The position numbers and the translations under genes were made by a program. DNA of 64,000 nt from an uncultured Candidatus Binatia bacterium. GTDB taxonomy: Bacteria; Desulfobacterota; Binatia; HRBIN30; CADEER01. This document shows, in pieces, positions 1 through 64,000 of the stretch (positions within the stretch are counted from its first letter, which is position 1; the number at the start of each line of letters is the position of its first letter). The stretch covers positions 9,012-73,011 of the forward strand of contig CAYVUV010000028.1 of the NCBI GenBank assembly GCA_964455095.1, written 5' to 3'. The notes below the pieces were generated by a model, which worked only from the letters and a program-made list of their open reading frames with translations, did no database searches and had not been told where the DNA came from.

Positions 1-2
1 AC

Positions 3-2165
3 CCAGCCCCGTCCAAGATCACGCTGCTCAACGAAGCAAATGTCGCCACTCTCGAGCTCACGGCCAAGGACATGGGCCTGGAAGGAGAGAACATTCGCGC
101 CCTCGTGACCTACGGCGGCGCGCAGCCCGAAGTGACATTCAATATGGAGCTGTACGTTTGGGAGCTCCAGGCTGGCAAGCGCGTCAAGACCCGACGGGAA
201 AGCTGGAAGGGCCTCTCCATGGACCCTACGTCCCCCAGCTACGCCCCGATTTTCCTGACGCAGAACTCAAAGCTCGTCGACGCCACGGACGTCGGCCCCG
301 CGGTGACGCCGGGCGTCTCACAATCGGGTCGACCCGTCGCGCATGCCGCGTCCGCCGCTGGCATGAAGGCGGCGTGGGGAGCGCTGATCGGCACCACCGT
401 GACGCGCAACAGCTTCCTTCTCAGCGCCAACGGCAGCGGATTCATTCCGGTCGATCTCGGTGCCATTGATGTCGGAGCTCTTCCCAATGCGACGTTTCTC
501 GCCGCACTGCAGAACGCTATCACCGGCAGCATCAACAATGCCTTTATTGCCAAGGGCCTCACCGCCCCAGCGCTGAGCGTTGTGATGAATCCTGGGCCAC
601 CGCCCAGCCCGACTTTCCCTGGCACGACACAGACCACGGTGCTGACCATCACCTCAACGACCGTCACGCTTCCGAATAGAGACATCTTGATTCGCCCGGC
701 CGCCTCGAACGATCTGGCCGTACCGCTCATGCTCGGCGCCGAGCAGGGCGGCGTGGAGATCGGGTCGCACGCCATGCGTCGCCCATCCCCGAGCGGCATC
801 ACACTGCTCAAGCCCAATCTGGCGGACTGGAAGACGCTGGCAACCTTGCAGCAGCAGGCGTTCACCCCGGCCGGTACCGGCATCAAGCTGGACCAGACAC
901 TGCCTCCTCCCGCAGTCGGCACCGTTGCACAGCTAGTTTCGTTCACCGACCTGGTCACGAACGCACCGGCGGATCTCTTCTATCGCGACAATAACGGCGG
1001 ATCGCCGAACGACAACAATGACGGCCTGCGAGACAAGTTGGGACGAATGGCGACGGCGATCAACAATCGCGCGGCGAGCGACCCGCTGTTCCGCTGGACG
1101 GCGCAAGTCACCGGCACCCGCCTGACGATGCTGCCGACCGACCCCGTCGACGACAACTTCTTTTCGGCCCTGTTCGCCGTGAATCCTGTGCTGAACTTCT
1201 TGAAGAACGTCAAAGTATACACGTTGGGAGCCGGAGGCTTCGGTATCGGACAGCAGACTGCCGGGACGGCCGGCAGCGATGGAACCGCCCCTGACGCGAC
1301 CGACTACGACAACGCGTACCCGATCGTCGACCGGGAGGTCGATCTCTTCAATCTGATGGTCCTGCCGCCGGTTGCGAGTCCCGCCGTGCCGGTCGATGCG
1401 GTGTATGCCAACGCGAGCGTGTTCTGCCAGCAACGGCGCGCCTTCCTCCTGATGGACAGCCCGGCATCGTGGACCGACCCGCAATCGGCGACCGCCGGGC
1501 TCACCGCGCTCCGCATCGGGCTGGTCAAGGACTACAGCGCCGTGTTCTTCCCCCGCATCGCGATCAATCAGAACGGTCTGCGGCGCAATATCGGAGCAGC
1601 CGGCGCGCTCGCCGGTCTGTTCGGGCGGATCGATGCGACGCGCGGCGTGTGGAAGGCGCCGGCCGGCACGGAAGCCGATTTCCGCGGTATCGTCGGATTG
1701 GACCTGCAGTTGTCCGATCGAGAGAACGGCGTCCTCAACCCGCGCGCGATAAACACGCTGCGCGTCTTCCCGAGCGGCATCGTCAACTGGGGCGCCCGCA
1801 CGAACCAGGGCGACGACAACACGCCCCACGACTACAAGTACATCCCGATCCGCCGCCTGGCGTTGTACATCGAGGAGAGTTTGTACCGGGGGCTCAAGTG
1901 GGTCGTGTTCGAGCCCAACGACGAGCCGTTGTGGGCTCAGATACGCCTCAACGTCGGTGCCTTCATGCACAACCTCTTCCGTCAGGGAGCGTTCCAGGGT
2001 GCCACACCGCGGGACGCGTACTTCGTCAAGTGCGATGCCGAAACCACGACGCAGAACGACCGAAACCTCGGCATCGTGAACATCTGGGTCGGCTTCGCGC
2101 CGTTGAAGCCTGCCGAGTTCGTGATCCTCTACCTGCAACAGATGGCCGGACAGATCGAAACCTGA
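3..2165 (+). CDS. Contractile sheath protein (phage tail sheath / eCIS sheath family), 5'-truncated by window edge
   Basis: The reading frame is open from nt 3, with no stop before the first ATG at 72, so the N-terminus lies outside the window. The C-terminal part (GVWKAPAG...NPRAINTLRVFPSGIVNWGARTN...YKYIPIRRLALYIEESL...YFVKCDAETTT) is the conserved sheath C-terminal signature. It is followed directly by a tube gene. Confidence 0.9.
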   Translation, partial: PAPSKITLLNEANVATLELTAKDMGLEGENIRALVTYGGAQPEVTFNMELYVWELQAGKRVKTRRESWKGLSMDPTSPSYAPIFLTQNSKLVDATDVGPAVTPGVSQSGRPVAHAASAAGMKAAWGALIGTTVTRNSFLLSANGSGFIPVDLGAIDVGALPNATFLAALQNAITGSINNAFIAKGLTAPALSVVMNPGPPPSPTFPGTTQTTVLTITSTTVTLPNRDILIRPAASNDLAVPLMLGAEQGGVEIGSHAMRRPSPSGITLLKPNLADWKTLATLQQQAFTPAGTGIKLDQTLPPPAVGTVAQLVSFTDLVTNAPADLFYRDNNGGSPNDNNDGLRDKLGRMATAINNRAASDPLFRWTAQVTGTRLTMLPTDPVDDNFFSALFAVNPVLNFLKNVKVYTLGAGGFGIGQQTAGTAGSDGTAPDATDYDNAYPIVDREVDLFNLMVLPPVASPAVPVDAVYANASVFCQQRRAFLLMDSPASWTDPQSATAGLTALRIGLVKDYSAVFFPRIAINQNGLRRNIGAAGALAGLFGRIDATRGVWKAPAGTEADFRGIVGLDLQLSDRENGVLNPRAINTLRVFPSGIVNWGARTNQGDDNTPHDYKYIPIRRLALYIEESLYRGLKWVVFEPNDEPLWAQIRLNVGAFMHNLFRQGAFQGATPRDAYFVKCDAETTTQNDRNLGIVNIWVGFAPLKPAEFVILYLQQMAGQIET

Positions 2166-2192
2166 AAACGACCACAGCGGAGTTGATAAATC

Positions 2193-2708
2193 ATGGCGGT
2201 ACAATTTCCCCCCCAGTTTCCCGTGAACACCAGTCGGTTCGACCCGTACAAGAACATGAAGTTCCGCATCAAATGGGACGGACGTTACGTCGCCGGCGTG
2301 AGCAAGATCAGCGCGCTGAAGCGCAGTACGGAGCCGGTCACGCATCGCGAAGGCGGCGACCCCAGCACCGCGCGGGTCTCACCCAGCGTGTGGAAGTTCG
2401 AGCCCATTACGCTGGAACGCGGCGTCACGCACGATCTCGAGTTCGAGAAGTGGGCGAACATGATCTACAGCACCGACGGCGATGCCATGATCTCGCTCGA
2501 GAAATTCAGGAAGGACCTGATCATCGAGCTCCTCAATGAGCAGGGCAATGTCGCCAAGGCCTATAAGGTCTATCGCTGCTGGGTGAGTGAGTATCAGGCA
2601 TTGCCCGAGCTCGATGCCAACGCGCACGCCGTCGCCATCGAGCACATGGTGTTGCAGAACGAGGGCTGGGAGCGCGATATCGCCGTGCCCGAACCGAAAC
2701 AGACGTAG
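2193..2708 (+). CDS. Contractile tail tube protein (T4 gp19-like / eCIS inner tube)
   Basis: 171 aa. The N-terminus FDPYKNMKFRIKWDGRYVAGVSKISALKRSTEPVTHREGGD is typical of gp19-type tube proteins from phage-tail-like clusters. A GGAG lies about 8 nt upstream of the ATG, and the gene sits immediately after the sheath. Confidence 0.85.
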   Translation: MAVQFPPQFPVNTSRFDPYKNMKFRIKWDGRYVAGVSKISALKRSTEPVTHREGGDPSTARVSPSVWKFEPITLERGVTHDLEFEKWANMIYSTDGDAMISLEKFRKDLIIELLNEQGNVAKAYKVYRCWVSEYQALPELDANAHAVAIEHMVLQNEGWERDIAVPEPKQT

Positions 2709-2716
2709 TCGACGTC

Positions 2717-3439
2717 ATGGTGACCGTGCCACTGCGATTTGCGGGGGAACGGCGGGTCGCGCGGTTGCGTGAATTGACGGGACGCGAGGAGTTCGCCGTC
2801 TCGGGTATCAGCACCCCCCACGCGATCGCCCTGCTCACCGCGCTGCTCGACGACGTGCCGGCGACCGACCTGGTCGCGGCTGATCGCGACCACCTCTTGG
2901 CGGTCATGTATCGGCGCGCCTTCGGCGACCGCATCGAGAGCACGTTCACCTGCGCGCGCTGCAGCCAGCCGTTCGATCTGCATTTTTCCCTGTGTGAATT
3001 GCTCGAGTCGGTGGCCGGGCGCGTAGTTCCCGGCGCGTGGAAGGCACTCGGTGACGGTCGGTTCGAAGGACCCGACGGCACATCGGTGCGGTTACCGACC
3101 GGTCACGACGAGCTCGCCGTAGCCGGCCTCGCGCCCGATGAGGTGGAAGCCTTTCTGCGCAGTCGCGCGGTGGGCAGCGAAGAATTGTTGGAACAGATTG
3201 CACCCTTGCTCGATCTGGAGCTGGTCGCGCGTTGCGCCGAGTGCAAGCACGCCAACACCATTCGGTTCGACGTCCAGAGTTATGTGCTGAGTGCCGTGCT
3301 CGCCGCACGCCGTCGCCTGCTCGCGGAAATCCATCGCGTCGCGCTCGCCTACAACTGGTCGCTCGACGAAATCCTTTCGCTGAGCCGCGGGGACAGACGT
3401 CTCTTCGTCGAGCTCATCGAGAACGAGCGGGCTTCGTAA
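2717..3439 (+). CDS. Hypothetical eCIS-locus protein with two CxxC pairs (possible zinc ribbon)
   Basis: 240 aa with protein-like composition. It has C-A-R-C and C-A-E-C pairs about 95 aa apart. It starts 9 nt after the tube stop, and its stop shares 1 nt with the next ATG (TAATG). Confidence 0.6.
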   Translation: MVTVPLRFAGERRVARLRELTGREEFAVSGISTPHAIALLTALLDDVPATDLVAADRDHLLAVMYRRAFGDRIESTFTCARCSQPFDLHFSLCELLESVAGRVVPGAWKALGDGRFEGPDGTSVRLPTGHDELAVAGLAPDEVEAFLRSRAVGSEELLEQIAPLLDLELVARCAECKHANTIRFDVQSYVLSAVLAARRRLLAEIHRVALAYNWSLDEILSLSRGDRRLFVELIENERAS

Positions 3440-4269
3440 TGAAGAGCTATTTCGCCCGACTCGCCGATCGTGCGATCGACATGCCGGCGCCGGCAGCCGC
3501 CGGCGCCGGCAAGGTGGCGGATCCCTTCGACGTCGTAGCTCCCCCTGAACCGGCACAGCCGTCGTCCGACGACGCAGCGCGCATGAGGTCAAGCGTTTCC
3601 GCTCTGGTCGCGGAGTCAGAAGCGGCACCCATGCCGGTGCGCAAGCCCGCCGAGCCTCCGACGCTCGCGACGCGCAGTGACACGGAAACGCCGCCGCGTG
3701 AGGACACGGTTCAGAGCGGAGCCGCTCCCCTCCCCCCTCCGATCGATGAATCGCGCGCGCCAACGCGTCCCCGCGTGCCGGCTGAACCGATTTCCACCGA
3801 CAACGCCCTGTCCCCGCCCATGTCGCGAGCGGACCTGTTGCCGCCACAACCCGCAGCGATTGGCGAGACGAATAGGGCCGGCACGGAGCCCGCTCGTCTC
3901 GCTCCGGTGGAAGAGCGGCGCGATGAGTCTGGACGGCTTCGCAAGGCGGATCAGTTCATGCAGCAGGTGCTCGATCGCCCGCAGGCGCGTCTGCCGGAAG
4001 CTGACGCAGTCACGGCCGATCCGCCTGCAGCGGAGCTCCGTCCACCGCCCGATCCCGTGTTGCGCTTGCAGCCCATGGAGGCGGCACCGCGCACGGTTGA
4101 AGCGCCATTGGAACCGCCGGCGCTCGTGATCGGCACGATCACCGTGGAAGTCGTCCCACCAGCACCGGTGCTTCCGGCGCCACGTCCTCAGGTCGTGGTC
4201 ATCCGCGGCGCGTCCGCCGAACGGCCCCGCGTTCGCTCCAGTCGGAGGTTCGGCCTCGGCCAGTGGTGA
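3439..4269 (+). CDS. Pro/Ala-rich hypothetical protein (low complexity; possible tail-length or assembly factor)
   Basis: The ATG at 3439 shares 1 nt with the upstream stop. The product is 276 aa, with the MKSYFARLADRAID N-terminus followed by a long P/A/E/R-rich region. It occupies the only gap between coupled eCIS genes. I recognise no catalytic motif. Confidence 0.5.
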   Translation: MKSYFARLADRAIDMPAPAAAGAGKVADPFDVVAPPEPAQPSSDDAARMRSSVSALVAESEAAPMPVRKPAEPPTLATRSDTETPPREDTVQSGAAPLPPPIDESRAPTRPRVPAEPISTDNALSPPMSRADLLPPQPAAIGETNRAGTEPARLAPVEERRDESGRLRKADQFMQQVLDRPQARLPEADAVTADPPAAELRPPPDPVLRLQPMEAAPRTVEAPLEPPALVIGTITVEVVPPAPVLPAPRPQVVVIRGASAERPRVRSSRRFGLGQW

Positions 4270-4275
4270 TTTGCC

Positions 4276-5583
4276 ATGCTCATCGATCTGTCGCTCGTCA
4301 CCACGACCATGCTGCGTTTGCTCCAGTTTCGAGTGGACGCGTTGTGGGCGACGTTCTTTCCGCCACTTTCCGCACCACCGATCACCTATTCGGGCGTCGA
4401 GAGCGCGCTCCTGACGGACGAAAATGCCTTGGGCTTCTTCCTTTACCACCTGGGCGAAGACCCGCACTTCAAGAATCAACCACCCTACTACCCGGACCAG
4501 CCGGCGGTGCGTTTCACGCCGATGGGACTGCAACTCCAGTATCAGCTGGTTGCACACACCAGCGATATGGCCGGTAGTAACCCAAACCTAACCGCTTTGC
4601 GCAGCCAGAAGTTGTTCGGCCTCGCCCTGAAGACCTTGCACGACTATCCGAGCATCGACCGCGATACCAAGATCGCCGGAACGACCGTTTTCCCACCCGA
4701 GCTCGACAAGACGGACAATGTCCTGCGCGTTACCTTGCGGAGCGTCACTGCCAACGAAGCGACGAACTTCTGGACTGCTGGCACACAGGGGATACGCCTC
4801 GCAGCTTACTATGAAGTGAATACCGTGCTGCTCGAGCCGGACCGGCCACAGGCGTTCGGCGGCCGCGTGCTGCGTTACGGTGTGCACATCTTCGTCAATG
4901 GCGCGCCCCGTCTCGACGCGAGCCGGAGCACCGTCGTCTTCCGCATTCCTGGCGAAATGCTCGACCGCACCGCGGAGGTGCAACCGGGCGAAGCGGCCAG
5001 CGGGGAGAACCTCAAGCTCGAAGGCGTCGACTTGAACGGTGACGTCACCACCCTCCTCATCAACAGGGCAGGCTGGAAGACGCCGGAGGAAGTGGGGATC
5101 GACTGGGGCGTGGTCGCCGGTGCGGATGTGATCGCCGCCCAGGTGCGCGATCGTGCTGGCGGTCGCGACGTCGTTCCGGGTGTATACACGGCTGCAGCAC
5201 GCGTGACGCGCAACCGGCGCATGCCAGACGGCAGCATGCGGGCCTTTTCACAGACCTCCAATGAAGTGCCGTTCACCGTTGCACCCAGCGTCACCACTCC
5301 GGCGCACAATGTGGTTGCCACCGCGGTCGGAAACGTGGTGACAGTCACGGGCGGCCGCTTTCAGCATCCAGACATCGCCAAAGAGAACGTGCGCGTCACG
5401 GTGGGAGCCGTGTCGATCCCGCTCCAGCCGAGCGGTCCGTTAACTGCCGGGCATTTCGAAGTCAGTGCGACGCAGCTGAAGTTTCAGTTCCCGATCGCCG
5501 GCCTCACGCCGGGTGATGTCCTGCCGTTGCGCATTATCGTGAACGGGGCGGAAAACGCGCCGCGGTGGGTGCGTGTGCCATGA
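4276..5583 (+). CDS. DUF4255 (Pvc16/Afp16-like) tail terminator/cap family protein with C-terminal beta-rich extension
   Basis: The N-terminus MLIDLSLVTTTMLRLLQFRVDALW...LGFFLYHLGEDPHFKNQP resembles the Pvc16_N/DUF4255 domain seen in eCIS loci. It sits directly before the AAA+ ATPase, as is usual. Its stop overlaps the next ATG (ATGA). Confidence 0.7.
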   Translation: MLIDLSLVTTTMLRLLQFRVDALWATFFPPLSAPPITYSGVESALLTDENALGFFLYHLGEDPHFKNQPPYYPDQPAVRFTPMGLQLQYQLVAHTSDMAGSNPNLTALRSQKLFGLALKTLHDYPSIDRDTKIAGTTVFPPELDKTDNVLRVTLRSVTANEATNFWTAGTQGIRLAAYYEVNTVLLEPDRPQAFGGRVLRYGVHIFVNGAPRLDASRSTVVFRIPGEMLDRTAEVQPGEAASGENLKLEGVDLNGDVTTLLINRAGWKTPEEVGIDWGVVAGADVIAAQVRDRAGGRDVVPGVYTAAARVTRNRRMPDGSMRAFSQTSNEVPFTVAPSVTTPAHNVVATAVGNVVTVTGGRFQHPDIAKENVRVTVGAVSIPLQPSGPLTAGHFEVSATQLKFQFPIAGLTPGDVLPLRIIVNGAENAPRWVRVP

Positions 5584-7745
5584 GCACCGCTCGGCAAGAC
5601 TCCGCAAAACGGAAGGCTCCGCGTCGCAAGGCGCAGCCGCGCCGCGCGCGTACGTCACATCGCGCCAAAGTCGCCGCACCCAGCGCCGACGTGGCGGAGT
5701 CGGAATTGATGACTCTCTGGTTCCGCTTGCTGGCGCGTTGTCGCGGCGCATGGTTGCAGCATCTCTGGCTCCTCGAAGGCTCATCCGACGGCCGCGCAAC
5801 CGTCACGCACGCGGAGCTCGCCGGCCTGCTTGCCGATCAGGATTCACTGGGCGAGGAAACGTCGTGGTCCCAGACGCAAGAGCCCGTCTCTCGCTGGCGA
5901 GACGAGGCGCAGAAAACCTGGCAGGCATTGAACGATCTGCCCCACTCGCGGTGCGCGCGACTGAGTCGTATCTTCGGACTGAGCCAAGAGGAAGTCGACC
6001 TGCTGCGCCTGTGCGCAGCGGTCGCGTTCGATCCCGCGCTCGGACGGGTGTGCGCGTACCTGCAGGATCATTCCGGGCGCACGTACATCACGGAACCCCT
6101 TGCCGCGCGACTACTGAAACTTGGGCGATCGAGCGTGTGGCCTTCCGAGATGAATGTGTTTCGCTGGGAGCTCATCCAACGCCGCGACGCCGGCCTGAGC
6201 GAACCGAACGCGCTCAGCTGCGATCCACAGGTGCGCGATTGGTTGCTCGGCCGGAGCACGCTCGATGAAACACTTCTGTGCGGCGTACGCACGGTCAATC
6301 CAGGCCGATCCGCGCTCCCCGAGTGGCCGGTCGACGAAATCGCCGCGTGGATTGCGGAGGCGCTGCAGCACGCCGATCCGCCGCGGCTGCGTGTCGTTGT
6401 CACGGCACCCGCCGGCGGCGGTAAGCGTACGTTTGCGAGCTTGGTCGCGCGGAAGCTGGGAATGCAGCTGCTGCTCATCGATGCCGACGGGGTCGACGAT
6501 GCCGGCTGGACACGCCTCTTTTGGCACGGCCAACGCCAGGCATTTCTCGACGCCGCCGCTTTGGCTTGGATCGGTCACGGGGCCTCGCACCGTCGGTGGC
6601 CGGCAAACGCGCCCTTCTTTCCGGCGCAGTTCGTCCTGTGCGAACCCGGGTCGGAGCCGGCGCGGATCGCCGGCGCAACGGACCGCCACGTGCGCTTGCG
6701 TGTGCCGGAAGCACGCACGCGCAAACGATTATGGCAGCACAGCTCGCCGGGTGCCGCGGAGTGGCCCGCCGACGAGCTGCGACAACTCGCCGAACGCCAC
6801 AGCGTCTGGCCCGGCGATATCGAACAGGCAGGTCGACTCGGCGCGCGGACACCCGCAGAGACGGGTGCGCTGGTGCGCGAAGCGGCGCGCTCCCGTTTCG
6901 GCCACCTCGCCGAGATTCTCGAGTGCCCGTTCACAACGGACGACCTTGTCCTTCCGGAAGGATTGCAGCAGATATTGGACGCAATTGCGTTCGAGGCCGC
7001 CGACCGCGCCGCCTTCTGGCGCCAACCCGAGGCGCGTCGTCTCTTCCCGCAGGGCCGCGCGCTCATTGCATTGTTCAGCGGCCCGTCGGGAACCGGAAAG
7101 ACAATGGCCGCGCAGGTCATCGCGGCGCGCCTGGGGCAGGATCTGTGCCGCGTCAATCTGGCTCAGCTCGTGAGCAAGTGGGTCGGCGAAACACCCAAGA
7201 ACGTCGAACAGGTCATTCGCGTCGCGGCGGAGAACGACGTCGTGCTGCTGTTCGATGAAGCCGACGCGCTGTTTGCGAAGCGCGCCACCGAGATTCGCGA
7301 CGCGCAGGACAAGTTCGCCAATACCGACGCCGCGTATCTTTTGCAGGCGATCGAGAGCTACCCGGGGATCGCCATTCTGGCCACCAATCTCAAAGCCAAT
7401 ATCGACCCCGCGTTCGTCCGCCGCATTCGTTATGTCGCGGATTTCCTCAAGCCCAACCCCACCCTGCAGCGGACATTGTGGATGAAGCTGGTGACGTCTC
7501 TCGCTGGGGAGTCGCGCGCACGCGCCCTGGCTCCCGCGTTGGATGTGCTGAGCACAGTGGCAGACGCGACCGGCGCTCAGATCAAGTACGCGGTGCTGGC
7601 GGGACTGTTCGCCGCCCGAGCACAGAAGACAGACATCAATGTCCGCCACCTGCTGACCGGACTGGATCGCGAGCTGATCAAGGAAGGTCGCGGCATCGCT
7701 CCGCGCGAGCGCGAACGCATCTTGAGCATGGAGGACGTTCGATGA
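5580..7745 (+). CDS. AAA+ ATPase (Afp15/Pvc15-like eCIS assembly/loading ATPase)
   Basis: Walker A is GPSGTGKT, followed by LVSKWVGETPKNVEQV and Walker B VVLLFDEADALF (CDC48/FtsH-type AAA). A degenerate first P-loop (APAGGGKRT) is present. The ATG at 5580 overlaps the upstream stop. Confidence 0.9.
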   Translation: MSTARQDSAKRKAPRRKAQPRRARTSHRAKVAAPSADVAESELMTLWFRLLARCRGAWLQHLWLLEGSSDGRATVTHAELAGLLADQDSLGEETSWSQTQEPVSRWRDEAQKTWQALNDLPHSRCARLSRIFGLSQEEVDLLRLCAAVAFDPALGRVCAYLQDHSGRTYITEPLAARLLKLGRSSVWPSEMNVFRWELIQRRDAGLSEPNALSCDPQVRDWLLGRSTLDETLLCGVRTVNPGRSALPEWPVDEIAAWIAEALQHADPPRLRVVVTAPAGGGKRTFASLVARKLGMQLLLIDADGVDDAGWTRLFWHGQRQAFLDAAALAWIGHGASHRRWPANAPFFPAQFVLCEPGSEPARIAGATDRHVRLRVPEARTRKRLWQHSSPGAAEWPADELRQLAERHSVWPGDIEQAGRLGARTPAETGALVREAARSRFGHLAEILECPFTTDDLVLPEGLQQILDAIAFEAADRAAFWRQPEARRLFPQGRALIALFSGPSGTGKTMAAQVIAARLGQDLCRVNLAQLVSKWVGETPKNVEQVIRVAAENDVVLLFDEADALFAKRATEIRDAQDKFANTDAAYLLQAIESYPGIAILATNLKANIDPAFVRRIRYVADFLKPNPTLQRTLWMKLVTSLAGESRARALAPALDVLSTVADATGAQIKYAVLAGLFAARAQKTDINVRHLLTGLDRELIKEGRGIAPRERERILSMEDVR

Positions 7746-7984
7746 AGCGCGGCAGTGTGCGCATCGATGCGTTGCGACTCAGAGCTCCTGGTTTGACCCG
7801 CGAGGAGGCGCGGCAGTTGGGTGACGCGACGGCACGCGGACTGGATGCCCTGTCGAGACAACCAGTCATGCCGGGACGCATCGCGCGGCTCTCTCTGCGC
7901 GTTCAGTCTCACGGGCCTGTATCCGCCGGCCAGATCGCGGATGCCATCGTCACGAAAATTTCCCAGCGGAAACCGCAGGCGTGA
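7742..7984 (+). CDS. Small hypothetical protein (80 aa) coupled between the ATPase and the DUF4157 protein
   Basis: The ATG at 7742 overlaps the ATPase stop (ATGA), and its own stop overlaps the ATG of the next gene (TGATG). The sequence is MKRGSVRIDALRLRAPGLTREEARQLG... Confidence 0.55.
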   Translation: MKRGSVRIDALRLRAPGLTREEARQLGDATARGLDALSRQPVMPGRIARLSLRVQSHGPVSAGQIADAIVTKISQRKPQA

Positions 7985-10900
7985 TGCAAGCTAGGGCTGC
8001 AAAAAAGACTTCTACGGCTAGCCCCGCTGTCCGTGACAGCGCGCCCGCCGGCCACGTCGAGAGACCACATGGGGCAGCGAATCGTCATCGGCAAAGCACG
8101 CCGGCGGCGCGCGAGGCGCTGCATGCCGAGCATCCGGCGCCATCACCCGCCGTGCCGATACAAGCGTCCGGCCTGCTGCTCCAGCGAAAATGCGACTGTG
8201 CCGGAAGCTCGAACGGCGAGTGTGAGACCTGCCGCAAGGGGCTGTTGTTGCGCCGCTCATCCGGCCCGGCTCCAGGTGCTATCCCGCCAGCTGTACGCGG
8301 GATTCTTGCTGCGCCCGGACGCCCGCTCGATTCTGAGACTCGCAACGTGATGGAACGGCGATTCGGTCAGGACTTCAGCGGGGTCCGCGTCCATGACGGA
8401 GCTGCTGCCGCTGAATCCGCAAGGGCGGTGTCAGCGCAAGCCTACACTGTGGGGCAGGACATCGTATTCGGCTCGGGTCGATATGCGCCGCATTCCCATT
8501 CTGGGCGCCATCTGCTCGCGCATGAATTGGCGCACACCGTCCAGCAGCGAGGAATTCAGCGCAGCGGTATCGACGGCGTCTCCATTCCTTTGGCCAGTGA
8601 GAATCAGCGGCTCGAGCAGGAAGCCGAGCATGCTGCGAATGCGGTTTCAGACGGCCAATCTGTATCCGGGTTCGGGGCGACAACAGCCGGTCCCGTGCTT
8701 TCCCGGCAGGCTGATACCGCAGCCACAGGTGGCGGCGAGGGCGCGACCGCTCCCGGGCCGACGCGTACGTGGGAGACGCTGGCCACTCCGCTCGATGTGG
8801 GCAATGGCGTGCAAATCACAGCTCGGCAGGATGAGGGAACCGGGGTTGTTGCCTTTCGCGTCAACAAATTCCTTCTGCCTGCGATCAAGGGGCGAGTGCT
8901 GGAATTCTACCGCGCGAAAGCCAACGCTCAAGCCCTTGAAGCGACAGTCGGATTCACCGGGCGTGTTCCAAACGCCGGGCTTTGGCAGTCACGCGATTCT
9001 ACCGGTGACTTGCGCGCGAGCTGGCTGGGCAAGCTCGGCTGGACCGGGGCGGACGCCGCCGAGAATTGGTTTCAAGCGGGTGGGCGGCAGGCCCAGGGGA
9101 ATAGTCAGGCCTTCTCTCCGGCGCTGGCGAGCGGCACGACCTGCCAGATGGACCACATCGTCGAGCTCCAACTGGGCGGGACGAACACACGGAACAATAT
9201 TCAAGTCCTCGATCCCGTCGAAAACCAGCAGAGCGGAAGAGACATCCGCGTGTGGGTCCTCGACTTGGCGAAACGAGCAAGAGAGACGCTCAATCCGAAG
9301 CCGGATTTCATCCTGTTGCATTTCGACGCGGTTGAGCAGCAAGGCAGCGTTGCTGAGTTTTCTGCCTGTCCGCAGCCGGGTCAGGCGACGAAATGCATCG
9401 ACGTGGAAGGGTGCGCGACGACGCGGCGCGTTGAAGCGTCCGCGGCGGCAGCCGGAATGGAGGCCTATGCGGTGGCGGCCGGCGGAGCGAGCGACGTCCT
9501 GCGGGTCTTACCGCCGCCGAACCCCAGCGATCTGACCGGTGACGAAAATCGCGCGCCGCGTCAAATCGTCGCGGGAATGCTCCTCAACACCCTCCAAAGA
9601 GGCACGAATAACACCGGCGACGTCATCTCTGCTGAATTCGATTCGGACAATCTCATCAAGAATGCCGGCCGAACACGCGTTCCAATCGACGTCACGCAAC
9701 GGCCATCCAACCTGCAGTTCTCGGTCAATGCCGAAAATCGAAATCTAACGCTCACCCAACCAAGGAACCCGGCTGTGGATTTCGTGTATCCATTCCTTAG
9801 CCGCGGTCACCTCAATCTGACCTACGATCCGGACGCAGGAGTCGGCGCTACCGGAACGCTCACGCCGAGCCTGCCGCTGCTCAGTCGAGTTCCGTTTCAC
9901 CTCGATCTCAACCGCGAACGGTTGCGGGCGGAGATGCGCGCCGATCCTGCGGAGCTACGCTCGCCGATTCCCGGTTTACGATTTACCGAGCTAAGCCTCG
10001 GCGCCGACTTGCTGCCGGAGTTCAATCCCACTGGTCGGATCGCGTTTGTCATTGGACCCGAGGGGCGCCCGTTCCTCAATGGGATACTCGAAGCAAGTTA
10101 CGACAACGGCTTCGTCCTGGACGGGGATCTATTTGCAAACATTCCTGGAACCGACCGCGCACAAGGCCATGTGCAGTATCGAAACCGGCAATGGTCGGGT
10201 TTCGTGCTCGTCGAAAGCACAAAGATCCGTCTTCCCGGTTTCCAACGCGGCGAGTTGCGTGTGGATTTCAATCCGGATGGCACGATCCGACCCAGTGGTG
10301 CGGTCGACCTGTTGATCTTGGGCAATCCCGTCGCCTTGCGAGCCGCCTACCAAGACGGGCGGTTCATTCTGACCGGCGACGCCACTCTGCGCGTACCGAA
10401 TCTGCAGCCGGTGAACGTATCGCTGCGACACGATGGCGAGCATCTCTCGGGCTCGGCGCGAACTGCCATCGCGATTGGCGGACTGACCGGCACTGTGCTG
10501 GTCCGCTATCGCGATGGACTGCTGTCGGGTCAGGGAACCGCGGCAATCCAGCGGGGTCGCGCCAGCGGTAACATCAATCTCAACATCAGCGAAGCCGGCG
10601 AGCTGTTCGGTGAGGGCAGCGCGACCGTACGGCTGACGGATAACCTCGTCGGTAACGTGGGTATCGTCAAGCCGGAGCGAGGGCCGCTCCGCGTCCGCGG
10701 TGAGATGCGCTTCCCGAACGCGATCATCCTCTTCCGCGGCATAGAGCGCAGCCATACGCTATTTGAACGCACCCTCGAATTCGGAATTCCTGGTCTTTCC
10801 ATACCGGTCGTAAACGTGGGGGTGATCGCCACACTGACCGGTAGACTCTCAGTCGGCTACGGGTTTGGTCCTGCGACCCTCAATAACGTTCACGTTGGCG

Positions 10901-29129: not shown

Positions 29130-32100
29130 TCACGGCTCGGCCGTCGCGATCGAGCCGGTCGGCAGCCACAGTTCGATCACGCGCGGCGTCGCCTTGAGCG
29201 AGGTCGGCAGCGGTCGAATCGCCACTTCGACGCCGGGTGCGAACAGCTGGCCGCCTGCCTCGCGCAGAAAGGCCTCAGCGCATGCGCGCGCCGCGGCGTC
29301 GTGCACGAGCAGCGTCGGCTTCCTCCAGCGGGACGGTGGCGCGACGCCGCGGCGCTCGGCGCTGCGCACGACGTTCTCGACGGCGGGAATACGCTTGCGC
29401 AGATCGCTGTCGATCGGCAAGGACTTGAAGCGCTCGATGACCGCCTCTCGCGTTTCCTCATCATAAACTTGCGTATACAGGGTCACGCCGCGGCGCAGGC
29501 ACTCCTGGATGGCGGGCATGGATGGGGCTTGCACGGGGGCAACCTGGGCATCGACAGGCCCCGGGACATCGGCCGGCATTGATGGCACGGGTGATGGGAT
29601 GCTCGACGCGGGCGCGGCCGCGATGACCACGCTGTCCTCCGCCTGCTCCGGGCACGAACGGCGATCCAGCGGACGCGGGTACGTGCTCCGGCACGTCGGA
29701 TGCCAGTAGTCCGGCGGGACATCGGTAGTAATCCACCGGGGGACACCGCACAGCGTGCCACCTGGCGCCGCCGCGGCACCGACCGTGTCGACACCTTCGC
29801 AATACTTCCCGAAGGCGCGCACCACGGCGTCGTAGCGGAACTGCGATTGCCGATCCATGCGCGCGTCCGCGATCCCGAGCAGCTCGGAGGCCTGCGTCTT
29901 GACCGCCAGCGGGACCGCTTCAGGATCGGGTGTCCCCAATGGCGCGGACGCAGCGAGATAGCGTTCGGCATTGACGATCGTCGTCATTTGGCTCTGGCGG
30001 TAGGCGTCGTGCTCTTTGCGCACCTGATCGACGACTTGCCACGTCGCCAGCAGCAGCGTGCTCGCTGCGCCGACGCCGAGGGTGGTCCCGATCGCGGCGG
30101 CGGGCACCGAGCGGCGCCAGAACGGCACGGTGCGCGCGTCCGGCGCCGGCGGGATCGCCAGCGGCTTGCGCAAGCGCGTCAGTTGCGTTGTGTCGTCGGT
30201 CGCGGGCTTGAGCCAGCCGGGCAGACGAGCCAGCCACGACTCGCGCAACTCGTGGCCGAAATCGAAGCCGAGACGCTGGTAGCTCTCCCATTGCGCCTCG
30301 TCGAAAAACTGGTCGCCGGTTGCCTGTTGCGGAAAATCCGGGTTGCGCAACGCGTAGCCGAGCAGGTCGGCGTCGAGTGCCGTGTGCAGATTCGGCTTGA
30401 CGACGAGCAGGGTGCCGATCTTCGCGCCGGCGCCCTCGTCGCAGTAGCGGATGCGCGCGAGCAGCACGCCGCGCTCGGACGTGTTCGACGCCAGGTCCTC
30501 GGGTGACAACACGGTCAGCTCGGCGCCGGAGAGATCGAAGCGCTTGACCGCATCCTCGCGCGTGTAGAACTCGATCTCGGCGCCGAAGTCGATCCGGGCC
30601 TTGCGCACGAGGTTATCGAGATCGCCGAGCTCGAAGCGCGCGTCCGCGCCGCAGTCGGCGAGCACGATGAAATCGAGCCGCCGGCGCAGCAGCGGATACA
30701 CGGCCGTATTCTCAAAATGGCCTCCGTCGGACAGATACCACCACGGCTGCTGGATGCCGCCATAGCGCGCCCGCGCCTCGCTGAGCAGCAGCCGCGGCTT
30801 GGGCAGGTGACGCCAGCACCATGCATCGACGCCTTTCGGCTGACGCGCGCTGCGCTGCGCCATGGGGATCGGTGGCTTGCGCAACCAGTAGCCCAAGCGT
30901 ACGCCCAGCAAGAACAACGTCATCGCCCAGCCGCTCGAGGTGTACGAGCCGGCACCCGGCGCCGCCGCCGCGCCCGAGATCGCAATCCAGCGGCCGAGCG
31001 TACCGAAATCGTCACCCGCGCGGAGCGGGTGAAAGCAGTTGCGCCCCCATTCGAAACCGCGCGCGCTGACCGTCATCATGCAGCCCTTGCGGTCGGCGTT
31101 GTAGAGATCGCTGCTGTCGTCGCGGGTCTGGTTGAGGCAGGTGTTGATCAGGTGGATCGGTCCGCCGTTCGCCTCCGGTCGATGGTTGCCGAGCGCGATA
31201 TCATCGCCCTCGATCACTTCGGTGACGCTGTGCATGTCGCTCAGGGCCGATTCGCCGGTGCGTTCGTCGGGCGGCACCGCCTCGCGCCCCTCGCCGGTAG
31301 CACTCCGCTGCCGGCCCGCCGCGAAGCGCGCGGAATTGCCGACGGAGAGCCAGGCCCGGGTCAGGCGCGCGCGGTAAAAGCTGTGTAGTGAGGATGCATT
31401 GACGGATTCCGCGAGCGACGCGGACAGGAGGAACCAGGCAGTGGTGACGGCGACGATGACCAGCGCACGCAGCGGTTCGCTCCACGCATCGAGCGGCGGC
31501 CACGGCGGTCCGGCGAAGACAAACCACTGGACGAACGACAGCCATGCCAGGAGCAGCAACAAGCCGAGCGCGAAACCAAGCGCATTGAGCAGACGTGAGC
31601 GCCAGTCGAAGCGCGAGGCGGTCGCCGCACTTTCCAGCTTTTGCAGCGGCTCGGCCAGCGCGCGCAACAGCGCCACACCGACCCCGGTCACGCCCAGTCC
31701 GCCGAACAGCCAGCGCGAGAACTCCGACCCGGCCGTGTGCGCCAGGACGATGAAGATCTTCCAACTCAGGAAGTCGAGCACGCCGATGACTGCCAGTGCG
31801 GCCGCCGCGAGTGTGCAGCGCCGGAGCGCGTGCGTGAGCCGGTTGCGCTCGCGCGCGACGCCGAGGGAGGTGCGTGCCGCCCCGCGCATGCGAACCAGCG
31901 TGCTCGCGTAGCGCACGAGGACTCCGCCGAGCACCAGCAGGATGGGCAGCTGCAGGGGGACGCTGGAGACGATCGGCAAGGTGATGCGGCCGAGCAGCAG
32001 CGCAGCGCCCAGTCCGACGAGCAGCACGAACACGATGCCGTCGCGCCAGACGGGGCCGGCACGGCGCGGCGTGGCGCCGGCCGGCGTGTCGGGGACGTCA

Positions 32101-32819
32101 CGTGCGATCCAGTACGACAGCATCGTGCCGGGTGCGGCGGTCAGCCAGACGAGGACCGCAATCGGCCACCATGCCGATCCCCACGCCCCCCAGGTGGTGA
32201 CATCGAACCAACCCCATTCGTTCTGCAGCAGATGCGGCAGCACGACGCCGACGCCGGCCAGCAGGGCGACGAAGGCGAACTCGATGTGCACGGCAATCCA
32301 CGCGCGCAGGTACGTAACCACCGCCATGCCGAGATCGCGCGAGCCGGCCGGTGTGAGATAACGGCCGTTGCGGCGCAGCCACCACATCACCAGCGAATCG
32401 GTACGACCCAGCGCGTTCTGCGCACGCTCGATGCCGATCGATGCGACGAGACGGCCGAGCATCCCGCCCGTGAAGCCGCCGCCGGAAACGGTCGAGAGAT
32501 AGTCGATGCGTTTGAGCAGGCCGTGGCTGGCGAGTCCGCGCACGACGCCGAGAGCGAACGTCGCGCTGCGGATGCCGCCACCCGACAGCGCCAGCCCGAC
32601 CGTCGTCCGCTCGACCGCCCCCGGTTCATCGGGCCAGGCCAGGCGCCGCCGTTTCACTATCGCCTTCTGCTCGTCGGCGAGGAGATCCGCGAACTCCGCG
32701 TCGCGCGGCATGTCCGCCGCGGCCGGCTCCGCGCCGCCGGCTTGCGTTTCATTGTGGCCTCCGCCTGGTTTCCCTGTTGTCAGCATGGTGGTTCTCCCCG
32801 CCGGGTGTAGCGAGCTCAA
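29130..32819 (-). CDS. Patatin-like phospholipase with a large polytopic membrane insertion and long C-terminal extension
   Basis: The oxyanion motif is LALSGGGIRSATFALG, the nucleophile elbow is YLSTVSGGGFTGG, and the catalytic Asp motif is WYLSDGGHFENTAVYPLLRR. About 330 aa of hydrophobic helices are inserted between the Ser and Asp motifs, one more TM lies near aa 900, and a roughly 300-aa C-terminal region has no motif I recognise. The start could be at an internal Met (MLTTGK). Confidence 0.85.
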   Translation of the reverse strand: MSSLHPAGRTTMLTTGKPGGGHNETQAGGAEPAAADMPRDAEFADLLADEQKAIVKRRRLAWPDEPGAVERTTVGLALSGGGIRSATFALGVVRGLASHGLLKRIDYLSTVSGGGFTGGMLGRLVASIGIERAQNALGRTDSLVMWWLRRNGRYLTPAGSRDLGMAVVTYLRAWIAVHIEFAFVALLAGVGVVLPHLLQNEWGWFDVTTWGAWGSAWWPIAVLVWLTAAPGTMLSYWIARDVPDTPAGATPRRAGPVWRDGIVFVLLVGLGAALLLGRITLPIVSSVPLQLPILLVLGGVLVRYASTLVRMRGAARTSLGVARERNRLTHALRRCTLAAAALAVIGVLDFLSWKIFIVLAHTAGSEFSRWLFGGLGVTGVGVALLRALAEPLQKLESAATASRFDWRSRLLNALGFALGLLLLLAWLSFVQWFVFAGPPWPPLDAWSEPLRALVIVAVTTAWFLLSASLAESVNASSLHSFYRARLTRAWLSVGNSARFAAGRQRSATGEGREAVPPDERTGESALSDMHSVTEVIEGDDIALGNHRPEANGGPIHLINTCLNQTRDDSSDLYNADRKGCMMTVSARGFEWGRNCFHPLRAGDDFGTLGRWIAISGAAAAPGAGSYTSSGWAMTLFLLGVRLGYWLRKPPIPMAQRSARQPKGVDAWCWRHLPKPRLLLSEARARYGGIQQPWWYLSDGGHFENTAVYPLLRRRLDFIVLADCGADARFELGDLDNLVRKARIDFGAEIEFYTREDAVKRFDLSGAELTVLSPEDLASNTSERGVLLARIRYCDEGAGAKIGTLLVVKPNLHTALDADLLGYALRNPDFPQQATGDQFFDEAQWESYQRLGFDFGHELRESWLARLPGWLKPATDDTTQLTRLRKPLAIPPAPDARTVPFWRRSVPAAAIGTTLGVGAASTLLLATWQVVDQVRKEHDAYRQSQMTTIVNAERYLAASAPLGTPDPEAVPLAVKTQASELLGIADARMDRQSQFRYDAVVRAFGKYCEGVDTVGAAAAPGGTLCGVPRWITTDVPPDYWHPTCRSTYPRPLDRRSCPEQAEDSVVIAAAPASSIPSPVPSMPADVPGPVDAQVAPVQAPSMPAIQECLRRGVTLYTQVYDEETREAVIERFKSLPIDSDLRKRIPAVENVVRSAERRGVAPPSRWRKPTLLVHDAAARACAEAFLREAGGQLFAPGVEVAIRPLPTSLKATPRVIELWLPTGSIATAEP

Positions 32820-33028
32820 AGGCGCACGCAGTCCTGTGCGCCGGCGCGATAGGTGTAGGTGCCGATGCGCCCGCTCGCTTCTATGGCCCCCAATAGCGAA
32901 TGCGCAGCAGAATCATCGTTGCGTTGCCTCCAACGTCGACGCATCGTCGCTCGACCGACGTAATACGGAGCCAGGGCGCCCCCAAGCTCATTTCACGACT
33001 GTCCCGTATTGCCGCGGCATCGGCTCGA

Positions 33029-33069
33029 CCGTCAATTGGGACTTCCCCTAGGCCGAGCCGGGATCTCCC
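33029..33069. promoter_or_regulatory. Shared operator-like motif, copy 2 (CCGTCAATTGGGACTTCCCCT...GGGATCTCCC)
   Basis: Half-sites GGGACTTCCC (33038-33047) and GGGATCTCCC (33060-33069) are spaced 22 bp start to start. They sit in the divergent patatin/alpha-beta-hydrolase promoter. This copy matches copy 1 at 20 of 21 positions of the leading 21-mer. Confidence 0.6.
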
Positions 33070-33150
33070 GGGCGCGGCGATGGACCCAACGTTGACGTAT
33101 CCAACATTGGCGTATACAAACGATTACAATGTGACCGAGAGGGCTCTCGA

Positions 33151-34350
33151 ATGGTAACGACAGCCAGCGATTCGAAGGATGGCGCCGCCGTGGTGGCTCG
33201 CGGGACGGCGCGGCTCGTATTCGAGGCCGTGGAGCAGGCGACCCGCATCGTCGAGGGGATGCACGCCAACATCGCCGCCGTTCCGGTGCCCTTCGGCGGA
33301 CGTCCGCGCGACCGGGCGCGGGGCCTCTCCGGTCTCATCTACGGGGGCATCCGCTGGGTGACCGGCGCGGCCGGCGCGGCCGTGGACCTGCCGCTGGGTT
33401 TGCTCAGCGGCCCCACCCAGCCGCAGCCGCACGGCGGGGGCCTGCAAAGCGCGCTCAACGGGGTGATCGGCGATCACCTGCACGCCACTGAGAACCCGCT
33501 CGCCATCCCGATGCAGTTCCGCGCCGACGGTCAGGTGCTTCCGCTCGAGCGCGGCGCGCTGGCGGACGCGGTGCCTGCAGTCAGCGGCAAGCTCGTGGTG
33601 CTCGCGCACGGCCTGTGCATGAGCGCCGGCCAGTGGGCGCGCAACGGCCACGACCACGGCGCCGAGCTGGCCCGCGAGACCGGTTGCACGCCGGTCTATC
33701 TCCAGTACAACAGCGGCCGCCACGTCTCCGAGAACGGCCGACTCCTCGCGGCGCTCCTCGAGCAGCTGATCGCGTCGTGGCCGCGACCGGTCGAAGAGCT
33801 TTCCATCCTCGGCCACAGCATGGGTGGGCTCATCGCACGCAGTGCCCATCACTACGCGGTGGCCGACGGCCTGACCTGGCCGCGCCATCTGCGCCGGATC
33901 GTCTTCCTCGGCACCCCGCACCATGGCGCCCCGCTCGAGCGCGCCGGCCACCGATTCCAAAGCGCCGTCCAGCTCAGCCCGTATCTCGCCTCTCTGGCGC
34001 GGCTGGGAATGCTGCGCAGCGCGGGCATCACCGATCTGCGCCACGGCAACCTCGTCGACGAAGACTGGAACGGCGCCGACCGCTTCGAGATAGCGGAGGA
34101 TCGCCGCCGCCACGTTCCATTGCCAGCCGATGTCGATTGCTACGCCGTCGCGGCGAGGCTCTCGGATCGGTTCGGCAGCCTGGGCGATGGCCTGGTGCCG
34201 GTGGCGAGCGCGCTGGGCGAGCACGGCGATCCGGCGCGCGCGCTCTCCTTCTCCGAGTCGCGTCGCTGGATCGGATCGGGTCTCGGGCATCTCGATCTGC
34301 TCGATCGGCCGGAGGTGTACGCAGCCATCCGGCGCTGGTTCACGACCTGA
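33151..34350 (+). CDS. Alpha/beta hydrolase (lipase/esterase-like, GHSMGG nucleophile elbow)
   Basis: VVLAHGLCMS...ILGHSMGGLIARSA...FLGTPHHGAPLE...GDGLVP follows the lipase/PGAP1-like pattern. The antisense 388-aa ORF was rejected on composition. Confidence 0.8.
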   Translation: MVTTASDSKDGAAVVARGTARLVFEAVEQATRIVEGMHANIAAVPVPFGGRPRDRARGLSGLIYGGIRWVTGAAGAAVDLPLGLLSGPTQPQPHGGGLQSALNGVIGDHLHATENPLAIPMQFRADGQVLPLERGALADAVPAVSGKLVVLAHGLCMSAGQWARNGHDHGAELARETGCTPVYLQYNSGRHVSENGRLLAALLEQLIASWPRPVEELSILGHSMGGLIARSAHHYAVADGLTWPRHLRRIVFLGTPHHGAPLERAGHRFQSAVQLSPYLASLARLGMLRSAGITDLRHGNLVDEDWNGADRFEIAEDRRRHVPLPADVDCYAVAARLSDRFGSLGDGLVPVASALGEHGDPARALSFSESRRWIGSGLGHLDLLDRPEVYAAIRRWFTT

Positions 34351-34506
34351 GCCCGATGCCGGCGCCTGGCGCGCCGTTTAGCGCTGGGGAGATTCCGCAG
34401 TCGCGCCATCGATTGCTTTCCGCCGCGGCCTCCAGCAAAGAGGCGACGTGGCGCCGCGTATATCGGGTGTGGTCGACGAGACGGTGGCACACGGAGGGAG
34501 CTGAGC

Positions 34507-35517
34507 GTGGCCAGAGCGGGCAGGCGATCGGCCCTCGGCAACGCGTTCATCGGCTTCGTCAGCCTGCTGACGGTCGGCGTCGTGGGCTACATGACCATCG
34601 AGGGGGCAAGCTTCCTCGATGCCCTGTTCATGACGGTCACGACCGTCTCGACCGTCGGCTATCGCGAGGTGGTGCCGCTCAGCACCACCGGGCGGGTGTT
34701 CACCATGGGTCTCATCCTGGGCGGCCTCGGCGTGGTTTTCTACGGCGCCTCTTTGGTCGCCGGCGATGTGATCGAAGGGCGGCTCCAAGGAGTCTTGGGG
34801 AGGCGTAAGGTGCAGCGACAAATCGACCAGCTCGCCGGGCATTACATCGTCTGCGGTTTCGGGCGCATGGGGCGCATCGTCTGCAAGGAGCTGGCGGAGC
34901 GGCCGGTCCCCTTCGTCGTGATCGAGAGCGCGCCCGAGGCGCTCCGCGGTCTCCAGGAGGAGCAATTCCTCTATGTGGAAGGCGACGCGACCGAGGACGA
35001 CGTGCTCGTCGCCGCCGGCATCAGCCGGGCGCGCGGGCTGGTGAGCGCGCTGTCGAAGGACTCGGACAACGTCTACGCCGTGCTCACCGCCCGCGAGCTC
35101 AACCGCGAGCTGCTCATCGTCGCGCGCGCCGAGGACGCGCGCAGCGAAACCAAGCTGCTGCACGCCGGGGCGACGCGGGTGGTGTCGCCGTACGTCATCG
35201 GCGCCTCGCGCATGGCGGGCGCGCTGCTGCGGCCGGCAGTGCTCGACGTCATCGACCTGGCGACGCACTACCGCACCATGGAGCTGAAGATCGAGGAGCT
35301 GGCCGTCGCCTCCGGCGGGCCGGGCGCCGGCGAGACCCTGCGCAGCTCGGGTCTGTGCGAGCAGACCAGCTTCATCGTCATCGCCATCAAGAAGGCGAGC
35401 GGCGAGATGCTCTTCAACCCGTCACCGGAGACGCGCATCGACGCCGGCGATCGCCTGGTGGTGATGGGACAGACCGCGAGCCTGACGGCGCTCGAAGATC
35501 GGCTGCGCACCGCCTAG
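34507..35517 (+). CDS. RCK/TrkA-domain potassium-channel-like protein (MthK-type, two TM plus pore) with non-canonical filter
   Basis: The GTG start is preceded by GGAGGGA. TM1 is FIGFVSLLTVGVVGY and the pore is FMTVTTVSTVGYREV (canonical is TVGYGD). The Rossmann motif is YIVCGFGRMGRIV, followed by a TrkA-C-like C-terminus. Confidence 0.8.
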   Translation: MARAGRRSALGNAFIGFVSLLTVGVVGYMTIEGASFLDALFMTVTTVSTVGYREVVPLSTTGRVFTMGLILGGLGVVFYGASLVAGDVIEGRLQGVLGRRKVQRQIDQLAGHYIVCGFGRMGRIVCKELAERPVPFVVIESAPEALRGLQEEQFLYVEGDATEDDVLVAAGISRARGLVSALSKDSDNVYAVLTARELNRELLIVARAEDARSETKLLHAGATRVVSPYVIGASRMAGALLRPAVLDVIDLATHYRTMELKIEELAVASGGPGAGETLRSSGLCEQTSFIVIAIKKASGEMLFNPSPETRIDAGDRLVVMGQTASLTALEDRLRTA

Positions 35518-35555
35518 TGCTGCGTCTCTCAGCTTTCTAGCGAGGTATCCTCCAA

Positions 35556-35718
35556 GGGTTCCTTCTCCCGGATTGGGAGAAGGACAGGATAAGGGGGATA
35601 CAATTGATCGGCGAAGCCACCATGGCCTTGCAGCTCGTTCAAGACCGTCGGCTTCATTGGTGGCCTTCGGCGCAGGCTAATCCCCCTCACCTTAATCCTC
35701 TCCCATCCGGGAGAGGAG
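35556..35718. repeat. MITE/REP-like element, copy A (about 163 bp, terminal inverted repeats each carrying a CTCCC-loop-GGGAG hairpin)
   Basis: The left end is GGGTTCCTTCTCCCGGATTGGGAGAAGGACAGGATAAGGGGGAT. The right end is AATCCCCCTCACCTTAATCCTCTCCCATCCGGGAGAGGA, approximately its reverse complement. The internal core GATCGGCGAAGCCA...GTGGCCTTCGGCGCA is shared with copies B and C. It lies between convergent genes. Confidence 0.8.
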
Positions 35719-35769
35719 ACCAGCGGCAGATACGTTGCTCAACAGGGGAACCGTGCGGAGGTGGTCGAG

Positions 35770-37281
35770 CTACGAGGACCGCGCGCGCGCCTTGGCGCGC
35801 GGCCGACGCGCCTGCGCATGCGGCCGCGGCCGCTTCGCGCGCGGCGGGGCTCCGATCGGGATCGGCGCGGCGGCTACGGCGCGGAACAGATCGGCGAGCT
35901 CGCGCTCCACGTACCCGACCAGGTCGTGCAGGTCGGGCACGGCATCCCAGTCGGCGTTGAAGCCCCAGAACAATCCGCCGTCGTAGCTGAACAGCGCGAT
36001 CCCGAGCGCCTGGTTGTGGTTGAGCGGGACGAGCGGATAGACGGCCTGCATCTTCGAGCCGAGGAGATAGGTCGGAAACGGCGGGCCCGGCACGTTGGTG
36101 ACGACGATGTTGTACGGCCGCGTCGCCGACGACAGGCGGACGAACGAGCTGAACAGGCTGCGCGACGTCCAATCGCTGACCTGTTCGAGCGTGCGCACGC
36201 CCTGCGCTTGTCGCGAGTGCTTGAGCTCGCGCACGCCCTCGCTCACCAGCTGCAAGCGCCGGCGCGGATCCCGCTCGGCCAGGGGCAGGCGGGCCACCAT
36301 CATGGCGATCTGGTTGCCGAGGCTTTCGCGCTGCTCCTCGGTGCGCAGGTTGACCGGGATCATGGCGCGGAAGTCGAGGTCCGCCAGTAGCAGCCCGCGC
36401 CCGTGGAGGAAGCGTCCGAGCGCGCCGGCCACGGCGCTCAACACCACATCGTTGACCGTTCCGCCGAGGCGCTGCTTGACGGTCTTCACGGCCGCCAGGT
36501 CGGTGGCCAGCCAGTCGAACCGGCGGTGCGGTCCGATATCGACGTTGAGCGGCGTCGCCGAGGCGGGTTGCAGTCCGGCGCCGATGGCCTCTCCGACGCC
36601 GGCCACCGCCTCGCGCACCGCTTCGACCGCCCGCAGCGGATGCCGCGCCGCTTCGCGCAGCGCGCGCACCGCCTCGAACGGCTCGGCGGCGCGGCGCATC
36701 AGCTCGCCGCCCATCAGCTGCAGCGGGCTCGGCACCGGCCGCGGCATCCACTTCGGCGGATCGACGAGCTGGGCCGTGAGCTCGGGCGTCGCGCGCATCA
36801 GCGCGCCGGTGAGCTCGACGCTGCCCACCCCGTCGATCATGCAGTGATGCGCCTTGGTGATCAGCGCGACGCGATTGCCCTCGACGCCGTCGACCACCCA
36901 TAGCTCCCAGAGCGGTTTGCCGCGGTCGAGCTGCTGCGAGACGATGCGCCCGACCAGCCGTTTGAGCGAGCGCTCGTCACCGGGCTTGGGCAGCTGCACG
37001 TGGCGCACGTGGTAGTGCAGGTTGAAGCGGTGATCGTCGACCCATACCGGTGCCCCGAACAGCGGCACCCACGCCAGCCGCTGCTGGTAGCGCGGCACGC
37101 GGCGGATGGCGACCGCGATCAGACGCCGGATGCGCTCGATGTCGGTATGGCCCTCGGGCGTCGAGAGCGGCCCGGCGTCGAACAACCCAATGCCGGCCAC
37201 GTGCATGTGGGCGTTGGCGTCCTCGACCTCCAGAAAGGTGGCGTCCAGAGCGCTCAGGCGCTCACAGTGCGAGTAGTCCAT
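35770..37281 (-). CDS. Wax ester synthase / diacylglycerol acyltransferase (WS/DGAT) family
   Basis: It has the HHCMIDGVGS active-site motif (HHxxxDG). The N-terminus LSALDATFLEVEDANAHMHVAG is typical of WS/DGAT. Confidence 0.9.
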   Translation of the reverse strand: MDYSHCERLSALDATFLEVEDANAHMHVAGIGLFDAGPLSTPEGHTDIERIRRLIAVAIRRVPRYQQRLAWVPLFGAPVWVDDHRFNLHYHVRHVQLPKPGDERSLKRLVGRIVSQQLDRGKPLWELWVVDGVEGNRVALITKAHHCMIDGVGSVELTGALMRATPELTAQLVDPPKWMPRPVPSPLQLMGGELMRRAAEPFEAVRALREAARHPLRAVEAVREAVAGVGEAIGAGLQPASATPLNVDIGPHRRFDWLATDLAAVKTVKQRLGGTVNDVVLSAVAGALGRFLHGRGLLLADLDFRAMIPVNLRTEEQRESLGNQIAMMVARLPLAERDPRRRLQLVSEGVRELKHSRQAQGVRTLEQVSDWTSRSLFSSFVRLSSATRPYNIVVTNVPGPPFPTYLLGSKMQAVYPLVPLNHNQALGIALFSYDGGLFWGFNADWDAVPDLHDLVGYVERELADLFRAVAAAPIPIGAPPRAKRPRPHAQARRPRAKARARSS

Positions 37282-37413
37282 GCGTCTTCCCCCCCGCGTC
37301 GGCGCGAGCCTGGCGCCGATGCAATGCTTTATCGGCTGTTACCAGAGCAACACAGGTGCCGCGCTTCGGAGGTCCACCGGGCGCGCCTGGTCAACGCTAT
37401 GCCGCGCGTGTCC

Positions 37414-37429
37414 TTCCCAGCGCTGGGAA
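37414..37429. promoter_or_regulatory. Perfect 16-bp palindrome TTCCCAGCGCTGGGAA in a divergent promoter region
   Basis: The sequence is exactly self-complementary. It lies about 100 nt upstream of the ATG at 37530 and about 130 nt upstream of the WS/DGAT start. Confidence 0.4.
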
Positions 37430-37529
37430 GCGGCCCCGGCCTGGGAGCCCGACGCGGTTCAAGTCGGCTCGCGAGTCTCCTTCCGAAATACGGCGGCTGC
37501 GTGGTAGGTGACTGAAGGGGGGCCGTCCG

Positions 37530-40865
<3,336 letters not shown>

Positions 40866-40874
40866 GGGGCGCGG

Positions 40875-42035
40875 CTACCGGATCGCGCGATCGTAGATAC
40901 GCCAGCGGCGATACAGGGGCGCGCCGAGATCGCGCCACGGCTTGTTCATGCTCTCGTTGTCCTCGAGGATCCAGGACGGCTCGCCGCCGACCAGGCCGTA
41001 CTTCTTGGCGCGCCGGAAGCTCTCGACCGTGAACAAGGCGAAGATCCCGCCCTGGCGGAACTCCTTCTTGACGCCCAGCGTGAGGATGCGCACGGTCTTC
41101 ATCATCCGTCTGCCGATCAGGACCTTGAAGATGCCGGTCGGAAAGAGGCGCCCGTTCGGGATGCGTTTGAAAATGTGGTTGAGGTCGGGCAGGGCGAGCA
41201 TGAACCCAGCCGGCTTGCCGTCTTTCTCGGCGATGAAGGCGAAGCGCGGATCGAGCGCCATCTTCATGTCCTTGGCGGCGAACACGAACTCCTCGCGCGT
41301 CATCGGGACGAAACCCCAGTTGTCCTCCCAGGCCGCGTTGTAGATCTCGAACGCGACCGCGACATCGCGCTCGAAGTGCTTGAGGCTGAAGTCGCGGAAG
41401 GTGAAGTTGCCTTCCTGCTGCAGGCGGTCGGCGTAGTCGATGACCTTCGGCGGGAGGTCCACGCCTTTGTCGGTCGGCAGCCAGTAGGCGACGAGGTCTT
41501 GCGCCTTGACGAAACCGGCCTGGTCGTGGAGCTCCTCGTAGTACTTGGGGTTCCACGTCGTCATGATCGTCGGGTGCTGCGACAGCCCGCGCACCAGCAG
41601 GCCGCACTCGTGGTTGGTGCTCGGGTTCATCGGGCCGCGCATGATCTGCAGCCCCTTGTCCTTGAGCCAGCTCGATGCGGCGGCGAAGAGCGCGTCGGCG
41701 ACGCCCTGGTCATCGATGCATTCGAAGAAGCCGTAGTGACCCACCGGCTCGTGGTGGTACTCGATGTGCGCGTCGTTTTTGATGGCGGCGATGCGGCCGA
41801 CGACCTTGCCCGCGCGCTCGGCGAGGAAGAGTTGGATCTGCGCGCGCTTGTAGAACGGGTTCTTGACCGTATCGAGCGACTCCCACACCGCCATGCGCAG
41901 CGGCGGCACCCAGAGCGCGTAGACCGGATTCTTGCGATCGTAGAGCGTGTAGGGGAAGTCGACGAACTTCCGCTTGCCGGCCTTGTCGGTCACCGGAACG
42001 ATCGTCACGCCGGGTTGTGCGGTGGTCTCGAGCAT
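40875..42035 (-). CDS. GNAT-like N-acyltransferase family protein
   Basis: KRKFVDFPYTLYDRKNPVYALWVPPLRMAVWESLDTVKNPFYKRAQIQLFLAERAGKVVGRIAAIKND matches a widespread bacterial family usually annotated as N-acetyltransferase. The opposite-strand 296-aa ORF was rejected. Confidence 0.7.
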   Translation of the reverse strand: MLETTAQPGVTIVPVTDKAGKRKFVDFPYTLYDRKNPVYALWVPPLRMAVWESLDTVKNPFYKRAQIQLFLAERAGKVVGRIAAIKNDAHIEYHHEPVGHYGFFECIDDQGVADALFAAASSWLKDKGLQIMRGPMNPSTNHECGLLVRGLSQHPTIMTTWNPKYYEELHDQAGFVKAQDLVAYWLPTDKGVDLPPKVIDYADRLQQEGNFTFRDFSLKHFERDVAVAFEIYNAAWEDNWGFVPMTREEFVFAAKDMKMALDPRFAFIAEKDGKPAGFMLALPDLNHIFKRIPNGRLFPTGIFKVLIGRRMMKTVRILTLGVKKEFRQGGIFALFTVESFRRAKKYGLVGGEPSWILEDNESMNKPWRDLGAPLYRRWRIYDRAIR

Positions 42036-42083
42036 CGGTTTCCAGAGGGTCGGGGGGGACTATAGAGGGCGCGGGCGGTTCGG

Positions 42084-42162
42084 AAAATCCCCCTCAAGCC
42101 CCTGTCGGCTTTGCCGGGCAAATTGGAGAGGATTCTGGTTCCTCTCCCGGAGGGAGAGGAAC
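42084..42162. repeat. MITE/REP-like element, partial and diverged copy D
   Basis: AAAATCCCCCTCAAGCCCC...GGTTCCTCTCCCGGAGGGAGAGGAAC has the same G5/C5 box plus CTCTCCC-loop-GGGAGAG hairpin as copies A-C, but only one end is clearly recognisable. Confidence 0.5.
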
Positions 42163-42192
42163 GTCGAAGCGTGATAAATTGGTGCGGAGCGT

Positions 42193-43616
<1,424 letters not shown>

Positions 43617-43620
<4 letters not shown>

Positions 43621-45719
43621 GCGTGGCTCCTCAGTTCGGCCGGCGGCGCCGGCAGCCGCATCGTGACCACCGTACCGCCGCGCGCACCGGCGGCGACCGA
43701 GAGCTCGCCCCGATGCGCGTCGACGATGCGTTTGGCGATCGCCAGCCCGAGCCCGGTGCCGCTCGGCTTGAGCGAGAAAAACGGTTCGAACACCCGTGCC
43801 AGGGCGTCGGGCGGGATGCCGCCGCCGTTGTCTTCGACGCGCAGTGCGCCGCTGCCGTTTTCTGCCTGAACGGCGATGGCGATGGAGCGCGCGGCCGGCT
43901 GAGCGGCGAGCGCATCGGCGGCGTTTTCGATCAGGTTGATGAGCACCTGGCGGATCTTCTCGCCGTCGGCGGTCAGGACGATTCCGTCGCGGGCATCGAC
44001 GGCCACGGCGATGTCGGCCTGCGCCAGGCGCGGACGCAACGCGTCGACGGTGGCGCGCACCAGGCCGCCGAGATCGGTGGGGGCGAAGCGAAACTCGTCG
44101 CGGCGGGAGAAGCGCAACAGCGCGCGCACTTGCTGCTCGACGCGTTCGAGCTCGGCGAGGATGAGCGCGTGCTCGGCGGCGAACGGCGCCGCGGACTCGC
44201 GGGCGAGTTGCTGGGCGAGGCTGCGCGCGGCGGTGATCGGGTTGCGGATCTCGTGCGCGATGCGCGCGGCCATCTCGCCGATGGCGGCGAGCGTCTCGGC
44301 ATGGGCGAGCGAACGCTCGACGGCGACGGCGCGATCGAGCAGCTCGGCGGCGTCGAGCACCAGCGCGAACTGATCGGCGAAGCTCTGCACGGCGCGCACG
44401 TCGTCGTCGGAGAACGAAGCGTTGAGCGCGCCGGTGGTGACGAAGCAGTAGCCCCAGCGCTGGCGCGGGCTGACGATCGGCACCACGCCGACGATGTCGG
44501 CTTCGACCAACGCTTCCTGCAGCGGCCCGGGCAGGTTGCGAAACGTCCCGGCGGCAAAGGTCTGTGCCGGCAGCGCATCGGCGGCACGGCCGCTCGGCCA
44601 GACGCGGCGCAGCGGCTCGAGATCGAGCCGCCCGTGCGCGATGACCTGACGGTCGCGCTCGAGCAGCAGGGCGGCGCCGCGCAACTGCATGACCGCGGCG
44701 ATCTCCGCCAGCGCGCGCCGGCAACACTCCTCGATGCCGCGCTGCGGGGCGAGGGCGAGCAACGCCGCACTGAGCCGCTCGCGCCGCCAACGGCCGCGCC
44801 GAAACAGCAGGTGGTCGATGGCGGCGTGCAGCGGGGCCTGAACGCGGACGAGCACGAGCACCGGCAGGAGGAGCGTGGCGATGGCGAAGGCGGGGCGCAG
44901 CGCCGGTTGATCGATCGCGCCTTCGGCCCAGCGCAGCGCGAGGACGATGACGGCGACCCCGGCGATCGTCGCGGCGGTCGCGATCAGGCGGCGCACGACC
45001 TCGCCGAAGATGCGCGCCGCGAAGGGCAGGGCGAGCAGGATGCCGATGCCGACGTTGGCCAGCGACACCCAATGCGGCGTGCCCCAGGTCAGCGGGGCCT
45101 TGATCCCGGCGACGAACAGCACCGCCAGGCCGAGCAGGCCGGCGCTGAGCATGACGACGTCGGCGTAGCGCGCCTCGCCGAGACCGCCCGGCCGCCACAG
45201 GCCGCGGCGCGCGTAGCGGCTGATCTGCCACAGGCTGAGCGCGAGCGCGCTGAGAATGTAGGCGAACAGCAGCATCTGGAAGGTGCCGACGCGTTCCTGT
45301 TGCGTGGCGCCGGGAAGCCAGGACAGGTGTGCGGACAGGGAGATCAGCGCCACCGCCGGGGCGTAGTTGGCGATCAGCCAGAGGCGGCGCGGCGACGGCG
45401 CGCGCAGCGGAAAGAGCTGCGCCATATGGTGGAACATGGCGACGCTGCTGATCAGCATGATGTCGCTGGCGAAATAGAGCACCAGCAGCGGCGGCGTCGG
45501 GTGGTTGTGCAGGTCATCGGGCACCAGGGTCAGCAGCATGCCCAGGGCGTAAAACCCCCCGATGCACGTCGAGATGATGGGGAGCAGGGTCGAGAGCTGG
45601 TTGGGCGCGCCGTGCGCCCGCAGCGCGCGCCAGCCGTCCTGCGCGACGATCGCCCAGATCAGCGCCGGCAGCACATAGGCCCCGGCCGCGACGAGCTGAA
45701 AGGTGCTGGGTTCGCTCAT
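43617..45719 (-). CDS. Membrane sensor histidine kinase (multi-TM N-terminus, GAF-like middle, HisKA plus HATPase_c)
   Basis: The H-box is AHEIRNPITAARSLAQQL, with N/G boxes LINLIENAADAL...DNGGGIP...PFFSLKPSGTGLGLAI. The N-terminal 300 aa are hydrophobic. I chose the start at MSEPSTF (45719). Confidence 0.85.
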
Positions 45720-45960
45720 GCTGAAGCCATCACGCGAGCGGGTCTTTGAGGCCAGACAATCCCATGCAGGGTGTCGAGACCGCAAGCCCGGTGCCAGCAC
45801 GGGAACACCCCGCGGGGCTTGGTTCTCGTTCCGCGGCGCGGTCAAACGTCACCGAGGCGTAGTCCGGCGCCTGTTTGGATATGCGGCCAGGCGCATGTGC
45901 CCATATGCGTTCCGTGGTTGCGCACCGGCCGGGCCTTACTCGATCGATTGCGGCCCGCCG

Positions 45961-45976
45961 TGGCACGGCTTCTGCT
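45961..45976 (+). promoter_or_regulatory. Sigma-54 (-24/-12) promoter candidate TGGCACGGCTTCTGCT
   Basis: TGGCAC-N5-CTGCT has GG and GC separated by exactly 10 nt (consensus TGGCAC-N5-TTGCW). It lies 41 nt upstream of the SD-preceded ATG at 46017, divergent from the kinase/NtrC pair. An 8-bp inverted repeat, GCTTCTGC (45968-75) and GCAGAAGC (45990-97), overlaps the -12 element. Confidence 0.6.
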
Positions 45977-46016
45977 CTAGCTGTCGATCGCAGAAGCAAC
46001 GAGCCCAGAGGAGGAT

Positions 46017-46238
46017 ATGAGCATGATGCCTATCACGTCCGTCATGTCGTCGGTGCTGCCGATGTCCTTCGACTTCGGCACCAGCTTCGGCTGGCTGCTG
46101 TTGGCCGTGCTGCTCGCCAGCGCCCTCGGTGTGTTCGGGGCGGCGCTGACTTCCCGTCGCCGGCGTTCCGGTGCTAAAGCGATGTTCATACGGCCCGCGC
46201 CCCCGCTGGCGCGTGCCCACCGGCCGATGGCGGCCTGA
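46017..46238 (+). CDS. Small single-pass membrane protein (73 aa), hypothetical
   Basis: A strong SD (AGAGGAGGA) lies 2-10 nt upstream of the ATG. One hydrophobic helix, FGWLLLAVLLASALGVFGAAL, is followed by RRRR. It sits downstream of the sigma-54 promoter candidate. Confidence 0.5.
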   Translation: MSMMPITSVMSSVLPMSFDFGTSFGWLLLAVLLASALGVFGAALTSRRRRSGAKAMFIRPAPPLARAHRPMAA

Positions 46239-46249
46239 GGAAACCAATC

Positions 46250-46999
46250 ATGCAGACCAACGACACCCCCCTGCGGCGCAAGATTCAGTGGCGGCGCGCC
46301 TGGAAGGCGCTGCAGCTTCTCATCGAGGACCCGCAACGCACCGAGCAGGTGTTCGAGATCACCGACTCGCTGGCCGGCAACAGCTTCGAGCGCGCCTATC
46401 AGCGCTTCCTGCGCCATCCGGACGGCCAGCGACTGCTCGCCGAACGCCCGTCGCTGCTGGCGACGCTCTCCGACCGCGCCGCGCTGCGCGCCCTGCCGGC
46501 CGGCTCGCTCGGCCGCGCCTACGCCGACTTCATGGAGGCCGGGCAGCTGACCGCCGAGGGGCTCGTCGCCGCCGAGGAGATGGTGCAGCGCCAGCACCCG
46601 GTGCCGCAGGACGCCGACCGCGAATTCTACGGCGACCGCGTGCGCGACATGCACGACCTCTGGCACGTGCTCACCGGCTACGGCATGGACGAGGCCGGTG
46701 AGGCGGCGAACCTCGCCTTCACCCTCGGTCAGATCCCGACCGGTGGCATCGCGTTCATCGTCGTCGCCGCGGCGCTGATCGGTCCGAAGGACATCCGCTT
46801 CTCGTGGCAGCGCTACCTGTTCCGCGCCTGGCAGCGCGGCCGCCGCGCCGCGATGATGACGGTCGCTCCGTACGAGCAGTTGCTGACGCAGCCGCTCGCG
46901 GACGCCCGTCGCAGCCTGCGCATCCAGCCACCGGAAGAGGCGCACCCCGAAGGTGTCGTCGTCGCCACCCGGGCGGATATCGCCACCGCGATGGGGTGA
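46250..46999 (+). CDS. Coq4-family (ubiquinone biosynthesis protein Coq4-like) protein
   Basis: RVRDMHDLWHVLTGYGMDEAGEAANLAFTLGQ matches the Coq4 HDxxH...E zinc-site region. The SD is GAGGAAA. The antisense 361-aa ORF was rejected. Confidence 0.75.
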   Translation: MQTNDTPLRRKIQWRRAWKALQLLIEDPQRTEQVFEITDSLAGNSFERAYQRFLRHPDGQRLLAERPSLLATLSDRAALRALPAGSLGRAYADFMEAGQLTAEGLVAAEEMVQRQHPVPQDADREFYGDRVRDMHDLWHVLTGYGMDEAGEAANLAFTLGQIPTGGIAFIVVAAALIGPKDIRFSWQRYLFRAWQRGRRAAMMTVAPYEQLLTQPLADARRSLRIQPPEEAHPEGVVVATRADIATAMG

Positions 47000-47016
47000 T
47001 GAATGTATCTCGCGCC

Positions 47017-47183
47017 GGTTTCCTCTCCCGGATGGGAGAGGATTAAGGTGAGGAGGATTCAATTGCGCCGAAGGCCACGGATGACGTTCGGCCTTGGGCG
47101 GGCCGCCAAAAGCTGGGGTTGGCTTCGCCCATCAGTTTAATCCCCCTCATCTTGTCCTTCTCCCAATCCGGGAGAAGGAACCC
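47017..47183. repeat. MITE/REP-like element, copy B (inverted orientation relative to A and C)
   Basis: GGTTTCCTCTCCCGGATGGGAGAGGATTAAGGTGAGGAGGATT...TTAATCCCCCTCATCTTGTCCTTCTCCCAATCCGGGAGAAGGAACCC. Its reverse complement aligns end to end with copies A and C. It lies between convergent genes. Confidence 0.8.
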
Positions 47184-47220
47184 TCGTTCGATACGTGACA
47201 GGAATCCTGAAGCGCGCTGC

Positions 47221-47784
47221 CTATCGCCGGCGCATTCGCGCGGCGTGAAACACCGACGGCACGTCGTGCCGGCACTCCGCCGAGAGGAGCGTAATGCCCA
47301 ACTCGTCGACCGCGCAGAGCAACTGAAAGAGCGCCGCGAACCGGAACGGCCAGGCGAAATCGAAGATCAGCAGGAGCGGGATGCTGACCGCCATCAACCC
47401 CGCCCCAAACTTGACCGACCAGGTGTGGTAACCGGGAACGGCCCGGTACTTCAGATAGGCGATCGCCGTCGGCACCAGCATGCAGACGACGGCGAGGATC
47501 GCATAGGGCGCCTCGCGGCGCACGATCTCCGGCCACAGCCACCACGCGCCGAAGGGCAGGCAGACCCAGAGCGAGAAGTCAGCCCACTGATCGAGCCGGG
47601 CGCCGAAGTCCGATTCCTGCCCGAGCCGGCGGGCGAGCGCGCCGTCGAGTACGTCGGACGCGAGTGCCAAACCGAAGAGCGCGAGGAAGATGCCGGTGGC
47701 CCCGTGCCACGCCAACACCAGCAGCACCGGTGTACACAGGACGCGGAAGGCGCTGACCAGGTTCGGTGCGTTGACTGGAAACAT
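47221..47784 (-). CDS. CDP-alcohol phosphatidyltransferase family protein
   Basis: ASDVLDGALARRLGQESDFGARLDQWADF matches D-G-x2-A-R-x8-G-x3-D-x3-D. The protein is multi-TM. Confidence 0.85.
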   Translation of the reverse strand: MFPVNAPNLVSAFRVLCTPVLLVLAWHGATGIFLALFGLALASDVLDGALARRLGQESDFGARLDQWADFSLWVCLPFGAWWLWPEIVRREAPYAILAVVCMLVPTAIAYLKYRAVPGYHTWSVKFGAGLMAVSIPLLLIFDFAWPFRFAALFQLLCAVDELGITLLSAECRHDVPSVFHAARMRRR

Positions 47785-47799
47785 ACTCGTTCCCCGCGA

Positions 47800-48204
47800 T
47801 CACGGACTGCGCGTGAGCCGGCGGTGTGCGCGCCACAGTAGGACGCCCGGTATCGAGAACACCAACATCTGCACAATGCCTGCGAGCCACCCACGCCCGT
47901 TGGGGCTGGTCTGATTCCAGACCAGGTGACTGAAGGCGATGTAGAGCTCATACGCCGCCGCGCCGGGAAGAATCCACGAACGCTGAAACCAAAACCCCCA
48001 GGCGCCGACGAGAAAGACGGCCCAATGAATCGGTGCGGTCAGCAGCGCCGGCGCGCCGCGCAGCTCGAAGCCAAACCACACCTCGACATCGCGCACATGC
48101 GCCAGGAAGAGATCGCGCCAAACGAGAAAGCCCACACTGCCGAGACAGAACACCGCCAACGCGGTCATCCACCAGGGGCGGCGCTGTGTCGATGGGTCAT
48201 CCAC
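47800..48204 (-). CDS. Hypothetical integral membrane protein
   Basis: 134 aa with four hydrophobic segments. It lies 15 nt upstream of, and co-directional with, the CDP-alcohol transferase gene. Confidence 0.55.
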   Translation of the reverse strand: MDDPSTQRRPWWMTALAVFCLGSVGFLVWRDLFLAHVRDVEVWFGFELRGAPALLTAPIHWAVFLVGAWGFWFQRSWILPGAAAYELYIAFSHLVWNQTSPNGRGWLAGIVQMLVFSIPGVLLWRAHRRLTRSP

Positions 48205-48301
48205 GATTCACCATCATCGTCGAAGTGAGGATCGCTATAGAACTTGAAGTCGAGATTCGTCCACAGTCGAGGGGGTCAGCGCCGCTCATTGCCGCCCCAG
48301 C

Positions 48302-48326
48302 GCTATCAATGCTATCAATTTGCTAT
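48302..48326 (+). promoter_or_regulatory. Tandem GCTATCAAT repeats abutting the vapB start (candidate TA autoregulatory operator)
   Basis: GCTATCAAT GCTATCAAT T GCTAT(GG): two exact 9-mers plus a third GCTAT that overlaps the ATG at 48325. Another GCTATAG lies at about 48233. Confidence 0.5.
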
Positions 48327-48564
48327 GGCCCAACTGATTGTCCGGAGCATCGAAGACAAGGTCGTCGCTGAGCTCAAGCAGCGCGCAGCGCGGCGTGGTG
48401 TGTCGATGGAGGAGGAGCATCGGCGCATCCTTCGTGAAGCCCTTAGCCAGCGAGGTCGCGGCGGGCGGCGCTCGTTCAAGGACCATCTGGCCCAGATGCC
48501 AGACGTGGGAGGCGACCAACTGTTTGAGCGCCCGGTGGCGCGGATGCGCCGCGTCCGGCTCTGA
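48325..48564 (+). CDS. vapB: Ribbon-helix-helix antitoxin (VapB/FitA-like)
   Basis: MAQLIVRSIEDKVVAELKQRAARRGVSMEEEHRRILREAL is the typical Arc/MetJ-type antitoxin N-terminus. The stop overlaps the PIN toxin ATG. Confidence 0.8.
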   Translation: MAQLIVRSIEDKVVAELKQRAARRGVSMEEEHRRILREALSQRGRGGRRSFKDHLAQMPDVGGDQLFERPVARMRRVRL

Positions 48565-48977
48565 TGGCGTTTCTCCTCGACACCAACGTGCTCTCCGAGC
48601 TGCGCAAGGGCGAACGTTGCAACCCGTCCGTTCGTCAGTGGTTCTCGGTCGTCGAAGCGGATGATCTGTACGTGAGCGTGCTCGTCGTTGGCGAGATCCG
48701 CCGGGGAATTGAGCTGCTCCGCCGCCGCGATACGCGTGGTGCGACTGCCTTGGATCGTTGGCTGAGCGAGCTCGAGCGCCGTTACGCCGATCACCTCCTG
48801 CCGGTCACCCTGGAAATCTGCCGGATCTGGGGCGGGATGAGCCTCGCGCGTCCGCTCGCACCCATCGACGGCCTGCTGGCAGCCACGGCCGTCCACCACG
48901 GGATGACGCTGGTCACCCGCAACGTCGGGGACGTCGAACGGTCCGGCGCCGCCTTGCTCAATCCCTTTGCGGCGTGA
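48564..48977 (+). CDS. vapC: PIN-domain toxin (VapC/FitB-like ribonuclease)
   Basis: MAFLLDTNVLSELRK...(D5), ...VSVLVVGEIRRG..., ...DGLLAATAVHHGMTLVTRNVGDV... give the conserved acidic PIN residues and the C-terminal T(R)N..DF-like motif. Confidence 0.85.
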   Translation: MAFLLDTNVLSELRKGERCNPSVRQWFSVVEADDLYVSVLVVGEIRRGIELLRRRDTRGATALDRWLSELERRYADHLLPVTLEICRIWGGMSLARPLAPIDGLLAATAVHHGMTLVTRNVGDVERSGAALLNPFAA

Positions 48978-48998
48978 GCTGGCGGTTGTGTAAGCCGC

Positions 48999-49856
48999 TT
49001 ACGCCCGCCGCGCGGTGACGATCCACGCCGCCGAGGGCATCTGCACGCCGGTGGGGGTGGTGTAGGGGGCGAGCGATTCGCGCACGGCGCCGGCGACCAC
49101 AGCGACGAGGGCCGGGTCGGCATCGCCCAGGGCTCGGGAGGTGGGGCCCATCTGCAGCAGGAAGTCGACGGTCTGGTCGATGTCGCCGCCGCCGCCGACG
49201 GTGAGGGTTTCGCGCGTCGGCTCGAAGCCGATGTTGGTGAAACCGGCGCGGTCGAGGATGCCGCGCACGCGGTCGGGGTCGGCGAAGGCGAACGGGCCCG
49301 GGGCGTTGGGGTCGGGGATCGGCGGTGGCGGCATGTGCTGCAGCGCCGCCATCAGCGGCACGAACATCCACGGGTTCTCGGGCAGCGCCTGCCAACACAC
49401 GAACGCCAGCCGGCCACCGGGCCGCAAGCCGCCGCGCAGGTTGGTGAAGGCGGCGACCGGATCGCTGAAGAACATGACACCGAAGCGCGAGAAGACGACG
49501 TCGAAGTCGGCGCCTTCGAAGTCGTGCGTCTGCACGTCGGTGGCCTCGAAGCGCGCGTGCGCGAGGTTGGCCGCTTCGGCGCGCGCCCGCGCGCGTTCGA
49601 GCATGACCGCCGAGATGTCCAGCCCGGTGACCGATCCGGTGGCGCCGACGCGCCGCGCCAGCTCGAGGCTGCTGTCGCCGCAGCCGCAGCCGACGTCGAG
49701 CACGTGCTCGCCGTGCGCCAGGGCGGCGCGGTCCATCGCCCGCTGCCCGAGCGGGCGAATCTGCACGTCGATCAGATCCTGCAGCGCCACCCACTTGGGG
49801 CCGGCTTGCTCGTTCCAGTACTGACGCTGCTCGGCGTTCCCCGCGGTTTGCTCCAT
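48999..49856 (-). CDS. Class I SAM-dependent methyltransferase
   Basis: Motif I is VLDVGCGCGDSS, and a later segment is LRPGGRLAFVCW. Confidence 0.85.
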   Translation of the reverse strand: MEQTAGNAEQRQYWNEQAGPKWVALQDLIDVQIRPLGQRAMDRAALAHGEHVLDVGCGCGDSSLELARRVGATGSVTGLDISAVMLERARARAEAANLAHARFEATDVQTHDFEGADFDVVFSRFGVMFFSDPVAAFTNLRGGLRPGGRLAFVCWQALPENPWMFVPLMAALQHMPPPPIPDPNAPGPFAFADPDRVRGILDRAGFTNIGFEPTRETLTVGGGGDIDQTVDFLLQMGPTSRALGDADPALVAVVAGAVRESLAPYTTPTGVQMPSAAWIVTARRA

Positions 49857-49863
49857 GGCGGCG

Positions 49864-50259
49864 CTACTCCTTCTTCTCCAGCTTGAGGGCGACGGAGTTC
49901 ATGCAGAAGCGCTGGCCGGTGGGCGCCGGGCCGTCGTCGAACAGATGCCCGAGGTGCGCGTCGCAGCGGCCGCAGAGCACCTCGACGCGGCGCATGCCGT
50001 GGCTGAGATCGATCTCCTGGCGCACCGCGTCGGGGGTGACCGGCGCCCAGAAGCTCGGCCAGCCGCTGCCCGACTCGTACTTCGTCTCCGAGGTGAACAG
50101 CGGGTTGTCGCAACACACGCAGCGGTACACGCCGTCGTCCTTGCACTGGTAGTACGTGCCGGTGAACGGTCGCTCCGTCGCCTTCTGGCGGCAGACGGCA
50201 AACTGCTCCGGCGTCAGCTGCTGACGCCACTCCTCGTCCGATTTGACGGTCTTGCTCAT
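49864..50259 (-). CDS. msrB: Peptide-methionine (R)-S-oxide reductase
   Basis: TERPFTGTYY...YRCVCCDNPLFTSETKYESGSGWPSFW...VLCGRCDAHLGHLFDDGP...RFCMNS shows the two CxxC zinc pairs and the catalytic RxCxN of MsrB. Confidence 0.95.
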   Translation of the reverse strand: MSKTVKSDEEWRQQLTPEQFAVCRQKATERPFTGTYYQCKDDGVYRCVCCDNPLFTSETKYESGSGWPSFWAPVTPDAVRQEIDLSHGMRRVEVLCGRCDAHLGHLFDDGPAPTGQRFCMNSVALKLEKKE

Positions 50260-50325
50260 GACTCCCTCTCGTTCCCTTCTTCTCTGTGAACTCTGTATCC
50301 TCTGTGGTGAGCAATCTTGTCTTAC

Positions 50326-51168
50326 TCAGGTCCCCGCGAGCTCGAGCGGGAAACGGCGCAGGTTTCGGTACCGTCGCAGCAGCGCGCCGAAATCGGTCGG
50401 CAGCTTGTGGCAGTAGGTAATGAACCCCGGCAGCGTGGCGAAGGTGCGCTCGGCGGCGGCGAAGTGCGGGTCGGCGCGCAGCGTCTGCTCTTCGCGCACC
50501 GGCGGCGGGGTGTGCGGGTCGGCGCGGAAACGGCGCACGTAGTCGAGCAACCGGGCGTGGTAGTCGGGGTCCTCGACGATGGCGCCGATGGTGCGGTGGC
50601 GCGGGTGCGTGCCGTCGACCATGGCGGCGACCTGGCGTTCGAAGTCGGCGAGCCCGTCGGGGAACATCTGGATCAACTGCAGGTCGTAGACCGGGTTCAG
50701 GTGCACCACCTGCATGACGTGACCGACGATGGTATCGCGGTCCGACAGAAACCCGGTCGGATCCATCATCGACACCGGGTCGTCGAGCACGCGCAAAAGC
50801 TGGTGAAAGCCGAACGAGATGCCCTTCTGTTGATAGTAGTCGCGCGACGCCGGCTCGATGACGAAGCGCAGCATGTCGAAACTGCCGAACAGGATCTGCA
50901 GCCGCGCTGGCCGGCGCTCGATGAAGCCCTGCGCCTCCAATGCGCGCAGGCGCCGATCGATCTCGGCGCCGTCGACGTAGAGCCGCAACGTGCGGCCCAG
51001 CCGCCGCAGCTTGCCGGCAATCTCACGCGGTCCGCCCAGCGCCGCGCGCAGCAGCGTCCAGGCGCTGGCCGTTTGCCGCAAGGCGCGCGCATCGGCGCCC
51101 GCCGCGGTGGTGGCGGAGTCGTTCATCGTTGGCATGTTGGGCATGTTGACGGAGCTCATGCGCCGCAC
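50326..51168 (-). CDS. Hypothetical protein (no family recognised)
   Basis: The minus-strand translation has balanced composition (YYQQKGISFGFHQLLRVLDDPVSMMDPTGFLSDRDTIVGHVMQVVHLNPVYDLQLIQMF). The overlapping plus-strand 315-aa ORF is R/V/G/A-biased. The start is uncertain because there are several N-terminal Met codons. Confidence 0.55.
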   Translation of the reverse strand: MRRMSSVNMPNMPTMNDSATTAAGADARALRQTASAWTLLRAALGGPREIAGKLRRLGRTLRLYVDGAEIDRRLRALEAQGFIERRPARLQILFGSFDMLRFVIEPASRDYYQQKGISFGFHQLLRVLDDPVSMMDPTGFLSDRDTIVGHVMQVVHLNPVYDLQLIQMFPDGLADFERQVAAMVDGTHPRHRTIGAIVEDPDYHARLLDYVRRFRADPHTPPPVREEQTLRADPHFAAAERTFATLPGFITYCHKLPTDFGALLRRYRNLRRFPLELAGT

Positions 51169-51301
51169 CGTACCTGCTCCACGCGTAGCACATCGCGCCC
51201 ACGCCTGGCGACGGGGCTGCGGCGGGGACTGGCGCGCTTCGCGCCGGTCGACGGGATGCGATAAGTGGTGCGTTTCGCAATTCCAGAGACCTGGCGCGCG
51301 A

Positions 51302-51466
51302 GGGTTCCTTCTCCCGGATGGGAGAAGGACAGGATGAGGGGGATATCATTGATCGGCGAAGCCAACCTCGACTTTGGCGGCTCTTTCAAGGCTAAAAACC
51401 CAGCCGTGGCCTTCGGCGCAATTGAATTCCCCTCACCTTAATCCTCTCCCATCCGGGAGAGGAAAC
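51302..51466. repeat. MITE/REP-like element, copy C
   Basis: GGGTTCCTTCTCCCGGATGGGAGAAGGACAGGATGAGGGGGAT...GATCGGCGAAGCCAAC...GTGGCCTTCGGCGCAATTGAATTCCCCTCACCTTAATCCTCTCCCATCCGGGAGAGGAAAC is collinear with copy A. It lies in a divergent intergenic region. Confidence 0.8.
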
Positions 51467-51514
51467 TAGAGGGATCTACAGGGCCGAAGAAATGAACGAG
51501 GAGCGTCTGGATTC

Positions 51515-52951
51515 ATGGTTCGTATCGTCTGGATTGCCCTAGCGATTGCTATTGGCACCACGCCGGCGCCGGTGTGGGCCGAGAGCGCGTCCGGCGGCAG
51601 TCCCGCCGCGCCTCATCCGGTGCGCTGGATCGCCGTCGGCGGCGGCGCCGACCCGGTGTCGACGCAGGTGTCGCTGGAGCAAGACCTCGCCCTGGCGCAG
51701 CGAGTCCTGGGCCCGGACGGCGTCGTGCTGTTCGCCGGCGGCGCGCACGCGCAGGGCGTCCAGGTGCTGCGCAAGGAACCGGGCGGCGATTCGCTGCTGC
51801 TCGACCTCGGCGCGCTGCTGGACCCGCGCGATGGGCGCGAGTCGCGCTACCGCCTGCCGAAGCTCGCCACGGCCGCGCCGGCGACCCGGGACGGCGCAAT
51901 GGCGGCGCTGACGGACGCCCTCAGCGCCGGCACGGCTCCGCTGCTGCTCTACGTCGCCTCACACGGCGAGCCCGGCAACTCGGCACGCGAGAACAAGCTC
52001 AACCTGTGGGGCGGCGCGAACCTCACGGTGGCCGATCTGGCCGCGTTGCTCGATGGCGCGCCGGCCGCGCGGCCAGTGCGCGTCGTGATCACCGCGTGCT
52101 ATGCGGGCGGCTTCGCCGACCTCGCCTTCGCCGGCGCCGACCCGGACCGCGGCGCCGCGGCGGGTCAGCGCTGCGGGCTCTTCGCGGCGGAATGGGATCA
52201 GGAATCGAGCGGCTGCGACGCCAATCCCAACCGCCGCGAGCAAGAGGGCTACGGCATCCACTTTCTGCACGCCCTGCGCGGCGAGACGCGCGACGGCACG
52301 CCGCTGCCGCGCGCCGCGATCGACTTCGACGGCGACGGCGTGATCTCCCTGCTCGAGGCACACACGCGCGTGCGCATCGCCTCGGCGGCATTCGACGTGC
52401 CGACCTCGACGTCCGAGCGCTGGCTGCGCCAGGTGGCGCCGGACGGTGGCCGAGCGGTGCCGGTGGCACTGCCCGAAGAGGACGCGGTCATCGCGGCGCT
52501 GGGCGCACAGCTCGGGCTGAGCGACGCGGTCAGCGCGCGGGCGCGGGCCGAAGAGATCGAGCGCGGTCTCGACGACGCCGATGCGGCGCTGGCCGACGCG
52601 GAAGCGCGCGAGAGCGAGCGCTATGCGGCGCTGCGTATCGCCTTGCTCGAGCGCTGGCCGGTGCTCGACGACCCGTGGCATCCGGACTTCGCGCCGACGA
52701 TCGCCGCCAACCGCGATGCCATCCGTGCGGCGCTCGACACGGCGCCTGAAGCGCTCGCGTATCGCACCGCGCGCGACGCGGCGGACCAACTGGCCCTGCG
52801 CTTCGATGACCTGCGCACACGGCGCGCTCCGGTCGTGCGCCTGGTCCGCGCGTACGACACGCGATTGCTCGCCGGCCGTTTGCAGGCAGTGGGCGGTCCG
52901 GCGTGGGCGCAGTATCAGCGCCTGCTCGCCTGCGAACGCAGCGCGCCGTGA
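51515..52951 (+). CDS. Secreted caspase-fold (clan CD-like) protein with a canonical EF-hand loop
   Basis: The signal peptide is IALAIAIGTTPAPVWAES. The His-Gly dyad context is LLLYVASHGEPG and the Ala-Cys context is VRVVITACYAGGF, as in clan CD peptidases. DFDGDGVISLLE fits the 12-residue EF-hand loop at positions 1, 3, 5, 6, 8 and 12. Confidence 0.6.
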   Translation: MVRIVWIALAIAIGTTPAPVWAESASGGSPAAPHPVRWIAVGGGADPVSTQVSLEQDLALAQRVLGPDGVVLFAGGAHAQGVQVLRKEPGGDSLLLDLGALLDPRDGRESRYRLPKLATAAPATRDGAMAALTDALSAGTAPLLLYVASHGEPGNSARENKLNLWGGANLTVADLAALLDGAPAARPVRVVITACYAGGFADLAFAGADPDRGAAAGQRCGLFAAEWDQESSGCDANPNRREQEGYGIHFLHALRGETRDGTPLPRAAIDFDGDGVISLLEAHTRVRIASAAFDVPTSTSERWLRQVAPDGGRAVPVALPEEDAVIAALGAQLGLSDAVSARARAEEIERGLDDADAALADAEARESERYAALRIALLERWPVLDDPWHPDFAPTIAANRDAIRAALDTAPEALAYRTARDAADQLALRFDDLRTRRAPVVRLVRAYDTRLLAGRLQAVGGPAWAQYQRLLACERSAP

Positions 52952-53013
52952 GGCGGACCGTCCCGCCGCGATTCGGCTAGAATTCCTGTCCCGCCGGGGG
53001 CCTTGCCAAAGAA

Positions 53014-53156
53014 GGTGCCAGCGCACCAGAGAATCACGAAAGCTCGAAGGTACGAGAACACGACACTTAGATCTGTAGGGCCTGAAATGACTGAGTCTGT
53101 TTTTCGTGGTTTCACTCTTTCGTGGTTTCGTGATTCTCCGAATCATCCGTGGCACC
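53014..53156. repeat. AT-richer intergenic element with long-range inverted repeats and a 12-bp direct repeat
   Basis: GGTGCCA (53014-20) pairs with TGGCACC (53150-56). GAGAATCACGAAA (53029-41) pairs with TTTCGTGATTCTC (53126-38). TTTCGTGGTTTC occurs twice (53102-13 and 53118-29). Local composition is clearly less GC-rich than the flanks. Confidence 0.5.
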
Positions 53157-53277
53157 CCCTGAATTGGCGTTTCTGGGCAAAGCTCCCGGCGGGAGAGGAA
53201 GCAGAGACCGCACCGACTGCAAAGCCACTGGACGCCGCCGTGGCGGTGTGACAGTCCCTGGCGCAGGACGAATCTCC

Positions 53278-54609
53278 ATGCCCGAGCAACCCCCGGTCCA
53301 GTACGCGCAAAGCGTCGACCTGCACATCGCCTATCAAGTCGTCGGCGAGGGGCCGATCGACATCGTCGAAGTGCCGGGGATGCTGAACCACCTGGAGGTG
53401 ATGTGGGAGACGCCGGGGCTGGTGCGGTTCATCGGAAGGCTGGCGCGCCTGGGCCGCGTGATCTTGTTCGACAAGCGGGGCATGGGGCTCTCCGATCGCT
53501 TGGCACACGATGCGACGCCGACGATCGAAGAACGTGCCGACGACGTGCGCGCGGTCATGGACGCCGCCGGTTCGGCAAAGGCCGTGCTCATCGGTGTCGC
53601 CGACGGCGGAGTCATTGCGTTGCAGTACACCGCCATGTATCCCGAGCGCGTCCAAGCCCTGGTCCTACACGCGACCGGGCCGTGCGGCAGCCGCCGGCCG
53701 GACTTTCCCTACGGTCTCGATCCCGCCCTCACGGGGCGTCTGTTGGATCGTGTCGAGCGCGATTGGGGTACCGGCATCATGGGTCGTCTCTACGGCGATC
53801 GATCGCAGGCAGCCCGCGACTACTTCGCTCGCGTTGAACGGCGCGCGTGTCCGCCGCGCGCCGCAGCCGCCCTCATGCGCATGGGGTTCGATGTCGACCT
53901 ACGGCCCTTGCTGGTCTCCATTCGTGTCCCCACCGTGATCGTCCACCATCGCGACCATCCCGCCTGGCCGGTCGAAGGGGCGCGCTATCTCGCCGAGCAC
54001 ATTGCGGGCGCGCGGCTGATCGTCGAGGAGGCGCCGTTTTCGTTGCTGGGCGAATTCTGCGAGCGGCGCAGGGTCAGCGAGGCCGTCGAAGAGCTGCTCA
54101 CCGGTGCTCCGTCGATGCCCGGGCCGGAGCGCCTGCTGACCGTGCTGCTGTTCACCGACATCGTCGGCTCAACCGGCCGTGCCGCGGCGCTCGGCGATCG
54201 GGCCTGGCGCGACGTGCTCGACGACCACGACGGCGTCATTCGGCGCCTGGTCGAGGCGGCCGGCGGGCACTGCGTGAAGACGACCGGCGACGGCGTGTTG
54301 GCGCGTTTCGACGGCGCGGTGCGCGCCATTCGCTGCGCGCAGGCGATCGTCGCGGAGGTGAAACGGCTCGGGCTCGCCGTGCGCGCCGGCGTGCACGCCG
54401 GGGAGTGCGAACGGCTCGGCGACGACCTGGCCGGCATCGCCGTCCACGTCGGTGCCCGCGTCGCCGAGCTCGCCGGCGCCGGCGAAGTGCTCGTCAGCGG
54501 CACCGTACGCGACCTCGTGCTCGGCGCCGGCATCGAATTCGACGACCGCGGCCAGCACGTGCTGCGCGGCGTCCCGGGTACCTGGCCGGTGCTCGCCGTC
54601 GTGCGTTGA
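53278..54609 (+). CDS. Alpha/beta-hydrolase fold domain fused to a class III adenylate/guanylate cyclase domain
   Basis: The N-terminal part is VILFDKRGMGLSDR...IGVADGGVIA (hydrolase-like; the nucleophile position reads G-V-A-D-G-G rather than GxSxG). The C-terminal part is LTVLLFTDIVGSTGRAA...VKTTGDGVLARFDG...RAGVHAGECE, the class III cyclase motifs. I chose the start at MPEQPP (53278). Confidence 0.8.
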   Translation: MPEQPPVQYAQSVDLHIAYQVVGEGPIDIVEVPGMLNHLEVMWETPGLVRFIGRLARLGRVILFDKRGMGLSDRLAHDATPTIEERADDVRAVMDAAGSAKAVLIGVADGGVIALQYTAMYPERVQALVLHATGPCGSRRPDFPYGLDPALTGRLLDRVERDWGTGIMGRLYGDRSQAARDYFARVERRACPPRAAAALMRMGFDVDLRPLLVSIRVPTVIVHHRDHPAWPVEGARYLAEHIAGARLIVEEAPFSLLGEFCERRRVSEAVEELLTGAPSMPGPERLLTVLLFTDIVGSTGRAAALGDRAWRDVLDDHDGVIRRLVEAAGGHCVKTTGDGVLARFDGAVRAIRCAQAIVAEVKRLGLAVRAGVHAGECERLGDDLAGIAVHVGARVAELAGAGEVLVSGTVRDLVLGAGIEFDDRGQHVLRGVPGTWPVLAVVR

Positions 54610-54672
54610 GCAATCGGCTCAGCTGCCGTTAGCTGGGGCCGCGGGCGTCTCGGCAGCGGGCCCGTGAGCTGC

Positions 54673-55047
54673 CTATTCCGAGTCTTTCCCCGTTAGTAAG
54701 AACTCCAGCCGATCGCTCTCGACCGCCACGCGGCGCAGGACGAGCTGGAACTCCTCCGTCGTTACCCCGGCCTTCGGGACCCAGCCCTGGGCGCAAACGC
54801 GGCCGCGTGTGTCGATGCGGAAGCTGACTAGCTGGGCCGCTCGGTTGTGCCGCCAGATCCGAATCGCGAGGTCGTCAATGCCTCGCACAGACGCGGCGCC
54901 GGCGACAACGGCGCGAACCTCGAACGCCTCCTCGGTTTCGTGCACGCGGACACGGTGGAATCGGCCGTTCTCGAAGCGAACCACTACGTCCTCACCGTTG
55001 ATGTCTGCGTTCAACCCGCGGGCAAGAGTGCGCCATTCAGGTCCCAT
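54673..55047 (-). CDS. Small hypothetical protein (124 aa), last gene of the nuclease-helicase operon
   Basis: The ATG at 55047 is preceded by GAGGAGG at a spacing of 6 nt and overlaps the SNF2 gene's 3' end by 11 nt. The sequence is MGPEWRTLARGLNADINGEDVVVRFENGRFHRVRVHE... I recognise no motif. Confidence 0.6.
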   Translation of the reverse strand: MGPEWRTLARGLNADINGEDVVVRFENGRFHRVRVHETEEAFEVRAVVAGAASVRGIDDLAIRIWRHNRAAQLVSFRIDTRGRVCAQGWVPKAGVTTEEFQLVLRRVAVESDRLEFLLTGKDSE

Positions 55048-58000
55048 TGGTGCCCTCCTCTCGAAGATCGTCTTCGAACGCGTCGATGGTTGCGTCTCGC
55101 CCATCTTGGAAGTGCTCCCGCTCCATGTGGTCCGCCTGTTCGGTCACCCGGCGCACAAGCATGCCCACACGCGCCGCATCATGCTCGGTTGCGCCGAGCA
55201 GCACGTCGTCCTCGACGGTCAAGTCGTAGAGCCGCTCCGTCTTGGTCAAGATCGCGCCGATTCGGGACGGAAGACCTGCTGCGCGCGCCACGATCGGCTC
55301 AGGATCCTCTTTGGGGGTCGTGCGCCCGATCGGGCTCACGCAACGGACGACCGGGTGCCCGTGGTCGGAGCGAAGCACGAGCGTGAACGGCTGCACTCGC
55401 CCGCTCGGGAGGATCGCGGTCCCGAGGAGTGCCCCCTTCGGTGGGTGCGGAGTCCAGTCGATTGGCGGCGCGCCAAGATCAACTTTCATCAGGCGCTCGA
55501 ACCGCTCGCGCACCCGTGTCCCCAGCCCGTCGTCGACGGCGAGCGAGAGCTTGGACCCTTTGGTCGCCCCTTCTGGCACCGGGAAGGCGCTCTTGAGTGG
55601 ATCTCGAAAAGCCGCGACGCGCTTTCTGACTGCGACCATCTCGCGTTGCACGTCGATGCGGCGTTGTTCGGTCGCCGGTACGGTCAGGTCCTCATGCATC
55701 AATCGGAGGAACGTGTTCATCCGATTGAGTACGTTCTCGACCTGCAGCACCTCTACGGTGTCCTGCAGGTGCGGGAAGTAGACCTGGAGCCAGTCGTCTC
55801 CAGTCGGCTCGCGCTCGAGCGACGGGAGCCTGCGATCAGTCTGTGACCGCACGCGGTCGATGCGCCCGATGCGCTGCTCCATCGCGGACGGGGTCCACGA
55901 GATTCCGTAGTGGTGGATCGACGAGCAGAAGGTGTGAAGGTCCTCACCTTCCTGCAGCAGATCGGTCGTCACGAGCACAAACGGATACCCCGGCATGCGA
56001 AACTGACGAAGGAGGGTCTGGTTGACCTGTCCCGCCATTCCCCCCGTCGGCTGCTGCTGGCGCAGGAGCCGATCCACGTAGCGGGCCGACTCGCCGAGCG
56101 ATGCACTTCGCGCGTCTGGCATGTTCACGTCGAGAATCAGTTCGAAGTTCGTCGCAAGCTCCGTGACCTCATCGAGGGCGCCCCATGGTCGACCGCCTTC
56201 CGTCCGGAGCTGCGACTCGAGGAGGTCCAGATACTCGCGGAGAAGGCGGTCCCCACCGATTTCGATCTCGCGCTCCTCCGTATCGTCCGTCGTGCCGACC
56301 GATTTGGGGCGGCGCCCGAGTGAGAGGGTAGTTCGACCAGTCATCGCGGCGACATAGAGATCGATGAACGCGTGGCCGAGTCGCGCCGCGGTAGCGAGAA
56401 GCTCAGCGCGCAACGTTTGCTCACGGAAGTGGATGCGGAACTCCTCGATCGTGGATGGTGGCCAGGTCGCGGCCGGCCAGATGCGCGTTCGCAGGTCAGC
56501 TCGCTCAGGGCGTCGCAGCTCGGTGAAAAAAGTCGCTTGCTCGAGGGCGCTGGAAATCTCCGGGGGGGCTGTGCGGGAGGGCTCGCTGGATGTCTGGTAC
56601 CGCTCGTACCAGATCACACCGGCGCGATCCGCGTATTCCGAGCCCTTGCAATCGCGGAGCAGCTCGAGCGCTGCGGCCTGCGCCGCCTCCATGCGGCTCG
56701 CGCGCGTGACCACCTTGGCCTTTCGGCTCAGGTACTTCGCCGCATGTTCACGCACTCTGTCGTTCGCCTCTGCCAGCGGAAGACCAAGTGCAGTAGCGAG
56801 CGACTCGAGAACCTTGCCGGGCTCGCTGCCGAGCAGCTCCATCACATGGTTGTCGGCGAAGAAGGTCGAGTAGGCCCCGCTTCCCTTTATAAAGCGCCCC
56901 TGCACGTTCGCCCCGCTCAGGACGCCCTTCGGACCCTCCCCACGAAAGAACCAGGCGAAGAAGGTGTCGGTGCCACCGCGATCGTCTGGGTCGACATCCG
57001 TACTGATCACATCGTCCGGTGCAGCGACCGCTCCGCGCTGAGTCGGCTCGGCCTCGGCCTTCTCGCGACGATAGCGGGCGACGACTTCATCGAACGGCTC
57101 CTGCAATTCCGTCGGCAGGCGGCTGCGAAGGTAGGGAATGATCCAGTCGTCGTATCGCTCATCGAGCTTGCGCTTCAGCTCCTTTACCGACGCGACGCGC
57201 CGGACGAAGACCAACGATTTCCTGCCGGTCGTCCACGCCGACGCAAGCCCGTCGACGACGGCGTCCATCTTTGGGTGCGGCATCTCGCGCCCGAACTTGT
57301 GCCGGTAGCTTCTCGCCAGGCGGTTGAGATCGTGGACGTCGATTCCGTCACGCTCGCGTGGGACATCCGTTTGGTCCGCGTCGTCGAAGACGAGCTCGTC
57401 GTCGTTGCGTTTCAACTTGGCGGTTTCGAGGAAGCTCTCAAAGGAGGCGAGCATGCCGATCTGGAACGAGCGGTTGAACTGTTTGCCGCTGAGCAGCTCG
57501 CTCACCTTTTTCTGCACCAGCGCGACCAGGAGGCGCTGCCGATCGTCGGTTACCGTGATCGGCTCGTCGTACTGCCCCACGCCGCCAGCGCGCCACTCGC
57601 GGCGATACATGTTCTTGGTGTGCTCGCGCCCGCCGATCTGAATCGAGGTCACACGGCGAACCAGGAACTGGGCGGCGACTTGTTTCTTGCGTGCTTCGGG
57701 CACGTCGTCCGCACGCAGCTCGTCGAAGCCGGACGCGAGCCCGAAGAGGTCGAGCTGGTTCCAGATGTGCCGGTAGGTCTCCTCAAGCGGCGTGGCGGAG
57801 AGGAACAGCACACGCGTGGCGCGCGGACCGTAGTGGGGAAACAGGCGCGCGTTGGGGGCGTCAGCCGGAGCATGCCGGCCAAATGCCTCAGCGAGAACCT
57901 GGTTTCGCGCCGAGCCTGACGTCGCGAAGCCGTGCTTGAGATTGTGTGCTTCATCGACGATCACCAGATCGAAGGTCGGCAAGGCGCAGCAGAGGGCGCG

Positions 58001-58561
58001 CGCGAAATTCCTCTTGAAGACCTCCTTATTCCGCAGGTCGAACGCTTCGTCGGGGAGCCACGGCAGGTGCCGTTGGAGGCCATCGCGCACTTTCTTCCAG
58101 TCCTCTCCCGTTCTTCCGAGCGGAAGGCTGAAGCTGGACATGCGCAGGAAGAAGTCTCGGTTCGGGTCGAGACTCGTCTCGTGGACGAGAGCGAGGAGGT
58201 TGCCGCAGGAGACCAGGGGGCGCGCGGGACGGCCATCCAGCGAGCGCATGCGCAGGTCGTCGAACCGCACGTTGTGGGCGGCGAAGTTCGTCAGCTCCTT
58301 CTGCCACTTACGCTGGATGTTCTCGCGCGGCGCGATCACGAGGACACGAAACCCCGGGTCGAAGTGCCGGAAGAGCGCGAGGGCGCCCAGTGCCACATAT
58401 GTCTTGCCCATGCCGACCTCGTCGGCGAGATAGGCAAGCCGATGCTTGCGGAGGATGTTGTGGATCGCGACTGCGCCGCGGAGCTGCTCCTCGGCGCGAT
58501 GTCCCTCGCCGATGCGCTTGCCAAAGTCGAGGAGCGCTCGCGCCGCTTCGAGGTCGATCAT
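55037..58561 (-). CDS. SNF2-family (SF2) ATPase/translocase with about 330-aa C-terminal extension
   Basis: Motif I is LADEVGMGKTYVALG, motif II is DLVIVDEAHNLKH, and the C-lobe is VLVTTDLLQEGEDLH...QRIGRIDRVRS. The ATG at 58561 overlaps the PLD gene stop (ATGA). The ORF-track start at 58618 is a less likely alternative. Confidence 0.9.
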   Translation of the reverse strand: MIDLEAARALLDFGKRIGEGHRAEEQLRGAVAIHNILRKHRLAYLADEVGMGKTYVALGALALFRHFDPGFRVLVIAPRENIQRKWQKELTNFAAHNVRFDDLRMRSLDGRPARPLVSCGNLLALVHETSLDPNRDFFLRMSSFSLPLGRTGEDWKKVRDGLQRHLPWLPDEAFDLRNKEVFKRNFARALCCALPTFDLVIVDEAHNLKHGFATSGSARNQVLAEAFGRHAPADAPNARLFPHYGPRATRVLFLSATPLEETYRHIWNQLDLFGLASGFDELRADDVPEARKKQVAAQFLVRRVTSIQIGGREHTKNMYRREWRAGGVGQYDEPITVTDDRQRLLVALVQKKVSELLSGKQFNRSFQIGMLASFESFLETAKLKRNDDELVFDDADQTDVPRERDGIDVHDLNRLARSYRHKFGREMPHPKMDAVVDGLASAWTTGRKSLVFVRRVASVKELKRKLDERYDDWIIPYLRSRLPTELQEPFDEVVARYRREKAEAEPTQRGAVAAPDDVISTDVDPDDRGGTDTFFAWFFRGEGPKGVLSGANVQGRFIKGSGAYSTFFADNHVMELLGSEPGKVLESLATALGLPLAEANDRVREHAAKYLSRKAKVVTRASRMEAAQAAALELLRDCKGSEYADRAGVIWYERYQTSSEPSRTAPPEISSALEQATFFTELRRPERADLRTRIWPAATWPPSTIEEFRIHFREQTLRAELLATAARLGHAFIDLYVAAMTGRTTLSLGRRPKSVGTTDDTEEREIEIGGDRLLREYLDLLESQLRTEGGRPWGALDEVTELATNFELILDVNMPDARSASLGESARYVDRLLRQQQPTGGMAGQVNQTLLRQFRMPGYPFVLVTTDLLQEGEDLHTFCSSIHHYGISWTPSAMEQRIGRIDRVRSQTDRRLPSLEREPTGDDWLQVYFPHLQDTVEVLQVENVLNRMNTFLRLMHEDLTVPATEQRRIDVQREMVAVRKRVAAFRDPLKSAFPVPEGATKGSKLSLAVDDGLGTRVRERFERLMKVDLGAPPIDWTPHPPKGALLGTAILPSGRVQPFTLVLRSDHGHPVVRCVSPIGRTTPKEDPEPIVARAAGLPSRIGAILTKTERLYDLTVEDDVLLGATEHDAARVGMLVRRVTEQADHMEREHFQDGRDATIDAFEDDLREEGTNGT

Positions 58562-60621
58562 GACTGCTGCCCCTCCGACAACGCTTCCGCGCGACTCAGG
58601 AACAACCGTTCGAACCACTCGAGGAACTCCGGCATATCTGGTGAGCCCGCGGCGATTCCAGCGCGAAGGGCGGCGGCGTCGCTGAGACGCGCCTCGATCT
58701 CTTTCATATCGTCGCGATGCTCGGCAAAGTAGTCGGTGAACGACCGGCTCAGCTCGCGCAGCAGCTGTTTCGCGCAGAGCGTGACCACGTACTGCTCAAC
58801 GCGATCCCCAGTTCCCGCGCCGGCGTCTTTCAAGACGCGATCGAGCAAGGTCCCGAGCGAATCGTACTTCCTGCCGAAGAGGCGGTAGTCGGCTTCACGG
58901 GGCTTACCCTCATTGAGTGCAGCGCGGACGCGTTCGTCGAGACTGTCGAACGCGAGGAACACCCCGGCGAAGAGGTCGAACAGCGTCCTCTCGACCGGAA
59001 GGGGGGCCAATCTCGCAATCAGCGGATCGTCATCACCAGCGATCCGCGCGTGGGCCTCGATGAAGGCGGCGCGCTGTTCGACCGTGAGGAGCGCCCAATA
59101 GCGGAGGATGTCAGCGGCAGTCAGGTCGAGAAGGAGCGAGGGGCGGTGCGACATGCCCTCCTCCTGGACGAGTAGAAGGCCGGGCTCGACACCCTCGCCC
59201 GAAACTTCGAGAAGCGACGTCGAGACCAACACTTGTTCGAGCTGGCCGCTCTGATCGGCGTCGAGCTTCACCCAGGTGCGCGCCGGGAGGCCGACAAGCT
59301 CCAGCACACTCACGCCTCCGTGCTGTACCGACAGCGCGGGGGATTCGGTGGCGTCGCCCCAGAAGGCGCTAGCCTCATGCGTGTTCCAGCGGAATCGGAG
59401 AATGAGTCTGGTGCCTCCGCTCGCCGCTGTGCCTTCGTCTTCCTCGCGTGGGGCGAATGCGAGTGGCCGTTTCGTTTCGGTGGTCAGCCACCAGTCAGGA
59501 CGCGAGCCAGTGGTGACCTCGACGAGAAACCCGGTCTCCCAGTTGCCGCCCCGTCCTGCTAGGCGACACCCAGCGGCCGTTAGGTTGGTCGAGCCGACGT
59601 AGAGGATCTCGCGCCCGCCCCTCTTCGGCTCGAAGAACCGATAGACTTTCGCGTGGACGCCCCGAGGTCTGGCGTCCTCGGTTTTTCCAAGTCGGAGGAG
59701 ATCGCCGGGGAGCGCTGCCCAGGACACGTCGGGGCAGTTGCGTACCCAGGCAAACAGAGCCTCGGAGCACAGTGCCTCGCCGCGCTCGCTTCGAGGAAGG
59801 AACACTCGTGTCTCACGAGGGTCGAAGCGCGAGAGCAGCTCCTCGAGCGGAGCGGAGACACCGCCGGTGTCGAAATAGGGAGAGATTACCTCGAGGCAGA
59901 AGCCACGCAGCGACTTCCCTGCGGCGGTCTCGACGAAGTCCGGCAGCGATGCCTCGCCGTCATGGAAGTGGGGTAGCAGCCGACCACCAATGGAGCGGTG
60001 CTTGTGCTGGGTTGTGCCGCGCAGGAACGCACGGATATCGCTCAGCGCGGCGTGTTCCGCCCGCAACTCGTCGTTCGCGCGCCGCCCTTCGGCGGCGCGG
60101 ACGAGTGCGTCGAGGTATCCGATGAGCGCATCGCGGAGATTGGTGAGTTCTCCATCGCCGATCTCCTCGACATGTGCGACCTCGACGTTCTCCCACCAGC
60201 CCGCGCGCGTGAGGTTCGCGGACAAGCATCCGAAGAGGAGGGCGCGAGCGTGATGTCCGTCGTCGTCCGGCTCGGTGCTCTCGACGAGCGCGAGGACGTT
60301 CTTCGGATGGAAAATGCCGGTCGCGTGCCAGATCGGAATCCGCCGGATGTCGAGCTTCGCCGCGCCTCCGTCGGCCACGAGACCGTGTTGGTCGTAGTAG
60401 ACCGCGATCGACCCCGGCAGGGATTTCAATGCGTCCTCGAGCTGGACCAGCTTGATGGCTGGGGCATGGCTCAAGGGAATGTCGAAGAAGACGGGCAGTA
60501 CTTCGGTCTCGAAGAAGCTCGGTTCGAGGCGAAACGTCGTGAAGACTGCCGACACGAGCCGGCGATCCTTCATCCGCTCTAGGAAATGTTCCGATAGGAC
60601 GGCGCGAGGGATCTCGCTCAT
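58558..60621 (-). CDS. Phospholipase D-family (two HKD-like motifs) putative nuclease with about 300-aa C-terminal domain
   Basis: The first motif is IFHPKNVLALVE...GCLSANLTRAG and the second is GVHAKVYRFFE...LYVGSTNLTAAG (HxK...GSxN). The true start, MSEIPRAVL at 60621, overlaps the upstream stop (ATGA). The ORF-track 1050-aa version is an Arg-rich artefactual extension. Confidence 0.85.
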   Translation of the reverse strand: MSEIPRAVLSEHFLERMKDRRLVSAVFTTFRLEPSFFETEVLPVFFDIPLSHAPAIKLVQLEDALKSLPGSIAVYYDQHGLVADGGAAKLDIRRIPIWHATGIFHPKNVLALVESTEPDDDGHHARALLFGCLSANLTRAGWWENVEVAHVEEIGDGELTNLRDALIGYLDALVRAAEGRRANDELRAEHAALSDIRAFLRGTTQHKHRSIGGRLLPHFHDGEASLPDFVETAAGKSLRGFCLEVISPYFDTGGVSAPLEELLSRFDPRETRVFLPRSERGEALCSEALFAWVRNCPDVSWAALPGDLLRLGKTEDARPRGVHAKVYRFFEPKRGGREILYVGSTNLTAAGCRLAGRGGNWETGFLVEVTTGSRPDWWLTTETKRPLAFAPREEDEGTAASGGTRLILRFRWNTHEASAFWGDATESPALSVQHGGVSVLELVGLPARTWVKLDADQSGQLEQVLVSTSLLEVSGEGVEPGLLLVQEEGMSHRPSLLLDLTAADILRYWALLTVEQRAAFIEAHARIAGDDDPLIARLAPLPVERTLFDLFAGVFLAFDSLDERVRAALNEGKPREADYRLFGRKYDSLGTLLDRVLKDAGAGTGDRVEQYVVTLCAKQLLRELSRSFTDYFAEHRDDMKEIEARLSDAAALRAGIAAGSPDMPEFLEWFERLFLSRAEALSEGQQS

Positions 60622-61958
60622 TCCGAGCCTCGAAGGGCACCGGCCACGCTCCGTAGCGAGCCGACGAAATAGGCGTGGCGCCAGTAACCGGGCAACGCGT
60701 CGGCTTCCGGGAGTCTGCCGAGCTGTTCGTCGCGGAACCGGACGTCGAGCTTGCCGTCGCGCATGACGGCCCAGGGTGCCGCGGCGCCGCGCGCCTTCAT
60801 CACCGCGGCGTTCTGATCGAGAACGAGCTGGATCGCGTCCTCGTAGCGGGCGTTGTGGAACGCCGCCGCGAGCTGAGTCCACCGTTGTCCCGATTCGGGG
60901 TCGTCGTTCCCTGCGCGCAGGTCCGGCTCGAGCGCCTCGGTTGCCTCGATGTCGACCGTGCGCCGCGGCGCTGCGCCCCAATGCTGGCGAACGTCCTTGG
61001 CTATCTGCGCCGGCGTTTGACCGTCGCATCCGAGCAGATGTTCGAAGAACGCGGCCGCGGGGGCCAGGAGCAATTCCGCGGTGCGGATGCGCTCGAGTTG
61101 GAAGGCGAGTTGGTCGCCAACTTCGCCGCGCTTCCGGGCGCGCATGGCCAAGGCGCGCATCGACTCGGGCGTGAGCGACCAGTCGTCCTCCTCGAGCGTC
61201 TCGGTCAAGAGCTCCGCGAACACCTGTTGCCTGCCCTGCGTGCCGCGGTTGGGATCGAGATCGCCACGGCCGCCGTGCAGGAGGTGCTCGCGGTAGAGGT
61301 CGCGCTCCGCCGCACGGAGGGTGCCGAGGGCCTTGGCGACACCTTTGAGTACTGCCGCATCCTTTCGGACATCGAGGGGGTACGCATCCGAGCGCAGGCG
61401 ATCCACGATGCCCCGAACGGTGCGTGCTCCAGCCGATTCGAGTACCGGCACCAGGCTGCGCTCGACCACGAGTCTGGCTGGTACTGTGAGGCGAGTGGGG
61501 TCGCCTTCCAGGAGGCCGGATGCCTTCGCCGGGATCGTGTACAGGCCCCAGAGCCCGTAGATTTTCTGGTTGCCGAGAATCTGGGCGTTGGCATCGAGGC
61601 CGAGGCGAACCCGATCGTCTTCGGCGAGCCGGCGCCACACGCGTTCCGTGCCGCGGAAGGCGCGCTCTTTGTTGACGTGGGCGCGCGCGTACGCGGCGAG
61701 CTGTTCCCACTTCAGGAAGGTCGCAAGGTCCCCCGCGGTGCCGCCTTCTTCAGCCACCCGCTCGGCGAAGTAGTAGCCGAGCAGCAGCACGGTGAAGTCG
61801 CGCACCGAATTGCTCACGGTGGTCAGGTTCGCAATGACGTGGCGCCCGAGCCGTGACCAGAGCGCCTGCACGCCGAGAGGATCCCGCGATCCCTTGATCG
61901 CGGCGCGCGAATCGAGCTGCGTGAGGAATGGCGTCGTGAGGGGGCCGGTGTTTTTCAC
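60618..61958 (-). CDS. Orphan 446-aa protein of the nuclease-helicase operon (no recognisable family)
   Basis: The GTG at 61958 overlaps the HNH stop (GTGA), and there is no in-frame ATG for about 280 codons. The sequence begins VKNTGPLTTPFLTQLDSRAAIKGSRDPLGVQALWSRLGRHVIANLTTVSNSVRDFTVLLLGYYF. Composition is protein-like and mostly helical-looking. Confidence 0.7.
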   Translation of the reverse strand: MKNTGPLTTPFLTQLDSRAAIKGSRDPLGVQALWSRLGRHVIANLTTVSNSVRDFTVLLLGYYFAERVAEEGGTAGDLATFLKWEQLAAYARAHVNKERAFRGTERVWRRLAEDDRVRLGLDANAQILGNQKIYGLWGLYTIPAKASGLLEGDPTRLTVPARLVVERSLVPVLESAGARTVRGIVDRLRSDAYPLDVRKDAAVLKGVAKALGTLRAAERDLYREHLLHGGRGDLDPNRGTQGRQQVFAELLTETLEEDDWSLTPESMRALAMRARKRGEVGDQLAFQLERIRTAELLLAPAAAFFEHLLGCDGQTPAQIAKDVRQHWGAAPRRTVDIEATEALEPDLRAGNDDPESGQRWTQLAAAFHNARYEDAIQLVLDQNAAVMKARGAAAPWAVMRDGKLDVRFRDEQLGRLPEADALPGYWRHAYFVGSLRSVAGALRGSE

Positions 61959-62731
61959 GCAGGAGTTGCCTTGAAGACCTTGGCCCTGTGCCAGGGCAAG
62001 TAGATGCGATGTGCATCGGTGAGGGCGCGGACCCGCAAGCTCGAGTCGATGCCGAGCAGCTTGCGCGCGGCATCGCCAAGCCCTGCTGACACGAGCACCG
62101 TGCCGTCGTCGGCCACGGTGATGAAACCGCAGTCGAACGCAGCGTCCAGGTGCGGGGCGAGCAGGAGGCCGTTGAAGACGTCGAGGCGCTCGGCATCGGT
62201 GGCGCAGTCCGCCCACGGCTTGATGTGGCTGGCGCGCAGGAGCTCGGGGACGGCGAGGCCGGTGATGGCGCAGCGGCCTTCCCAGTACTCGAGGAGGCCT
62301 CGGCGAAAGATGTCCTGGCCGACGCGTTGGACGACCAGGCGCTCGGCCTCGGTGGTTCTCGGCAGCGCGGCGGTCTGCTTCTCGAAGGTGTGGAGGAGCT
62401 CGTCGGGTAGCGTCTTGCTGAGCTGGAAGGCGCGGCGAAGCAGGCGGTGGAGTACTGAGATGTCGGTGACGGCCCGGCCGTCGAGGGCTCCATTCGGGAG
62501 CGGGGCGGCCGCGGGCGTGCCGTATTCGCCGAGCGCGCGGGCAACGTTCTGCTGCGAGAAGGCGGCGAGAAAGACGGCTTCGCCGGAGCTACCGACCCAG
62601 ATGCGCAGCGGGCACTGCGTGCTCGCGAAGCCGAGCCAATTTCCTTCGCGCGGCAGGTCCTGGTCAAAGCCGTTGTCAACGGCGGCCTTTTCCAGGCGCG
62701 AGGCGATGACGGGCGAGAAGGCGATGGTCAT
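61955..62731 (-). CDS. HNH endonuclease (HNH_2 / McrA-like C-terminal domain) with an uncharacterised N-terminal domain
   Basis: RVGQDIFRRGLLEYWEGRCAITGLAVPELLRASHIKPWADCATDAERLDVFNGLLLAPHLDAAFDCGFITV is the PF13391-type HNH signature. The ATG overlaps the DUF1016 stop (ATGA). Confidence 0.85.
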   Translation of the reverse strand: MTIAFSPVIASRLEKAAVDNGFDQDLPREGNWLGFASTQCPLRIWVGSSGEAVFLAAFSQQNVARALGEYGTPAAAPLPNGALDGRAVTDISVLHRLLRRAFQLSKTLPDELLHTFEKQTAALPRTTEAERLVVQRVGQDIFRRGLLEYWEGRCAITGLAVPELLRASHIKPWADCATDAERLDVFNGLLLAPHLDAAFDCGFITVADDGTVLVSAGLGDAARKLLGIDSSLRVRALTDAHRIYLPWHRAKVFKATPA

Positions 62732-63957
62732 GGCTTGCGTCCCTTGCGCTTCGTCGCTGGCTTTCGGGCCCTGCTCCTCCTCTCGCCAGATTCGCCACCA
62801 GCTTTGTGGCGAATTGCAGCTTCTGCTGAGGGCGCGGCGGGGTCGCTCGGTGCGAGCTGTGCGTAGAGCTCGTGGAGCTTTCGCCGCAAGAGCGCCCTCG
62901 GCGGCAGCACGGTCTGGTACTCGGCCACTAGCGCAGGCGACAGGGTACGGCTGAGGGCATACTCGACGACTTCGTTGTCCTTCGTCGCGCAGAGCAGGAC
63001 GCCGATCGAGGGCCGCTCCTGTGGCTTCTTCACGTCGCGATCGAGCGCCTCCAGGTAGAAGCTCAGTTTGCCAAGGTCTTCGGGGCGGAATTCGCGGACC
63101 TTCAGTTCGAAGGCGACGAGGCAGGTCAGGCCGCGGTGGAAGAATACGAGGTCGATCGCGAAGTCCTGGTTGCCAACCTGCACCGGGTACTGGGATCCGG
63201 CGAAGCAGAAGTCGCGACCAATCTCGGTGATGAAGCGGCCCAGGTTACGCAGTAGCGCGCCGTGCAGGTCGGCTTCTGAGTGGCCATTCGGCAGGTCGAG
63301 GAACTCGAGGGTGTAGGCGTTCTTGAAGTTCTCGAGGGCGGTCGGGTGAATTTGTGTCAGCGCCGCTGACACTTTCTTCGCGCTGAGTTCTCGTCGGCGG
63401 AAGGCTTGGCTGCGGAGCTGGCGTTCCAGCTCGCGCGAGGTCCAATCATCCTTGATCGCTGCCAGCATGTAGAACTGGCGTTCCTCGCGGAGCTTCGTCT
63501 GGCTGAGGATGAGGAGGTGATGGGTCCAGGGCAATTGTGTCAGCAGCGCTGACACTTTCTTCTCGTCCCGGTAGACTTCGTAGAATTGCCGCATCCGAAA
63601 CAGGTTGCGGCGCGTGTAGCCGCGCATGCCGGGATACTCGCGCGCGATCGTGGCGGCGAGCTCGTCGACCACCCCGTCGCCCCACTCGGCGGTCACGATC
63701 TTCTTGCTGATGTACTCACCGAGTTGCCAGTACAGCCCGACCAGCTCAGTGTTGACGGCTTGGTACGCGCGTCGCCGGGCTGCCTCGATGAGTGCGAGGA
63801 CCTCGTCGAACTTCCCAGCGGAATCGAGCGCGGTTGATTGTCGCCGCGGCGCGGCGACAATCTGGGCGTCCCCAATACTGGCCGACGTTTGTCTCATCGC
63901 TGATGAGACTTTCTTCGCCCCTGCTTTCGGGGGCTTCTTGCGCGGCGGCTTTGTCAT
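62728..63957 (-). CDS. DUF1016 / YhcG-family PD-(D/E)XK nuclease-like protein
   Basis: AYQAVNTELVGLYWQLGEYI...GYTRRNLFRMRQFYEVY...LPWTHHLLIL...ERQFYMLAAIKDDWTSRELERQL, then C-terminal FAIDLVFFHRGLTCLVAFELKVREF (D...ExK), follows the YhcG layout. It has a Lys-rich N-terminal tail. There are only 43 nt of upstream sequence in the window. Confidence 0.85.
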   Translation of the reverse strand: MTKPPRKKPPKAGAKKVSSAMRQTSASIGDAQIVAAPRRQSTALDSAGKFDEVLALIEAARRRAYQAVNTELVGLYWQLGEYISKKIVTAEWGDGVVDELAATIAREYPGMRGYTRRNLFRMRQFYEVYRDEKKVSALLTQLPWTHHLLILSQTKLREERQFYMLAAIKDDWTSRELERQLRSQAFRRRELSAKKVSAALTQIHPTALENFKNAYTLEFLDLPNGHSEADLHGALLRNLGRFITEIGRDFCFAGSQYPVQVGNQDFAIDLVFFHRGLTCLVAFELKVREFRPEDLGKLSFYLEALDRDVKKPQERPSIGVLLCATKDNEVVEYALSRTLSPALVAEYQTVLPPRALLRRKLHELYAQLAPSDPAAPSAEAAIRHKAGGESGERRSRARKPATKRKGRKP

Positions 63958-64000
63958 CGCTGGCCCTTCTTGTCCGCAGCGGGGCGGGTGTCAGGGTGCG

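Follow-up and report, generated by a model that had tools for sequence, protein, structure and literature searches.

A putative Azaca-like nuclease-helicase cassette chained to the end of a probable DISARM-like module in a Candidatus Binatia genome

Related systems and the gene chain

Azaca is said to have been first reported by Millman et al. in 2022. Its gene order, zacA-zacB-zacC, specifies an unknown protein, a PLD nuclease and an SF2 helicase, and the system combines nuclease and NTPase without a methyltransferase of its own. All three Zac proteins, the nuclease motif and the Walker A motif are needed for DNA cleavage, and T4 DNA is preferred (bioRxiv 10.1101/2025.07.10.664194). PDC-M27 is a predicted-only PADLOC candidate with component models A, B and C, and no mention of it was found in the literature. 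DISARM class 1 consists of DrmD (SNF2), DrmMI (methylase), DrmA (helicase), DrmB (DUF1998) and DrmC (PLD). In PMC12278908, Hachiman (HamA nuclease and HamB helicase) is described as a methylase-free complex whose helicase controls its nuclease; to the cassette described below it offers a functional analogy only, having two subunits, a DUF1837 rather than a PLD nuclease and no detected homology. PDC-S02 is a single-gene DUF1016/YhcG candidate of PADLOC, one representative of which gave zero protection against T4, T5 and T7 (bioRxiv 10.1101/2024.09.26.614923).

In this study, a 64,000-nt stretch of DNA from an uncultured Candidatus Binatia bacterium (the window) was analysed. Six minus-strand ORFs, g1 to g6, were found at the coordinates given by the first-pass annotation, preceded by the tail of a further gene:

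63958..64000, minus strand: 3′ end of a methyltransferase (MTase) gene, last 14 codons of an Eco57I/DrmMI-type N6-adenine DNA methyltransferase; remainder beyond the window
62728..63957, minus strand: g1, 409 aa, DUF1016/YhcG PD-(D/E)XK nuclease family; outside the four-gene cassette
61955..62731, minus strand: g2, 258 aa, HNH_2 endonuclease
60618..61958, minus strand: g3 (subunit A), 446 aa, all-alpha; GTG start overlapping the g2 stop
58558..60621, minus strand: g4 (subunit B), 687 aa, PLD-superfamily nuclease carrying two HKD motifs
55037..58561, minus strand: g5 (subunit C), 1174 aa, SNF2/RapA-like SF2 ATPase
54673..55047, minus strand: g6 (subunit D), 124 aa, YbjN/type-III-secretion-chaperone-like fold

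The junctions were ATGA (g1/g2), GTGA (g2/g3), ATGA (g3/g4 and g4/g5) and an 11-nt overlap (g5/g6), with GAGGAGG located 7 nt 5′ of the g6 ATG; the overlap chain and motifs described at first pass were thus confirmed. Homologue searches returned many homologues for every one of the six, which are therefore real genes and not chance ORFs, and the start codons chosen earlier fit the homologue lengths (123–126 aa for g6 and approximately 430–446 aa for g3). The chain probably represents two independent defence modules packed into one overlapping transcription/translation unit in this genome. The first lies partly in the window and would be a restriction-like system of DISARM-class-1-like type that includes a methylase, of which only the 3′ end is seen here. 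The second, g3 to g6, would be a self-contained four-gene cassette A-B-C-D, grouped in one superfamily with Azaca (ZacABC) and PDC-M27.

The four-gene cassette compared with Azaca and PDC-M27

Among 41 genomes with enough DNA around the cassette, spanning at least 8 phyla, 40 carried a tight collinear g3-g4-g5-g6 cassette without g1 or g2, and in the one exception g6 was fused to the helicase. The proteins A, B, C and D measured approximately 435, 680, 1160 and 124 aa, and translational coupling was retained, with overlaps of 4 nt (g4/g5) and 8–14 nt (g5/g6) in most of 36 loci.

Subunit A, which had been called unplaceable, remained so in Pfam and fold searches. Its AF2 model (pLDDT 91.8) is all-alpha and matched no fold in PDB (best E 2.4) or BFVD (best E 1.1), and 16 family members gave no Pfam match at E<10, DUF6361/ZacA included. 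The family comprises 1087 clusters at 50% identity (E≤1e-3) and has an invariant N-terminal peptide. With PADLOC, g3 matched part of PDC-M27A (E 3.7e-21), as did all 16 of the family members tested.

The two PLD motifs reported for g4 were verified (as HPK..SAN and HAK..GSTN), both HKD motifs falling within residues 1–370, and a conserved region of approximately 300 aa follows at the C-terminus. Across 52 sequences, residues H105/K107/S134/N136 and H323/K325/G343/S344/N346 showed conservation of at least 97%. ZacB was matched over g4 residues 19–371, the whole PLD region (E 2.5e-17), and PDC-M27B at E 3.4e-8; other PLD models of PADLOC gave no match. PLDc_2 matched 24 of 26 members weakly and RE_NgoFVII matched 13 of the 26, and no PDB relative was found by sequence or profile. 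The PLD assignment is based on the conserved HKD residues together with the ZacB, PDC-M27B and PLDc_2 profile matches, which in Pfam are individually sub-threshold.

The label "SNF2 ATPase" given to g5 held in part. ResIII and Helicase_C passed in Pfam and the GMGKT, DEAH and QRxGRxxR motifs were present; SNF2-rel_dom, at 22 bits, stayed below its gathering score of 24.9, and "SNF2-like SF2 ATPase" is therefore the more cautious name. Conservation of helicase motifs I, II, III and VI across 45 sequences was 97% or higher, and this, like that of the HKD residues of B, suggests that both subunits are catalytically competent. A long insertion separates the two RecA lobes, and the C-terminal domain has approximately 200 aa. 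RapA was the top PDB sequence match. In PADLOC, g5 matched PDC-M27C (E 1.7e-78) and ZacC (E 1.1e-24), the latter match reaching past the generic helicase motifs, and its DrmD, DpdE and DrmA matches were confined to approximately 50 aa around motifs V–VI; g3 to g6 are thus not DISARM.

The AF2 model of g6 (pLDDT 92.9) resembled 2plg, ExsC, SigE, YbjN and AmyR in Foldseek searches of the PDB (probability 1.0, TM 0.5–0.74). A sister clade in Gammaproteobacteria (Vibrio splendidus, Dasania, Microbulbifer and Halieaceae) has a three-gene cassette A(417)-B(667)-C(1258–1290 aa) with homologous A, B and C at 29%, 24% and 35% identity, and with the same order, tight spacing, PADLOC match pattern and defence-island setting. 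It differs in lacking the separate overlapping gene that encodes D in the window cassette; in the sister clade D forms the helicase's own C-terminal domain. In 118 of 120 helicases of this clade, the g6 HMM matched at the extreme C-terminus (median E 3e-15). By these profile matches g6 is a split-off homologue of that domain.

Whether the cassette is simply an ordinary Azaca or PDC-M27 member, with g6 as an incidental hitch-hiker and nothing new, has to be weighed against these data. The first-pass annotation had fitted the gene content to none of the SNF2+PLD systems it named, yet the core does have relatives, since g3, g4 and g5 match PDC-M27A, B and C in that order and g4 and g5 match ZacB and ZacC, with the order A-PLD-helicase also that of zacA-zacB-zacC. 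The matches, however, are partial: the C-terminal 41% of the M27A model (270–458 of 460), 22% of M27B (9–150 of 635), the N-terminal half of M27C (46%), and 30–55% of the Zac models for B and C, as in ZacC (593–902 of 1019). Because A has no detectable similarity to ZacA/DUF6361 in the 16 family members, it is through B and C only that the system as a whole can be called homologous to Azaca. The constant fourth subunit, the YbjN-like D, is not described for Azaca, and as a separate gene it lies outside the A/B/C nomenclature of PDC-M27, although a D-like domain may already be part of the M27C model with its 1217 positions. Its presence in 40 of the 41 complete loci and its fusion to the sister-clade helicase mark g6 as an integral component and not a hitch-hiker. 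Ordinary membership is therefore unlikely, and the window and sister clades, both of which match partially, are relatives rather than members of the source set of the PDC-M27 model. The preferred reading is that of a four-subunit variant, distantly related to Azaca, rather than of a different kind of system.

The upstream methylase module

Translation of 63958–64000 (minus strand) gives HPDTRPAADKKGQR followed by a stop, and the TGA of this MTase overlaps the g1 ATG (ATGA). Next to the closest g1 homologues, the MTases immediately upstream end in AHPDTRPAAEKKGKR (L104) and AHPESTRPASAKKGAS (L079), again before a stop and with ATGA overlaps onto DUF1016 in both. In Pfam the L104 and L086 proteins showed Eco57I, N6_Mtase and MmeI_Mtase, and in PADLOC the homologous upstream MTase matched DrmMI (E 6e-61). 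The operon thus continues past nt 64000, as had been suspected, and the statement that no methyltransferase was visible fails: 14 C-terminal residues of a DrmMI/Eco57I-type enzyme occupy the last 43 nt, so its apparent absence was an artefact of the window edge.

For g1, matches were obtained to YhcG_C (E 3.9e-51) and DUF1016_N (E 4.3e-43) in Pfam and, over the full length, to PDC-S02 (E 2e-126) in PADLOC. Unlike that single-gene candidate, g1 homologues in the loci examined were not stand-alone; DUF1016 is inserted optionally between the genes for the methyltransferase and HNH, and in 11 of 37 loci it immediately precedes the g2 homologue. The CAITG, HIKPW, NGLLL and FD motifs are present in g2, which matched HNH_2 (Pfam, E 7e-12) and HNH PDLC04132 (PADLOC, E 1e-26). 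Where more than 5 kb of upstream DNA was available (20 loci), a same-strand homologous methyltransferase lay upstream of the g2 homologue in 16, and 14 of the 20 also had an SNF2 protein, whose best match was full-length to the PADLOC model labelled DpdE, with a partial match to DrmD (E 1e-77). A Helicase_C+MZB(DUF1998) protein occurred farther upstream wherever the DNA reached that far. The module order elsewhere would accordingly read helicase-DUF1998, SNF2, large N6-adenine methyltransferase, optional 660-aa protein, optional DUF1016 and HNH, and g2 is probably the terminal nuclease gene of such a DISARM-like module. By comparison with these other genomes, DISARM-like genes are predicted upstream of the 14-residue MTase tail here, and their helicase genes would lie beyond this window. 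This module, the only part of the chain to which DISARM class 1 was compared, differs from it in having HNH (with or without DUF1016 and the 660-aa protein) in place of DrmC, and in that helicase and DUF1998 are joined in one protein. In agreement with the first reading, the chain as a whole corresponds to none of DISARM, Dpd, SauUSI and Mokosh.

The two modules might be coupled in this genome, the MTase marking host DNA and so protecting it both from HNH/DUF1016 and from the PLD-helicase cassette, which would give a DISARM-like system an additional effector arm. The overlap chain is unbroken from the methyltransferase to g6, and the g2/g3 GTGA overlap leaves room for functional coupling here; a homologous helicase-DUF1998 and SNF2 module also adjoins the cassette in L048 and L054, and a more distant pair of SNF2 and MmeI-type methyltransferase follows it immediately downstream in L156. 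Such a neighbour, however, was seen at only approximately 4 of approximately 50 cassette loci, in varying positions and orientations, and most cassettes had no methyltransferase within 10 kb, their neighbours being unrelated defence genes. As this pattern is what shared residence in defence islands would give, we regard coupling as very unlikely.

That all six genes form one integrated, methylase-free system with type-IV-like logic, as proposed at first pass, is highly improbable: start/stop overlaps with zero intergenic DNA join all six, GC and GC3 are broadly alike across them, and no promoter-like or terminator-like sites above shuffled expectation were found within the coding strand of the chain, but the genes are not co-conserved (g2 directly upstream of the cassette in 0 of 60 loci, g3 to g6 beside g2 homologues in 0 of 75 metagenome loci, and, of 77 loci, only 2 with a g1 homologue in the vicinity of the cassette and none with one adjacent), the nearest cassette relatives (Corallococcus and Myxococcus, 67–76% identity) have neither g1 nor g2, the nearest g1/g2 relatives (L079 and L104, 73–82% identity) are followed by Avs2 or unrelated genes, and a methyltransferase gene abuts g1. 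The idea of three nuclease folds and a translocase in one unit goes with it, as DUF1016 and HNH are either parts or companions of the methylase module upstream. Two separate modules remain the favoured interpretation.

Defence setting and predicted mechanism

The cassette resides in variable defence islands. Its immediate neighbours elsewhere included BrxL, DRT-RmuC, a type I S subunit, TIR-NLR, SIR2, MukBEF/Wadjet-like genes, SNF2 with an MmeI methyltransferase, AbiJ, a DUF1156 methyltransferase, SLFN, NERD-UvrD, YjiT/YjiV (Druantia-like) and bpMoxR-VWA-HEPN. A machine for DNA repair, recombination or mobile-element maintenance is hardly probable: the anti-phage role is a prediction, SNF2-like ATPases and PLD nucleases also work in repair and RNA-polymerase recycling (RapA being the best PDB match) and some loci, such as L157, lie among housekeeping genes, but the cassette is patchy over at least 8 phyla at approximately 40–75% identity, various known defence genes repeatedly adjoin it, its profiles specifically resemble Azaca components with published anti-phage activity, and, being found on just 2 of 2.9 million viral contigs and on no plasmids, it does not look like an evident module for maintaining mobile elements. 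The earlier reading of g1 to g6 as a defence locus is thus supported.

Most likely, g3 to g6 encode an Azaca-like nuclease-helicase defence complex, for which anti-phage activity is predicted. By analogy to Azaca biochemistry, A, B, C and D would form one complex, in which C, the SNF2-like ATPase, would load on DNA and translocate along it using ATP, and B, the two-HKD nuclease, would be the DNA-cleaving effector. D, whose counterpart in the sister clade is the helicase's own C-terminal domain, may act as a chaperone-like adaptor bound to the helicase, and A as a non-enzymatic regulatory or sensor subunit. A methyltransferase of its own is never part of the cassette, as in Azaca; phage and host DNA would therefore be discriminated by a cue other than host methylation. 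The trigger may lie in modified phage DNA, which has been suggested for Azaca and T4, or in DNA or protein features specific to the phage.

The gene chain in the window and its upstream edge

Six overlapping minus-strand ORFs, designated g1 to g6 in the order of transcription, and the 3′ end of a further gene were located as follows.

Genes of the chain (window coordinates, listed in the order of transcription)
63958-64000, minus strand: 3′ end of a DrmMI/Eco57I-type methyltransferase gene (last 43 nt of the window), tail HPDTRPAADKKGQR and stop
62728-63957, minus strand: g1, 409 aa, YhcG_C and DUF1016_N (Pfam)
61955-62731, minus strand: g2, 258 aa, HNH_2 (Pfam)
60618-61958, minus strand: g3, 446 aa, GTG start, no Pfam match
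58558-60621, minus strand: g4, 687 aa, no Pfam match in the search of the window protein
55037-58561, minus strand: g5, 1174 aa, ResIII and Helicase_C (Pfam)
54673-55047, minus strand: g6, 124 aa, no Pfam match at E ≤ 1e-2

The six genes were all present as described in the first-pass annotation, with the junctions ATGA, GTGA, ATGA and ATGA, followed by an 11-nt overlap, the ATG of g6 being preceded by GAGGAGG. The translations contain the quoted HNH and HKD motifs, and Pfam backed the reading of g1 as a DUF1016/YhcG protein and of g2 as an HNH protein. Start codons of g6 and g3 were backed by the lengths of the homologues (123–126 aa for g6 relatives and approximately 430–446 aa for g3 relatives).

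The 43 nt upstream of g1 translate to HPDTRPAADKKGQR and a stop, in the frame ending in the TGA of the g1 ATGA. In two loci from other genomes, the methyltransferase C-terminus reads ...AHPDTRPAAEKKGKR (L104) and ...AHPESTRPASAKKGAS (L079), and both stop codons overlap the start of the DUF1016 gene as ATGA. The 14 C-terminal residues in the window are identical to the L104 methyltransferase at 12 of 14 positions, with the same overlap; the domain assignment of this tail was taken from its homologues (Pfam, PADLOC). Therefore, the window ends inside a methyltransferase gene, and the chain comprises at least seven genes and continues beyond the window edge. The operon had been suggested possibly to run on past nt 64000, as it does, the methyltransferase tail abutting g1. 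The reported absence of a methyltransferase was a window-edge artefact, the last 14 codons of the gene lying at 63958-64000.

A promoter and terminator scan of 54300-64000 gave nothing above shuffled expectation on the coding strand. On the plus strand, a hairpin with an 8-bp stem followed by TTTCTTC (GTGTCAGC-NNN-GCTGACAC) was observed in three copies inside g1 (63354-63372, 63537-63555 and 63891-63909), antisense to a g1 peptide repeated three times, KKVS(A/S)A(L/M)(T/R)Q. Homologues of g1 share the repeated peptide without the DNA palindromes, and the hairpins are probably a by-product of codon choice rather than a regulatory site. Over 56-64 kb, which takes in most of the six genes, GC content was 64.5–66.6%, slightly below the 67–71% at 28-54 kb, and ranged from 62.9 to 68.2% among the six genes. 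The downstream edge is marked by a 486-aa ORF (53149-54609, plus strand) convergent with g6; by eye, it resembles an alpha/beta-hydrolase fused to an adenylate/guanylate-cyclase-like domain (putative).

The window also carried an eCIS/PVC-like extracellular contractile injection cluster (72-26417, plus strand), with a GC content of approximately 64%, compared with 67–71% in the next 26 kb.

Features of the eCIS/PVC-like cluster
72-2165, plus strand: tail sheath
4276-5583, plus strand: Pvc16_N
5565-7745, plus strand: AAA ATPase
7981-11433, plus strand: eCIS_core protein, 1150 aa
12528-13592, plus strand: GPD baseplate hub
14734-22249, plus strand: three large ORFs, no Pfam match
22261-25671, plus strand: DUF6519 and beta-helix protein

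Conservation of g3-g6 and of the upstream module

An alignment of g3 homologues was used to scan one genome per species, yielding 77 loci in Myxococcota, Planctomycetota, Acidobacteriota, Pseudomonadota, Verrucomicrobiota, Gemmatimonadota, Ignavibacteriales, Actinomycetota and others. A complete g3 homologue followed by 6 kb or more of DNA was available in 41 loci. As judged by tblastn of the six window proteins, 40 of them have g4, g5 and g6 collinear with g3 and in the same orientation; in the sole exception (L075), g6 is fused to the helicase. The 36 cassettes extracted in full encode proteins of approximately 435, 680, 1160 and 124 aa, most with overlaps of 4 nt between g4 and g5 and of 8–14 nt between g5 and g6. 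No g2 homologue was found directly upstream of the cassette in the 60 loci with at least 2.1 kb of upstream DNA. Among the 77 loci, g1 homologues occurred in 2 and g2 homologues in 3, with varying distances and strands, and the nearest relatives of the cassette (Corallococcus, Myxococcus stipitatus and metagenomic contigs; 67–76% identity) have unrelated genes upstream. Conversely, homologues of g2 (37–82% identity) were found in 75 metagenome loci, none of which (0/75) contained g3-g6. The conserved unit is thus four genes of approximately 7.3 kb, g3-g6, encoding subunits A, B, C and D, respectively. The proposal that the six genes form one system did not survive this check of gene order, g3-g6 being kept without g2 and g2 without g3-g6. 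Some loci deviated in detail: L023 has an insertion of approximately 1.3 kb (11288-12617) between the g3 and g4 homologues and its cassette looks disrupted, and in L013, L067 and L069 the tblastn matches for g4 and g5 were fragmented, which may reflect pseudogenes or assembly errors.

Of the g2 loci, 37 had enough DNA to show the gene immediately preceding HNH; in 11 of them it is a DUF1016 gene (27–77% identical to g1). Among the 20 loci in which the upstream DNA exceeds 5 kb, 16 encode, further upstream, a homologous protein of 1,370–1,630 aa, assigned by Pfam to the Eco57I/N6_Mtase/MmeI-type methyltransferases and resembling DrmMI in PADLOC (E = 6e-61). It is preceded in 14 loci by an SNF2 protein with a full-length match to the PADLOC model labelled DpdE and a partial match to DrmD, and wherever the DNA reaches that far a Helicase_C+MZB(DUF1998) protein precedes the SNF2 gene.

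Order of genes in the module in other genomes
helicase-DUF1998; SNF2; N6-methyltransferase; protein of approximately 660 aa (optional); DUF1016 (optional); HNH

From these matches, the gene set around g2 homologues appears to be DISARM-class-1-like with an HNH gene at its end. A DrmMI-type N6-adenine methyltransferase in the same operon, as in DISARM class 1, is found for g1-g2 in the tail at the window edge; the SNF2 (DrmD) and helicase-DUF1998 (DrmA/B) genes are known from other genomes and here would lie past nt 64000. MADS was considered as the context of g2; only mad5-like and mad6-like PADLOC matches were obtained on the neighbours, and the DISARM-like reading fits better. The variant was carried by L086, L094, L098, L104, L119, L131 and L143, and after the HNH gene variable genes were observed in these loci, e.g. 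a PD-T4-6/mad6-like kinase or Avs2. DISARM-like helicase genes adjoin the cassette in only two further loci (L048 and L054), on the opposite strand, so that co-location of this module with g3-g6 looks like island sharing and not an obligate link. A recurrent DISARM-like variant with an HNH gene, with or without DUF1016, is now documented, and the case cautions that window edges can hide a methyltransferase.

Upstream neighbours of the cassette included BrxL, a DRT-associated RmuC, a type I specificity subunit and a TIR-NLR (4 of 10 tested). Flanking genes elsewhere comprised SIR2, a MukBEF/Wadjet-like set, an SNF2 plus MmeI-type methyltransferase pair, AbiJ, a DUF1156 methyltransferase, Schlafen-like, NERD-UvrD, RNaseH-helicase and YjiT/YjiV Druantia-like genes. 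Such variation of neighbours between genomes marks a mobile set of defence genes residing in variable islands. The first-pass annotation had proposed a check for such residence, and the flanks do differ by genome and include defence genes. Its assignment of the locus to defence holds, with two modules in place of one six-gene system. No tblastn match for g3 or g4 was found among 72,556 plasmids, and only 2 cassette matches were found in 2.9 million viral contigs. These two (L154 and L155, IMG/VR) have, in the parts compared, the same coordinates and identity values as a Bryobacterales bog MAG (L008), and their viral label may denote an integrated element or a misclassification.

Subunits of the cassette and their relation to known systems

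Searches with PADLOC matched g1 to PDC-S02 (E = 2e-126) and g2 to an HNH model. For the cassette, g3 matched PDC-M27A (E = 3.7e-21); g4 matched ZacB (E = 2.5e-17, residues 19-371 against 19-335 of the 586-residue model) and PDC-M27B (E = 3.4e-8); and g5 matched PDC-M27C (E = 1.7e-78) and ZacC (E = 1.1e-24, 592-907 against 593-902 of 1019). No PADLOC profile matched g6, and nothing exceeded the NCBIfam cut-offs for the six proteins. All three component models of PDC-M27, a PADLOC candidate system, were thus matched by the adjacent g3, g4 and g5 in order; the matches cover 41% (A), 22% (B) and 46% (C) of the component models. No paper on PDC-M27 was found in the literature, the system being a prediction only.

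Azaca is composed of a DUF6361 protein (ZacA), a PLD nuclease (ZacB) and a helicase (ZacC), and its activity in vitro depends on each of the three proteins as well as on the nuclease site and the Walker A motif of the helicase, with a preference for T4 DNA (bioRxiv 10.1101/2025.07.10.664194). The cassette shares with it the PLD/HKD nuclease (g4, covering only the PLD part of the ZacB model) and an SF2 helicase with intact Walker A (g5, with partial coverage; GMGKT and DEAH conserved). However, g3 did not match the DUF6361 protein encoded first in Azaca: by sequence-profile comparison, neither g3 nor any of 16 family members gave a match to DUF6361 (Pfam) or ZacA (PADLOC), even at E < 10. Azaca is a three-gene operon protecting against T-even phages, whereas the cassette has four genes and a predicted role in defence. 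On the profile matches, g3-g5 appear to be relatives of both PDC-M27 and Azaca.

As the first-pass annotation had argued, the cassette is not DISARM, g3-g6 having neither DUF1998/MZB nor a methyltransferase domain and hence not the DrmA, DrmB and methylase set; the argument fails for g1, g2 and the upstream methyltransferase, which look DISARM-class-1-like. Matches of g5 to DrmD, DrmA, DpdE and BrxH were limited to approximately 50 aa at helicase motifs V-VI. The exclusion of Dpd in that annotation also stands: apart from these short DpdE matches, no Dpd component (DpdA, DpdB/C, DpdD-K) was matched by the six proteins.

The A family (g3) comprised 1087 clusters at 50% identity (E ≤ 1e-3), or 445 at E ≤ 1e-30. 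The AlphaFold model of g3 (pLDDT 91.8) is nearly all helical. No Foldseek match to it was obtained, the lowest E being 2.4 for PDB and 1.1 for BFVD, and searching PDB sequences by profile likewise gave nothing. The 446-aa protein had been called unplaceable, in agreement with this lack of a Pfam domain or a PDB/BFVD fold match. At its N-terminus (residues 1-28; window approximately 61875-61958), F11, L12, T13, D16, K22, G23, S24, D26, P27 and L28 were invariant in 69 sequences, and in the model pLDDT falls below 50 at residues 1-20 and nowhere else. A conserved peptide of low model confidence is typical of a segment that folds on a partner, which suggests that the g3 N-terminal peptide may fold on a partner subunit.

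In B (g4), the two HxK(x)nGSxN motifs that form one active site in the PLD superfamily were found as H105-x-K107...S134-A-N136 and H323-A-K325...G343-S-x-N346, at least 97% conserved in 52 sequences. Family-wide Pfam matches were weak (PLDc_2 in 24 of 26 members, best E 1e-6; RE_NgoFVII in 13 of 26), the C-terminal approximately 300 residues are conserved without a match, and no relative was found by sequence among solved structures. In C (g5), motifs I (GMGKT), II (DEAH), III (SAT) and VI (QRxGRxxR) are conserved; its SNF2-rel_dom match (Pfam) fell just under threshold, and the best PDB sequence relative was RapA, in the motif-I region only. That the C-terminal domain of g5 (approximately 1020-1174) might itself be YbjN-like and pair with g6 is speculation, the hhalign E values of 0.01, and of 0.11 with larger alignments, being not significant.

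The AF2 model of D (g6; pLDDT 92.9) matched 2plg, ExsC, SigE, YbjN, AmyR, CesT and others in Foldseek with probability 1.0 and TM 0.5–0.74. It has the small alpha/beta fold with a long C-terminal helix of YbjN and type III secretion chaperone-like proteins, an assignment at the fold level only. No literature linking YbjN-like proteins with nuclease-helicase defence was found.

The most distant locus, L075 (Halieaceae; A, B and C 29%, 24% and 35% identical), has three genes and a helicase of 1265 aa, the last 100 residues of which were matched by the g6-family HMM (E = 2e-20). Searching with this helicase gave 120 proteins of approximately 1,250–1,330 aa, apart from two shorter ones; named sources were Gammaproteobacteria including Vibrio splendidus, Dasania, Microbulbifer and Mangrovimicrobium. 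A g6-like domain was present at the extreme C-terminus of 118 of the 120 (median E 3e-15), the two without it being the shorter ones (1090 and 1130 aa). The V. splendidus operon reads A(417)-B(667)-C(1258) and adjoins a bpMoxR-VWA-HEPN system.

Items of the fused sister clade
L075: 13254-17051
L160: 9001-12777
Helicase proteins: P0355-P0474

By these profile matches, D appears to be a helicase domain, either ancestral or derived. Since it is fused to the helicase in the sister clade, g6 is predicted to bind g5, and the conserved g5/g6 overlap would have the same explanation. Both clades gave the same partial PADLOC pattern (M27A; M27B and ZacB; M27C and ZacC), indicating that the split and fused clades are sister branches of a superfamily also holding PDC-M27 proper and Azaca. 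The four-gene cassette is not a categorically new system and lies within the Azaca/PDC-M27 kind. In the literature searched, neither a constant chaperone-like fourth subunit nor a fold-orphan A subunit was described for Azaca.

Proposed mechanism and meaning

The Azaca data, and the way nuclease-helicase systems behave in general, are the basis of the mechanism proposed here. The four subunits would form one complex, in which C would drive DNA translocation with ATP, B would cleave DNA by its intramolecular HKD pair, D would be an adaptor seated on the helicase C-terminus, and A would be a regulator or sensor. No methyltransferase was found within the 40 cassettes, so that self must be told from non-self by some property of the invader. 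This might be base modification, in line with the suggestion made for Azaca and T4, or structures formed during replication, or a protein of the phage.

As extended peptides are bound by chaperone-like folds, D could be a sensor of proteins, a speculation by analogy of fold. An extended reading, which we regard as rather unlikely, is that g3-g6 and the fused sister clade are a widespread defence family (at least 1000 clusters at 50% identity) unlike Azaca in infection sensing, where the fold-orphan A and the helicase-tethered D make up a protein or peptide trigger gating a PLD nuclease on an SNF2 motor. What D captures might then be, for example, a phage polypeptide in unfolded form or the N-terminal peptide of A, which is invariant and apparently disordered. 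If true, this would add a new principle of activation to nuclease-helicase immunity.

In place of an attractive system of six genes and three nucleases, two separable units are now recognised, and the conserved unit is defined precisely enough to clone. The cassette is an abundant, phylum-spanning branch of the Azaca/PDC-M27 nuclease-helicase superfamily, with a predicted function. Its natural Rosetta-stone fusion of D and helicase predicts a physical interaction and hence the architecture of the complex, and this fusion, together with the fold-orphan A, provides handles on how methylase-free nuclease-helicase systems recognise phage.
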